DNA from: Massalongia carnosa
Taxonomy: Eukaryota
NCBI GenBank assembly: GCA_965645245.1
Contig: OZ287078.1
Location: 248,001-312,000 of the forward strand
Length of the DNA stretch: 64,000 nucleotides
Reading direction: 5' to 3'
The notes beneath the pieces were generated by a model. That model was not told the origin of the DNA. It was given only the letters and a program-made list of their open reading frames with translations, and made no database searches. The translations under genes and the position numbers were made by a program. The stretch's first letter is position 1, and the number at the start of each line of letters is the position of its first letter. Below, one piece after another: positions 1 through 64,000 of the stretch.

Positions 1-1056
1 TACGCTTGCCGTAGCATTGAAAAGACGGCGTAGAAAGGCTCTTCCTGGTTTTACCACTCTGGCTGCAAAGCATAAGAATCCTAGAAGAGAGTCGAGTTCC
101 TTCCTGGGTATGGCTTTTTTATTCAAAGCTGCCGATACTAGGGTCTTTGCTTTTAGTAACTTTTCGGAAGGCAAGCGTGCTTCCATGAGCGCGGTATCGA
201 TTTCAATGCCGAGGAAATCGCAAGTCGTTCCAGTTCTGTTCTTTTCGAGCTTGATTTTCATGCCAAGATCTTTACAAATGTTGTGGAAAACTTGATCAAA
301 CTTTTCAGCATCTGGTCCGGTGCTGACTATTATTAAAAAATCATCCAAGTAATGAATAGCGTCTTTCCAACCACAGTTGTACAATATCCAGTTGATACCC
401 TTCGCGAACAGATCAAAAAGGAACGGCGACGTTCTCAGCCCAAAGGGTAAGTATTTATCCATCCAAAAGGAATCCTGCCACTTGAAACCTAGTAACCACC
501 AATCGCTTTTTGCTACTGGTATGTGGCGAAAAGCGTCCGCAAAGTCTCTTTTAATAAGAATACACCCTGGCCCGCGTTGCTCAATCAACCTAATGGCTTC
601 GTCGAAGCTGGTATATTCCAGGGAGCCCCAGTCTTCCGGTATGTGGTCGTTGACTGAGCTACTCTCCGGATACGATAGATGATGGATTCGCCGCCAACCA
701 CCGTTAGCCTTTGGTACAAGGCCTAATGGGGAACATATAAAGCAAGAAGGAATGTTGTTGACTTTCTCCAACCGATTACTAGCTATTTGTTCTTCGAGGT
801 CATTGGTAAGAACTTCCGGTGCCTCATTTGCAGAGGCAAGATTATCGCTAATAATGAGTTGATGTGGTCCTGTATAACCAACTTTGGCACCGTAGGTGAT
901 GATATCGATAATTGTTTGTGTGTAAGTGCGATCCGGGTGATTGGCCAAATGTTTCTCCCAGCCTTCTTTCTTCAATGGGCCCGGTGGGATCTTTGTTAGA
1001 TTGTCCGTCAAGGTGTATGGAAAGGACTCCGCGATGGATAAGAATGGGGCGGTTAG
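1..1056 (-). CDS. Reverse transcriptase (DIRS/Ngaro type), 3'-truncated by the window edge; absent from the ORF track
   Basis: Manual translation is open from 1056 to base 1: LTAPFLS...FICSPLGLVPKANGGWRRIHHLSYP...KRDFADAFRHIPV...YLPLGLRTSPFLF...AIHYLDDFLI (YLDD at 340-351)...FLGIEIDT...GRAFLRRLF. Confidence 0.92.
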
Positions 1057-2211
1057 TCATTGCCTTGATGGGAGAGGCATCGAATTTGGGTTAGAGGGTT
1101 GATTTTTTCCATTTGTACAGTCCATCGCCCGATGTTGCTTTCCACATTTCTCACACACATGTTGGAATCTACAATATACGGGACAGTCTTTGCCATAGTT
1201 GTATTTCTTACAGATAATCTTTTCGCCTGAGGTTTTGAAAGCCGTAGAATTATCGTCCGGTTTTGCAAAGTAAGCGGACGGTTTCCGCACAAGATGCCTT
1301 TCCAAGGAATGGTCCATTTCTTTCCATCCATCCGGGTTGTCAATCCCGCGAAAGGCTCGAGATTTGTGGAAATTCAAATGAAAGATGCGAACCGAGTCCC
1401 AGGTGTAGAAGGCGTATAATGATAGAAGATGGTCCTGATAAGCCATGAAGGCTCTCATCAGGTTTATCTGGAGACCGGGGTGTGCAAAGTGTAGTAGTAT
1501 CATCCAATATACCCCGAGACATCGTATCAAATGAACTATCCCTTTGATATCTTTTAAGGAGCCATCTTCTTCTCTCGTGGCGATTTCCAGACCTTCTCCG
1601 AGTTTGACGTATCTAGAGTTGGTTTGAACTCCGTCGATGTCGGTACATAGCTTGGTAATGTTGATTGGGTCAAACGTATTCTCGGAGATTTGCTTTATCC
1701 ATATGGGCTTGATAGTGGGATATTCGTTCATAAGAGAAACAAAACGAGGATCCATACCTTCTGTATACAATGAGTTTGGTCGATGCGGTGGAAATGATGT
1801 CGGAAATAATAGGGAAGGCTGTTGAGCTGAGGCTACTGGCCCAGGGACCACGTCTCGGGCACGTGCTTGTTGGGTTTCGATATCCCGCCTAAGACTTACT
1901 CTTTCTCTTTCCTCGGCTTCCCTGCGGGACATTTCGCGTTGTGCTCTAAGTTCAATAATGTCATCAGGGGTGCGAGAACGGGTTTCCGGTATAACAGGCC
2001 CTTGTGAGGAGGAATTAAACGCTGAAGATGGAAGAGGAGAAGGTTGAGGATGGCTTTGAAGGGTTGCCGTGCTGTCTTGTGAGTCGGGTACTTCGACGTC
2101 TGGGTTGGAGTTGGCTAGATTTGCCCTAGCTCTAGTTCTAGTACGGGCTAGAGTGCTGCCTTGTGTGCGGGAGGTAGGCTTGGTGATTCTGTTGGAGATG
2201 CGGGTGGCCAT
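1057..2211 (-). CDS. Gag-like protein of the Ngaro/DIRS element
   Basis: ORF 1057..2295 with first ATG at 2211 (MATRISNR). C-terminal CKKYNYGKDCPVYCRFQHVCEKCGKQHRAMDC finger, typical of Ngaro/DIRS ORF1. Confidence 0.8.
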   Translation of the reverse strand: MATRISNRITKPTSRTQGSTLARTRTRARANLANSNPDVEVPDSQDSTATLQSHPQPSPLPSSAFNSSSQGPVIPETRSRTPDDIIELRAQREMSRREAEERERVSLRRDIETQQARARDVVPGPVASAQQPSLLFPTSFPPHRPNSLYTEGMDPRFVSLMNEYPTIKPIWIKQISENTFDPINITKLCTDIDGVQTNSRYVKLGEGLEIATREEDGSLKDIKGIVHLIRCLGVYWMILLHFAHPGLQINLMRAFMAYQDHLLSLYAFYTWDSVRIFHLNFHKSRAFRGIDNPDGWKEMDHSLERHLVRKPSAYFAKPDDNSTAFKTSGEKIICKKYNYGKDCPVYCRFQHVCEKCGKQHRAMDCTNGKNQPSNPNSMPLPSRQ

Positions 2212-2473
2212 TTTTGGAGGAGAGGGATTTGAATAGAGTAAATTTAAGTGTAGTGGTTGTATAAATTTGAATTGGGTGAAAAGAAAACGTTGCAAACAGT
2301 GCTATCAAAATGCTATGCTTTTTGATTGTCTTGAGATGTGAGATGATGAGGGATACCGTCTGGGACCTCCTCTTTATATATCTTCTTCCTATTCTCCTTG
2401 TCCTACTCTACCATCCCAGTATGCCCCATCAACGCGGCCCATAGCAAGGCATACACAAATCCGAAACCTAACT

Positions 2474-2582
2474 GTCGTCCGAAGGATCGATGCGGTGCTA
2501 AGATCTCTATGCCGTGCTGACACATCCTTATGGTGCTGAGACATCTATGCCGTCCGAGAGATCCATGCGGTGCCGAAATCAA
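2474..2582. repeat. Imperfect internal repeats in the probable terminal region of the Ngaro element
   Basis: Recurring GTCCGA..GATC.ATGCGGTGC and ATCTATGCCGT / CTCTATGCCGT units. Confidence 0.45.
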
Positions 2583-3038
2583 AGCGGGAGCTGTCTCGAT
2601 TAACGACGCACTAGCTCTCAGCATAGCCGAACTAGAAAGTGAAGAAAGTGACTCGGATATAGTCGATTGAGAGGGAAAATGATGAAACTGCTGCTCGAAC
2701 CACTGACGAAGTTGCTTATGGGGAGGTCTACCATTTGATTCATCAAAATATTAATCACGAAGAGCTTTTCGCTCCGCATCGGTGATAGCGCGACGTCTTT
2801 TACGAAGTGGAGGAGGTGAAATGGAGGCCCTGAGGCCATTTACTGGCTGATATTGAGGTAGACGAGGACATTTTAATTGGATAAAAATAATTCTGGTTAT
2901 AACGATGCACACCAAAAAAATCCGAGAAGTGCTAACGATATCGGAACAAAGAAGTTATCGTTATTTGTCTAACAAAATAATCGATTCCACAAGGTCAAAT
3001 CGCTATAACCAGATTATCGTTATAACCAAGATCGTTAT

Positions 3039-5174
3039 CCCTTCGTCTGGCAATTTGGCAGCTATTTAGGTCAATTTTACACGCGCCGTCTCCGGGTAAT
3101 GACTACTAACTTTAATCTGGCCAATCAGATTTTCCCTTTTCAACGATAATGGGTACAACACCTCAATCACCCCTCATGATCTATGTAAAATTTCACAACA
3201 TGCCTACTTTTTGCAACATAGTCCACAGCTCTTACATTGCCATCTGGTCTGACTTGCACGTCGTCTTTTGGTGCAATTTTCATCAATTTCCGCAAGTGGT
3301 CGGCGTCGTTTGAGTCTTGGCACTTGCCTTTTGCAGGTCAAACAATAGTCCTTCTTATTCAAATGCTCCTATTTGCAAGTTGACTCGACGTCTTTATTAA
3401 CGTCTTGATTAGTAGTAACTATGACATCTGTCGGACGTTTCCGTAGGGCACCGGCTTGATTGGATAGTAGGGCATTTACTATTTCTTTTTGAAAGTCCAA
3501 ATGGCTGAGTGTTGAATTCGGATAGAGAATTCTCCACAATTTGAAGGCATTTAGAACGGCTGCATCCAGAAGAAAGATGAAAATTGACCACCAGTAGCGA
3601 CGATCAGATCTTTGAGGTGAATAATATGCTCTTTGCTGAGCATTCCCATCTGACCCGCCCATGTGCTGGTTATATTCCACGATGGGCATGGGAAATGGAA
3701 GCTTTTCTTCTTCATCATCAACGATGACTCTGGAATTTGCAGGAATTCCATGACGTCGACGGGAATTCTTGTAGAAAGAAGTCTTCAAATCCTCAATTGT
3801 ATGAACCGTGGTCATGAATTGCACGGTGTTTAAATCCACCCATGCCATACACAGAATGTCCCCGTGATCAATGTTTGATTTTTTACTTTTATTTGCAGGT
3901 ACCGTCATCAATGCCTTCTTTCCCCAGTCCTTATTCTTGGTGGCTGCAACCCTCAGACGTAGAAGATCAACAGGAAAACCGCATCCTGATTTAGCCGTCC
4001 CACAGGCACCAATTCCAATGGTTTTCAGAGCTTTGAATAGCTTCGTATTTGTGAAGAAATTTTCCAGAAAGATGACGTATTTCAAGCCTTCATTAGACGG
4101 TAAACTTCGAGCCAGTTGAATGACGACTAGGGAGGAAGGAGACAAATCCCATTTGGTTGTCGGAAATTTCAATTGTCCAGGCGTTTTTAACTCACTAATT
4201 TTGGACACCTGTCTTGCAATTAGTACGATGCAAAATTGAGGCCTTTTCTACTCACCTTGGAGGTAAATAAGAAGTCAAAAAGATAATTTTCCTGACATAA
4301 ACTATAGATTTTGAAGCCTACACCAGCCGCCTTGGTGGCTATTTGCATAGTATGGCAGCTCCTACCCCTGAATAAAATCAATTGCTCGTCAACTGACACA
4401 TGACTTCCAGGAATCCAGTATTTCTTTGATGCTTTTCGAAAGTCTATGGCCAATGGTTCCAGCTTTTTCCACCAAGCAGGGCCTCGAGTATCAATGATCT
4501 CATCTTCGTCGGGGTTGGATATCTTCAAAAATCGCTTGAGTTGCTCCCATCTTCGAAGACTCATGGCTTGAATCATCATGTCATATATGGCAAATTTAGG
4601 AGACGTGTTCCAATAGTCAGTAAGACGTGGCATCAGTGTATACCCCATATATAACAGAATTCCCAGAAAGCTCCTACTTCAGAAGAAGAAGTGTCATGCC
4701 ATTGACGTCTCTTGATGTCGTTTAGGGCATACTTCTTTTTCGCTTTAAGATTGGTGTTTTTAGCTATGATTTCAAGCATTTCAAAGCTAAAGAAGAGACA
4801 GAATAAACTGAAAGGAGTCTGATTTATCAAGCGCAACGTCTCGTCCGGCTGTGGTTTTCGAAATGGGATCGAAATTGGACAATAATTTGATGACGGAGGG
4901 GGCATGGAGTCAATTATGCTTTGTACGCTGGGTTTATTCTTTTTGGCCTGTTCTTTCAGAATTGAGGGGGGCAAAGCGTCTGATTGGTCAGGAACTTCTA
5001 TCTCAATGCCTCTCATGATTATTCTAAAGAAATTGTAGATGTTTTAATGATTTTCAACTGATGTTTACCTTCTTATTTACAAAAAAAGGGGAGAATGCTT
5101 TGAAGTTCGCGACTCAGCCCTACGGTATTTCACTAAGCCTATTTAAGGTGGCTGCCAAATTGCCAGACGAAGGG
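3039..5174 (-). mobile_element. piggyBac-superfamily DNA transposon 1 (defective)
   Basis: Perfect 24-bp TIR CCCTTCGTCTGGCAATTTGGCAGC at both ends, flanked by AT (3037-3038, 5175-5176); encodes a PGBD-type transposase. Confidence 0.92.
3190..5016 (-). pseudogene. piggyBac-type transposase pseudogene with one intron (4209-4255)
   Basis: Motifs VSVDEQLILFRGR, GFKIYSLC, YNQHMGGSD and a Cys-rich C-terminus. Frameshift near 4665, second catalytic Asp reads Glu (FLENFFT), premature TAG at 3369. Intron GTGAGT..CTAAT..CAG. Confidence 0.88.
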
Positions 5175-5241
5175 ATAGCCAGGGTGCACTGTAGTACACC
5201 TCGTATGGAGGCAGCTAAGCGAGGCCGACATACATAGACGT

Positions 5242-5977
5242 TGTCACGATTCTACCTTTCGCCTTTAGAAGCTAAACCTAAGAGTCACGAGATAACGTAG
5301 AAAACTCTTTCGCGATCTTACCGCATAAGGACTAGGAAACGCGTTGTTATATAGGGGCGAGTCCCTTTCGAGTCTTTCTATGACCCTTATCGGTGCCGTT
5401 ACCTTCGCTTGCGCTGGGGGGGCTTTTAATTGGATGAATTGATTTGAATGCTTGAATTTGATTGGGCATGGGAACGACACAGGTCAGCCCGGGCAGGCCT
5501 AGGCACGTGACTCGGGGTCGGTGCTGAGGTGAGAACCTCATCTTCTAGGCCCGAGGCGTCTGCTGACGCTCAACGATCCGATAGATGATGCCCGACGGCA
5601 GTGCCCGACGGCGATGATCTAGATGGAGGTGCCCGGCGGCGCTCCGGATCGATGCCCTGGTTGACCTGTACGCCCATCGCTCACTTAAGGTGGCTTCTAA
5701 CTAGCTATGAATCTCGGGTGGCCGAGGGTGGGGAAAAGCAGCAAGCACTGACAGCGAGGTAGGGGCACCGAGACAACGTGGGGTCGACGACGAGTCAGTG
5801 AGATGGATGAGGCCGAGTGAGAAGAAGTGGATGAGGAAAGAATTTTCAGAGGGTGATTCTTAATTTACTTTGACTCAGGGGCCTCACGTGACATAGAACC
5901 ATCTCATCTTTCCTCTTCAATTTTTATTGTCTTCGTTCATGGCGTCCCTATGACTAGCCTCTAGGTAGACCGTAACA
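5242..5977. repeat. Putative LTR-derived fragment
   Basis: TGTCACG...CGTAACA termini (alternative end CGTGACA near 5892), non-coding, internal TGCCCGACGGC repeats near 5588-5640; no matching TSD. Confidence 0.4.
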
Positions 5978-7292
5978 GAAATCGTTGAAATTTGTAAAAT
6001 ATATTTACGAATTACAGAATACGTCGTATCTGTAATGGGCTACTAGACCAGTAAGCTAATCACGAGCGACATGATCTCGAAAGGGGAAATGCTCAGCGTG
6101 AGAGGTGGAAGATAGCTACTACGTGCTGGTCTCCGAGAGTATACGTGATCCAAAGAACTAATGGATGTGGAAGTGCTTAGACCAAGAGATCTCGTCCGAG
6201 ACCCAAACGTAGGTTGTTCATAGAATAAAGACTAATTGCTAACGAATACTACAGGATTCGTTCTGGTATTTATCCTACTCACCCCAAGCCTATAGCCTTG
6301 GGAGCCTTGCAACCCACTTCTGACCTTATCGCCTTACATCCAACCATCCCTCAGGATCCATCTACGAACTCGACGTTCGCTGGATCATCTAGTCAGCCTC
6401 GAGCAGCCTTCTAGACCTTCCCTTGCAAGGTAGAACACTTCTACCTCCGGCTAGATCCCTCGCTAAATTGCTAGCCTGCCTCTAAACATAAAGTCTAGAC
6501 GCCGAGGCTATGTAGCTTCATTTCGCCGTCACCACTACCAACGTAGCGATGGAAGGTTACCTCCGACTGAATCTCTATCTACACTGCGGACCTGCCTCTA
6601 GACACAAGGTCTAGACCACAAGGTCATGTAGGTTCATTCAGCCGACATCACTACCAGCGTAGCAATAAAGGTTGAAGCTGAAGTTTACACCGGGGAGGCC
6701 GAGCTCAAGCTGCGTCCAGCTAGCCGTGCCTCCTGCTACAACTCTTGATCCATCAAGAGATCGAGTAGCTCCGAGTAGGCCAGTAGATTCCATATAACGT
6801 AATTCACCGCTATTCGGAACACCCTCTTATTCGGAACTAACAAATTTGATACCAACCTTCGTAATTTATTATCACCGCCGCATCTACAAAACTTCCAGCA
6901 CATGTACTCGGGAATTGATGAAAAGGTTCTAGAGAATATATGTAGCTAGCATAAGCTTGTAAAGCTACAATTTACGAGTGTTACGAATGACACGACCGCG
7001 CGAGCTAACCCGAACCTCTAAAACTTCCTCCTTCTCCCCCTTTCCTACTATTTCCACATCACCCTGTATCAACACAGTGATATTTTTCTTTCTTGATATA
7101 CATTTTCCTTTATTCAGAGCAGTTTTTTTTAAACCTTAGGTCACCCTCAACTGTCTCCTTAAAAATATGAGGTGTAATCTGAAGAAGATCGTGAAAAGCG
7201 TTTTGAAGGATAGAATCGTCTCGTTTCTGATTTTTAGATAAAGATCGAGATGTTACGAGATCAGGCCCGTATATCAGGTCGGGTCCAAGTCG

Positions 7293-7442
7293 TGTTGAAA
7301 TTATTGATAGTCGGCACACTAGTGGTTTAGTGCTCTCAAAAAGGCGCGTCATGTTTTCTTCCTCTTTCTCTAAACAACATGCAAACACATCCTCTTCTTC
7401 CAGACACACAACAAGTTACATCTTCTTCTATGAAATTCAACA
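7293..7442 (+). repeat. Copia-1 5' LTR (150 bp)
   Basis: Direct repeat of 12891-13041; differs by 3 substitutions and 1 indel by eye. Confidence 0.95.
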
Positions 7443-7514
7443 GTTATGAGCCCGGTTAGCAATATGCAATATCATTTCCGCTGATCTTTCCATTTTCGAC
7501 ATCGACATTAGAAC

Positions 7515-8789
7515 ATGACTTCCTCCACTGATACGGCGGCAAAAGCCGCAAAGGACTTGATCCTTTCTAACCCGAGTACTTATCATCAATGGTTTGCAAA
7601 TCTTAGAGGCGCAGTGCCTAATCACCTTTGGCCTTATTTTGACCCCGAGTATGATGCCATGTTCGTTGAACCAGTACCTCCGATCGAACCAGTCAACGAG
7701 CCGGTCAATAACCTCCCTCGAGTGGGTGCCGCTTCTGGAACTCGAGCCAGTGCTGTATCTGGCTCACGAGCAGCAACAGAAACGCCTGAGCAGCAAACGG
7801 CACGCGAAGCGCAGTACGAAAAGAGGATGGAAACCTATTTTAAGAGGCATACCATATACAGAGATAACCTAAGGCAATGGGAAAAGTACAACGAGTGCGA
7901 GGCCAAACTACGAGAGCGGATCCTCGGAACTGTAGCCCAACAGAAAGCTGCACCACTGGTACCACAAAATACTGTTCGAAAGTGGCTCATTGATCTCAAA
8001 GCCTCGACGGAGCCTCCAAAAGCCACAGTCAAACAGAGCATTCGCGTAGAATATCAGAGACTGATGAGTGTGGGATTTGTCGAATGGCCGACAGGTGGTC
8101 CTAACAGCTGGCTTGCTAATTGGGAAGACTTGGTCTATCGAGCTAAACAGTACGATGAACCACTTCTCAACTGGCTGACGGATGTCAGTATGGTGTGGCA
8201 ACAAGTTCCTGATCTTAACCTCTACTTCAAGACGGTGGAAATTGACATTCAGAAGGAAAACGTAGCGCAGTATACATACGCATCAATCAGTGCAACAATC
8301 CAACAATTCTGGGAGCGTAAGAAGCAAGGGTTGATACTTCGATACAACAAACCTCGGTCAACTCGATCAGTGTTCACGGCTCAAGAAGTCACCTTCAACG
8401 GTAAAGAGGCACCAGTCACAACGTCAAATACCACCTCGGATTTCCAAGATGTATCACCAATAACCTCCCCTAAACCGGCAAAGAAAAGGCAGAGACATGG
8501 GAAAAAGAAGCAGGATCAGGGACGTCATCACACAAGAGAAGATCATGAGGGTTCCAATCAGGAACGGAGCAAGTCTCCAAAACGGAAAAGTCAAAGACAA
8601 GCAAATTTTGATCCTTGCACAGCCTGCGGTGCTCTACATCGTTTTGAAGCCTGCTTCTTGGTATTAGGAGTAGATCGAAGTTGGATAACGGCTGAATCAA
8701 AGAAGACATTTGAGAAGAACATGGAGGAATCTAAGTTTAGAAAGAAAGTGGAGGATTACAGGAAAGCAGTGGCACCTTTCAAACAATAG
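7515..8789 (+). CDS. Copia-1 Gag
   Basis: 424-aa ORF just after the PBS, with a late CTACGALHRFEAC knuckle; ends in TAG in frame with pol. Confidence 0.85.
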   Translation: MTSSTDTAAKAAKDLILSNPSTYHQWFANLRGAVPNHLWPYFDPEYDAMFVEPVPPIEPVNEPVNNLPRVGAASGTRASAVSGSRAATETPEQQTAREAQYEKRMETYFKRHTIYRDNLRQWEKYNECEAKLRERILGTVAQQKAAPLVPQNTVRKWLIDLKASTEPPKATVKQSIRVEYQRLMSVGFVEWPTGGPNSWLANWEDLVYRAKQYDEPLLNWLTDVSMVWQQVPDLNLYFKTVEIDIQKENVAQYTYASISATIQQFWERKKQGLILRYNKPRSTRSVFTAQEVTFNGKEAPVTTSNTTSDFQDVSPITSPKPAKKRQRHGKKKQDQGRHHTREDHEGSNQERSKSPKRKSQRQANFDPCTACGALHRFEACFLVLGVDRSWITAESKKTFEKNMEESKFRKKVEDYRKAVAPFKQ

Positions 8790-11700
8790 GGACACGCGGA
8801 CGCAGGAGACATAAAAGAGTTCAAGGAGATATTAGGAAATGTATCTTCGCTGTTGGCTTTTAACATGAGTTATAGTCATACTCAAGAAGATTACTCACTC
8901 CTTGACTCAGCCGCCTCTGTCCACGTGTTTCACAATAAGGAAAGATTCTCAAGGTTTAAATGTGCAAAAAAGGGTCAAGGTCTTTTGTGTGGAGGTGGAT
9001 TCATGCCAATTGAAGGATGGGGAGAAGTGGCATTGCCTCTGAAGGCACGAAATCGAAGATCGGTGCTGACTTTGAAGAGCGTCGCGTATATCGCAAACTT
9101 TCCAGTGAACCTAGTGTCTCTTGCGTGCATGCAAGATCAAGGGCTCGATTGGACACATAGATCAGGGGAAATACGAAGCATAAAGACCACACGAGTCATT
9201 GGATACACAAAAAGACGAGAGAACAATTACGAGATTGAAGAAGTCAAGAATGAAATAGGAACAGCTTTCATAACCCTGACGCAATCTCAAACTCAGCGAA
9301 AAAACTCCCATCTCCATCGCGAATTTCACTCAGTAGCGTCTTCTGATATTTGGCATCGAAGAATGGGTCACATTGGTCCATTAGGAGTTTTCAAGCTAGG
9401 TAAAGAGTGCCTTGGAGTTCGACTTCGAGGTAAAAAGATGGCCCAGTGCACCCATTGCGCGATGGCAAAGATAACTCAACAGATATCACGAAGAACGCCA
9501 GCTAATCGGGCCTTGCGACCGTTCTACCGTGTTTTTATTGACTGGTTTGATCTAGAAGAAGGTTGGGATGGCTATCAAGGAGATGGAGCTATCGTTCGAC
9601 GAGTCATGGCTGTGGTGTGTGAGGTGACAAAAATGGCTATTACCTACTTCACAGAATCGGCAAAAGAAGAAGAGAATTTACCCCTGCTTCAAGACTTTGT
9701 GACGTGGCTCGCACTTCGGCACAATCTTGAGGTAAAAGTCATTCGGTCTGACAATGAGATGAATCGCTTAAAGACTAAGGCATGGTGCATCAATGTTGGA
9801 ATTACGTTTGAGCCTTGTGCACCAAACACTCATGCTCAAAATGGAGGGGCAGAAATGTTTGGAAGGCTTATCATGGAGAAGGCTCGAGCGATGAGACTAT
9901 CAGCTAATTTACCTCACAAGCTTTGGAGAGAGATTGTGGCTGCTGCAACGTATCTATATAACCGTACACCACGAGTCTCGCTAGATTGGAAAAGTCCATA
10001 CGAAGCCTTTTACACGTATGTGTGGGATAAGGAAGAAGTCTCAGGGCCCCAAAAACCCCAACTGCACCATCTAAGGGCGTACGGATGTAAGTGTTACGTA
10101 CTCATCAAACCAAAGGTGACCCACAGTATCGAAGCAAACGCCGCAAACTTGATGCAAAGGCACATATTGGTTTTCTAGTTGGCTATGAGTCTACAAACAT
10201 ATACAGGGTATGGATTCCGCACAAAAGAAAGGTGGTGTCAGTAAGAGATGTTATCGTCGATGAGGATGAAGTCTGGAATGGAAAAAGGATTCAATACTCC
10301 TCTGAAGACATTAAAGAGCTTGACGAAGCGATTGAGATTGTTGAAGTGCCTCAAGCGGAAGAAATGGAAGATCTTCAACTGGGAGAGGACCCTGAGATTT
10401 TGATGACGAGGATAATAACACCTCAGGCCGATCAAATAACCGAGAATCTGGAAGCTGAAAAACAAGTCGAAGAGGAAGACTTGGGATGGGCACAACAGCA
10501 GTATCCGACTCCTGATCCGTCAGTTTTGGAAACTTTTCTTGCAAACGCTATTAGAATCCCGGTTCAACCTGAAGGGGTGAACGCGGAACCGAAATATTTA
10601 GATTCAGGTTCTGTCTTAGTCTAACCTGAAGGGGTGGACTCATTATCAAAACATTTGAGTTCAGGTTTGCATGAGTCTGGTTCAACAAATTATATTGAAC
10701 CAGCAGTTCTTGACGAATTAGAGAGACAACAAAATCAAAGGTTTTTTGATTTCAGGCAATTCAGAGTGCCGTCCAAAGTACAAACGGCGTTTGCATCAGG
10801 AGTAAAGGTCTATAAGAGAAACCTTCCGCCAGTCCCGATCAACTATCGACAACTTCAAGGACATCCATTGGAGAAGCAATTCCGGGAGAATATGGAAGAG
10901 CATTTACGACAACACAAACACCAATTCAAATCATGGTCGGTGGTGAACAGCCAAGAGGCTACAGGACATCAAGTGCTTGGGTGTCAATGGGTATTTGTAT
11001 ACAAAACAGACAAGCATGGCAGTTCGCAAAAATGCAAAGCTAGGCTAGTAGTTTGCGGCAATCAACAGAGAAAGTGCGATCTTCCAACGAGGGCAACAAC
11101 TCTAGCAACAACTTCTCTCCGAGTGTTACTAGCCTTGATAGCCAAGTTTGACCTTGAAACAATACAGCTCGATGCAGTAAATGCATTTGTGCATGCGGAT
11201 CTGGACGAAACAGTGTTTATAAAGATGCCTCCAGGATACGGTGAGCAAGGAAAGGTGCTAAGGCTTAATAAAGCGCTGTATGGCTTGCGAAGATCTCCCT
11301 TGCTGTGTCAACAAAAACTCACCAATCAGATGAAAATTCTGGGTTTCACGGAGATTCCTCAAAAGCCATGCGTAGTTCAGAAAGATGGCATCATCTGCTT
11401 CTTCTTTGTTGACGATATTTTGTTTGCATTCAAAAGGGAGCGCAGCGAGCAAGTGAAAAAGACAATAGATTCATTGTCTCTAGTATTCACAGTCGAGGTA
11501 TTGGGAGAGATGAAGTGGTTTCTGGGACTGCATATTATTCGTCATCGGCCAAGTCGAGCTCTGTGGATCTCACAAAAGGCGTACATTGAGAAGATCTATA
11601 ACGAATTAGCGCCAACAAATTCAGTTCGACTTCCAACCACCCCAATGGAGACTACAGAATTGTTACCTACTTCAGAAGAGGATGAGGTAACTAATATCTC

Positions 11701-12410
11701 CCGAACTCTGTATCAACAGAAAGTGGGATCAATTCTGTTTGCGGCTATCTCTACCCGATTAGATGTGGCGTTTGCAGTTTCAAGACTCTCAAGATTCAAT
11801 CAACAACCTAGTAAAAGGCATCATGATGCTGCCGATCGTGTTTTGCACTATCTCTATGGAACTCGGAACTGTTGTATTCGATATAGAGGAGACGCACGAG
11901 ATCTTTCCTCATTTATCTGCGCAAGTGATGCATCATTTGCCGATAATACGCTGGATCGAAAAAGCTCTCAGGGGTATATCATGAAGCTTTTGGAGGTGCA
12001 GTAGCATGGCGAGCTAACAAACAGGATACGGTACCACATCGTCCACTGAAGCCGAGCTTCTTGCATTTTTTCAAACGGCAAAAGAAACAATATACCTTTC
12101 TCGACTGATGAAGGCACCCACGCTACATATTCCCGAAGCTCTGACAATTGAGTGCGACAATGCGCAAACGATACGGCTCTTGGTTGAGGAATCCACAAAA
12201 CTCCAAACCAAACTACGGCACGTTGATATTCATTCACATTGGCTGAGGCAAGAGGTGCAACGAGGAGCAATCCAACTGCGATGGGTACCAACAAAAAAGA
12301 TGGCAGCAGACGGCCTTATAAAAGCGCTCACAATAGCAAATTTTGAGAGATTTGTCCAATTGACTGGAGTGGAAGATAAAGAAGATCTCTTGAATGAGAT
12401 AAAAAGATAA
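8790..12410 (+). pseudogene. Copia-1 pol (PR-IN-RT-RNase H), disrupted
   Basis: LLDSAASVH protease; WHRRMGH..C..C and IRSDNE..QNGGAE integrase; KARLV, LDAVNAF, LYGLRRSP, FFVDD RT; SDASFAD RNase H. Frameshifts near 10110, 11990 and 12035; TAA at 10622. Confidence 0.92.
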
Positions 12411-12890
12411 GAAGATCTCAAACAAGCTCTTCAGCAACATAAAACCGGAACTGAGTACGGTGCTGCGTTTGGGTACGGGTCTGACTGCAACCTGAAACGT
12501 CAGGAGGTGAAACCGTCGAATTAATCATCTGTGGACTGAAAGGGAGTAGCTACCCTGTTGCCACTGAAAGATGTGATTCGTGAAACGGGGAACCAGCGTC
12601 ATTGCACTCTCCAATACGAGAAGACGGCACCTGGAAAAGGACTGATGCATTGCGGTTCTGAATGAAGCAGATGAACAAGGATAAGGTAGGCGTGACACAA
12701 AAATGTGTCTCACCTTGTATCTTATCAACATCGATTTTATATTCATTCATATTAACTATTAATGCACAGTCCGAAGGCATGATATCGCAGGATTAAGGAT
12801 CGTGAAGGATCGAGGAAATCGAACGATTAAGGATCATAGAGGATCAGTTGCGACGAGGTAATTTTGGGGTGAAAATCACCTCAAGGGGTG

Positions 12891-13041
12891 TGTTGAAATT
12901 ATTGATAGTCGGCACACTAGTGGTTTAATGCTCTCAAAAAGGCGCGTCATGTTTTCTTCCTCTTTCTCTAAACAACATGCACACACATCCTCTTCTTCCG
13001 AGACACACAACAAGTTACATCTTCTTCCATGAAATTCAACA
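12891..13041 (+). repeat. Copia-1 3' LTR (151 bp)
   Basis: Direct repeat of 7293-7442, preceded by purine tract AAGGGGTG. Confidence 0.95.
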
Positions 13042-13182
13042 AGTCGCATTAGGTCTTTAGATACATAGTCGATTTCTGTTTTTCTTTCCTTACCTGTGAT
13101 CTAGCCTCTTTCTCCTTTTTCTTATTTTCAGTTAATTGTCTTCTTTTCGCCACATCTTCTAAACTCAATAAGCAAGCCCCTT

Positions 13183-13352
13183 TGTAACGGTTCGACCATG
13201 CGTGGTGCGGACGGCAGCACCTACGGCGAACATAGCAGGAGTCCCAGTTATAGTAGAATAGAGCTTGGTCTGCGGACTAAGTATTGTGCCTTTGGTCGGG
13301 AAGGACAGGTGGCGCAATGGTAGAAATCTATTCACTATCTCGCTTCGTCACA
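13183..13352. mobile_element. Solo LTR (170 bp)
   Basis: TGTAACG...CGTCACA with 5-bp TSD CCCTT; its removal restores the host reading frame. Confidence 0.88.
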
Positions 13353-14536
13353 CCCTTGATCATCGTATTGAGTGCCCGTACGTTGAGCTCGTTGTTTTTT
13401 TCGTGCATTGACTGCTTAAAGCTTCGTATTAGTACGATTCAAGACAATACGATCAGGCATAGCAAGTCTAGCTGCTTAAAGGGTTTTTTGTAGGAGAGTA
13501 AGCTTAGTGGAATCGAGAGTCTAATGGCGAAATAGTAATATAAGCTCCTTAACCTCTGAGACTTGTTCTATGTTTCCTGGTGTTGGTGGTATTTGGCCTG
13601 AAAGATAACGCGTTTGAATAGGAGTACTAGCGTCAGGTAGAGTCATCTTTCGTATGAGGCTTAGCTGATATTTTTTCAAAGACAGCGGAAGGATTGTATG
13701 GAATAAGTCCTGTGGCTCGTCATGCTGATCGTATATTTCGAGCAGTAATTCGTCTTCCAAGGTAGTACGCAATCCCGATTTTGTACCTCGGGAAGAAGAC
13801 ATTTCAGCGATGTAATTTATCGATAATCAGCTATTATAATAATTATAATACCCTTTGCCTTATTAAATCAGTTTTAGGGTTTTCTTCAATAAGTTGTAGA
13901 AGGGATAATGGTTGAAAGTAAGTTTCGTGGTTTTGTTAGTTCCGAATAAGCGGGTGTTCCGAATACAGGTGAATTACGTTAGAGTTCACGGCTAGTCTCC
14001 ACAGGAGTTCGCTTTACTCCATGGCAATCTACCACCATGGCCTCGGCAGGTGTTTGATCTGTAAGCAGTCTAGAACGTAGTAACAACTAATTCGGAGTTG
14101 TGTGGCAAGGTGGCGTCGTGTCAGTACTACGGCTTGGCTCATGCTAGTTCTAGTTAATCCCGCAACCGCCGTAGGCGATCACGTATCCTTCTAGCGCCAT
14201 CCGCATTACAGTATCACGGATTAGACGAATAAAACGGTTTTAAATCCAACTCTACGCTACGAGATAAGACAAAAAATTTTAATTCATATCTCGATAATCC
14301 GTGCGGGGTTATTTAGGATAAGAAATATAAATATAAAAGGGTTTTTCAGAGTAGAATTTCGACTTTTATAAATAAACCATTATTTCTTATTCTATAAACC
14401 ATTATTCCCGTATTTGCCATTTTGCTCTGAGTCCCCCTATCACCTTAAATTTCAAAAGATTAATAAACTGCTTATCGCCTTATCTGATCATCATCAAAAA
14501 TCAATCATCATGAAATTCTCTAAATCATTATCTTAT

Positions 14537-14769
14537 TGTGACGAGAAGGACTCAATGAGATAAGATCAGGTGGTACGAAGTCTTTGCTATATGTAGGCTA
14601 TCGGATATTTACAAGACGTTCGACAAGGAAGAAAGAAAATCTCAACAGCGAAAGCAAAGATATAATCTTTCCGTTGATCTCGCTAACCATGCTGAGCCTA
14701 GCCCTCGCTTATCATTCAAGCCTTAGCGCCGTGACTCGATTCGGGTGCTAGCGAGGCAGTACCGTGACA
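14537..14769 (-). repeat. Gypsy-1 3' LTR (233 bp)
   Basis: Direct repeat of 19880-20103; TG...CA termini. Confidence 0.95.
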
Positions 14770-14782
14770 TCAGGTCTCCTCT

Positions 14783-17700
14783 TTAGGTTCGAGCTCCGCG
14801 AGAACCTCTAGGTTTGGTAGGCCTCAGTTGGTGATATTCTCGTAATAAATCTTCGCAGTGAGTGATGTCCTTTTCTTCATTCCAACTAGGTGCGTCATGG
14901 CCGGCCCACTTAACAAGATATTGCAGTCGTCTTCGGAAAAATCTCGAATCAAGAATACTCTCCACCTCCCACTCTTCTTCACCTTCAACTTCAACCGGCG
15001 GGGCAGGTGGAGGAATTTGGCCATCGTGTGGGTTCTGAGCAACCGGCTCTAGCAGAGAAACGTGGAATACAGGGTGTATTTTCATAGAGGTAGGGAGATC
15101 AAGTTCGTAAGCATACTTACTTACTACTCGCTTGATGGTAAATCTTCCTAACTTCTTCCAATCCAGCTTTTTAGAAGGTCGCTTGGTTTTGATGTTCTTA
15201 GCATTCAACCAGACTTCGTCTCCTACGCGAAACGACGGTGCGGGGGTTCTATGATAATTAGCAGTGGATTCATACCGAGCTTGAGCCAATCGCATTTCAT
15301 TTTGAAGGTGGGCATTAATCTCTTCCATCTTGGTAGCAAATTCATCAGCATTGGTGAGCTCTGGGGAGTTGTTGGTGCGAGAGAGAGGTTCGAAACCTAG
15401 ACGGGGGTGGAAGCCATAATTCGCTAAAAAGGGACTTGTCGTAGTGGTCTCGGAATCAACATTGTTGCTAGTGAACTCTGCCATTGGTAGCCATTCTTCC
15501 CAGTCATCTTGCATGTAATTTACGTAGCCTCTTAAATATGATTCCATGACTGCATTGAATCGTTCCGTTTGGCCATCTGTCTCCGGGTGAAAGGATGTGG
15601 ATAGGGCCGACTTAATTCCTAGTCTTTCACATAGAGCCTTCCAGAATTCCGAGATGAACTGCCCTCCGCGATCCGAGACTATTGATTCGGGCAGGCCGTG
15701 TAATTTCCATACATTCTGCAGATACAACTTGGCTAAATCGTGAGCGTTGGTAGTCTCTTTGCACGGTATGTAATGCTTCATCTTGGTGAGTCGATCAACT
15801 ACAACCAGGATTGCGTCTTTCTTGTCACTACCGGATTCGGGTATGCCGCTTACAAAGTCCATGGAAATATCTCTCCAGCGTTGCTGAGGAATGGGCAGAG
15901 GTCTTAACACACCGTACTTTGGATGACGGGAAGCTTTGCTACGAGAACATACGTGACAGTTCTGTACGTATCGTGCTACGAAATGATGGTACTGGGGCCA
16001 ATAATAAGTTCGAGATAGCAAACCGAAAGTTTTGGCTCTACCGGGATGACCGGCGACAGGGCTATCGTGGTGTTCCTTGCATAGTCTGAGTCTCAAATCA
16101 TGGAAATCGGGTACGTATAGGCGTTCGCGGTAATATAGTCTCCCATCTCGGTCTTCGCATTCGGCCAGAGTTATATCCTTGCTATGGCTAGCACCGTTTC
16201 GAAGAAGAGTCAAAATGCTATTGGGGAATGGGTCTAGCTCGTATCCTTGATTCATCAATTCCTCGATAGATTTCTCGGAGTCTTCATGTTCGGTTTCTAG
16301 ATCATTATCCGTATCAGCGTCATCGTTGGTAATATCGGTCAGGCGAAGCAGATTATTAGCCAGAAGTTCGAAATTATGGGGTTTTAGTACCACCTGATTC
16401 TGATGTTCCAGTCTCAGGTCCCCCTCTTTAGGAAGATCTCCTGATCTTCTAGTCAAAGAATCTGGTTTTTCTCCTTGTTTCCCTGGTCTGTAACCTATCT
16501 TAAAGTCGAATCGTGATAAAAATTCGGCCCATCTTGCCTGGCGCCTGCTGAGTTGCTTGGTGGTAGTGAAGTACTCGAGATTCTTATGGTCTGTTATTAC
16601 CTTTACTGGATGTGCTGCTCCTTGCAATTCGGGTCTCCATTCTTCAAAAGCTCTGATAATGGCCAGAAGTTCTTTATCATAGATTTCATAATTACACTCC
16701 GCTGGCGATAGTCTTTTGGAAAAGAAGGCTACTGGTTTAAGTACACCCTCTACCTCATACTGCGATAGTACTCCTGCGCTTACATAGTCGGAAGAATCTG
16801 TTTCCACTATGCTTTCCTTATCGGGGTCGAAATGAATTAGTATGGTGTCACTGGAGAACACATCCTTTAAGATTTTAAAGGCCTTTGCACACTCTTCGGT
16901 CCACACGAATGGCGTAATCTTTTTGGACATAGCGGTGAGGGGGGCAGCGATCTTTGAAAAGGATTTCACAAACCGTCTGTAGAAATTCGCAAATCCTATA
17001 AACGCCTGCACATTCTTGAGGTTCTCCGGGGTATTCCAGTTCTTTATGGTCTCTATTTTCTTAGGGTCCATTTTTATGCCTTTATCCGAAATAATAAATC
17101 CAAGATATATTGTCTCCGTTACATGGAATTCGCATTTCGAAATATCCAGTTGTAACCCCGCTTTTTGCAGAGCCTTCAAAACTTTGGTGACATGACCCTT
17201 ATGTTCTTTCATGGAACCACTGTAGATTAATATATCGTCGATATAAGCGGTACAGAATATATCGAGATATTCTCGTAAAACATCATTGATATAATGCTGA
17301 AACGAACTGGGTGTATTGGCGAGACCGAAGGGCATAACGAGATATTCAAACAAACCGTATCTTGTCCGAAAGGCGGTTTTCCACTCCTCTCCATAGGCCA
17401 TACGAAGGCGATTGAATGCGGCGACTATATCTAGCTTAGTAAAAATGCATGCTTTACTCAGGCGGTCTAGAGTTTCTCTGATCAGGGGCAGGGGATATCT
17501 GTTTTTGATAGTCATAGCGTTCAATGCTCTATAATCAACGCAAAAGCGCAGGCCTCCGCCCGGCTTTTTGACAAACAGTACTGGGGACGCGGCGGGGGAA
17601 GAACTTGAACGAATAAATCCTTTCTCCAAATTCTCGGTAAGATACTTCTGCAGTACCAGCAATTCATCTCGGCTCATGCCATACAAGGGTCCATACGTGG

Positions 17701-17935
17701 GTTCTTTCCCTTCCATCAGCGGAATAGTGTGGTCATAGCTACGGCGTTCGGGCAGTTTATCAGCTTCATTCTTGGAAAATACATCAAGAAATTCGTGATA
17801 CTCCGGCGGCAATATTGTAGCGGGATCAACTTCCGGTTTCGGGGTCAGGGCTCGTTCAATGTCTCTAAGGTTCACGGTAAATAGTTCGCAGTCCTTTTTC
17901 CGCGCAAGACGGACAAAAGGGGCGGCTCCTATCAT
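14783..17935 (-). CDS. Gypsy-1 Pol: RT, RNase H, integrase, chromodomain (separated from PR by a frameshift near 18000)
   Basis: LRFCVDYRALN, YIDDILIYS, ETDSSD, YDKELLAI, HH..GHPG..C..C, SMDFV, SDRG, TDGQTE, WEVESILDSR...YLVKWAG. Confidence 0.95.
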   Translation of the reverse strand: MIGAAPFVRLARKKDCELFTVNLRDIERALTPKPEVDPATILPPEYHEFLDVFSKNEADKLPERRSYDHTIPLMEGKEPTYGPLYGMSRDELLVLQKYLTENLEKGFIRSSSSPAASPVLFVKKPGGGLRFCVDYRALNAMTIKNRYPLPLIRETLDRLSKACIFTKLDIVAAFNRLRMAYGEEWKTAFRTRYGLFEYLVMPFGLANTPSSFQHYINDVLREYLDIFCTAYIDDILIYSGSMKEHKGHVTKVLKALQKAGLQLDISKCEFHVTETIYLGFIISDKGIKMDPKKIETIKNWNTPENLKNVQAFIGFANFYRRFVKSFSKIAAPLTAMSKKITPFVWTEECAKAFKILKDVFSSDTILIHFDPDKESIVETDSSDYVSAGVLSQYEVEGVLKPVAFFSKRLSPAECNYEIYDKELLAIIRAFEEWRPELQGAAHPVKVITDHKNLEYFTTTKQLSRRQARWAEFLSRFDFKIGYRPGKQGEKPDSLTRRSGDLPKEGDLRLEHQNQVVLKPHNFELLANNLLRLTDITNDDADTDNDLETEHEDSEKSIEELMNQGYELDPFPNSILTLLRNGASHSKDITLAECEDRDGRLYYRERLYVPDFHDLRLRLCKEHHDSPVAGHPGRAKTFGLLSRTYYWPQYHHFVARYVQNCHVCSRSKASRHPKYGVLRPLPIPQQRWRDISMDFVSGIPESGSDKKDAILVVVDRLTKMKHYIPCKETTNAHDLAKLYLQNVWKLHGLPESIVSDRGGQFISEFWKALCERLGIKSALSTSFHPETDGQTERFNAVMESYLRGYVNYMQDDWEEWLPMAEFTSNNVDSETTTTSPFLANYGFHPRLGFEPLSRTNNSPELTNADEFATKMEEINAHLQNEMRLAQARYESTANYHRTPAPSFRVGDEVWLNAKNIKTKRPSKKLDWKKLGRFTIKRVVSKYAYELDLPTSMKIHPVFHVSLLEPVAQNPHDGQIPPPAPPVEVEGEEEWEVESILDSRFFRRRLQYLVKWAGHDAPSWNEEKDITHCEDLLREYHQLRPTKPRGSRGART

Positions 17936-17990
17936 GCAGATATTCAGGGGTTTCTTGATCTCGGGTTTCTCGGTCTCAGGTTTCTCGGTC

Positions 17991-18686
17991 TCAGGTTTCG
18001 TCGAAGGAGGGAGCGCTAGACCTCTTCAATTTAGCGCCCTTTCCTTCAGACCGGCCGGGCTGGTCTGAAGCGGATGTTCGTTGTTCCGGACTAGTGACTT
18101 TCATGACTGCGGCGGGGTGCTCCTTCTCTGCACGAAGTTCTGGAACGTTGCTTATTCCGACGACAGTGTTGGGTTCATGATTCTCGAGGCAGTGCTGAAG
18201 ACAGTATGGTGACGTGAACGAGAGAGTGTTTCCAGCCCATCGTATGCTGGTGTCGTGTATCTGTAGCCACTTGATCCCTAGAACGATGGGGTAGTGGCCC
18301 AAATTGGTGACGAGAAGGTTGGCGGGCTCGGAATGCGTGGCGATTTGAAGACGTAACTTGGCTAGGTGAGTGATTTCACCAGAGGAGATGGGTTGTCCAT
18401 CGGCTAATTCGAGGATACGAGATTGCTTCAAGGGGGATAGGGGCAGGGAATGACGGCGCGCGAACGAAGAGTCAATAAAAGCAAAACCAGATGCTCCACA
18501 GTCAACTAGTGCATAGGTCTTTATTTGACGATTACCTATGGATACAATCATTGATATCACCAAATGTTTGCCATCTAATTCTTCTTCTGGCAAAGGTTTG
18601 GTGGACAAGGAAAATGCTGATATTGAAATACACTTGTTCCGTGTTGGTCTCCGAACGCGACTTAATTCGGAGACTGTACTTTTCCC
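17991..18686 (-). CDS. Gypsy-1 aspartic protease region, entered by a -1 frameshift from gag
   Basis: ALVDCGASG active site and IVLGIKWL; the frame is open back to the G GGA AAA heptamer at 18680-18686. Confidence 0.85.
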   Translation of the reverse strand, partial: GKSTVSELSRVRRPTRNKCISISAFSLSTKPLPEEELDGKHLVISMIVSIGNRQIKTYALVDCGASGFAFIDSSFARRHSLPLSPLKQSRILELADGQPISSGEITHLAKLRLQIATHSEPANLLVTNLGHYPIVLGIKWLQIHDTSIRWAGNTLSFTSPYCLQHCLENHEPNTVVGISNVPELRAEKEHPAAVMKVTSPEQRTSASDQPGRSEGKGAKLKRSSAPSFDET

Positions 18687-19840
18687 CCCAACTCAACAGT
18701 CTTCTGTTCCATTTCAGAGACTTGGAATCGCGGGCGTGTTTTGGACGAGGATAGCGGGCAGGATAGCGCAAAATGTCCAGATCCCCCGCAATACATGCAC
18801 AATCCTTCGTTCATTCTTCGTGATTTCTCGGCGGGGGTAAGAGGGCCTCGATGACGAGATACTGATAGATCCATGGCGTCAGAGGAGGGGGGTGCGGAGA
18901 TTTTGGTGGTGGTGGTGACGGTGGGAGCGGGAGCGGGTGTGGGTTTGCTGACAGCGGCGATAGTGGGTGCAGAGCTAGATCGTGATGTGTTGCTAAAGAC
19001 AGTCCCAGCTTTGCGGATGGAGGCCTGGGTGGCGCGGTAGCGGTTGTCGATCTTCTGGAGAATCTGAATGACCTCGTCTAGGTCGGTCGGAAGATCAAGC
19101 GTCAGGATGGCGCTTTTTAGCTCATTACTAATGCCTTCTAGCAGGATCGATCGTTTCGCCTCTTCGTTGTATCCAGTATCGGGGATCAACCGCTGATACT
19201 CGGCCAGATATACATGGAATTCTCGGTTTGCTTGCTGGAGGCGACGAAGTTCTCGCTGTGCGGTGGCCTTTCTGTCCGGATCACCGAAGGCCAGCTCCAG
19301 CTTGGTAATCAGCTCGCTAACATCGCGCAGATCGATAGTGTCGTCATCCTTGATATAAGGATGTATCTGATACAAGGCCGTATCCTTGAGACGACTTATC
19401 GCGTACGCTAATTTTCCTGGCATGGTGGGGTATCGATCTGCGTTCATCAAGAGTTTCAGACGCAGCTGAGTAGTCCATGTGCGTAATTCGGCTCTGTCTC
19501 CGCCGTACATAGGCGGATCAGGATGTTTCTCTGAACGCGGAGATGAATGTGCGACTGCGGTGGGGGCGGATCGTATTTGTTCACGAAGCTCGGCAGCTAT
19601 CGCGTTACTGCCAGCCAGTCTGTTGTTCAAATCTAGGATCGCGTGATTCGCCTCTGCTAAATCGCGATCATTGGTATCCAGATGCGTACTGGCATCGTGG
19701 GCGAATAGATCCAGGCGCTGCATATACTCATACCAGGTTATGGGATTAGATTGAACTGCGGACAACAAATTTTCCGCAGAACCCACGGAAACGGGAGGAG
19801 TTGGAACGATGTATGGGGACGGGGGCGATGCTTCGGCCAT
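18662..19840 (-). CDS. Gypsy-1 Gag
   Basis: 392 aa with a retrotransposon gag core, AMDLS motif and CMYCGGSGHFALSC CCHC knuckle. Confidence 0.93.
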   Translation of the reverse strand: MAEASPPSPYIVPTPPVSVGSAENLLSAVQSNPITWYEYMQRLDLFAHDASTHLDTNDRDLAEANHAILDLNNRLAGSNAIAAELREQIRSAPTAVAHSSPRSEKHPDPPMYGGDRAELRTWTTQLRLKLLMNADRYPTMPGKLAYAISRLKDTALYQIHPYIKDDDTIDLRDVSELITKLELAFGDPDRKATAQRELRRLQQANREFHVYLAEYQRLIPDTGYNEEAKRSILLEGISNELKSAILTLDLPTDLDEVIQILQKIDNRYRATQASIRKAGTVFSNTSRSSSAPTIAAVSKPTPAPAPTVTTTTKISAPPSSDAMDLSVSRHRGPLTPAEKSRRMNEGLCMYCGGSGHFALSCPLSSSKTRPRFQVSEMEQKTVELGGKVQSPN

Positions 19841-19879
19841 GGCAAAGGCGTACCAGCTGATAGGGTAGGTCGAACGTAG

Positions 19880-20103
19880 TGTGACGAGAAGGACTCAATG
19901 AGATAAGATCAGGTGGTACGAAGTCTTTGCTATATGTAGGCTATCGGATATTTACAAGACGTTCGACAAGGAAGAAAGAAAATCTCAACAGCGAAAGCAA
20001 AGATCCGTTGATCTCGCTAACCATGCTGAGCCTAGCCCTCGCTTATCATTCAAGCCTTAGCGCCGTGACTCGATTCGGGTGCTAGCGAGGTAGTACCGTA
20101 ACA
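19880..20103 (-). repeat. Gypsy-1 5' LTR (224 bp)
   Basis: Matches the 3' LTR except for a 9-bp deletion and 2 substitutions. Confidence 0.95.
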
Positions 20104-20120
20104 CTTATCAAGCTTCTGAA

Positions 20121-21338
20121 ATGCCTCGATACAGCAACAAGCTTCTTTTACAAAGAGATCTGTACCACCTTTTCTTAGCCAGTAGTACTCTTGCCACCTC
20201 TTCCAATGAGGCCGATGACGCTTTGGAATACCTCATTCTTTCTGAAGGATTAAAGGATCAGAGATATCTTTTTTCCAGATCTTCCATTCTCAAGTCCAAT
20301 TGGGCCGTTCGAGTCCTTCCCACTCTTTCAGATGATCGATATCGAGGCTATTTACGAATGAGTCTTATCTCCGTTCAACGAATAGTTGATTTAATTCGAT
20401 CCGATTCGGTCTTCCAAAACAATTCCAATATTCAACAGGCACCGGTCGAAAGTCAACTTCAATGTGCCTTATACAAGCTTGGTCATGATGGTAGCGGAAG
20501 CGGGTTTCTTTCAACTGCCACCTTTTGGGGAGTATCCGAGGGACACGTTTTCGATTGTACCAAGCGAGTGGTGGAGGCCTTATGTCGGTTGAGGAATAGC
20601 TTCATCAAATGGCCAACTGCAAGAGCTAGGACAAGAGAAAGCTTAGCCAATGATACTCGAGAATCAGGATTTATCGGAGTAGTAGGAAAGGTGGATGGGA
20701 CGGATATAGTGCTCAGTACCAAACCTGCAGGTCGTTATGACGGCGAATTATTCTTTAATCGAAAGAAAAGATACGCCCTGGATTTATGTGCCGTATGCGA
20801 TTCCGACAAAAGATTCATTTACTTCCTCAGTGGTTGGCCAAACTCTCAGCACGATCAGAGAATCTTCGCGGCGGGAGATTTGAATAGAAATCCTCATCTT
20901 TACTTCTCGGAAGGGCAGTATCTTCTCGGCGACAGTGCCTACACCAATTCTCGCTATTTGGTGACTCCATACAAGGCCCCTCATACCAGAGATGCGAATG
21001 TTCGAAAGTTCAATAGAAGACTGTCTCGAATTCGTATTGACATCGAGCACACCTTTGGAATTTTGAAAGGAAGATGGAAAAGTTTAACCGGGCTGAGATT
21101 TCGAATTAGAAACAAAAAAGGTTACATCTACGCCATTCGTTGGATTACTGCATGTGTAGTACTGCATAACGTTTTGTTGGACATGCATGATGAATGGGAA
21201 GAAGAAGAAGGATGGTGGACATCAGAAGAGGAGGCTCATGATGAAGAATTAAAACATTTGGCTACAAGGCAAATGATGGAGGGCATTTTGAAAAGGGAAC
21301 AGGTAAAAGATCTAGTTCTCAATGATATTGGCAGATGA
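20121..21338 (+). CDS. PIF/Harbinger transposase (HARBI1-like), intact
   Basis: 405 aa with catalytic motifs VDGTD, GDSAY and RIDIEHTFGILKGRW, plus ACVVLHN. Confidence 0.92.
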   Translation: MPRYSNKLLLQRDLYHLFLASSTLATSSNEADDALEYLILSEGLKDQRYLFSRSSILKSNWAVRVLPTLSDDRYRGYLRMSLISVQRIVDLIRSDSVFQNNSNIQQAPVESQLQCALYKLGHDGSGSGFLSTATFWGVSEGHVFDCTKRVVEALCRLRNSFIKWPTARARTRESLANDTRESGFIGVVGKVDGTDIVLSTKPAGRYDGELFFNRKKRYALDLCAVCDSDKRFIYFLSGWPNSQHDQRIFAAGDLNRNPHLYFSEGQYLLGDSAYTNSRYLVTPYKAPHTRDANVRKFNRRLSRIRIDIEHTFGILKGRWKSLTGLRFRIRNKKGYIYAIRWITACVVLHNVLLDMHDEWEEEEGWWTSEEEAHDEELKHLATRQMMEGILKREQVKDLVLNDIGR

Positions 21339-21387
21339 CTATTAAGCAAGATGCATCTCATCTTTGAGACATCAATGAAATAAAATC

Positions 21388-22356
21388 TTATCTCTGGGAC
21401 GTCTTCTCCAGCTCGATTTGTAGTCGTCGCATAGTCTCCTCATGTTGCATTTTAGCCATGATAATGGATTCTTCATGCTTCAAAATAATCTCCTGATGAT
21501 GCTGATCTCGTTGCTTGATTTCTAGATCATTATTCCTTTGCAGTCTAGCCTGATCAATCTCGAAATCTTTAGATTTCATGAGTTGAACCTCAATCATTGC
21601 ATCACCCACGGACTTGTTTTTAGATCTTTGCTTACTTAGCTTGGGACGAGACGTCTCGCTGTCGCTGTCCACATTCCAGGGACGTTTAGTGGATGATCCC
21701 ATCTTCTTGTTAAGGGTAGAAGGTTTTAAATGTTTAACCGTCTTCTTCTTCATCGGACCTTCTTTCAACAAATCCGTTTCGGATTGATTATCTTCATCTG
21801 TAGTCTTATCCTTAAGATCAATCTCGAAGTTATCATCTTCTGAATCATCGTTCAGTTCTTTTCCGCCTGTCATCAATTCTGTAGTAACATCAGGCTGAGT
21901 GGACTCTATGAGAAATGGAGGGGTAATAGTAGGTAGATCCCCCATGATCTCTTCAAATTCATAGTACCATGCGCATTTCTTCAAGATAACCTCCTTGATT
22001 GTCTCCCCGCGAGTGTTGTCGGCGACAACATCATGATTGGTAGGATCCACTCCCCATCCAGTTGTATCGGCCAGACTCCGCGTCTCTTTGAAAGTCTTTA
22101 TCATCTGACCGATTTTGTCCCTCGTCTTTTCCTTTGAGATGTCCGGTCGTTGCAGTCCCAATCCACTTTCTTCCAATAAACGTCTGGATGCCTCCACTTT
22201 ATTACTCTTTTGATAGGTGTTTAGATGAGTAAGGACTCCATCGCCATCTCGAAAGCAAAGCCATTGAACATTCTGCTGAATGTCTTCATCTTTCCATCTG
22301 ATGTTGGGAGCCTGGCGAGTTCGATCGATACGAGTAGGAGGGGGTGTGGACGTCAT
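21388..22356 (-). CDS. Harbinger partner protein (Myb/SANT-like DNA-binding)
   Basis: 322 aa, convergent with the transposase inside the TIRs; IRWKDED...TGWGV...KKCAWYYEFEEIMG, then an acidic/basic linker and coiled-coil tail. Confidence 0.78.
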   Translation of the reverse strand: MTSTPPPTRIDRTRQAPNIRWKDEDIQQNVQWLCFRDGDGVLTHLNTYQKSNKVEASRRLLEESGLGLQRPDISKEKTRDKIGQMIKTFKETRSLADTTGWGVDPTNHDVVADNTRGETIKEVILKKCAWYYEFEEIMGDLPTITPPFLIESTQPDVTTELMTGGKELNDDSEDDNFEIDLKDKTTDEDNQSETDLLKEGPMKKKTVKHLKPSTLNKKMGSSTKRPWNVDSDSETSRPKLSKQRSKNKSVGDAMIEVQLMKSKDFEIDQARLQRNNDLEIKQRDQHHQEIILKHEESIIMAKMQHEETMRRLQIELEKTSQR

Positions 22357-22474
22357 CTTTATTTTAGAACTGTTGGGGCTGATTCTGAGAATTTCTATTA
22401 ACTAGATTTTGAGCCCTGACAAGAACACCCTGACAAGAACAGTGGTCAGCTATGAAAGAAGACGAGGTAGTAGT

Positions 22475-22660
22475 TGTTGAGGTACACACGGAGATAAAGC
22501 GATTAGGAGATATCGCAGTTAGCATTAACTTAGTAGCTTATCAAGCAAATGAAGCATTGCGCTTTCGTCACCGGTCGTCATGACTCGTTTAGGACTAGCG
22601 TAGCAGTATATAGACGAGCTCAGCTCAGTTCAAATCAAACATCCTTTTTACACCCCAACA
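22475..22660 (+). repeat. Gypsy-2 5' LTR (186 bp)
   Basis: Matches 33791-33927 plus 36096-36144 with one substitution seen. Confidence 0.93.
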
Positions 22661-22792
22661 AATGGTAGCACTTGATCTGCTTCTTTCGCTTCTGCCTGGC
22701 ACCATAGACTGTTAGACATAGCACCAGAAGAGAGCTCATCAGCCTCTCACCAAGCCCTCCGAAGAAACCAAGTTCCATCTAGGTTTATAAAC

Positions 22793-23131
22793 TATTGTAA
22801 TTGAAGCTCTGCTGGCATAGTAAAAAGCTCACTTTTGAAACGATTGATCTTTCTATCTACCTATCTAAGGACCGTGTTTATATAGATAGAAAAACATGCC
22901 GAAAACCGTTCTCCCTATGACTCACCTTCCTGCTTCCTAGAAATCTAAGATTGGTGATTGACTCATATCCAATTTATGACTCGATGGGAATGTTCATAGA
23001 AGTTTTGCGGTGCTTCTCGAGGTCGTTATGTGTTGCCTAATGTTCTTACCAACGCACTAATCCCAATGCGGTACTATGTGACTCTGAACACTTTACTAGG
23101 CATCAGCCGGGTGACTTTGCACATTACAACA
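22793..23131 (-). repeat. Copia-2 3' LTR
   Basis: Identical by eye to 27609-27947. Confidence 0.95.
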
Positions 23132-23249
23132 CTCCCACTGCAAAGTTGCCAGGTGAGTAATAATATCCTAAACGCCGGTTTCCAATCTGATTTTGTGTGG
23201 CCTATGTGGTCAATTTAGGTGGCCTTATGATGAAGCGTCCTCCATCTTC

Positions 23250-26200
23250 CTATGCCTCTCTTAGGCCTAATTTCTCGCGCAACTTTCGAAAGATAGGTGC
23301 CGCCAGTGGTTTAGTGAAGATATCTGCCACCATATCGTGAGTGGATACGTGCTGTATAGTGGCATAGTTGTCTTCAACGACCTCCCGAAGATAATGAAGC
23401 TGAATATCCATATGTTTGGACCGACTATGGTGCTCAGGGTTTTTTATCAAATCGAGCGTACCCTGATTGTCGCCATTTAGGATAATTGGTAGGTTCATAT
23501 CTTTGGAGAAGTTCAACTCTCCGAACCATCTAGTTGCCCACACTATATCTTTTGAAGCCTGGCACATGGAAGAATACTCTGCTTCCATGGTGGATGTGAC
23601 GACTGACCGTTGCCTCTTACTGGCCCATATAACTGCCCCGTTTCCTAGCATCAGAACGTGGCCATATGATGATTTTCTATCATGGTTATCACCATACGCT
23701 GCATCAGCATAACTAGTGGGTCCGGTGTCATTGGGTTCGTAGGTAAGTGCCAAATTCGTGGTCCCATTCAGATATTTTATGAGATGGTCTACCGCGTTTC
23801 GGTGCCTAATTGCTGGATCGTGCGTATATTGACTAAGCTTTCCAACTGCTTGGGCAATGTCTGGTCGCGTGTTGATCATCAAAAACATCAAACTCCCTAT
23901 CCGTTCTTGATATTCTAATTGGTTTGTCCTAGGTTCGTTGACGATGGCAGGACTGCATGCATCATAGTTGATCATAGGGGTAAGGACTGAATTTGCTTTA
24001 TCCATCTTATATTTCTGCAGGAAGCTGCGAATGTAAGATGATTGGTCAATCATTATTTTGTCTTTCTCGCGACGTATGCGAATCCCTAAGATGAACTTTG
24101 CTGGCCCTAAGTCTTTCATATTATATTCCTTTATTAGTAGACTTTTGAGCTCCTTTATGGCTGTCATGCTTTTGGAAAATATCAGAAAATCATCAACATA
24201 AAGGCTAATGATAACGTGGGTAGTGTGATTAACGAACACACAATTGTCTCCTGAGAGCGCTTTGAAACCAATGGACGTTAGATAATTGGTTATCTTTTTA
24301 TTCCATCCTCGGCCAGATTGTTTGAGACCATAGAGTCCTTTCAGAACGCGCAACACATGGTTCGTCAGATGTGGGGGAAGCACCAAGCCTTGGGGAGGCT
24401 CCATATAGATTTCGTCATCTAGGGAGCTTTGCAAGTATGCGTTTGGTGCGTCCATGTGCTCAATATGGAAGTTATATTTACATGCGAAATATAGGAGCAT
24501 TCGTAAGGATTCATACCTTAGGGTGGGTGAAAACGTGTCCCCATAGTCTGTCCCGGGGATTTGTTTGAAGCCCCTTGCTACTAATCGTGCTTTATAGCGG
24601 TCAACATGGTTAGTAGGGGTGTATTTCACTTTGAAGACCCATCTAGCGGTGATGATGTTCTTATCTGCTGGTCTTTCAACATATTTCCATGTATTATTGG
24701 CGGCGAGAGCATTTAATTCGTCTTGAATAGCAATTTTCCATTTGCGATGGTCAGTGCATTGCATGGCCTGATTATATGACTGCGGCTCGTACACTTTGGA
24801 TGGTTGTTTTGCTATATTTGCCCGGTCCCGGTCCTTTTTGTTTCCATAAGAGTTATCGAATTCGTATCGGTTATACACATCTTTCCTGCGGTTGGAACGT
24901 CTGGTAGGTGATGAAGAAGGGGTTCTATTTGTCTCCTGAGTTTGGTTGTTTTGGTGCTGGGCACCTGCATCATCTTGGTGCAGATTATCCTGAGCACCTG
25001 CATCATCATCCTGATGCTGAATACCATCGCCCTGGTGCTGATCACCATTAGTAGGAACTCCCACTTGATCAGTAGTAGGGTGGTTGGTTGGTGGTGACGA
25101 TTTATTGTCATCGGAAGAGTCATCGTCATTTAGGACGACGGACGGGGATGATAGGCCTTTTGTAAGTAAGGATCCCCCCGGTCTTTTTTCATCAAACTTT
25201 ATTGAAGTCTGAATTTCCACCTTTTTTGTTTCCACATTGTATAACCTATATTGATAGCTTGAATGATACCCGGTGAATATTGCCTGATATGACATATTAT
25301 CTAGTTTGGAGCGTTTTTCCTTTGGGACATGCACAAAAGAGACGCATCCGAACGTACGAAGAGTGTTGATGTTAGGTCTTAGCCCGGTCCAAGACTCATT
25401 AGGCGACGTGGTGTTGGTGGTAGGTAAGAAGTTTCTGAGGTGGTTTGCTGCTACTGCTGCTTCCCCCCAGAAAAATTGTGGCAATTTGGCCCATACCAAC
25501 ATAGACCTTACCATTTGAACAATGGTTCTATTGAACCTTTCGGCGACACCGTTCTGCTGGGGCGTGTATGCGGTGGTTGGCTCCATACGAATTCCTAATG
25601 GCTGAAGTTGCTCTGCGAGATATTTATACTCTTTGGCATTATCAGCACGAAAGCGAATGATTTTGAGCCCCTTTTCCAACTCGACCATTGCCTTCCAGTC
25701 TTTTATGATGCGGTATATGTCTGCCCTACTTTTCATACAGAAGAGCCAAGATTTTCGGGTATAGTCGTCTATCAAAGAAACGAAATAGGTATGCCCACCT
25801 AAACTGGCCTTCTTATATGGACCCCAAACGTCAGTATGTATTCTATCGAGTGGTCTATTTGCCTTCGAGAAAGGAATTTTGCTGATTGTACGGGTCATCT
25901 TAGTTAAATTGCAAATCTGGCACGGTAGGTCCAGAATTGCCTTTGAAAGTTTCTTCCCTGTTGCTTGTTGAAGTCGTATATCATTGGGGTGCCCCAATCG
26001 TGTGTGCCATAACCAATATTGGGCCTCATTGGTGGCCTCATTGGTGGTCTCTTTGGGTGCTCCCACTGGATCGCTATCGATGCAGTCAGGGGTAATAGGA
26101 GGAGGAGTTTTGGGTTGAATTTCGCCGGAGGAAAGCGAGGTCAGATATGTGGTTGATTTAAGGTTTGCCGGTGGTTCGGGGCCATCTAAATCATCATTTT

Positions 26201-27485
26201 CATCATGGGCTTCGAGGGCCACATGAGATGTGTGGAGGAAGTACGCCCGTCCCCTAAGAATTCCGGTAGCGACCAAAGTACCATCCCTGAAAATCTCGAC
26301 ACCTCTCCGGTTAAATGAAACGTTCAAACCCTTCCGATTAAGGGCTGCAATTGATAGCAAGTTGACGTCTAGTTCAGGCACGAATAGAACGTCTGTCATC
26401 CGGATATGTTTCCCATCGATATTGGTGCAAATCGTACCTACTCCTACGGAGAAGAGTTTTTCGCCGTTTGCAATTCTAATGGTGGTCCGGTATGGCTTGA
26501 TTTGGGTGAAGATCGATTTGTTGTATGTCATATGCCTGGAGGCTCCTGAGTCAATTACCCATCCAGGTGAGTGTTGACCATCTTGCGCCATCCACGCACT
26601 ATCCTCACTATCACTATTCGATTCATCCTTTGCTGCTCGTGCTGCCCCCCTTCCTCTCGGTTTGTTTTTGGACTCATTAGGGTGTTCTTTGACCCATTTT
26701 TTATCTTCATCTGTGTTGTCCTGCCAGTCCCAGCAATCATTGCTATTATGCCTCTTTGGGCAATGTGAGCATTTGGGGATTGCCTTACCCTTGTTAATGG
26801 CCTTATTGGCCGTCTCGGTCTCTTGCCCATCTTTTAGTCGTTGCTCCACCCGTTTTAGGCTTTCCAGAGTCTTTTCTAATGTGGGATCACCAAGGTCTTC
26901 AAGGATGAACTTCGCGGTGTCATAAGCTGGGTCCTTAATGGCGTTCATGAGGGTCATGGCCACAGACAGATCTGATGGCTGTTCTGAAGTCTTTATATCT
27001 GCGATTTCCATCGCAAGGTTCTGCAATTCATTGGCGACCTCATCGATGGGTTGATCGACTGACATTTCATATGTATAGAATTTTCTGTGAAGCACACATA
27101 TTCTGCTTTTGGCTTTGACTGCATGGACGTTCCTCAATGCTGCCCAAACATCCTTTGCGGTCTCCTTGTTCCTAACAGTGACATATTGAGACTTTTCTAT
27201 ATTGCCCCTGATCCAGAGCTGTGCCTGAGTGTCATCAGTAAACTATTCCTCATAGTCTTTTGGATGGGTGACAGGGTCTGGAGAAGAAATGGCCCCGTTT
27301 ACTATCCTCCACATCCTTTTAGATTTGAGAAGAAGTTGCATGTCATCGGCCCAGGTCAGATAGTTGTTGGACCCAAGCTTCGGCTCTACTTTATAGTCTC
27401 CTTTTCGAATGGCTTTTGAATATGATCCATCAGGGGTTGTGCCCTCTTTCGCGGGAGCTGCGGAATCGCTCTCTTTTCCAGACAT
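23250..27485 (-). pseudogene. Copia-2 gag-pol polyprotein with one premature TAG (27243-27245)
   Basis: ORFs 27243..27485 and 23250..27137 share a frame. WVIDSGAS protease; WHTRLGH, HTDVWGP and QNGVAE integrase; YKARLVARGF and LYVDD RT; YADAAY RNase H. Confidence 0.93.
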
Positions 27486-27608
27486 GGTCCAATAATAGGA
27501 GAACTGATGGATGGAACGAAGAGAAGTATGGCTTCGTAACTTTGAAAAACAACAGAATAGATAGATTAATTTATGCGGAAGAAAAAATTGCTTTCCGGGC
27601 TCATAAAC

Positions 27609-27947
27609 TATTGTAATTGAAGCTCTGCTGGCATAGTAAAAAGCTCACTTTTGAAACGATTGATCTTTCTATCTACCTATCTAAGGACCGTGTTTATATA
27701 GATAGAAAAACATGCCGAAAACCGTTCTCCCTATGACTCACCTTCCTGCTTCCTAGAAATCTAAGATTGGTGATTGACTCATATCCAATTTATGACTCGA
27801 TGGGAATGTTCATAGAAGTTTTGCGGTGCTTCTCGAGGTCGTTATGTGTTGCCTAATGTTCTTACCAACGCACTAATCCCAATGCGGTACTATGTGACTC
27901 TGAACACTTTACTAGGCATCAGCCGGGTGACTTTGCACATTACAACA
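27609..27947 (-). repeat. Copia-2 5' LTR
   Basis: TGTTGTAAT...ATTACAATA on the minus strand, followed by the PBS. Confidence 0.95.
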
Positions 27948-28019
27948 TAAACCAAAACCAAGTTCTATCTCGGTTTAGACTCAAAGCTGAGTCCAGCTCA
28001 CTCTCCCACAACTCTCACC

Positions 28020-31000
28020 GTGGCTTCTCAACCCCCAGCTCTTGCTTCCTCTCATCCTACACCAATCTTGCATCGTAGCACAATCCTGGTGGCCTTCCAG
28101 CTTCTAGAATTCATCAAAACCGGTCACAGATACGCCGATCTAATCAGTAAAGAAATCAGGCAGGTAGCCTCCGCTGTAGTTGCAACCAACACTAGACCAA
28201 CTGAAGGTCAACTTATCACTATCCAAACGTCATTAAGGCCAGGTCCATCCACAAGATCCTCTGCAGAACCCGTAGCGTTTGACTATAGATGGGCCACAGA
28301 CAAAGGCGATCTTAGAGTAGCTCTACAGGTTTTCTATAAGGACACGGCAGAATTTCGAGGTTCATCTTACTACTATAGCTTCCTAATATTCAGGGAACCA
28401 TCAAATTCCTCCGGAACTCCCACTCCCGAAAGACCAAGTGTTGACCTTTTGCAGAACACCTCGATACCTGATCAGCCTGATCAAAATCCGGCTTCTACTA
28501 CTAGAGCTACAACAAGGGAGACATCGGCCGATGAAGTAATATTCAACAGTCCAATTGGGCCGCAGGACCAACCACACGCGGTCCCTCCCAAATTTGCCCC
28601 AGGTACTCTTAGGCTTAAGCCATCCTCTTTACATCCAAGCATGGCCTCATCGTCAGCCCAACCTACTATTGATCCGACAATTCAAGCCATGATCGACGCC
28701 GCGATAACATCCGCATTCAGACGTCTTGAACAAAATCAGTCCGCAGCATCGGGACCCCCAGGACCACCCGGGCCGCCAGGACCCCCAGGTGATCGAGGGG
28801 AACCAGGCCTAGGATCTAATAGCACATCAGGCGGTCGTTGGAATGCAGGTGAGATAGGTTTCTTTGACCCCCACTTCGAGGGCAAGAGCTTGTCCACCGG
28901 TCCCTCAATCGAACATTCGGGCAAAGACACATATTACAGGGACGTACACGTCTTTTGTGAGAGGATAAAAGATATGGCAATCATACTAGGAGGCGAGCAG
29001 GTACGAAACAACCTTGCCACTTGCCTTAGAGGGACAGCCCTTAGCTGGTACACATCGGAGCTTGTGGATGGAGAGAAACGACTATTGAAATATGGCAAGG
29101 ACGTTGACGAGTGGATCACAGCATTGACATCCCGGTTTAAAGAAAGCCCTGGGATCGCTATGAAGACCATCATGAGAGAAAAGTACACAATGGAAGATGC
29201 TCGAAGGCATAAGGAACCCAGAGAATATGCCCAAGTCATCCTGCGTGCGGCCAAATCAGCCAGTATGACAGAAGTTTATAATCAGCTCTTTTTGATTTAC
29301 AATGGCCTCGATGTGGAATTTCAGAGAGATATGACGACTCCAACACCCACCACCAACCTTAGTGGATTCCTACAGGAATTAGACTCTCATAAGGAGATCT
29401 GGTGGGCCTTGGGTGCCAGGTCTGGATATGGCAACAGCTCTAAGCAGCCGTCACGAAACTATCGCTCCACAGGTCAGTATAGATCCAACTACAATTCCAA
29501 TTCCAATTCTGGACCCTCCAACAGACAGGAATATTTCCAACCGGGGCTTCAACCTGTCATCGGCAAACCTCAGTTCAATGCTTATTCTGAACAGTATTCC
29601 AACAACATGGCCACTGGCTACAATCAAGTCTCAAACGACGCGCGTGCCCTGAATGCTCCACCCTCTCAGAAGATGATCACGCAAGGCCAATCCAATTCAG
29701 GAAACGGGTCCGCTTCTCGCGCAAATCAGCAATTCAGACAACCTCTCCGCAACATCTTTCCTAATAACAAAGGCAGCTTCAAACCACAAAAAGCCTATCA
29801 CACAACCACGGACGACAACTCGAAAGACGTGAATTTCAGTACTGACGAAGGATACTGGGAAGACGATCGATACTACGATGAACAGCAGGAGAATACATCA
29901 GACCACCCAGATGAGCCGGATTCGGCCGACGTAAATTTCGTAGAACCCGAAATAACTTACACATGTAAAAGATGCAATTCGTCATTCTATTCTAACAACA
30001 AGCTTCATAGACACCTTCGAGGATGCCAAGCGGTTCAGAAGACATCGGTTATTGTCAACTTTGTTGACTGCAGTAAACACGATGATGTATCAGCGAAAGT
30101 AATTCGTTCCAAAGCAAAATCAGGTACAAACGACGGATTTAGCTTCAGGTCCTGGCACTATGCTAAGATTCTCGCCTCACTCTCATTTAAAGGAAAACCA
30201 GATGAGATATGTCTAGATACAGGAACTAGCATGTCTGCAATTGATCGTGGATTCTTGCTGGAAAGAGTTCCAGAGGCGAAGATAATGAAAACAGCCGTTC
30301 CAGTCACCCTTCGAGGCATTGGTAAAGAGTTACATGATAGCTCGGAGTATGTATTACAAGACATATATCTACCAGGTCGGACCAAGGATGAGCTAGCCAT
30401 CGCACACATTACTCGAGAAATCCATATAGTTGACAGTCTAAAAGCCAAAGCACTTATAGGAATGGACATCATCTCCCCAGAAGAAACGGTGATCAACACT
30501 CGAAAGAACGTCGTAGAGATCGGAAGTTGTGAGGTAGAGATCCAATTGTTCACTACATCAAAGGGTCAAAGGATCAATCGATCGGTTCTGGCACAGACAT
30601 CGACCACCATTCCTCCGAACACGACCATGGCGCTGCCCATAAAAATGCGCGGAAAAACCATACCGAGTGACAGAGACTACTCATTCCATCCAAGCTCTAA
30701 CAGAACCCTCGGCCCAGAAGGAGGCTTCTTCTCTCACATAACTGACTCTCAGTTCGCCGCTATTCAGGTACGGAATACCTCGAATAAACCGGTAACACTA
30801 CCCAAAAATATGAAGGTAGGTACGTTAGTAGATTACGAAGAAGAAGGCTGCTACAACGTAGATGAAGAAAACCGCCATTTAGCTATCAAATCAGCGCCAA
30901 ACTGCTACGATGGCTTCACCAAATTGGCTAAATTTGGGCCGGCGGCCTTCAGCGGCACATCTCATGTTCTATCCCAACCACACGAAACTGCGCAGGAAAG

Positions 31001-33750
31001 GGTAACAGACAACGGAATAACCATATACGGCGATTCTTCGACATACAACAGGCTTTCTGCAGTGGCAAAGGCCTATCACGATATATGGAGGGACAAAGGA
31101 GGTGTTGTGAATATCCCAGAAAAGGACTGGATGGAAATAAAAACAGTAAATGACGCAAAGCCCATGCCAGCCAGAGTCTTTCGCTTGGGACCGGAGGATA
31201 GAGCGGTAGTTGACAAAGAATTCGATGCGATGCACAAGAGTGGCAAGATGGAATGGACAACCAAACCACACCATTTGCATACCCAGTATTCGTGGTATGG
31301 CGAACAATTCATCTCCCAGGGAAGATTCCAGAAAGGAAGGGCCGCGTCGTCATAGATATTCGAGGGCTCAATAAGTTATCCGAATTCGATGCTTACCCAA
31401 TGCCTTTACAGGCGGATGTTACCTCCGCTATTCAGGGCTGCACCTACATCAGCGTCATGGACGGGGCAGGTTTCTTCCATCAGTGGCCAGTAAAAAAATC
31501 GGACCGCCACAAACTCACAGTAGTATCTCATAGAGGATCAGAACAATGGAACGTGGCAGTAATGGGATACAGAAACAGCCCGGCCTATGCGCAACGTCAA
31601 ATCGACGGGATTCTTAGGCCATATCGAGCTTTTGCCAGGGCATACGTAGATGATATAGTCATATTCAGCCACTCTTTGGAAGAGCAAATTCGCCATCTCA
31701 ATCAGATTTTCGAACTATTCAGCAAAATCAATCTGGCAATCAAGCCTTCTAAGACGTACCTCGGATACCCTACCATCACACTTCTAGGACAGAAGGTGGA
31801 TAGTCTTGGCCTCACAACCGCAGCCGAAAAGCTATCCGCAATAGCAGGCATGAGTTTCCCAGAAAGGCTCAAAGATCTCGAGCGATATCTTGGATTCACC
31901 GGATGGCTTCGCGACTATGTACCATACTACGCACAAAAGGCGGAACCGTTGCAAATTCGGAAGACCATGCTTCTTAGAGACTCTCCTTCCAACAAGGGTA
32001 AAGCTAGGAAGGACTATAGCCTTCGAACCCTTATCACAGACCCATCCGATGCAGAGCTGGACGCCTACTCTCAATTACAAGAAGCATTCAGCAAGCCTAG
32101 CATGCTCACTCATTTTTCCACAACACGAAGACTATACGCCGACGTAGATACCTCCAAGCAAGGAGTAGGAGTTATGGTATATCATTTAAAAAGCGATAGA
32201 GGTAATGACGGAGTATCAATACCCGCACTACCTCCGAAAAGACAAGACGTAGACCCCATCCTGTTTCTCAGCAAAAATCTTTCGGCCGCCGAATCAAGAT
32301 ACTGGCCCACTGAGTTAGAGATGAATGGGCTAGTATGGATGGTAAAGAGAATTCATCATATGATTCAAGGATCGAGACATTCAACTACTATTTATACCGA
32401 TCATGCGGCAAATACAGCAATTGCTAAACAGACCAAGTTGTCTACAAGTAGCATCGACAAGCTCAACCTCAATCTCGTCAAAGCATCCACATATCTATCC
32501 CAGACAAAGCGACCAGGAGAAAATCGCTTATCGCTGGTAAATCAACACATTCCGCCGACGAATGGGCCGAATTAGTATTGGAGCGCCTGTTGATAGCCGA
32601 TTGGGGGATACCAGAGGGTATAATCTCGGATAGAGACCCCAAATTTCTTTCAGATTTCTGGAAGGGCCTATTCAAAAGATTGGGTACCAGTCTATTGACA
32701 AGTACAGCATATCATCCACAGACGGACGGTTTATCCGAGAGAACAAATCAAACCGTGGAGATAGCGCTTCGATACCTGATCACCGAGAATCCCGATATAA
32801 GTGTAGTGAAAGCGCTTCCAGCTTTACAAGCAAGTCTAAACAATTCTCCCACGTCATCCACAGGACTATCTCCCAATGAAATAATGTACGGATTCAAAGT
32901 GAAAGAAATATTGTCAACACTGGCTCCCGATAAAGAGCCAAACATAGCCGAAAAAAGACTCGAGTATGCACAAGAGGCCGCAGACGCCACCTCTTTTGCC
33001 AATGCAAAAGCCAAGATCTATTACGATGCAAGACACAAGCCTTTGTTATTGAAGGAAGGGGACTATGCGTATTTACGCCTTCACAATGGGTATCAATTAC
33101 CGGGCAAACCTAATAAGAAGCTGAGCAATCAGCGAACTGGACCTTTTCTCATTAAGAAAAGGGTAGGGCGCCTGGCGTACGAACTAGAGCTACCTCCTAA
33201 ATGGAGGGTACATCCCGTCGTATCCATTGCCCAGCTTGAGCCTGCAGACACCACAAAGGACCCGTATGATCGTTATAGACCCACTCATCCAGAATCAGTG
33301 GAGATGCTAGGCGACACAATTGACAATAAATCCTACGAAGTGGAGAAGATGGTAGCCAAACGGCTCCGAAAATATGGGAAGACCACAGTAACTCAATACC
33401 TCGTACGATGGCTGGGGTACGGACCAGAGTACGATGAATGGAAAAGCATCGCAGCCTTAGGAGACTGCTTAACACTAGTAGAAGAATACGAATCAACTCA
33501 TCCGGAGGTAAAGCAATCAAAGACACAACGAAAGCAGCGGGTTGTAGCAACTAAAGGGCTTCTAACAAAGCCCAAAACATCACACATTGCACGCACAGGT
33601 ACACCTACAACAGCGGCCGAACTGACCGCAGTAAGCAAAAATCCGCCATCAGCTCAAACCACAACGCCTCCGACAACATCCCTAGCAAAACATGCATCTA
33701 TTCCAACATTCAAAGCAATAAACAACAATTCACCCGATGATATCGACTAG
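28020..33750 (+). pseudogene. Gypsy-2 gag-pol (gag, PR, RT, RH, truncated IN, chromodomain); probable ATG at 28641
   Basis: CLDTGT protease; IDIRGLN and YVDDIVIFS RT; YWPTELE RNase H; ISDRDPKF and QTDGLSE integrase; YLVRWLGYG chromodomain. Frameshift near 31265 and a deletion junction near 32503. Confidence 0.9.
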
Positions 33751-33927
33751 GCCAACGAGGGCGCTGGCGATCTTTTCAAAGGGGGGCACTTGTTGAGGTA
33801 CACACGGAGATAAAGCGATTAGGAGATATCGCAGTTAGCATTAACTTAGTAGCTTATCAAGCAAATGAAGCATTGCGCTTTTGTCACCGGTCGTCATGAC
33901 TCGTTTAGGACTAGCGTAGCAGTATAT

Positions 33928-36093
33928 CCCTCTCGCTGTCATTCTAGCACCCCCCTCCCAAGCTAATCTATATTGGACTAGCTTCCGCACCGATGAGTCA
34001 TCAGAACATTAGTTTTCTCTAGAGTGTTTGCGCGTTTGTTTACTTTTCAAAGAATACTATTCGGTCATTCAATCAAAATAAATCACATAAATTACTATTC
34101 TTCTAGCTTCGGAATTGATATTATAAGTATGACGCTCAATGAAGAAGAAATCCCGAGTGTATCAGACAAATCTCCCATTTCAGCGAAGCAACATAAAATA
34201 AATCGCAAAAGAAGTGTTCGGGATATTTTAATCGACCTTCCCCCTATTTCCTCAAAATATACCCCCATTCGGGTTGAAAACAGGCCTTTTGTTCCGCTCG
34301 TTGAAAACGATTCTCGAAATCCTTTGGGATTATTTCGGTTATTTATAACAAGGCAGCATTGTCGTATCATCGCAAATCATACCAATATCAAGGCAAATAA
34401 CTACATGGAAAAGGAGAAGGAGAACAATCATCGGGTTTGGACTGACACTACTGACTCGGAAATTGAGGTTTTTTTGGGCATATTAATTCTTATGGGACTC
34501 GATCATCTACCTGCTACAGAGGATTATTGGAATCAACGTCCTGACAAACCAGTTATCATGCCTATTCTGTCCGCGATGTCGCTTGGTCGATTTCAACAAA
34601 TCAAACGATTTTTGAAAATCAATAATGGACAGACTGAGCCTATCGGACTTGGTCAAGGACCTGATTGGTGGAAGAAACTGGAACCGTTGGCTACTGATTT
34701 CCGAAAGACTTCATTGAAACATTGCAGACCAGGAAGTATGATATCTATAGATGAACAGCTGGTGTTATTCAAGGGCCGTTCTCGACATACCTTGCAGATT
34801 ACTACAAAAAGTGCCCATAAAGGATTTAAAATCTACAGTCTCTGTCAGGATAATTATCTGTTGTCATTTATGTTTGCCTCGAAGAGTAGCAGAATAAGTG
34901 AATTGAAAACAGTCAGACAATTGGGATTTTTGCCAAAAGATAAACTAACTCCTAGTGCTTTGCTAGTGATTCAGTTATGTAAAGAACTTCCATCCTCACT
35001 GAATTATCATCTTTTCTGTGATAATTTCTTTACTAGTACGAAATTATTCAAGGCACTTCGATCAATCGGAATAGCTGCCAGTGGAACTGCTAAAAAGGGC
35101 TCGGGCTTTCCAGAAGAATTGTTGGCCATACGGGACGTCACTTCAAAAGGAAAAGACTGGGGTCTTCAGGCCCATATGGTGGTCGACGATAAGGTGCTTT
35201 GTATGGGCTGGGTGGATAATAATGGTGTGCAGTACATGACCACCGGTCATTCTCCTCAGGACTTGTACGAAATGCACTATATAAATCCGCACAAGAGATA
35301 TGGAATTCCCGAGACCTCTCTTCAACCTATTGTATCGTATTTCCCATCAACTCTGGCTCACTCCATTCCCTTGCTCAATCAAGAGGTTCAACGGCCCTTA
35401 GGATTACCGATACCAGCCCCAATCAAAGAATATAATCTTCATATGGGGGGATCGGATGGAAACGCTCAGCAACGAGCGATTTACTCATACAATCGTCGAA
35501 CGGATCGTTACTGGTGGCCTTTGTTCATTTTTATTTTAGATGCAGCCGGATTGAATGCCTATAAACTTTACTCGCTGAACTCTTTCGATTCCGAGGAGAT
35601 AAAATTTACTCGTTCTGAATTTCTTCGTCGGATTGCTCTTGAACTGATATCAAATCAAGCGGGCATCAGGCCCGGCTCATCAAAGATAAGCATCAATACC
35701 ACGATTGATGCTTTAGTACCATCTCCCATTCATCATTACGTTCGTCTTGAAGGCAGAAAAAGAAGTGTGCAATGTAACGCCGAGAAAAAACGACCTTCAA
35801 AGCGGAAGGGAGAGCCACTGGCTGAAATAAGTGTCGATGGGCGTAAAAGAAGGCGAAGGGGTGCTCAGACTATATGGGCTTGTGGAGGATGTAATCCAAT
35901 CAGGCCCTGCTGTAAGAAAGCCAGCTGTTGGGAAGCTATTCATATGATAGGGGACGAGTAAATAGGTATCTGATACTCCGTACAACTTCTTGTGAATAGG
36001 AATAACATTGATTGGTCAAAAGTTTAAGGTTTAGCGCTTTCTAACCAACAATGGTTTAGCTTGGGGGGGGGTGCTAGAATGACAGCGAGAGGG
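33928..36093 (+). mobile_element. piggyBac-superfamily DNA transposon 2 (apparently intact)
   Basis: About 38-bp TIRs CCCTCTCGCTGTCATTCTAGCACCCCCC...AAGCTAA with one indel, flanked by AT. Confidence 0.94.
34129..35961 (+). CDS. piggyBac-type transposase, uninterrupted and intronless
   Basis: First ATG at 34129; DDD triad in SIDEQL, FCDNFFTS and YNLHMGGSD; basic NLS-like stretch and Cys-rich C-terminus. Confidence 0.92.
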   Translation: MTLNEEEIPSVSDKSPISAKQHKINRKRSVRDILIDLPPISSKYTPIRVENRPFVPLVENDSRNPLGLFRLFITRQHCRIIANHTNIKANNYMEKEKENNHRVWTDTTDSEIEVFLGILILMGLDHLPATEDYWNQRPDKPVIMPILSAMSLGRFQQIKRFLKINNGQTEPIGLGQGPDWWKKLEPLATDFRKTSLKHCRPGSMISIDEQLVLFKGRSRHTLQITTKSAHKGFKIYSLCQDNYLLSFMFASKSSRISELKTVRQLGFLPKDKLTPSALLVIQLCKELPSSLNYHLFCDNFFTSTKLFKALRSIGIAASGTAKKGSGFPEELLAIRDVTSKGKDWGLQAHMVVDDKVLCMGWVDNNGVQYMTTGHSPQDLYEMHYINPHKRYGIPETSLQPIVSYFPSTLAHSIPLLNQEVQRPLGLPIPAPIKEYNLHMGGSDGNAQQRAIYSYNRRTDRYWWPLFIFILDAAGLNAYKLYSLNSFDSEEIKFTRSEFLRRIALELISNQAGIRPGSSKISINTTIDALVPSPIHHYVRLEGRKRSVQCNAEKKRPSKRKGEPLAEISVDGRKRRRRGAQTIWACGGCNPIRPCCKKASCWEAIHMIGDE

Positions 36094-36529
36094 ATAGACG
36101 AGCTCAGCTCAGTTCAAATCAAACATCCTTTTTACACCCCAACAGTAGTATTCTTACCTTAATTGTACGATTCGTTGATGCCGTTGATCATTTACCTTAT
36201 AATTCTGATGAATGAGGTTAGTAGATTGAAGGATTTATGAGATCGGGTTTATGAGATAATAGTTTATCGGTCGATTTTGACCGATAAACCATTATTCCCG
36301 TGTTCCCGTATTATAAAAAAAAGGGGTAGAGTTAAACCTATATAGGTTTAGTCTGCTTACTAATATTTACGGGAAAACGGGAATAATGGTTTATAGACTC
36401 GAAAATTTCTACTCTGAAAACCCCTAATATATTTTTGTTTGATTTCGGGATTAATATATCGGATATTCTGTCACATTTCGATTATGATTATCTTATTTCC
36501 TGATTACCAGACATTTCTTCGAAGGAATC

Positions 36530-37152
36530 CGTTATGGCTATGGTATTATGGTATTATGACTATACTATAGTCATATAGATGACCGCGTATTAGTTGAACC
36601 GGCTTAAGCCGGGTATCTCCCTTTATGGGAAGTCTCAATTGAGACTAGCGTATTTTAAGCTTATATAGGCGAGCAGACTTGCTCATTTAAAACCCTGCAA
36701 AATCGTTTGATTTACGTTAATACAATACATACGGAGTGTAATAGGGTAGGCCTAGTATGCGTTCGTTGAACGTAAGACTGGCCTATGTGGCTATGTGGGA
36801 TACGTACAGCCAAAACAACCACCAAGACAATAAGGTCCCGCCTAACCAAGTTAGGCATAGTGTGGGGACTTAACTTATTATGGAGGTGTTTTCGTAGTAC
36901 ACGAAGTATCCCCTCGCCTCGCCTCACCTCCCCTAGCTCGCCTGCCTAGTCTTATCTACCCGTGTCTTTCGGTGACCGAAGTATTTCGGAGACCGAAAAT
37001 ACCAGGTAGTATGGGCAGGGTACGGAAGAAGAGCTTAGGTTGTGGATTGTCCTATCCTATATAGATCAATGATCAAGCACTTCAAAAGGGTAGCATTTAG
37101 ACTACCCTTTGACCCGACCCAACCTATTTGTACCTCTATTGTGACCATCACG
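36530..37152. repeat. Degenerate TpA-rich repeat, possibly an LTR relic
   Basis: Non-coding with many TAG/CTA/TATA words; weak terminal inverted match CGTTATGG...CCATCACG; no TSD. Confidence 0.3.
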
Positions 37153-37223
37153 TTGTGTAGCCCCTGTGGATCCTATCTTCCAGTAGTGAATGCCTGCTGG
37201 GAGAAGGTCTCCCCGTTTCACAT

Positions 37224-37814
37224 TTGATTTTGATAGCAAAAACAGGCTTCGGAAAAAGCATACTATTTCAAGCTGCTCCTTTGATATTTTCGCCTTGCAA
37301 GTCAGTGTTGATAATCATGCCTTTGATTGCACTGAAAGAAGAGCAATGTGAAAAAACTTACTCTCATCGACAACTGTCGACCTATAGTGTTGAAACGGAG
37401 ATAATAACAACTCGTCTACCTTGACTGCTATTCGTCATAGTCTTTACAATCATGATAAGTCGAATAAATCTGTTTGTATACAAGTCAGCGCTCTAATTGT
37501 TACTTACAGTATTCACGAGTCCAGAAATAGCAAAGTCGAAATTGTTTAACGAAATGGTTCTCAGTCATTCATCTTATTTCTCAAAATTTTGTCTGTTGGC
37601 TATCGACGGGCTGCATCTGATATCGGAATGGCGTGATTTTCGACCTGAATACTTCAATCTTAGGGTGCTTCAAACCCGATTGCCAGATGGAATACCCTTT
37701 TTGAGAGTTTCTGCAACGTTGAATGAAGAAACCTTTAACTGCGTTAGAAGTCAATGTGGGTTTCATGATGAAACTCGACTTATCAAAACACCTCTTGATC
37801 GACTAGAGATTTAA
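37224..37814 (+). pseudogene. RecQ-like SF2 helicase fragment (AcademH)
   Basis: AKTGFGKS Walker A, IIMPLIAL, TSPE, AIDGLH (degenerate DExH), WRDFRPEY and SATL; frameshifted and truncated. Confidence 0.8.
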
Positions 37815-37820
37815 TTCAAG

Positions 37821-38720
37821 TCAGCTCTTTGTTGAAATCACAAGCTGGAATGCTTGATCTTCAACAGTTGTGCTTTCGTCTTTCATAACCGACTTCAACG
37901 GATGATACTTCGTTCGAAGGCGATTTAGTCTTTTCAACACAGGCATGGATGTAACCCGAGGAAACTTGAAGTCGCTGAATTTAGCATTGTAAAGGGCTTG
38001 GATTGCCAACTCAACATGATGAATTTGAATCTTCGTCCACATTTCATCAGTTTAAAGTAAGCCGCTTGGAAAAGTAGTCGATGCTTACCTGTGCGTCTAT
38101 GTCATCTGGTTTCAATCTAAGTGCGAGTCCTATGGCGGACAAAGGATAATTTTCAGGTTGCCACATATTCTGTCTCAAGACCGTTACCCCAAGGCCCTGT
38201 CCTTTAAATATCAAAGCGGTCGTAATTGATCGAAACTCTCTTACGTCACCGATTCTCTCGCCTCTTCGGCCTTCTGCAAAAACAAAATTATCATAGGTTA
38301 CAACAGTAGTTGAAGCCCGCCCTATAGTCCTTATTTTTCGCCTCGCTTCGTCACTTAAGCTTGACATGCGCCGTTGAAGAGTGGAATACGACATTGTCAA
38401 GCCAAGGTGACATAAAGTATCCAGAACTCTGCGCCTGGCGCCACCCTGATAGATACAAAGGCCCATGACGCTCTGAAAATTTGTTGACGTATTCGGGCGC
38501 AACATGTGACAAAGAGGGACAATATAGTTGACTACCGCCCGACCGGAATAGCGCGCTGAGGATGAGTGGACTCGTCTCGGTGGGCATTACAACAAACGCG
38601 CTGAATAGGATCTAGCCATCGTGGCGCCTTACCCATGATGACCGATGCGGCACCCTTGAAGCTATTTAAGGTGCCCAGCTCGTCAGTCTCCGACGTGGGT
38701 GGAAAACCCCAAATGCGGCC
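37821..38720 (-). pseudogene. Academ-type transposase fragment (AcademH)
   Basis: NFQSVMGLCIY.GG.RRRVLDTLCHLGLTMSYST...VVTYDNF pattern, convergent with the RecQ-like helicase; stops, frameshifts and truncation. Confidence 0.72.
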
Positions 38721-40085
38721 GTTGCAACCAGTGTATTGAGCTCCGCTCGAAGGGCCTCCGCGACCCAGGTCCAACCCTTTTTCATGAAGGATGATTGCCG
38801 CTCGATCCTAGCTTTGCCGTACATAGTGTAGCTATAGAGATGACAAGTTAATTATGGATCAATGACCGCTTGCAGCTGTCATTCTCTTACTATTTTCGTG
38901 ACTCAACTAGATGTCTATTGTAGACTGAGATCCGGGCCTTTTTCTAACTTGCATCGAGGTTTAAAAGCGCGCTCATTGTTCCTTGATGCCGTTCTACAGC
39001 GCGCATAGTCTTTCGTGTAGTCACATAATCGAGTTGATATTTTACGCTTAATCGGGTAAGGCGGCTTGGTATTCTAATATTTTCTCATTTATAAGGCAAA
39101 CCTGCCTGTATTATTGAGTTTTGCCCTCAGACGTGCTTGCACAGCGAACTTAGTAAGCAAAGTCTAACTATAAAAAGTTAGACTTGTAGGCTAAATAAGT
39201 TAGCGCCGAGTTAACCGGAAAAGGTTAATAAAGGCGAAGGCTGAGCCACAGCACATCTGAGGTACTGAGGCAAACCTCCACACTCTCTATATACCTTTCG
39301 GAGTGGAGTACGGAGTACTCTGGACAGAATGTAATGTTGAACCTGCGGTGACCGAGCGTCCACGGAACTACGTAAAAGATAGTTAGATACGAATGGGGAC
39401 GGGCACTTGACACGTGCATTCGTTTTGATGATGTCATGTCTCTCGATACACGGTGTGTATTCACCAGTACTCTGTATCATGGACTCTGTATCCGTACAGA
39501 GTACTCCGTAACCGTCAGAACTCCAATGATACGGCATGCCGCACTTGTGGAACCAACGAGCGCTCGTTTCTTTCCCCTGCATCATACATACCTTTGTACA
39601 TCTACATCCTGCCGCATCCTCATTTCGATCCTCGAACGGTTCAATATGTATCCAGAGTGGTTACGACCCCTACGAACCCGCCCATCTTGCCAACCTTAAA
39701 ATTGAAATGATGACGAACGTGCTCTGGTCCTCGGGCTCGGTCTGCATTCACCACCAATCATCTCAGGGATCGCTCGTGATTCCGATGTCCACATCTCGCA
39801 TCCTCGAAATCCCATCTAGAGGATGCAGCAGGCCGGCCGAACTCGGCGGTCGCTAGAGACTGGGGATCGCACAAGACCTCCCGATGAGCTCCAAGTGCGC
39901 TGGGATGGGCAAGTGGCATGCAGAATGGGCGCCAGGGTAACGGGGAATGTCAAGACGGTGCGCCGGGAGCAAAGCGGTTCCCACCGTTCAGTGCTTTATA
40001 CAGCACCCCATAGCCATTTTCCCCGAGCATCGCGGACTGTACGCTCGCTACGTGCGTAAAGCCGTTCCGAAGAATCTACCTGGGA

Positions 40086-43000
40086 ATGCCTCCACGCGCC
40101 CACATCCAGAGTGACCCGGATGAACCGATCTCATCGGGAGGCATCATCAACCTCATCCCGGACCCGCACGTGCTTGGAGGCGTAAATGCAGAACTCGGCG
40201 CAGACGATTGGGGTCCCAACGACGCGCGAAAGAGGAGGTGGGAGCGTGATCATGGGGATTTGACATCACGAGAAGCAACAAGCTCGCACCCGCCGTCCGT
40301 CCAAGCGGTGATGGATCGGGAATTCAATGTCCCCTTGACATGGCAATCAGGAGAAACTGCCGCTTCCTTGATCTGGGCAGCGTGGTCGGTGCTGGCGTCA
40401 CGCTGGACCGGGAGCAAGAATGTGGAGTTTGGTGCGACGAGCGTGGAGAAGTGGTCGGGAGAAGCGGAATGCTTAGAGCAAGCAGAATCCTCGATATGGC
40501 CAGTTCACATTCACGTGGATGGAGGCCAGGATACAAAAACGTTCATGGAAAGTATTCGGGAAAAGGCGGCGAAGAGTCTAACGTCAAAACTGACGCGACA
40601 GAATGCCCAGCGGAGCAGACGCGATGCCAAAGCAGCATGCAGTGTTCAAACGATCCTGATAGTCAGCGAAGAAGAATCTTCCACCGCAGGCTTCAATTCG
40701 AAGCTCGGCGCATATGCCTTGGTTCTGAGTTTCTGGCCACAAGGCTCGAAGATCAAAGTTCAAGCCAAAATTCGATCCGATGGTACTTGGCTCGACGCAG
40801 GCACGGTACATGATGGCGCAGCTTGAACGAGTCTTGCAGCAACTGGGCACAGAGAGTATTCGTCCCCCGAGAGTGGAAGATATCCAATGTGTGAGCCGAG
40901 AAGACTTGCAGCAGATCTGGAGCTGGAACGCCAGTGTTCCCGAGCCAGAGGAGAAGTGCGTGCACGATCTAATCTCGATTCAAGCGAGGCACAATCCTCA
41001 CGCAACCGCAGTTTCTGCGTGGGATGGAGAATTGAAATACGGCGAATTAGACTTGATTTCCTCGCGTTTAGCGATGCATCTGACGCAACTCGGAATAGGG
41101 CCCAACTGTCTTGTGCCGCTCTGTTTCGAGAAATCAATGTGGACCCCGGTGGCAATGGTTGCGGTCATGAAGACGGAGGCTGGTTTCATTCTGATGGATG
41201 CAGACCAGCCAGAAGCGCGACTCCAGGAGATTGTGAAGCAGGCGGGAGCAACATTGATCGTCTCATCCGCTGCGAATGTCGATGTCGTCGATCGGCTGAC
41301 ATTTCAGTCAGTGGTGCTTGATTGGCCGAATGTGGAAAAGTTTAACTCTCGATCACTGGTCAAGCAACAAACGTCACCATCATCGACGCTCTACGTTGCT
41401 TTCACGTCAGGCAGCACAGGCACACCCAAAGGAGTTGTCACCACACATACCAACTTCGCGTCCGCTGTACATCAGCCGGCAGCACTTAATATTAACGCCA
41501 CTGCAAGGGTTTTTGATTTCGCATCGTACAATTTTGATGTCGCGATAAACAACATACTGATGACCCTCGCCATGGGCGGTTGTGTCTGCGTTCCGAGCAA
41601 CGCGGAACGTCAAAACAACCTCGAAGGGGCGATAAATCGAACACAAGCAAGTGTGATGGAACTTACACCCTCTGTGGCTCGCTTGATAAACCCTACGGCC
41701 GTCCCTAGCATCACTTTGTTGAATCTTGGAGGCGAGCAGCCTAGTTCGTCTGATATCATTCCATGGCTTCCTTATGTAGAGGTGATCAATACATACGGAC
41801 CAGCCGAGTGCACAGTCACGACGGTTGCCAACACTCGGATTTCCAAGATGAAAGATGCCGGAGCACGAGCATAGGGTATGGTCTTGGTGCTGTGACTTGG
41901 ATTGTCGACATCTCTGACCACAACGGTCTTGCTCATCTTGGAGCCGTTGAAGAGCTTGTCATCGAAGGGCCTCTTGTCGGTAGGGGGTATCTAGGTGACC
42001 CCGAGAAGACGGCGGACGCATTTTTCCAGGACCCTCCGTGGCTTCCGCTGGAGCGACATGGATGCCTTCTTTACAAAACCGGGGACCTGGTGCGCTATCG
42101 GCCCAACGGATCGATCGACTATGTGGGGCGAAAAGACACGCAAGTAAAAGTGCGCGGACAACGAATTGAGTTGGGCGAAGTAGAGCACTACCTTCTTCAT
42201 TGCCTACCCCAAGGAGTGGAAATCGTGGCAAAGGTTATCGAGCCCAATGAAAGAGCCGCCATGCTTGTAGCGTTTCTTTGCTTGCCTGCCGATGAGGTAA
42301 AGAAGCACGTGGGAAGACTCGCCACACAACTAGACGCGCTCATACCTGGATACATGATCCCATCGGCTTATGTAGCAATCGAAAAGATGCCAATCACTCT
42401 TTCCGGGAAGACGGATCGCAAACTGCTGAAAAAAGCGGGTGCTTCGCTGTCGCCTGAGCAGATGATTGTGGACTCGAGCGGATTGGGCGCTGAAGAACGA
42501 GACGAAAAACCAACAACTCCCGTGCAATCTAAGCTTCAAGGTCTTTGGGCGCAGGTTCTCAACATAGGGATCGCTTCTATCAGCTTGAATTGCAGTTTTT
42601 TTGTGCTAGGCGGGGATTCAATCTTGGCCATGAAACTAGTTGCAGCGGCACGAGAAGAGGGACTACTCCTAACGGTGGCAGATATCTTTCAGAAGCCACG
42701 GCTAGGCGATTTGGCTCGAGCGGGCATAGCGGTAAAAGGTGTGGTTGAATTAGAGGCTATCCCACCCTTCTCGCTGCTTCCGCCTCATACCGAGGACGCT
42801 GTGCGCCAAGCTGCAGCCGCGTGCTGCCAAGTTGATGAAAAGTCCATTGAGGATATCTATCCATGCACAAGTCTGCAAGAGGGTCTTATAGCACTGACTG
42901 CCAGACAAAATGGTGCTTATGTTGGCCGTAACGTGCTCAAGTTACCGGAGACGACGGATCTAAAGCGCTTTCAAACTGCATGGGAAACCGTGGTGGCCAA

Positions 43001-46000
43001 CAACTCCATATTGCGCACACGCATTGTTCATACAAGTTCAGGCTCGGTGCAAGTAGTCCTCAAAAGGGCAGAAGGCATCCAATGGCTGTACGCAACCAAT
43101 GTTTCCGAGTATCTAGAGTGTGATAGAAGCATGCACATGACACCAGGAAGCAGTTTGGCTCGATGGGCAATCATTTCTCCGACAAATGGCGTGCCGTCCT
43201 TCATCTGGACGGTTCACCACGCTCTTTACGACGGCTGGACCTTTCCCATGATCGCCGACCAATTCCACCAAGCATACTACGAACAGCCACTTCAGCGGGA
43301 GGTAGGATACAACATCTTCATCAAATATCTGTCCATGCAGGATCATGATGAAGGCCGTGTCTTTTGGCAAGCGCAGCTCGCCGGAGCGAGAAACAGTTCC
43401 GTATTTCCGATCCTGCCCACAAAGTTTCATGAACCATTACCGAAAGCGTCCGCAGAATGTCAAATAGCAATCCCATCCAATAGTCAATTAGGAATCACGC
43501 TCTCATGCATTATTAGGGCAGCCTGGTCGGTCTTAGTGGCAAGGCTCATTAATGCCGATGACATTGTGTTCGGTGCTACGCTTGTAGGCCGCAACGCGCC
43601 TATACTAGGCGTAGAACGAGTAACAGGCCCAACGATAACGACGGTGCCGGTCCGTGTGAAAATAGATCCAGAACAAAACTCAATCGACTTTCTTGCTAAT
43701 ATGCAGAAACAGGCCGCGAATATGATGTCTTATGAACATGTGGGCTTGCAAAACATTAGTCGACTTGGCGAAGACCCCAAAGCCGCTTGTGGGTTTCAAA
43801 CCTTGTTGGTGATTCAACCGCGGGATGAAGCAATGACGGAAGAAGACGTGGGTCAAATGGAAGTCATGGAAAGGTTGTTCGATAGTCTAGATGCCTTGGA
43901 TATGGGTGGGAAACTGGACAGTTTCAACTCCTACCCTTTAATGCTAGTGTTCAATCAAAAGAAGAATTGTGTGTGCGTTCAAGTTAGCTTCGACGAGACG
44001 GTGATTCCGTCAGCTTCGGTGTACCGTTTGCTTGGTCAGATCCAGCGAATCATGCAACAGCTGTGCGTAGCAGCAGAGGACCTTCCACGAAAAGTTGGTG
44101 ATATCGATTGCATGAGCGAACGGGACTTGCAGGACATCTGGCATTGGAATGCAACAGTCCCAAAGTCGGCTCGAAGATGCATACACGACCTCATATCAGA
44201 ACGTGCTCTGCAGCAGCCATCGGCAAAGGCCGTTTGCGCACATGACGGCGATGTCACATATCAAGAATTAGAGGACTTGTCCACCAAATTGGGCCAGCAT
44301 CTTGTTAAGCTTGGTGTAGGGCGGCAAGATTTAGTGGCCCTATGTTTTGAAAAGTCGATTTGGACGACTATCTCGATGCTAGGCGTATTGAAGGCCGGAG
44401 GCGCATTTGTAGCGATGGATATGACTCAACCCGAACAGCGTCTGAGGGCAATAGTGCTGCAAGCCGAGGCAAAATTGGTTCTAACCTCAGCGGAGAAAGT
44501 AGAGCTCTCAGGAAGATTGGGAGCGCCGACCATAATGGTAGACGCTGCGAACATCGCGAAGCTCGACGGTCCCAGGGTGAGTGGCAAAGTAACTCCGACC
44601 AACGTGACCATTTCTAGCAGTTCAGCAAGTCTCCTGGAGCCGTCATCAACCGCTTTTGTGGTTTTCACTTCCGGCACCACTGGGATTCCAAAAGAAGTTA
44701 TTATCAGTCATGAAAACTTCTGCTCGGCATCAGAATACCATGTAAAGGACCTCGGATTTCATTCGGAATATAGGGTTTTCGACTTTGCTTCCTATAGCTT
44801 CGACGTTGCCATAGACAACGCCCTCACAACCTTGATCAACGGTGGTTGTCTCTGTGTCCCACACGACAAAGAGAGGAAAGATGGAATTGAGGATACCATG
44901 GAGCGGATGAAGGTTAACGTAGTCAATCTAACCCCCTCCGTTGCGAAACTTCTCGATCCCTTGGCAGTTCCGTCGTTGAAAGTCTTAATCCTGGCTGGAG
45001 AGGCAGCAGATGCAGAGGTGGCAGCACGCTGGTCTTCGAGGGTTCATTTGATCAATGCTTACGGTCCTGCGGAATGTCAAACCTGTACTGTGGGCACACG
45101 AATCACTAAGCCCGAGGACACCGCTAGCATTGGGCGAGGATCTGGATCCGTGACCTGGATCGTTGATCCCATAAACTATAACCGCCTTCTTCCCGTTGGC
45201 GCTGTGGGCGAGCTATTGGTTGAAGGTCCCATAGTAAGTGAAGGGTACTTGAAAGATGCAGAACGAACAGAAGCTGCGTTCCTTCATAATCCTATTTGGC
45301 TGGTAGAGGGCTTCAAGAACCAGCTGGGGCGTCGCGGACGTCTCTATAAGACTGGTGATTTGGTTCGTTACGGCTCCGACGGAACTGGAGTGATAGAATA
45401 CCTTGGTCGAAAGGACAGGCAAGTAAAGATGCGCGGTCAGCGAGTGGAGCTTGGAGAGATAGAATATCAAGCGAAACACGCTCTTTCCAAGAGTGTTACG
45501 GAGGTTGCTGCAGAGGTCATTGAACTCAATGGAGCTCAGATATTGCTGGGATTCGTATGTCTTCCAGATCGGCAAACGCTTAGCAGAGGGGTCCAGACAG
45601 CTTGCCATGAGGCGAACGACAAAGACAACCCTGTTTCTAGGCTGAATTTGATATTGGCTGGAATAGAGGAGAAATTGAGCCGTGTGTTACCTGCCTACAT
45701 GATCCCTACTGCGTTTGTTCTGGTTGACAAAATGCCAATCACAGTGACTGGAAAAACAGATCGCAAGCTACTCAGAGAAATGGCTTTATCACTTCGTGAT
45801 CAGTGGATTTCTTCGAGATCATCAGAATTTAGAGAAAATCGAGAACTCTCTACTAGTATGGAGTTTACTCTACGAGGGCTCTGGGCTCAAGTACTGGGTG
45901 TAGACGCTGTGTCTATTGGAGCAGACGAAGATTTCTTCCGGCGTGGGGGAGACTCGATCACAGCAATGAAACTGGCTGCAGCAGCACGAAGCCTAGGGTT

Positions 46001-49000
46001 ACCTCTGAAAGTACCAGACGTATTCCAATACCCTTATCTTTCAAAAATGGCTGCAATGATGGAGTCTCAGAAAGTAACGGTAGGAGCATCGTGTATGCCA
46101 GAGTTTATTGTTCCGTTCTCGTTGCTTGGAGCGACTTTCGACAAGGAGGTTGTAAGGAAAAAGGCAGCTCTACTTTGCGGCGTCGCCGATCCAGCTCTCG
46201 TCGAGGATGTCTATCCGTGTACACCAATGCAGGAGGGCCTAATGGCACTGACAACGAACCATCCAGCGTCATATGTGAATCGCAGTATCATCAAATTGTC
46301 TCCACACACGGACATTGTGCGCCTCCGCAAAGCATGAGAAGAAGTTTTTGGGTTACATGCAATACTACGCACAAGAATTGTCCAGATAGATTCGCTGGGA
46401 TCGGTTCAGGTTGTATTGAAGGAAGCTATCGCCTGGACCTCTTCAGGCAGTCTTTCTGGATAATTGACACAAGATGAACTTGATTTTATTGTACCTGGTG
46501 GTCGCTTAACTCGCTTCGCTGTGATCTCTAGAACTGACGAACACACCTGCCTGGTCTGGACTATACATCACGCCCTCTAAACGATGCTTGGACAGTATCC
46601 CGAAACGTCTCACAAGTCCGTGAGGCATATCGTCAAAATGGAGTTACCACGATGTCCAGCGTAAGCTTCAACACGTTTATCAAGTACGTTTCAACCCAGG
46701 ATCCCGGGGAGAGCCGTAGATACTGGCAATCGCTACTTTTCAAGGCCGAGAGCAGCTCTACGTACCCTCCGCTACCAAATAGTACTTATGAACCACGTGC
46801 AAGATCAATGGCAAGTTACCAAGTGGCCTTTCCGTCTAGGTTGATTTCATCATCAAGGGTCACAATATCTTCAGTTATAAGAGGGGCATGGTCTATCGTG
46901 ATGGCAATTATCATTGGATGTGATGATGTAGTCTTTGGCACAACTCTAGTGGGCCGCAACGCACCAATTGTAGGAATAGAACATATGTCAGGTCCGACAA
47001 TTACGACAGTCCCAATCCGGATACGAATAGACTGGAATCAAAGCCCCACCGAATTTCTCGACGACCTACAGAATCAAGCGGTACAAATGATGCCTTTTGA
47101 GCATACCGGCCTTCAGACGATAAGCAAAATCGGTGCCGACGCTAAGGCCGCAGTCAACTTTCAAACACTATTAGTTGTGCAGCAACCCAGTGATCCCAAC
47201 ATCGAATTCGACGACGAAGCATCCATCGAGAAGCTGTTCCAATGTTATGACCTAGATGAAAGACTCGATGATTTTAATACCTATGCATTGATGCTCGTTT
47301 TCTCGCCCGAGAAGGAGATTATCAAGCTCCAGGCCAGCTTTGATCATGTCGTCATGCCTTTACAGCAAGTGCAGCGCTTGATGAGACAGCTAGAACGAGT
47401 CTTACAGCAACTCTGCTCTGATCCATTGCCGCGAGCGGTCAAAGATATTGAATGCATAACCCAGGAGGAATTGCAGCAAATCTGGACCTGGAATAAAACA
47501 GTACCTGAACCTGTAGAGCAACGCGTTCATGATCTGATATCGATGCGGGCTAAGGAAAGCCCTAATGCAACAGCAATTTGCGCATGGGATGGCGAATTGA
47601 CATATGAGGAGTTGGATGGGTTATCTTCGTACCTTGCACATGACATGAGAAACCTCGAAATCGGGCCCCTAGTGCCTCTTTGCTTCGAGAAATCGCTCTG
47701 GACATCAGTGGCCATGTTGGCAGTTGCAAAAGCTGGAAGTGCGTTCGTCGCGTTGGATGTTAATCAGCCAGAAACGCGACTGAAAGCAATTACAGACCAG
47801 ACTAGAGCACAAGTGATCCTTTGCTCAGTGGTTAACCAGGGTATCGCCACTAAACTGGTTGACAGCGTTGTCGTCATCAGTCGAGAGAGCATGGAGAAGC
47901 TCAAGAAAGACCGGTACGCCTTCTCCAGTTGTCGCGGTCTTCCTCACGGCTCTGTTCTCTCAAATGGCCGAGCATTATGCCATGAGGACGAGTTGTCAAA
48001 CGGCTACGAAGTTTCCAGTAGCGATACTTCCAACGACACACAGAGTTCTTCATCTCTTCTCTACGTTGTTTTTACCTCCGGTAGTACCGGTAACCCAAAA
48101 GGCGTCATGATTACACATAGCAACCTTTGTTCAGCAGCCAAATATCAATCCGCAGCTCTTGGGATTTGTTCCCAGTCAAGAGTATTTGATTTCTCCTCTT
48201 ATAGTTTTGATGCATGCATTTTCAACTTTCTGTATACGATGCTTGCTGGTGGCTGCTTGTGTGTTCCATCAGACATAGACCGCCGAGAGAATATCGCCAA
48301 GGCCATGAATTCAATGAATGTCAACCTGGCCCTTTTAACGCCTTCGGTCTCGCGCTTACTGGATCCCAGGTCAGTACCTAAATTGAATGTACTATTGCTC
48401 GGGGGCGAGGCTCTTGCAAGCTCGGACGTATCGATTTGGATGAACGTAGCACAAGTAACGAACCTCTACGGCCCAGCGGAATCCACCATAGTCAGCACCG
48501 TTAACAGACAGATTATCAATCCAAATCACGCTGCCACTATTGGCCATGGTCTAGGAACGGTTACATGGATTGTTACCGATAACAATAACCTAGCACCCAT
48601 TGGAAGTGTTGGTGAACTGTTAGTTGAGGGGCCGCTCGTTGGCGCAGGCTACTTTGACGACCCCACAAAGACTGCGGCTGCCTTTGTCTCTGATCCATCA
48701 TGGTTAATTAGTGGATACCCTATCACAGGGTTAGGGCGTCGAGGTCGCTTGTATAAAACCGGAGATCTTGTACGTTACAATGTTGGGGGATCAATTACCT
48801 ATGTTGGCCGTAAAGATACGCAATCAAAACTCCGCGGTCAACGAGTTGAATTAGGGGAGGTAGAGCATTACCTAGGAAAGTTTGTGATTCAGGCCTTCGG
48901 AATCGCTGCGGGCGTGGTGGCAAAGGTCATTGAAATCAACGGAAGCCAAAAACTTATAGGCTTTATATGTCGTACAGAGTCAAAAGTTGATTCAACCAAG

Positions 49001-52000
49001 TCTCATGCAATGAGTGACGCAACCGCGGTGGAAAAAATCGAACCTGGACTGAGCGGTCTAGCTCTCCGTTTGAACGATTCACTGAGGGCATGTTTGCCGG
49101 AGTATATGATTCCATCAGCCTACGTGATAATTGAGCGCATCCCTATATTAGCATCTGGAAAAACGGATCGTAAACTCTTGAAAGAATATGTCTCGTCGTT
49201 GTCGAACGAGCAAATAATTTACGCCGACGCCGAAGACGCTACATCAGAAAAGCGAGAGACTTCTACAGTCCCGGAACGGAAAATTCGGAACTTATGGGCT
49301 CGCGTTTTGCATGTTGATGAAGCATTGATTGGGGCGAACGATAGTTTTTTTAAACAGGGCGGCGATTCAATAGCGGCAATGCGCTTGATTGGGCTTGCGA
49401 GAAATGAAGGTTTGTCATTAACCATGGCTGATATCTTAGGGAAACCTCGATTAGAAGACATGGCGGAGAAAGGGACTGCTGAAGATACCCCTTATATGGA
49501 ACCAATCGCTCCATTCTCTCTACTTGGCACTATGACTAGCGATGACTTACGCATACTACGTGAGGAAGCAGTCAGAAGATGCGCCATTGATTATGCTTGC
49601 ATCGAAGATATTTATCCATGCTCACCATTACAAGAAGGATTGATAGCCTTGACTGCTAAGCATCCAGGAGCATATATCAGTCGTACCCATATTGATTTAC
49701 CCAAAGACGTCGATGTTGCCCGATTTCGGTAAGCGTGGGAAAGAACTGTTATGCTGAATCCAATACTCCGGACACGGATTATTTTCACAGAGCGATATGG
49801 AGCGGTGCAAGTAATCATTAACGATGGCATCAACTGGAATTGTACGGCCGTATTCACCCCAAATGAAGACTTGCAGATGCCATTCGGTAGCCCTCTGGCC
49901 CTGTGGGCGTTGTCTCTTGATAATACACCCCGCTTCACTTGGATTATTCACCACGCGCTCTATGATGGGTGGTCAATGCCTGCTATCATTCGGCAAGTCC
50001 AGCAAGCTTACCGAGGACAGGATGTTGATCAAGGGGTGAAATTTAACGCATTTATTTTCCATCTCAGAATGCAGACACCAGAAAAGGCACATGTGTATTG
50101 GCAGTCTTACTTGAATGGATTCAAAGAGCATTTGTTTCCCCCGCTATTTTCTAAGTCGTATCAACCCCTGGCGAACGACATTATCAACCGAAAACTGGCC
50201 GTCACGCTAAGCCCTCAATCTGTAACCACATCAACCCTGATTCGAGCAGCCTGGGCGCTCCTAGTGGCAAGAATTACAAATACTAATGACACTGTTTTTG
50301 GCGTAACTCTCACGGGCCGTAATGCATTGACATCAGCTCCAGGTCTTGAGAAGGTCATAGGTCCGACAATTACTACCGTACCTGTCAGAATACAGATTGA
50401 CAACAAGCTGCGAACAGGGGCCTTCCTTCACATGATTCAGAAACAAGCTGTGGAAATGATACCTTTTGAGTACATTGGCCTACAGAATATCCTTCGCATC
50501 TGTTTGGAAACCGAAACGGCTTGCAAATTCCAAACTTTGCTAATGATTGATCCTCAATCCGAAGACCGGGATGAGAAAACCATACTGGAAGACATATTTC
50601 CAGCAGGTGGTCTAGCCGGCAACATAACCGATTTTAATACGTACGCTTTAATACTAGTTTTCTCGCCAGAGGCTTTCAAAGGCAAAAGCTCCCTGGCAGT
50701 TCAAGCTAGCTTCGACTCCAACGTACTTGATCGTGCGGCCGTCGAAAGGTTGATGAGACAACTAGAGCGGGTTCTTCAACAATTCTGCACAAGCTCCCCC
50801 TCCCAGACTCTCGAAGATATTGATTGCGTGAGTGAGCAAGATCTGCAGCAAATGTGGCAGTGGAATGCGGTAGTGCCGGAGTCATCAGAGTACTGTGTAC
50901 ATGATCTTATATCAACACAGACGGAGTATTGGCCCAACGCGCCTGCGATTCATGCTTGGGATGGCAATATGACTTATCAAGAATTAGATGAAGCATCCTG
51001 GCATTTAGCGCGACATCTCAAAGAGCGTGGAGTTGCGTCTGGGGTGCTAGTACCAATATTCTTCGAGAAATCAAAATGGGCCTCCATAGCGATATTGGGA
51101 ATAATCAAAGCCGAAGGAGCATTTGTTGCTATTGACGTACGCCAGCCAGAAGAGCGACTGCGGGCAATAATTCAGCAAACCGGATCAAGGCTAGGTGTTT
51201 CATCGGCAGCCAAGCTCGATCTCGCTAACAGGTTGATGTCTCGAGTGGTCGGATTAGATCAATCACTAGTCCAGGAATTGGAAAAGATTGGCCAACGGAA
51301 GAAAGAGTATGACCTTGTTTTGTCTTGTGCTAGGATAAATCCTTCAGCACTTCTTTATGTAGTCTTTACGTCAGGAAGTACAGGAACGCCTAAGGGAGTT
51401 GTGATTACGCACTTCAATTTTTGCTCCATGGTCCAACATCAGGCTGCGAAATTCGGATTCAAACGAACATCACGGGTATATGATTTTGCTTCATACAATT
51501 TCGATGTGGCAATTAACAACATGTTGATGACCTTTTCTACTGGCGGATGTCTTTGCGTGCCACATGATAATGAGCGGATTAATGATCTCGAGGGCTCAAT
51601 TGTTAGAACAAGTGCAAATTTAATTAATGTGACTTCTTCGGTGGCTAAGTCAATTGAGCCGTTAGCGACACCGTGTGTGAAAACGCTTCTTCTTGGAGGA
51701 GAACAGATTGACCTGGCGGTTGTAAGAAGTTGGATCCCCAAAGCGCGGGTGTTGAACCTGTACGGTCCTACCGAATGTACAGTTACGTCGCTTGCTAATT
51801 TGAAAATCACTGGACCTTCAAATGCTGCCAGTATTGGATCCGGTCTCGGTGTCGTAACGTGGATTGTTGATCCGAATAACCATGACCATCTTGCCCCGAT
51901 GGGAGCTCCTGGTGAATTGCTTTTGGAAGGCCCGCTTTTGGGTCTGGGATATTTGAACGACAAAGAAAAGACTGCTTCGTCCTTTATCTACAGCCCTCAA

Positions 52001-55000
52001 TGGTTACAAAAGGGGGCTGCTCATAAATCAGGACGTTGCGGAAGACTGTATAAAACTGGGGATCTAGTTAGCTATAACTTAGATGGGTCGATCAATTATC
52101 TTGGCCGAAAAGACGATCAGGTTAAGCTGCGTGGTCAGAGAATTGAACTGGGAGACGTAGAGTATCATTACAAGCAGAGCTCGTCAATCGAGATTGACGT
52201 TGTCGTGGAAATCGTGGACCTGAAAGGCAGTCAAACACTCGTAGCATTCATTTGTTTCGTGGACGCAAGAAAGAGGATAGGACGAACCGGGGTAACTGCA
52301 GGAAAAGAAGACACGAAGGACTCACTATCGCGGTTGACAGCTTTGGCGGCGGAACTAGACGACCGCATAGACAAGGTTCTTCCTAGATACATGATTCCAT
52401 CGAGTTTAATCCCAATTGATAATGTCCCAATTACAATCTCAGGGAAAATTGACCGACGACGGTTAAGGCATTTGGCTTCATCTTTAGCTCCGGAGCAAAT
52501 GGTGGACATGGATGGACAGCAATTAGGCGCAAGAAAAGAGCCAACGACGGCAATGGAGCGCAGATTTCAGGCTTTATGGGCTCGGCTTTTTGATCTCACC
52601 GAAGGTTCTATTGGGGTGAATGACAGCTTCTTCAGACTAGGCGGGAACTCGATTACCGCTATGCAGCTTATAAGGATGGCGCGAGATGAGAAAATAGCGC
52701 TTACCGTGGCGGAGATATTCAAAAACCCAAGACTGTTGGACATGGCCCGTCAGGCAACGAATGCAGAGCTTTTCTCTTCGTACGATATTGCCCCTTTCTC
52801 ACTGCTTACATCCAATATCCACAAGGTCGAAGTTCGAGCAAAAGCAGCTGAACGATGTAATATCGACCCAACCCTTATCGAGGATATCTATCCGTGTACT
52901 CCACTTCAGGAGGGACTTGTAGCTTTGACTGCAAAGTTACCAACGGCTTATATTAGTCGTAATATCATTGAGCTCCCGAAGCAGATAGACATTCAGCGTT
53001 TTAAGAGGGCGTGGGACAGTGTTGTTATTTTGAATGCAATCCTGCGGACCCGTATCATCCAGACAAAGCATGGGGCTATGCAGGTTGTTGTCAACGAAGG
53101 CATAAAGTGGAAATCTTCGAGCGATCTCTCGTCCTACGTGGAGCAGGACACGGGATCGCCAATGACAATGGGCAGTCCTTTGGCAAGGTGGGCTGTTGTT
53201 TACACGCCTGATGACCGTGTCACGTACCGTTTCGTCTGGACAATCCATCATGCTCTCTATGATGGATGGACACTGCCTATCATCACCAAACAAGTCCATA
53301 ACGCGTATAATGATGTAGAAGCCAATTTCATATCCCAGCAAAGCGTCAACTTCAATAAGCTCATCCACTATCTTCAAACGCAAGGAGCGGAAGAAAGTGA
53401 CATGTACTGGCGGTCGCAATTGGCTGGAGCAAAAGCTACTACTATCTTTCCTACTTTGCCAAGTAAATCCTATCAACCAATGGCGCAGGAGGTCATAAGT
53501 CAAAATCTCTTGGTTAACCCAAGGCTACAGGTGGAGGTGACTATGCCGTCTATCATTCGAGCCGCATGGGCTATTGTCATGGTAAAAATTACCAATAGCA
53601 CTGATATAACGTTTGGAGCCACACTCACTGGTCGAAACGCGCCAGTTCCAGGGATCGAGTGTATTACAGGGCCAACAATTACTACTGTACCAGTTCGAAT
53701 ACGAGTAGATAGATGTCAGAAAAAGGACGAGTTCATCGCCTCAATTCAAGTACAGGCAGTAGAAATGATGCCTTTCGAACATGTCGGCATGCAGAACATT
53801 CGCCGGATTTGTGATTCAGATTCTAACGCCGCATGTGACTTTCAGACACTCCTGATGATCCAGCAACGGAGCAGTGACGAGGATGATGAGGGAAGCCACC
53901 TGCTCTACGATCCTGGTTCAACGGACAAGTTGGCCGATTTCAATACATATGCCCTCATGCTTGTTTTTACACAGAGCAAAGAAGGTATCAAGCTTCAAGC
54001 GAGCTTTGACGCTAAGGTAATTGATATTGGTCGAGTCAAACGCCTGATTAACCAAATGGAATGTGTTATACAACAACTATGTGCAACAGAATGCAAAGGG
54101 CAGACTATCAATGATATCAATTGCATGAGTCATTAAGAATTAATGGATATTTGGAGGTGGAACTCAAGATTACCGGAGTTGATAAATATGCCTGCACATG
54201 ATCTGTTCTCGAGGCGCGCTCGACAAAACCCCAATGCCATGGCACTCTGTGCTTGGGATGGCGAGGTGACTTATATAGAATTGGACGATTTATCAACACG
54301 ACTAGCGCAGTATTTAAGGGCGGAGCTGAAAGTCGGTTCTGGTGTGATGGTACTTTTATGTTTTGAAAAGTCTATGTGGACATCAGTTTCTATGCTTGCG
54401 GTCATCAAAGCCGGCGGATCTTTTGTGCCCATGGACACAGAACAACCCGAGGATCGTCTCCTTTCCATGATAGAGCAAACAGGAGCAAAAATAGTCCTCT
54501 GCTCATCACTTAAGCTTCGTTTGGCCAGCAGGCTTGCAAAATTGACTGTGGTCATTGACGATGCCAGTGTTAAAAGTATGAAAAGAAAGGATGAGGAAAT
54601 ATCTAATACAGTTGACCCATCTACAACGATGTATGTAGTGTTCACATCCGGCAGTACCGGCACGCCAAAGGGTGTAATCATCACTCACGCCAATCTTTCT
54701 TCTGCAGTAACGCATCAGGCAATCGAACTAGGATTCCGAGCCGATTCACGAGTGCTAGACTTTTCATCTTACAGCTTCGATGCATGTGTCTTCAATTTGT
54801 TCTATACTCTTCTCTTAGGCGGCTGCCTATGTGTACCGTCGGACGCTAGCCGCAAAGATGACCTTACTGGTTCGATAAACAGCATGGCCATCAATCTAGT
54901 ACAATTGACACCATCAGTGGCGCGACTTCTGGATCCCAGAAAAGTCCCTAGCCTGCAAGTGCTTGTTCTTACGGGGAGATGCTCACTCAGTTTGACATCA

Positions 55001-57274
55001 ACACATGGAAGCATCTCAAACTGATCAATGCGTATGGGCCCACCGAGTGTACGATAATGTGCGCTGCCGATACGGCAATCATGAACGCTGGTAGCATCGG
55101 TCGTGGCTTGGGTTCCAATCTATGGATTATAGACCTAGAAGATCCTTTACGCCTTGCCCCAATTGGTGCTGTGGGTGAGATATTTATCGAAGGTCCTATT
55201 GTTGGTTCTGGATATCTTGAGAATGCAACAATTACTGCTGCTTCTTTTATAAGTCACCCATCCTGGCTGTTGAAGGGGGTGGTAGGTCACATAGGGCGAC
55301 GAGGGCGTCTCTATAGAACAGGCGACTTGGCTCGATACAATTCCGACGGTTCGTTGACTTACCTCGGACGGCAGGACACCGAGGTGAAATTGCACGGCCA
55401 GCGCGTTGAACTCAAAGAGATAGAATACCACCTGAGGCGCAACCTACCCCGTACCGTGGAGGTTGTGGCAGATATTATCGTCCAAGATAACCGGGAACCT
55501 ACGCTCGTCGCTTTTGTCTGTTCGGCCGAGGAGTCTAATACGTTTCAACGGCTGACGGAGATGGTAGCCGGCCTCGATATTACGTTGGAGGATTCTTTAC
55601 CGGGATATATGGTGCCCGTTGCCTATATTCCTGTTAGACGCATGCCAATGACCGCATCGGGCAAGACAGATCGCAAGCGTCTGAGGGAGATAGGGTCGTC
55701 AACAGCAAGGGAAGAAATGGTGTACTCCAATGGGTCGAATCCTGACCAGAAACGCGAGCCTTCGACGATCATGGAACGCAGGTTACAGGGCCTATGGGCA
55801 CAGGTGTGGCGTGTGGATGCAGCTTCGATCGGGGCAGATGACCACTTTTCCGAACCGGTGGGGACTCGATCGCAGCAATGAGGCTTGTGGGGGCGGCCCG
55901 AGATGAGCGCCTAGTATTGACAGTAGCAGATGTTTTGACGACGACAACATCGAAAATAACGACGAGGCATTCAGCCTCCTTAATATTAGTAACCTAGACG
56001 ATTTCATACGAAATGAAGTCGAGCCGAAGCTATCCTCAAGTATGGAAGTTGCTGATATCGTTCCTGCATCTTCTTTTCAAGTAGATAGTATGCAAAATTT
56101 GTTTCAACCACTGAGCCTTCAATACGCCTTTTTGGAGATGGCCCCAGATATGGATACGCAGCGGCTACTTCAGGCCTGCAGCTGCCTTCTTCAAGCCTTT
56201 GAAACCTTCCGGACAGTTTTCATCGACCACGGTGGATCGTTCTTGCAAGTTGTCCTTCGAGAAGCGCCCTTGCAAGCTGCCGTGTACAGTACGGAAGAGG
56301 ATGTCAAGACCTGGTCAACCGAGTATTGCAACGAAGATATGGCCAAGTACGCTGATCTAGCAAGGAACAGCGGCATAGGCGAGCTGTTCACCAAGTTTAT
56401 TGTCGTGAAGGGAGCCAATAATCAACGACGAATGATTCTAAGGATATCACACTCGCAGTACGACGGATTCTCAGTCCCTCAGATTTTCATCGCATTGCAG
56501 AGAGCGTACCATGGCCAACCCATCGCCCCGAGCCCTCCTTACTCACGATTCATCCGTCATTCGATCCGGACAAAGCCAGCCGCATTCGAATACTGGAAGG
56601 GCCTTCTCAAGCACTCGACCATGACGCCCGAGCTCCGCTATGAGCCCGGGAGTGGTATTCGTATCCTGAGGAACCGGAGCATTACCAACGCCAACCAGCC
56701 AGACAAGGTCAGACCTGCAATCCTGGTCAGCGTAGCATGGGCGGTGGTACTAAGCGCCATCAGCGGAGAAACGGACATAGTGTTTGGAAATGTCGTTGCC
56801 GGCAGGAGCGCGAATCTACCCAATATTGAGAAGATCATGGGCCCTTGTATCAACATCATCCCGGTCCGCTTGAGCCTCCGGGCTGGATGGACGTTTGCGG
56901 AACTGTGCCGGTCGATGGCGCAGCAGTTGTTGGACAGCGGTCAGCACGAAGGCTTGGGTTGGGCGGAGATGGTGGATAAATGTACCGATTAGCCGCGCGG
57001 GACACGGTTTGGCACCGCCGTCCATCATCGGAATATCGACTGGACGCCTCGGGTGAACCTGAGCGGCGAGGATACCCACGTTACGTGGTTTGAATCCGCA
57101 TACGACCCGCCTTGGACCGGAATAGTCGCGTATCCAGAAGCTGGCTCGGCTTTACGAGTTCATCTGTTCGCCAATCCCAGAGTGATGAATGATGATGCGG
57201 CGGATAGTCTTCTCAAGAGACTTGATGATATCATTCAAGGCTTCATGACAAATCTCAACGTTTTTCTTGTTTGA
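40086..57274 (+). pseudogene. Five-module non-ribosomal peptide synthetase pseudogene: partial C-(A-T-C)x4-A-T-CT
   Basis: Five A domains (FTSGSTG.PK, YGP.E, LY[KR]TGDL), five T domains (GGDS x4, GGNS x1), four HHALYD C domains and a terminal SHSQYDG domain. Lesions near 40770 (fs), 41860 (fs), 46335, 46461, 46578 (fs), 49730, 54134, 54975 (fs), 55848 (fs), 55938 (deletion) and 56990. Confidence 0.93.
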
Positions 57275-57822
57275 TAAAAGATGATCTATTTGTAAATTAT
57301 AAACATAAAAAATATTAGAAGTCAAAAATTAAAACTAGTTTTTCAAGATGTTGTAAAATAAATTTCATTATTCGATTTTACTGTTATAATTTTCAAACAA
57401 ATTTATTACAATTACAAGAAAAAAATCGCAAAAAACCCCGTTTTCGAAAATATAAACGTTTAATTCAAAAACTCGTTTATGATCGCACGTATAAAATAGA
57501 ATTAAGAAATTATCTGTTGTTCGAATTAGGTGATTATTTCAATCTTTAAAAAAAGAAAATATATGTCGAAGTACAAAAAATAGCAACAATGTCAAAAATT
57601 CAAAATAACGTTTTACTAAAATTCTCGCTTGCATTTAAAAATGATTAAATATCATATTAAACGTGAACAATTACAGCTTTGTAATTATTTATAAGTTCAA
57701 TTTTCGATATTTTATCAATTAATCGTTCAGTTCTACTGATTCAGTCGCAGTCTCGACGGTAACTATTGTCATTTCCAACATACGAAAAGACTTCAATCCC
57801 GCACTCTCGGAAATCACGGTTG

Positions 57823-58716
57823 CTACTCAACCTTCTTTAGAAAGAAGAACACCCCCATCCCCTCCAGCTCCTCCTCCCTCTCAATCCTCAATCCCGCCTC
57901 CCTCACCAGCCCCGGCCACCTCCCCTCATCTAGATTCATCAACGAATGATCGACCTTCTCCTGCCACACCTTCGCGCCCCCTTTCCAAACCTCCACGTCC
58001 CACCGATCCCTTCTGACCGACCCTTCCCAAGCAACCTCGTTCCTACTCTTCCGAAACATCACACTGGGATCCTCCTCGCTTCTCCCCTCCCACGATATCT
58101 CAAAAACCTCGCTCGCAGCCTTAGTCGTGCGCGAAGGAATACTTTGATTGTACACGAGAACAATCCCCGTCGCCGCCCCGCCGTCCCGCAATGCAGCGTG
58201 CATCTGCCGCAGAAACGCCATCTGCTGCTCCTCGCTGCACAAATGGCTGAACCCGCCTCCAGTCCACATGACCAGATCGCACACGCCCCGCAATTGCGGC
58301 AACTTATCGGTGAAATCCTCGCCACGACCCTCGACCCACTCGATCGGCGCTATCGTCTTTAGCGTCGGTCGCGCGTCGAACCAGGCCCGCGCGCGCTTTA
58401 GCATCGGTGCTGAGGGGTCGATGCCGTAGAAACGCACGTGCGGGAAGGGGACGCCGGTATCGTGAGAACGCTCGAAGAGGTCTTTGAGGCAGCGGCCGGA
58501 ACCGGTCCCCATTTCGACAACATTGATGGGGTCGTGGTTTTGCGAGCGAGTGTTGATGAGGGCGTGGATGGCTGTCCAATAGGTTGCTTCGTCCGAGGCG
58601 TGCCGGCCTACGACGAGAGAGTCGCACCAGAGGTCGTAGAATTCGGCGTAGCAGTCTGTGGTGTAGGGGAGGATGTTTTTGGAGCTGGGGATGGAGGGCT
58701 CTTGTTGGCTGTCCAT
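57823..58716 (-). CDS. Class I SAM-dependent methyltransferase, intronless
   Basis: First ATG at 58716; VVEMGTGSGR motif I, YGIDPSAPML motif II, GGGFSHL. Confidence 0.85.
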   Translation of the reverse strand: MDSQQEPSIPSSKNILPYTTDCYAEFYDLWCDSLVVGRHASDEATYWTAIHALINTRSQNHDPINVVEMGTGSGRCLKDLFERSHDTGVPFPHVRFYGIDPSAPMLKRARAWFDARPTLKTIAPIEWVEGRGEDFTDKLPQLRGVCDLVMWTGGGFSHLCSEEQQMAFLRQMHAALRDGGAATGIVLVYNQSIPSRTTKAASEVFEISWEGRSEEDPSVMFRKSRNEVAWEGSVRRDRWDVEVWKGGAKVWQEKVDHSLMNLDEGRWPGLVREAGLRIEREEELEGMGVFFFLKKVE

Positions 58717-60097
58717 TGCGTGCACTGTTGGGAATTCAGAGATTATCGAGGGATAGAGCAATTCCTAGCCTTCTTAAACCAACTGTCGCTAGAAAAAACA
58801 TCTGAACGACTTTGATCGGTGATCTGAACGGTTGTATACTCGTATTTACCTCCTTTATGCGATAACCCCTCATTTGTAACACACTGCATTTCATCATGAC
58901 AATACAATCAAAGTAATATTTCATACAGTAAAGGAAATACGACCTTCGATTCACTCGGTACGAGCGCACAGATTAATGTTAGATGATTAGACTATCATCC
59001 GTTAGATGATCAGGCTATCATCAATATAGGCATTCATCGTGAGTCTTGCGGGTGCTTGTCAGTCTATAGAGATGTCTAATAGACAGTTATGAATATGCTT
59101 AACAGACAACATCACTGTTATGTGACTGCTGTGTGACTGCTATAAAACCAGGTAGATAGCTCACATAGATAAATACCTTCAATGACAATCATGCTGTTAT
59201 ATCTACACGTGAATCGTCTTATTCATGAATTAACGAGTTGCGAATGGAAATTTGTATTCATCATGACTTCATCGAACACCGATCATTAAAGATCTTGGAC
59301 AACTAGAAAACGAACTTCCATCATCAGTTTTCCATTGATGTAATTATTATGTAGATAAGTAGTCAATTCACGTCAAACATCACCTTCTACGACAACCACG
59401 TTATTATCTTTAGCGACGCTGTGAATATGAATACATGTATGAAAAATCGGCTCTGAATGCTCGAGAATGAACAATACAAGTGAGAAGAATCGCGTACTGA
59501 TTAATACGCTTTCTTCAATCGAAGTAAAGATAAGGGTTTAGAGGAATTTGAAGTGTAAGTTGATATGGTCGATGTTCGTGAGAATCCCCTGGATGGATGT
59601 TACGATATGATATGCGTCAACCTTTATCTGAGGACGCAGAGAGTCATTATCAATGTTCTACCACTCAGGCTTGCCCGTCTATCTGGCTAGCTGTTGAGAC
59701 ACAAGATGGGCCCATTGCCGAAGTGGAAGAAGAACTGTGGGGGCCTTGTGACGACGAGCCTGCTCGGGTCTGAACCTCTCAACCAAAACTACAATGGTCT
59801 TGTCTACGATTGACTTGATATGACGTAGTAAAGCTAGGATCGCCTTCCTATATCTTTGCCAAAGCAAACGGCTTGATGAACATGATTCAACCCAACACCC
59901 ACGAGTAGTGAGAACTTCTTACAGCCTCCATGATAGTTATACCTTTTCCGGCCATCGATCATCAAGAATGCGCAAGACGCAAAGTAGACGGCAAGTTTCT
60001 AATGCTGAACTGCCAACGAACGATAGGAATAACAGGGTTTCCCGGAATGTAAGAGCGGATATGGGGCAGTCTGACTTTGGCTGTTAAACCTGGGCAG

Positions 60098-61331
60098 CTA
60101 GGTTATGGGAGTAGCGGCTTTCCTTTCGGCGATGCTCTTGGCTTCCATGTAGCGTTGAGCAGTTCTACGGTTTCGTTGGTACAGCGCGTTTGCGGCGCTC
60201 TTGTCTGCCCAATATGTACCCATCATACGGTCCCAGAAGCTGAAGTGTACGGCGAAATGACTCTGAAAAATATCAGCGTAGAGTCCAAAGTCTGTAGAAT
60301 TCATCTCATACCTTCAACCCCCAGCTCTGATGATGTAGGTCATGGAAGTAGGCACCGTTTTCCGTAATCAACCGGATTGGGTCCCAGGGAAGAGTGTAAC
60401 CACAATGGTCGGTGATAGCTTTGTAGGATATGTAGCCATAGAGCCACATGCCTTGGCGGATGGACAGTCCGGACACGCCAAAGGCAATAGCTGTTCCGAT
60501 GCTGTCTAAGAAGAGGCCTTCGAGAGGATGTGTGAAGGCTGCACCATACGAGTAAGGGACGTAGAGACCATGATGTACGGAGTGGATCTTTTCTATGAGT
60601 CGAATCGAGTTAGCAATCCTGCTCTAACGTCACATGGGAGACCTACTGTAGACCCATTTGTTGGTGTGCAGCCAACGATGACCGAAGTACTGCCATGTGT
60701 CTGCTGCAAATACGGCCGCAGCAAATTGCACCGCAGGCACAATAGACCAGTAGATGATCCGTGCAAATGCCATCTCCCATGCTCTCAATCTCGCTTCGTT
60801 TATGTCTTGACCACCCATCTGGGCAATGCTTTGGGATATGCCACGATCATGACCTGCAAGGAGCAGCGCAGCTAAGTCCATCCCTGAACCAGCAAATTTG
60901 AGTGCAAGGGCCTTAGCATCAATACCAACAGCAGAGAGAAGGCCTGGGAGCATGCCGCGTGCCGCCTGTATCCTCCTAGCCCAGACAACAATGTCATATT
61001 CTTCCTTTCCAGCCAAATCTCCACCCCCCAACATACCAAGTCCGATACCAAGCAGTGTCTGTATAATCTGATTGATTACCACACCTCGGAAGCACTCCCC
61101 CCGTGAGCATCGATTCCGAGACTCCTCCTCGGCTGAAGTGTGTAATCGATACTTTTCACAGTATCCATATGTCTCCATAAAAGAGAAGATCCCAGACAAG
61201 ATCCAATGGATGAAAATTGGCACGGCAAGTGAAAGATGTAAATCGGAGAGAGGAGGCAGTAGCGATGGGACGGGATGCAAAGTGTAGGGAGGGAGTGGAA
61301 TATCCCCCCCGAACGAGGTTGCATTAGACAT
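60098..61331 (-). CDS. SUR2-like sphingolipid C4-hydroxylase / fatty-acid hydroxylase family protein; 3 exons (introns 60593-60646, 60263-60311)
   Basis: YRLHTSAEE..RN, DTWQYFGHRWLH, HSVHH, DHCGYTLPWDP, HDLHHQSWGLK, FWDRMMGT; the spliced frame is open. Confidence 0.88.
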
Positions 61332-62842
61332 GATGGGAGTATCGTTGAAGGAGTAAAGACGGGCGAAATCAGTCTTCGAAGGAGTCAGAGCTGAGAAATT
61401 CAGATGTTTGAATGTGAAAAGCATGAATATCTGCATTGGGGATGCCCGTTCCAAAGGTGAGGTCAACTTTCCCGCTCTCGGCCAACCTTACAGTTTGTGT
61501 CTGTCATGAATAGCTTCCTAACGATAGAGTCGTTACATATCATACTCTGTAAAGCTGAATTAAACATTGCAACGCTGCATCACCAGCTGCCGTGGCCCTT
61601 AATCGTGCAGAATAATGAGAGCAAACATGAGCAAGGCGAAAACTATGAATGCGTATCAGCAGAAGACACTGTTCGCTCCGAGTGTGTGTGGTATATGCAG
61701 AGTCATTTCAACATAAGCTTTCTGATCTTAGATGGGCCCGTTTGGATGCGTTGCAATACTCGGGCAAGTCCCCAAGGGTTTCTGTCAATCAAGCGACCGG
61801 TGAATCTTGATGAGGATCGGATCTGCAATCATGAGTTCATGGATTCATGCAAGTGTCGCTTCGTTCTCTTGTAAAGTTTGGCCATGATCATCGGCAATGC
61901 AGGTCGTGCAAACTCGCAATGTATGTTCAGAGTATTCCGGTCGAACGAGGGAAAGAGAATTGCCTTTGGTGGAGATCAAGGACATCCGAAAGTGTGTGAT
62001 GAGCCTGCATGCATAACACGACATGCAGTCTAATTTATTCACGGAAAAGCTCGTCCAACAGTCCAACGGAAGTGCATGAGAAGGAAGAATGAATTTACCG
62101 AAGCAGTGCCTTGCGTACTTGCCTAATGCTTAAGGCTTGCAGTAGTGCGGAGCCTGACGATCTTCGTCGAGGAAAACTTATCTCCTCCGGCTTCACTCTC
62201 TGCCCCGTGCTTGCGGTGGACACTCCTTCACCTCGTTCTTTCAGCGAGTACAGAATACCAACCAAAAGGGATGGTGCTAAAAATGCACGAATATCGTGCG
62301 GTAGACCATACTCCGCTATTCGCATCCAGAGAGGGGGAACGCATGTTGCCATCAGCTCAAATTCCAATTTGCTCATCTCTACGTGAGAACTCCGCCGACA
62401 TGCGTCACGACCGCAGACTATAAGCTTCGTCGCTGATGCGATCGTAGAAGGTCATCTACGCTGAGCAACCGGCCGATGACACATCGTTTAACGTAATGGC
62501 GTCAACTATCACTCTGCGAAACCGGGCAAAAAGACTCAGCGATGCCTTAGGCACATTGCGGTCCAGCGAGGAGAAAGATCCAAACGAGGAGAAGAACATA
62601 TAATAGAAAAAATGTGGCGTACCGGCATGCGTGATAATGAATGATGGAACTCAATGGTGTTGGCAACTGGGACTACTTCTCCGAGAGTACTAAATTTCGA
62701 TGGGCTTCCTAGAAGGAGTAACGCCGGAGAGGGTTCTCCTTGCTTTGATAAAGGTCATTATTACGTCTAGACAGCCTGACGGAAGAAGTCTCGTCTCTCT
62801 CTCGTTGTTGTTGAAAGCAATAGTCACGGTTCATTCATCACG

Positions 62843-64000
62843 ATGTCTGAGAGTTTGGCCGGCTACTTTGCCCCAGCTACCGTCATTACTCTCTGTAGCC
62901 TCCTTGTATACCGTTACCTCGTCCATCCTTTCTGGCTGTCCCCGTTGGCGAGGGTACCCAATGCTCATTGGACTTCTCCTTTCGTTCCTTGGTGGATCCT
63001 GTGGAAACGGTACCAACAGCAAGAGCTACCAGCTGCAAATGGAGCTCATCAGAGACTTGGACCGATTGTAAGACTGGGACCAAAGGACCTCAGCGTCAGC
63101 AGTTATGAAGATGGTATACGAACGATATATGGAGGCGGCTTTGACAAGCCTACTTATTTTGATTTCTTCAACTATTACGAGTGTGCATGCCATCCGTAAG
63201 CTACACGGCCATGGAGACAGCTGACAACAACGACAGGAGATCCAACTCCTTCTGTAGCCTTACAAGAAAAGATCATTCGGTCCACCGGCAGAGAATATCC
63301 GCCGTCTACACCAAATCTACGCTGTTCGGCTCCCCACAATTAGCTTCTCTGACGGAAAAGGTACTTCTGGACCGTCTGGTCCCCAGACTGCGGGAGCAAG
63401 CTTCGAGGCCCCACCCAACCGAACTCCTTGAGATGACTTATTCTCTATGTCTCGACTACATCAACGCCTTCATATTCGGCTACTCAAGCGGATCGAACTT
63501 TCTACAAGATGAAAGCAGCGCGCGGCTTTGGCTCGAACACTACGAGAAACGGTACTGCAACGAATCGTTCTGGCCTCAGGAGCTGCCAAATGTTACTCAG
63601 ATGCTGAAATTGGTAGGAATCAACATGCTGCCTAAAGAGCATCCTACGTCCATACATTACTTGGAGCTCTGGATGATGGGCTTGTGTGATAAGGCGGAGG
63701 CTGAACGTTTGCGTGCGGGCCAGGGAATGGTGAAGGATCCAGCGGACATTCCGGTTGTCTATCAACAAGCCAAGCAAGCGGTGGAGGTGGACTTGAAAGG
63801 AGCAGACGTCCAGACCAAGAAGCGAGAAATTGCCAGTGAACTCTTCGATCATATGTGTATGCCAAATTCCTTTTCCGTCAACATATTTGTCCGCGAGGAC
63901 TGACGTGGATCTCCTCCAGCGGGAGCACGAGAAGTCCTCGGGCTCGTCTTGAGCTACACGCTCTACTACATTTCGCAGAACCAGCCCGCGCAAGAGCGCC
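62843..64000 (+). CDS. Cytochrome P450, 5' part (introns 63181-63236, 63857-63919); runs off the window end
   Basis: N-terminal membrane anchor, SPLARVP, HQRLGPIVRLGPKDLS and an I-helix region ELFDHMSGAREVLGLVLSY; the heme Cys motif is outside the window. Confidence 0.85.

Follow-up and report, generated by a model that had tools for sequence, protein, structure and literature searches.

A DNA transposon of the piggyBac superfamily with CCC...GGG termini was identified at positions 33928..36093 (+) of the window, which here means the whole analyzed stretch of 64,000 nucleotides. The element has a length of 2166 bp; an earlier note on this DNA had recognized it but given its span as 33921..36100, which takes in flanking bases. 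As expected for piggyBac membership, its inverted ends start with CCC and close with GGG and are perfect over 28 nt, the left one at 33928..33955 (+), with an imperfect continuation for about 45 nt, and the right one at 36066..36093 (-). The 23-mer end sequence has two exact matches in the window against zero expected, at 33928-33950 (+) and 36071-36093 (-), and the inverted repeat was also recovered by an independent search. An exact scan of the metagenome contigs with a 22-mer end sequence returned no loci. The element is flanked by TAT on the left (33925..33927) and ATA on the right (36094..36096), in which 33926-33927 and 36094-36095 are the two copies of a duplicated AT. The junctions read ...GTAGCAGTATAT^CCCTCTCGC...GCGAGAGGG^ATAGACGAG..., where the caret marks the border of the element.

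The transposon interrupts the 3′ LTR of a Ty3 chromovirus. The 5′ LTR of this retrotransposon (22475..22660, +) is 186 bp long, and the interrupted 3′ LTR (33791..36144, +) consists of the pieces 33791-33927 and 36096-36144, which also amount to 186 bp without the 2168 inserted bases. GTAGT, the target site duplication of the retrotransposon itself, is present at both of its sides (22470-22474 and 36145-36149). As stated in the earlier note, the two LTRs are one base apart once the inserted bases are removed (1 difference in 186 bp, C vs T at LTR base 92), and judging from this comparison the window copy is a later insertion than its host retrotransposon. The host is a lichen-associated fungus of the Pezizomycotina: the named relatives of a neighbouring NRPS all belong to this group. 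Lichen metagenome is the label of one sequencing run containing the element.

A second piggyBac-like element, which is decayed and belongs to a different end family, was found at 3039..5174 (-). It has 27-nt perfect inverted ends with the flanks cgtTAT^CCC...GGG^ATAgcc, and its transposase remnant is frameshifted and 34-58% identical to the transposase P0001 described below.

The transposase and the apparent activity of the family

The open reading frame of the transposase (P0001, 34129..35961, +) is open over 610 amino acids and carries the domain PF13843 (DDE_Tnp_1_7) at residues 64-478 as well as a C-terminal Cys-rich domain. The match to PF13843 covers the complete profile (1-349 of 349) with an E-value of 8.9e-53 and 180 bits, the cutoff being 22.4, and is the sole match of the Pfam scan. 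Structures matched in the PDB are 6x67 (Trichoplusia ni piggyBac, E 3.6e-17) and 9c0f (piggyBat, E 4.9e-15). For D208, D298, and D443 the counterparts in 6x67 lie in the motifs IDEQL, CDN (CDNWF), and GGxD (GGVD); counted from the 6x67 alignment they are D268, D346, and D447, the catalytic residues of the T. ni enzyme. No Tc1/mariner family was found in the Pfam scan of the transposase, and the unfilled site described below does not fit the TA duplication of such elements. A search of a protein atlas for relatives yielded generic arthropod piggyBac clusters only.

The C-terminal Cys-rich tail is kept in the relatives (YCxxC...CxxC..CC...C..H in the A1 consensus). The window copy has a serine at residue 546, the first cysteine of the CxxC motif in this domain, where the family has cysteine: its codon at 35764-35766 is AGT, sister copies have TGT, position 35764 is T in all four sequencing runs, and cysteine is present in 9 of the 9 other cluster members covering residue 546. 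The earlier description of an intact open reading frame with all three Asp residues holds, with the correction that Ser546 replaces the family Cys.

At 90% identity the protein cluster of the transposase comprises 56 members on several Mb-size contigs, and one sequence, P0041, identical to the window protein apart from residue 546, was found on five contigs. By these sequences the transposon family looks recently active, and the window copy, with its perfect ends, can presumably be mobilized. This would probably occur in trans by sister copies which keep the cysteine, given the Cys546Ser change in the zinc-binding tail of the transposase that it encodes itself. The proposal that the element moved recently and may still be active thus suits the family, while the window copy itself has this private substitution.

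Unfilled sites and flanks of the clade

The sister 5′ LTR contains the unfilled target TATA at 22609..22612, with 22610-22611 being the AT that is duplicated in the 3′ LTR. The sequence AGCAGTATATAGACG occurs once in the window, at 22602-22616 within the 5′ LTR. The unfilled site reads GTATATAGAC, and the filled 3′ LTR reads GTATAT[2166 bp]ATAGAC. Further copies of this LTR show the unfilled form as well, in each of the four sequencing runs: contigs from X4 (two), X3 (one), and X6 (one, a diverged copy) skip exactly 2168 bases, the joint being ambiguous by two bases, and in run X5 the unfilled form was seen as two loose ends. The net gain against the unfilled site is therefore 2166 + 2 bp, which gives the target T-AT-A with a duplicated AT. 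Integration adds the element and 2 bp, and the copies end in TAT^CCC...GGG^ATA. This confirms the AT duplication proposed in the earlier note, or, in the equivalent reading given there, an insertion with TCCC/GGGA ends and no duplication; an insertion at TTAA with a 4-bp duplication, as in canonical piggyBac, is not present at the window element. The 2-bp figure derives from a single fully resolved event, since the window insertion is the one with both junctions and an unfilled site. The window target is part of TATATA, and slippage is possible in such a short TA run.

The flanks of all resolved ends were also compared to all loci in search of unfilled paralogues, and the L010/L012/L033 element was the only usable case. 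Its right end reads ...CCGGGGTAT^CCC. Three unfilled paralogues of the repeat (L023, L013, L025) read ...CGGGGTATACGTA, and a fourth, upstream in L010/L033, reads ...CGAGGTATACATA, all four with TA-TA at the junction. As the left end of this element is deleted, the site tests only TATA at the junction and not the duplication length. The right flank of L023 is 83% identical to the paralogues and has ACTAC vs the expected TATAC, being too diverged to read.

Flanks were surveyed across 79 metagenome loci as well as the window, with ends located by their end sequence alone and the flank ignored. This yielded 30 ends, which belong to 9 end families and show 24 distinct flanks. All 24 have T at -3 and A at -2, and 23 have T at -1, the exception being one end (L025) with TAG^CCC. 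Position -4 is free (G9 C7 A5 T3). TTAA was found in 0 of the 24 distinct flanks, and thus copies with the canonical site, which would have spoken against the proposal, did not turn up in this survey. In all end families the T/A pair lengthens the inverted repeat by one base. Further copies of the window family continue 4 nt past the termini into ATAG or ATAT and then diverge, as read from two contigs of X3 and one of X5 among the matches listed.

Three candidate readings were rejected. A TTAA^CCC located 7 nt inside the ends of L016 is not a canonical terminus, because the inverted repeat runs outward to TAT^CCC and the independent copy L023 matches up to TAT and diverges beyond. The CCTCT on both sides of L032, outside TAT/ATA, was taken as a chance repeat and not as a duplication, since no other locus has one. 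A 1.5-kb "insertion" in the open reading frame of L026 is not a nested transposon; it is an intron common to L001, L002, and L005.

In the transposase tree, which was built by a quick search from 66 rows and has several long branches, one branch with an SH-aLRT of 100 on both sides splits the rows by flank: the window and all 26 rows with a TAT label are on one side of it, and all 11 with a TTAA label are on the other. Six of the 26 TAT labels (L007, L017, L019, L020, L024, L027) come from a search for TATCCC/GGGATA itself and are circular for those rows, and the inverted repeats of L019 and L020 are weak. The TTAA side comprises 33 rows, 22 of which are without resolved ends; TTAA flanks occur only on the side away from the window, and one change of the flank state is needed on the tree. 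The suggestion of the earlier note, a piggyBac lineage of fungi that targets T-AT-A, is thus supported by the 24 flanks, by one fully supported branch and by a second unfilled site with TATA.

The two sides also differ in the omega loop. The Y283 column is N, K, M, or Q on the TAT side, with no aromatic residue in 27 filled rows, vs Y/F in 25 of 33 rows on the TTAA side. At K290 the TAT side has D13/E3/K4 and the TTAA side R/K in 29 of 33 rows. Column 281 is T/I vs K/R (32 of 33), and column 282 is mostly M vs Q (29 of 33). Y439 and N440 are conserved on both sides. According to the work on solved piggyBac complexes, the omega loop shapes TTAA and the Tyr-Asn pair contacts two flank bases, the T at -3 and the A at -2 (PMC7351741). 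By this comparison, the changed register seems to go with a remodelled omega loop. The T at -3 and the A at -2 are identical in TTAA and TAT-type sites, and the Tyr-Asn pair which contacts them is kept.

Alternative readings and the proposed mechanism

Every copy can also be written as TA^TCCC...GGGA^TA, i.e., as a plain 2-bp TA duplication with TCCC...GGGA ends, and a related element, Ti-tr1, is so described in PMC3864998. Under this reading, the sister LTR would have its additional TA through an unrelated microsatellite difference, for which the TATATA run leaves room through slippage. This predicts the unfilled sequence GTATAGAC, but the sister LTR and the other copies in 4 of 4 runs, including the diverged X6 copy, have GTATATAGAC, so that a private loss of TA would be needed at the exact insertion point in an LTR which otherwise differs at 1 of 186 positions. 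TA-TA in all four unfilled L010-type paralogues would be expected only by chance, at about 1 in 16. Overall, a TA duplication seems very improbable. Still harder to credit is a canonical TTAA-specific piggyBac with mutated flanks or a single aberrant integration. A survey of 157 elements records ATAG, ATAT, TTAT, and ATAA as rare flanks of single sequences and explains them by mutation (PMC5381638), but here TAT was found on 23 of 24 distinct flanks in 9 end families, none of them TTAA, the flank type follows one deep branch of the transposase tree, and the unfilled sites contain no TTAA. Barring misassembly of these loci, the mutated-flank reading is refuted by the survey, the tree, and the second unfilled site.

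A blunt insertion free of duplication, in which both strands of TATA are cut in the middle (TA^TA) and the ends are TCCC...GGGA, corresponds to the equivalent reading of the earlier note, with such ends and no duplication. The sequences indeed fit equally: a blunt cut predicts the same filled and unfilled forms as a 2-bp stagger, the T/A pair that extends the inverted repeat in all families would belong to the element, and eukaryotic cut-and-paste transposition without a target site duplication is reported for the Spy group (PMC4122938). However, CCC/GGG adjoin the target bases across the superfamily, and so they do at the loci with TTAA flanks in this data set; by this homology the reactive 3′ end would lie at GGG. 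An offset of 0 bp would depart more from the canonical 4-bp spacing of the active sites (PMC7351741) than one of 2 bp, and a blunt cut would forfeit the complementary overhangs by which seamless excision would be explained. All in all, blunt insertion is considered unlikely.

The reading preferred here, and held to be probable, is that of a cut-and-paste transposon from a distinct clade of the piggyBac superfamily, which integrates at the palindrome 5′-TATA-3′ and not at 5′-TTAA-3′ and duplicates AT via a 2-bp stagger. The clade is apparently hosted by filamentous ascomycetes. On either strand, the transposase would link the 3′-OH at the ...GGG terminus to the A of 5′-ATA, with strand transfer staggered by 2 bp vs 4 bp in canonical piggyBac, and the central AT would be duplicated. 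From the junctions we infer a cleavage offset of 2 bp, which corresponds to the "different cleavage geometry" of the earlier note. By analogy with piggyBac, excision would proceed through hairpins formed in the flank, 2 nt from the element border. The AT overhangs left by them would be self-complementary, so that seamless repair back to TATA would be retained. It is slightly favored, with less confidence than the preferred reading, that in the ascomycete clade as a whole strand transfer and hairpin formation moved from a 4-nt to a 2-nt register, that the specificity changed from TTAA to TATA, and that self-complementary overhangs and hence footprint-free excision were kept.

Relation to known systems

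TTAA targeting together with a 4-bp offset is treated as a defining and mechanistically fixed property of piggyBac, and TTAA targeting had been thought to hold across this widely used family. The structural paper states that the 4-bp offset is mandated by the placement of the active sites within the dimer (PMC7351741), and a large mining effort of 2025 retained only elements with a TTAACC-like motif (PMC13461360).

Canonical piggyBac (T. ni IFP2; 6x67/6x68) and piggyBat (9c0f) share with the clade PF13843, the DDD triad, Y439-N440, a C-terminal Cys-rich domain (with Ser546 at its first Cys in the window copy), a single-ORF element of about 2.2 kb, CCC...GGG inverted ends, and an AT-only palindromic tetranucleotide as target. 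Canonical piggyBac targets TTAA and adds 4 bp, whereas here the target is TATA, 2 bp are added, -4 is free and T instead of A stands at -1; the omega-loop columns Y283, K290, 281, and 282 are replaced across the clade, and the identity to 6x67 is low (E 3.6e-17). PiggyMac and Tpb2, domesticated piggyBac transposases of ciliates, act at TA-centred sites and not at TTAA, and PiggyMac is a host gene without inverted ends which produces 4-nt 5′ overhangs centred on TA. In contrast, the elements described here are mobile, have inverted ends and show a net addition of 2 bp. Spy, which is PIF/Harbinger-related and has no target site duplication, is likewise a cut-and-paste lineage departing from the duplication length of its superfamily, but reportedly belongs to another superfamily with another target (PMC4122938).

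Similar in description is Ti-tr1 from Tuber indicum (Belfiori et al., 2013; PMC3864998), which is an ascomycete element with PF13843, the DDD triad, 52-bp inverted ends, and no TTAA. There its flanks were called a TA duplication and its classification "unclear"; TA is what would be noted at a TAT^CCC end with the T assigned to the element. Different from Ti-tr1, an unfilled sister site is available here, which is TATA with 2 bp added and excludes a plain TA duplication at this locus unless slippage lost a TA from the LTR. These non-TTAA flanks, reported as a "TA" duplication, reduce the novelty of the present lineage but do not remove it. A TATA target or an AT duplication for piggyBac was not found described in the literature searched, with Repbase and subscription journals lying outside it. 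The clade likely explains the "unclear" classification of Ti-tr1 and possibly the "mutated" ATAT/ATAG flanks of the 2017 survey.

If the register has indeed shifted from 4 to 2 nt, the clade would be a natural and mechanistically distinct second "seamless" piggyBac system, overlooked because surveys demanded TTAA or put other flanks down to mutation. TTAA-based annotation pipelines would mis-delimit or miss such elements in Pezizomycotina and lichen genomes. As a clade with TATA and a 2-bp addition in which the catalytic core and the CCC/GGG ends are retained, it would allow comparisons of how target sequence and offset are set by the omega loop, and its transposases are candidate tools for genome engineering at another integration site.

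The window element and its unfilled sister site

A 2166-bp element with perfect 28-nt inverted ends is located at 33928-36093, inside the 3′ LTR of a Ty3 chromovirus, and its junctions in the window sequence read ...GTAGCAGTATAT|CCCTCTCGCTGTCATTCTAGCACCCCCC...GGGGGGTGCTAGAATGACAGCGAGAGGG|ATAGACGAGC.... These borders were assigned because the 64 kb contain a 23-nt terminal motif at exactly two places, 33928-33950 (+) and 36071-36093 (-), with none expected from shuffling, and because a repeat finder independently recovered the same inverted pair. The sole ORF (34129-35961) codes for a transposase of 610 amino acids, P0001, which covers the whole Pfam profile PF13843 (E 8.9e-53) and matches the solved transposases of Trichoplusia ni piggyBac (6x67, E 3.6e-17) and piggyBat (9c0f). 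It is intact, as an earlier note had described it, with the three aspartates D208, D298, and D443 located in the IDEQL, CDN, and GGxD motifs, respectively. Homology of the transposase, its catalytic triad, and the CCC/GGG ends place the element in the piggyBac superfamily, as does the Cys-rich tail, in which one conserved Cys is Ser in this copy; the hallmark of that group, a TTAA target with a 4-bp duplication, is lacking.

The chromovirus encodes RT, RNase H, SH3, and a chromodomain and is flanked on both sides by its own GTAGT duplication. Its 186-bp LTRs lie at 22475-22660 (5′) and at 33791-33927 plus 36096-36144 (3′, split by the element). At the homologous place the 5′ LTR reads GCAGTATATAGACG, an unfilled site, and the two LTRs differ at one position once 2168 bases are subtracted. 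Contigs of other LTR copies from the sequencing runs X4 (two contigs), X3, and X6 (one each) omit exactly these 2168 bases, with two ambiguous bases at the joint, and among the contigs listed for X5 two loose ends show the same unfilled form. What was inserted thus amounts to the element plus 2 bp, and the target T-A-T-A was turned into TAT[CCC...GGG]ATA. Both the net addition of AT only and the single base separating the host LTRs, as claimed in the earlier note, were confirmed in every detail. A Ty1/copia element (22782-27897) is nested in the chromovirus as well; its 300-bp LTRs (22782-23081 and 27598-27897) are 99% identical, and its pol ORF is found at 23250-27065 on the minus strand.

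Flanks and phylogeny of the relatives

In the metagenome collection no locus matched the end sequence exactly, and a profile-guided scan yielded 79 loci encoding relatives. Element ends were located by inverted-repeat sequence alone, ignoring the flank; 30 were obtained, from nine end families, and their flanks comprise 24 distinct sequences. In all of these, T occupies position -3 and A position -2; T at position -1 is shared by 23 of the 24 (L025 has G), and position -4 is free (G9, C7, A5, T3). Seven relatives and the window element show TAT|CCC...GGG|ATA at both resolved ends; among these relatives, L003 and L014 represent one insertion. More distant relatives, with 22-26% identity, carry the textbook TTAA|CCC...GGG|TTAA. 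A second, decayed element of another end family (3039-5174) also lies in the window; its inverted ends are perfect over 27 nt and are flanked by TAT/ATA. The minus-strand transposase remnant of this element is spread over three frames and shares 34-58% identity with P0001. The sister-copy contigs listed for the window family extend 4 nt beyond the termini (ATAG, ATAT) and then diverge, which fits invariant ATA/TAT flanks.

A second unfilled site was found for the element in loci L010, L012, and L033, whose right end lies within a dispersed repeat (...ACCACCGGGGTAT|CCCTTAAGC). This repeat also occurs in four unfilled paralogous copies: those in L023, L013, and L025 have the sequence ...CGGGGTATACGTA, and the one upstream in L010/L033 has ...CGAGGTATACATA. 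Here, too, the junction falls exactly on TATA; since the other end of the element is deleted, the site informs on target sequence, not on duplication length.

In a maximum-likelihood tree computed from an alignment of 66 transposase rows and 441 columns (quick IQ-TREE search), a single branch with an SH-aLRT of 100 on both sides divides the rows 33 to 33. One side (TAT side) holds the window element, all 26 TAT-labelled rows, and 7 unlabelled ones, the other (TTAA side) all 11 TTAA-labelled and 22 unlabelled rows, so one change of flank state suffices. Six TAT labels (L007, L017, L019, L020, L024, L027) stem from a motif search and are circular for those rows; the other 20 were obtained from resolved ends or the flank-blind end-sequence search. 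From these sequence comparisons, TAT/ATA flanking appears as a lineage property and no accident. The earlier proposal of a fungal piggyBac lineage with a T-AT-A target is thus supported at lineage level by the flanks, the tree, and the second unfilled site.

TATA is the target, 2 bp are added net, and the TAT/ATA flanks are invariant. In the mechanism proposed here, on each strand the GGG 3′-OH would be joined to the 5′ side of ATA, giving a 2-bp stagger, hairpins at excision would form 2 nt into the flank, and seamless excision would be retained via self-complementary AT overhangs. The sequence alone is equally compatible with a blunt cut in TA|TA and element ends of TCCC/GGGA, a reading which we hold to be rather improbable. 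A plain duplication of TA is unlikely, as it needs a private loss of TA in the window LTR at the exact insertion point and leaves the TA-TA at the L010/L012/L033 site to chance.

The inverted ends of several families start with CCCTTAA. In L016 (3818-3830, 5982-5994) a canonical-looking TTAA|CCC sits 7 nt inside the true end and was rejected as the terminus; annotation tools based on TTAA would mis-delimit such elements. At L029 (5952-5965), and also in L007, L008, and L009, the sequence beyond a right end runs ATATATAT and on into CCCACCTTGTCGG..., resembling the TAT|CCC end of another element, and TAT-flanked elements may stack side by side at TA-rich junctions. One X5 contig joins window position 36097 back to 33924, right end to left end, via 25 bases (ATAG, 17 nt, ATAT), which suggests either two family copies placed head to tail with 25 bp between them or an assembly path that runs from one end into another.

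TTAA contacts, earlier reports, and activity of the window copy

In T. ni piggyBac the omega loop (R275, Y283, K290) is described as holding the TTAA hairpin and target together with Y439/N440; N440 reads A(-2), the methyl group of T(-3) lies in a hydrophobic pocket, and the 4-bp offset is dictated by where the active sites lie (PMC7351741). These residues were mapped via the gap-free P0001-6x67 alignment. At column Y283 the TAT side has N12, K9, M4, and Q2 (aromatic in 0 of 27 filled rows) and the TTAA side Y15 and F10 (25 of 33 aromatic). Column K290 is D13, E3, K4, and others vs. R21 and K8, column 281 T14 and I11 vs. K27 and R5, and column 282 mostly M (15/27) vs. Q29. Y439 and N440 are kept on both sides. 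Kept Y439/N440 and a changed omega loop fit the flanks, as T(-3) and A(-2) are identical in TTAA and NTAT; the positions altered would be those handled by the loop.

A Tuber indicum PF13843 element without TTAA was reported with flanks read as a 'TA' TSD and its classification left unclear (Belfiori et al., 2013; PMC3864998). Rare ATAT/ATAG-type flanks were ascribed to mutation (Bouallegue et al., 2017; PMC5381638), a mining study of 2025 filtered for a TTAACC-like motif (PMC13461360), and the PiggyBac records for Pezizomycotina in Muszewska et al. (2017; PMC5751038) come with no duplication detail. A TATA target with AT duplication was not found described in the searchable literature, a scope that excludes Repbase and subscription journals.

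The 90%-identity protein cluster of P0001 comprises 56 members, located on several Mb-scale contigs; its member P0041, on five contigs, differs from the window protein only at residue 546, so that the family looks young. This residue belongs to the Cys-rich tail, where it forms the first Cys of a conserved CxxC. In the window copy it is Ser546 (codon AGT, 35764-35766), all other sampled copies have TGT, and Cys is present in 9/9 other cluster members covering the position; the four sequencing runs likewise have TGT, with T at base 35764. Since the Cys-rich domain is reported as essential for piggyBac transposition (PMC5861402), the window copy is probably non-autonomous, although its perfect ends could be mobilised by sister copies. 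Of the recent movement and possible activity claimed earlier, recent movement agrees with the family's apparent youth, and autonomous activity of this copy is doubtful.

Genomic surroundings and gene structure of the relatives

The left 37 kb of the window form a transposon nest. Two further LTR pairs lie at 14534-20103 and 7292-12999, one of them enclosing a chromovirus pol ORF (14783-17935, minus strand), and a PIF/Harbinger transposase ORF was found at 20121-21338. Just downstream of the 3′ LTR, a 27-nt inverted repeat (36284-36394, 96% complementary, 57-nt spacer) looks like a hairpin or MITE. A multi-module NRPS gene (40086-56992) with adenylation, condensation, and carrier domains extends over several ORF pieces, presumably separated by introns, and is followed by a methyltransferase (57823-58716, minus strand). 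The named NRPS relatives are all from Pezizomycotina, among them lichen-fungus genomes obtained by metagenome assembly, and one run containing the window element carries a lichen metagenome label.

In four relatives the transposase gene is split at a common point near residue 255, by stretches at ~4576-4626 (L001), 4756-5052 (L002), 4756-5066 (L005), and 2540-4001 (L026). With GTATGT...TACTAAC...AG, the L002 stretch reads as a fungal-type spliceosomal intron; its L001 copy looks mutated, and the window copy of the gene is without it. L026, like some other loci, has a high AT content and Asp-to-Asn changes, a pattern suggestive of RIP.
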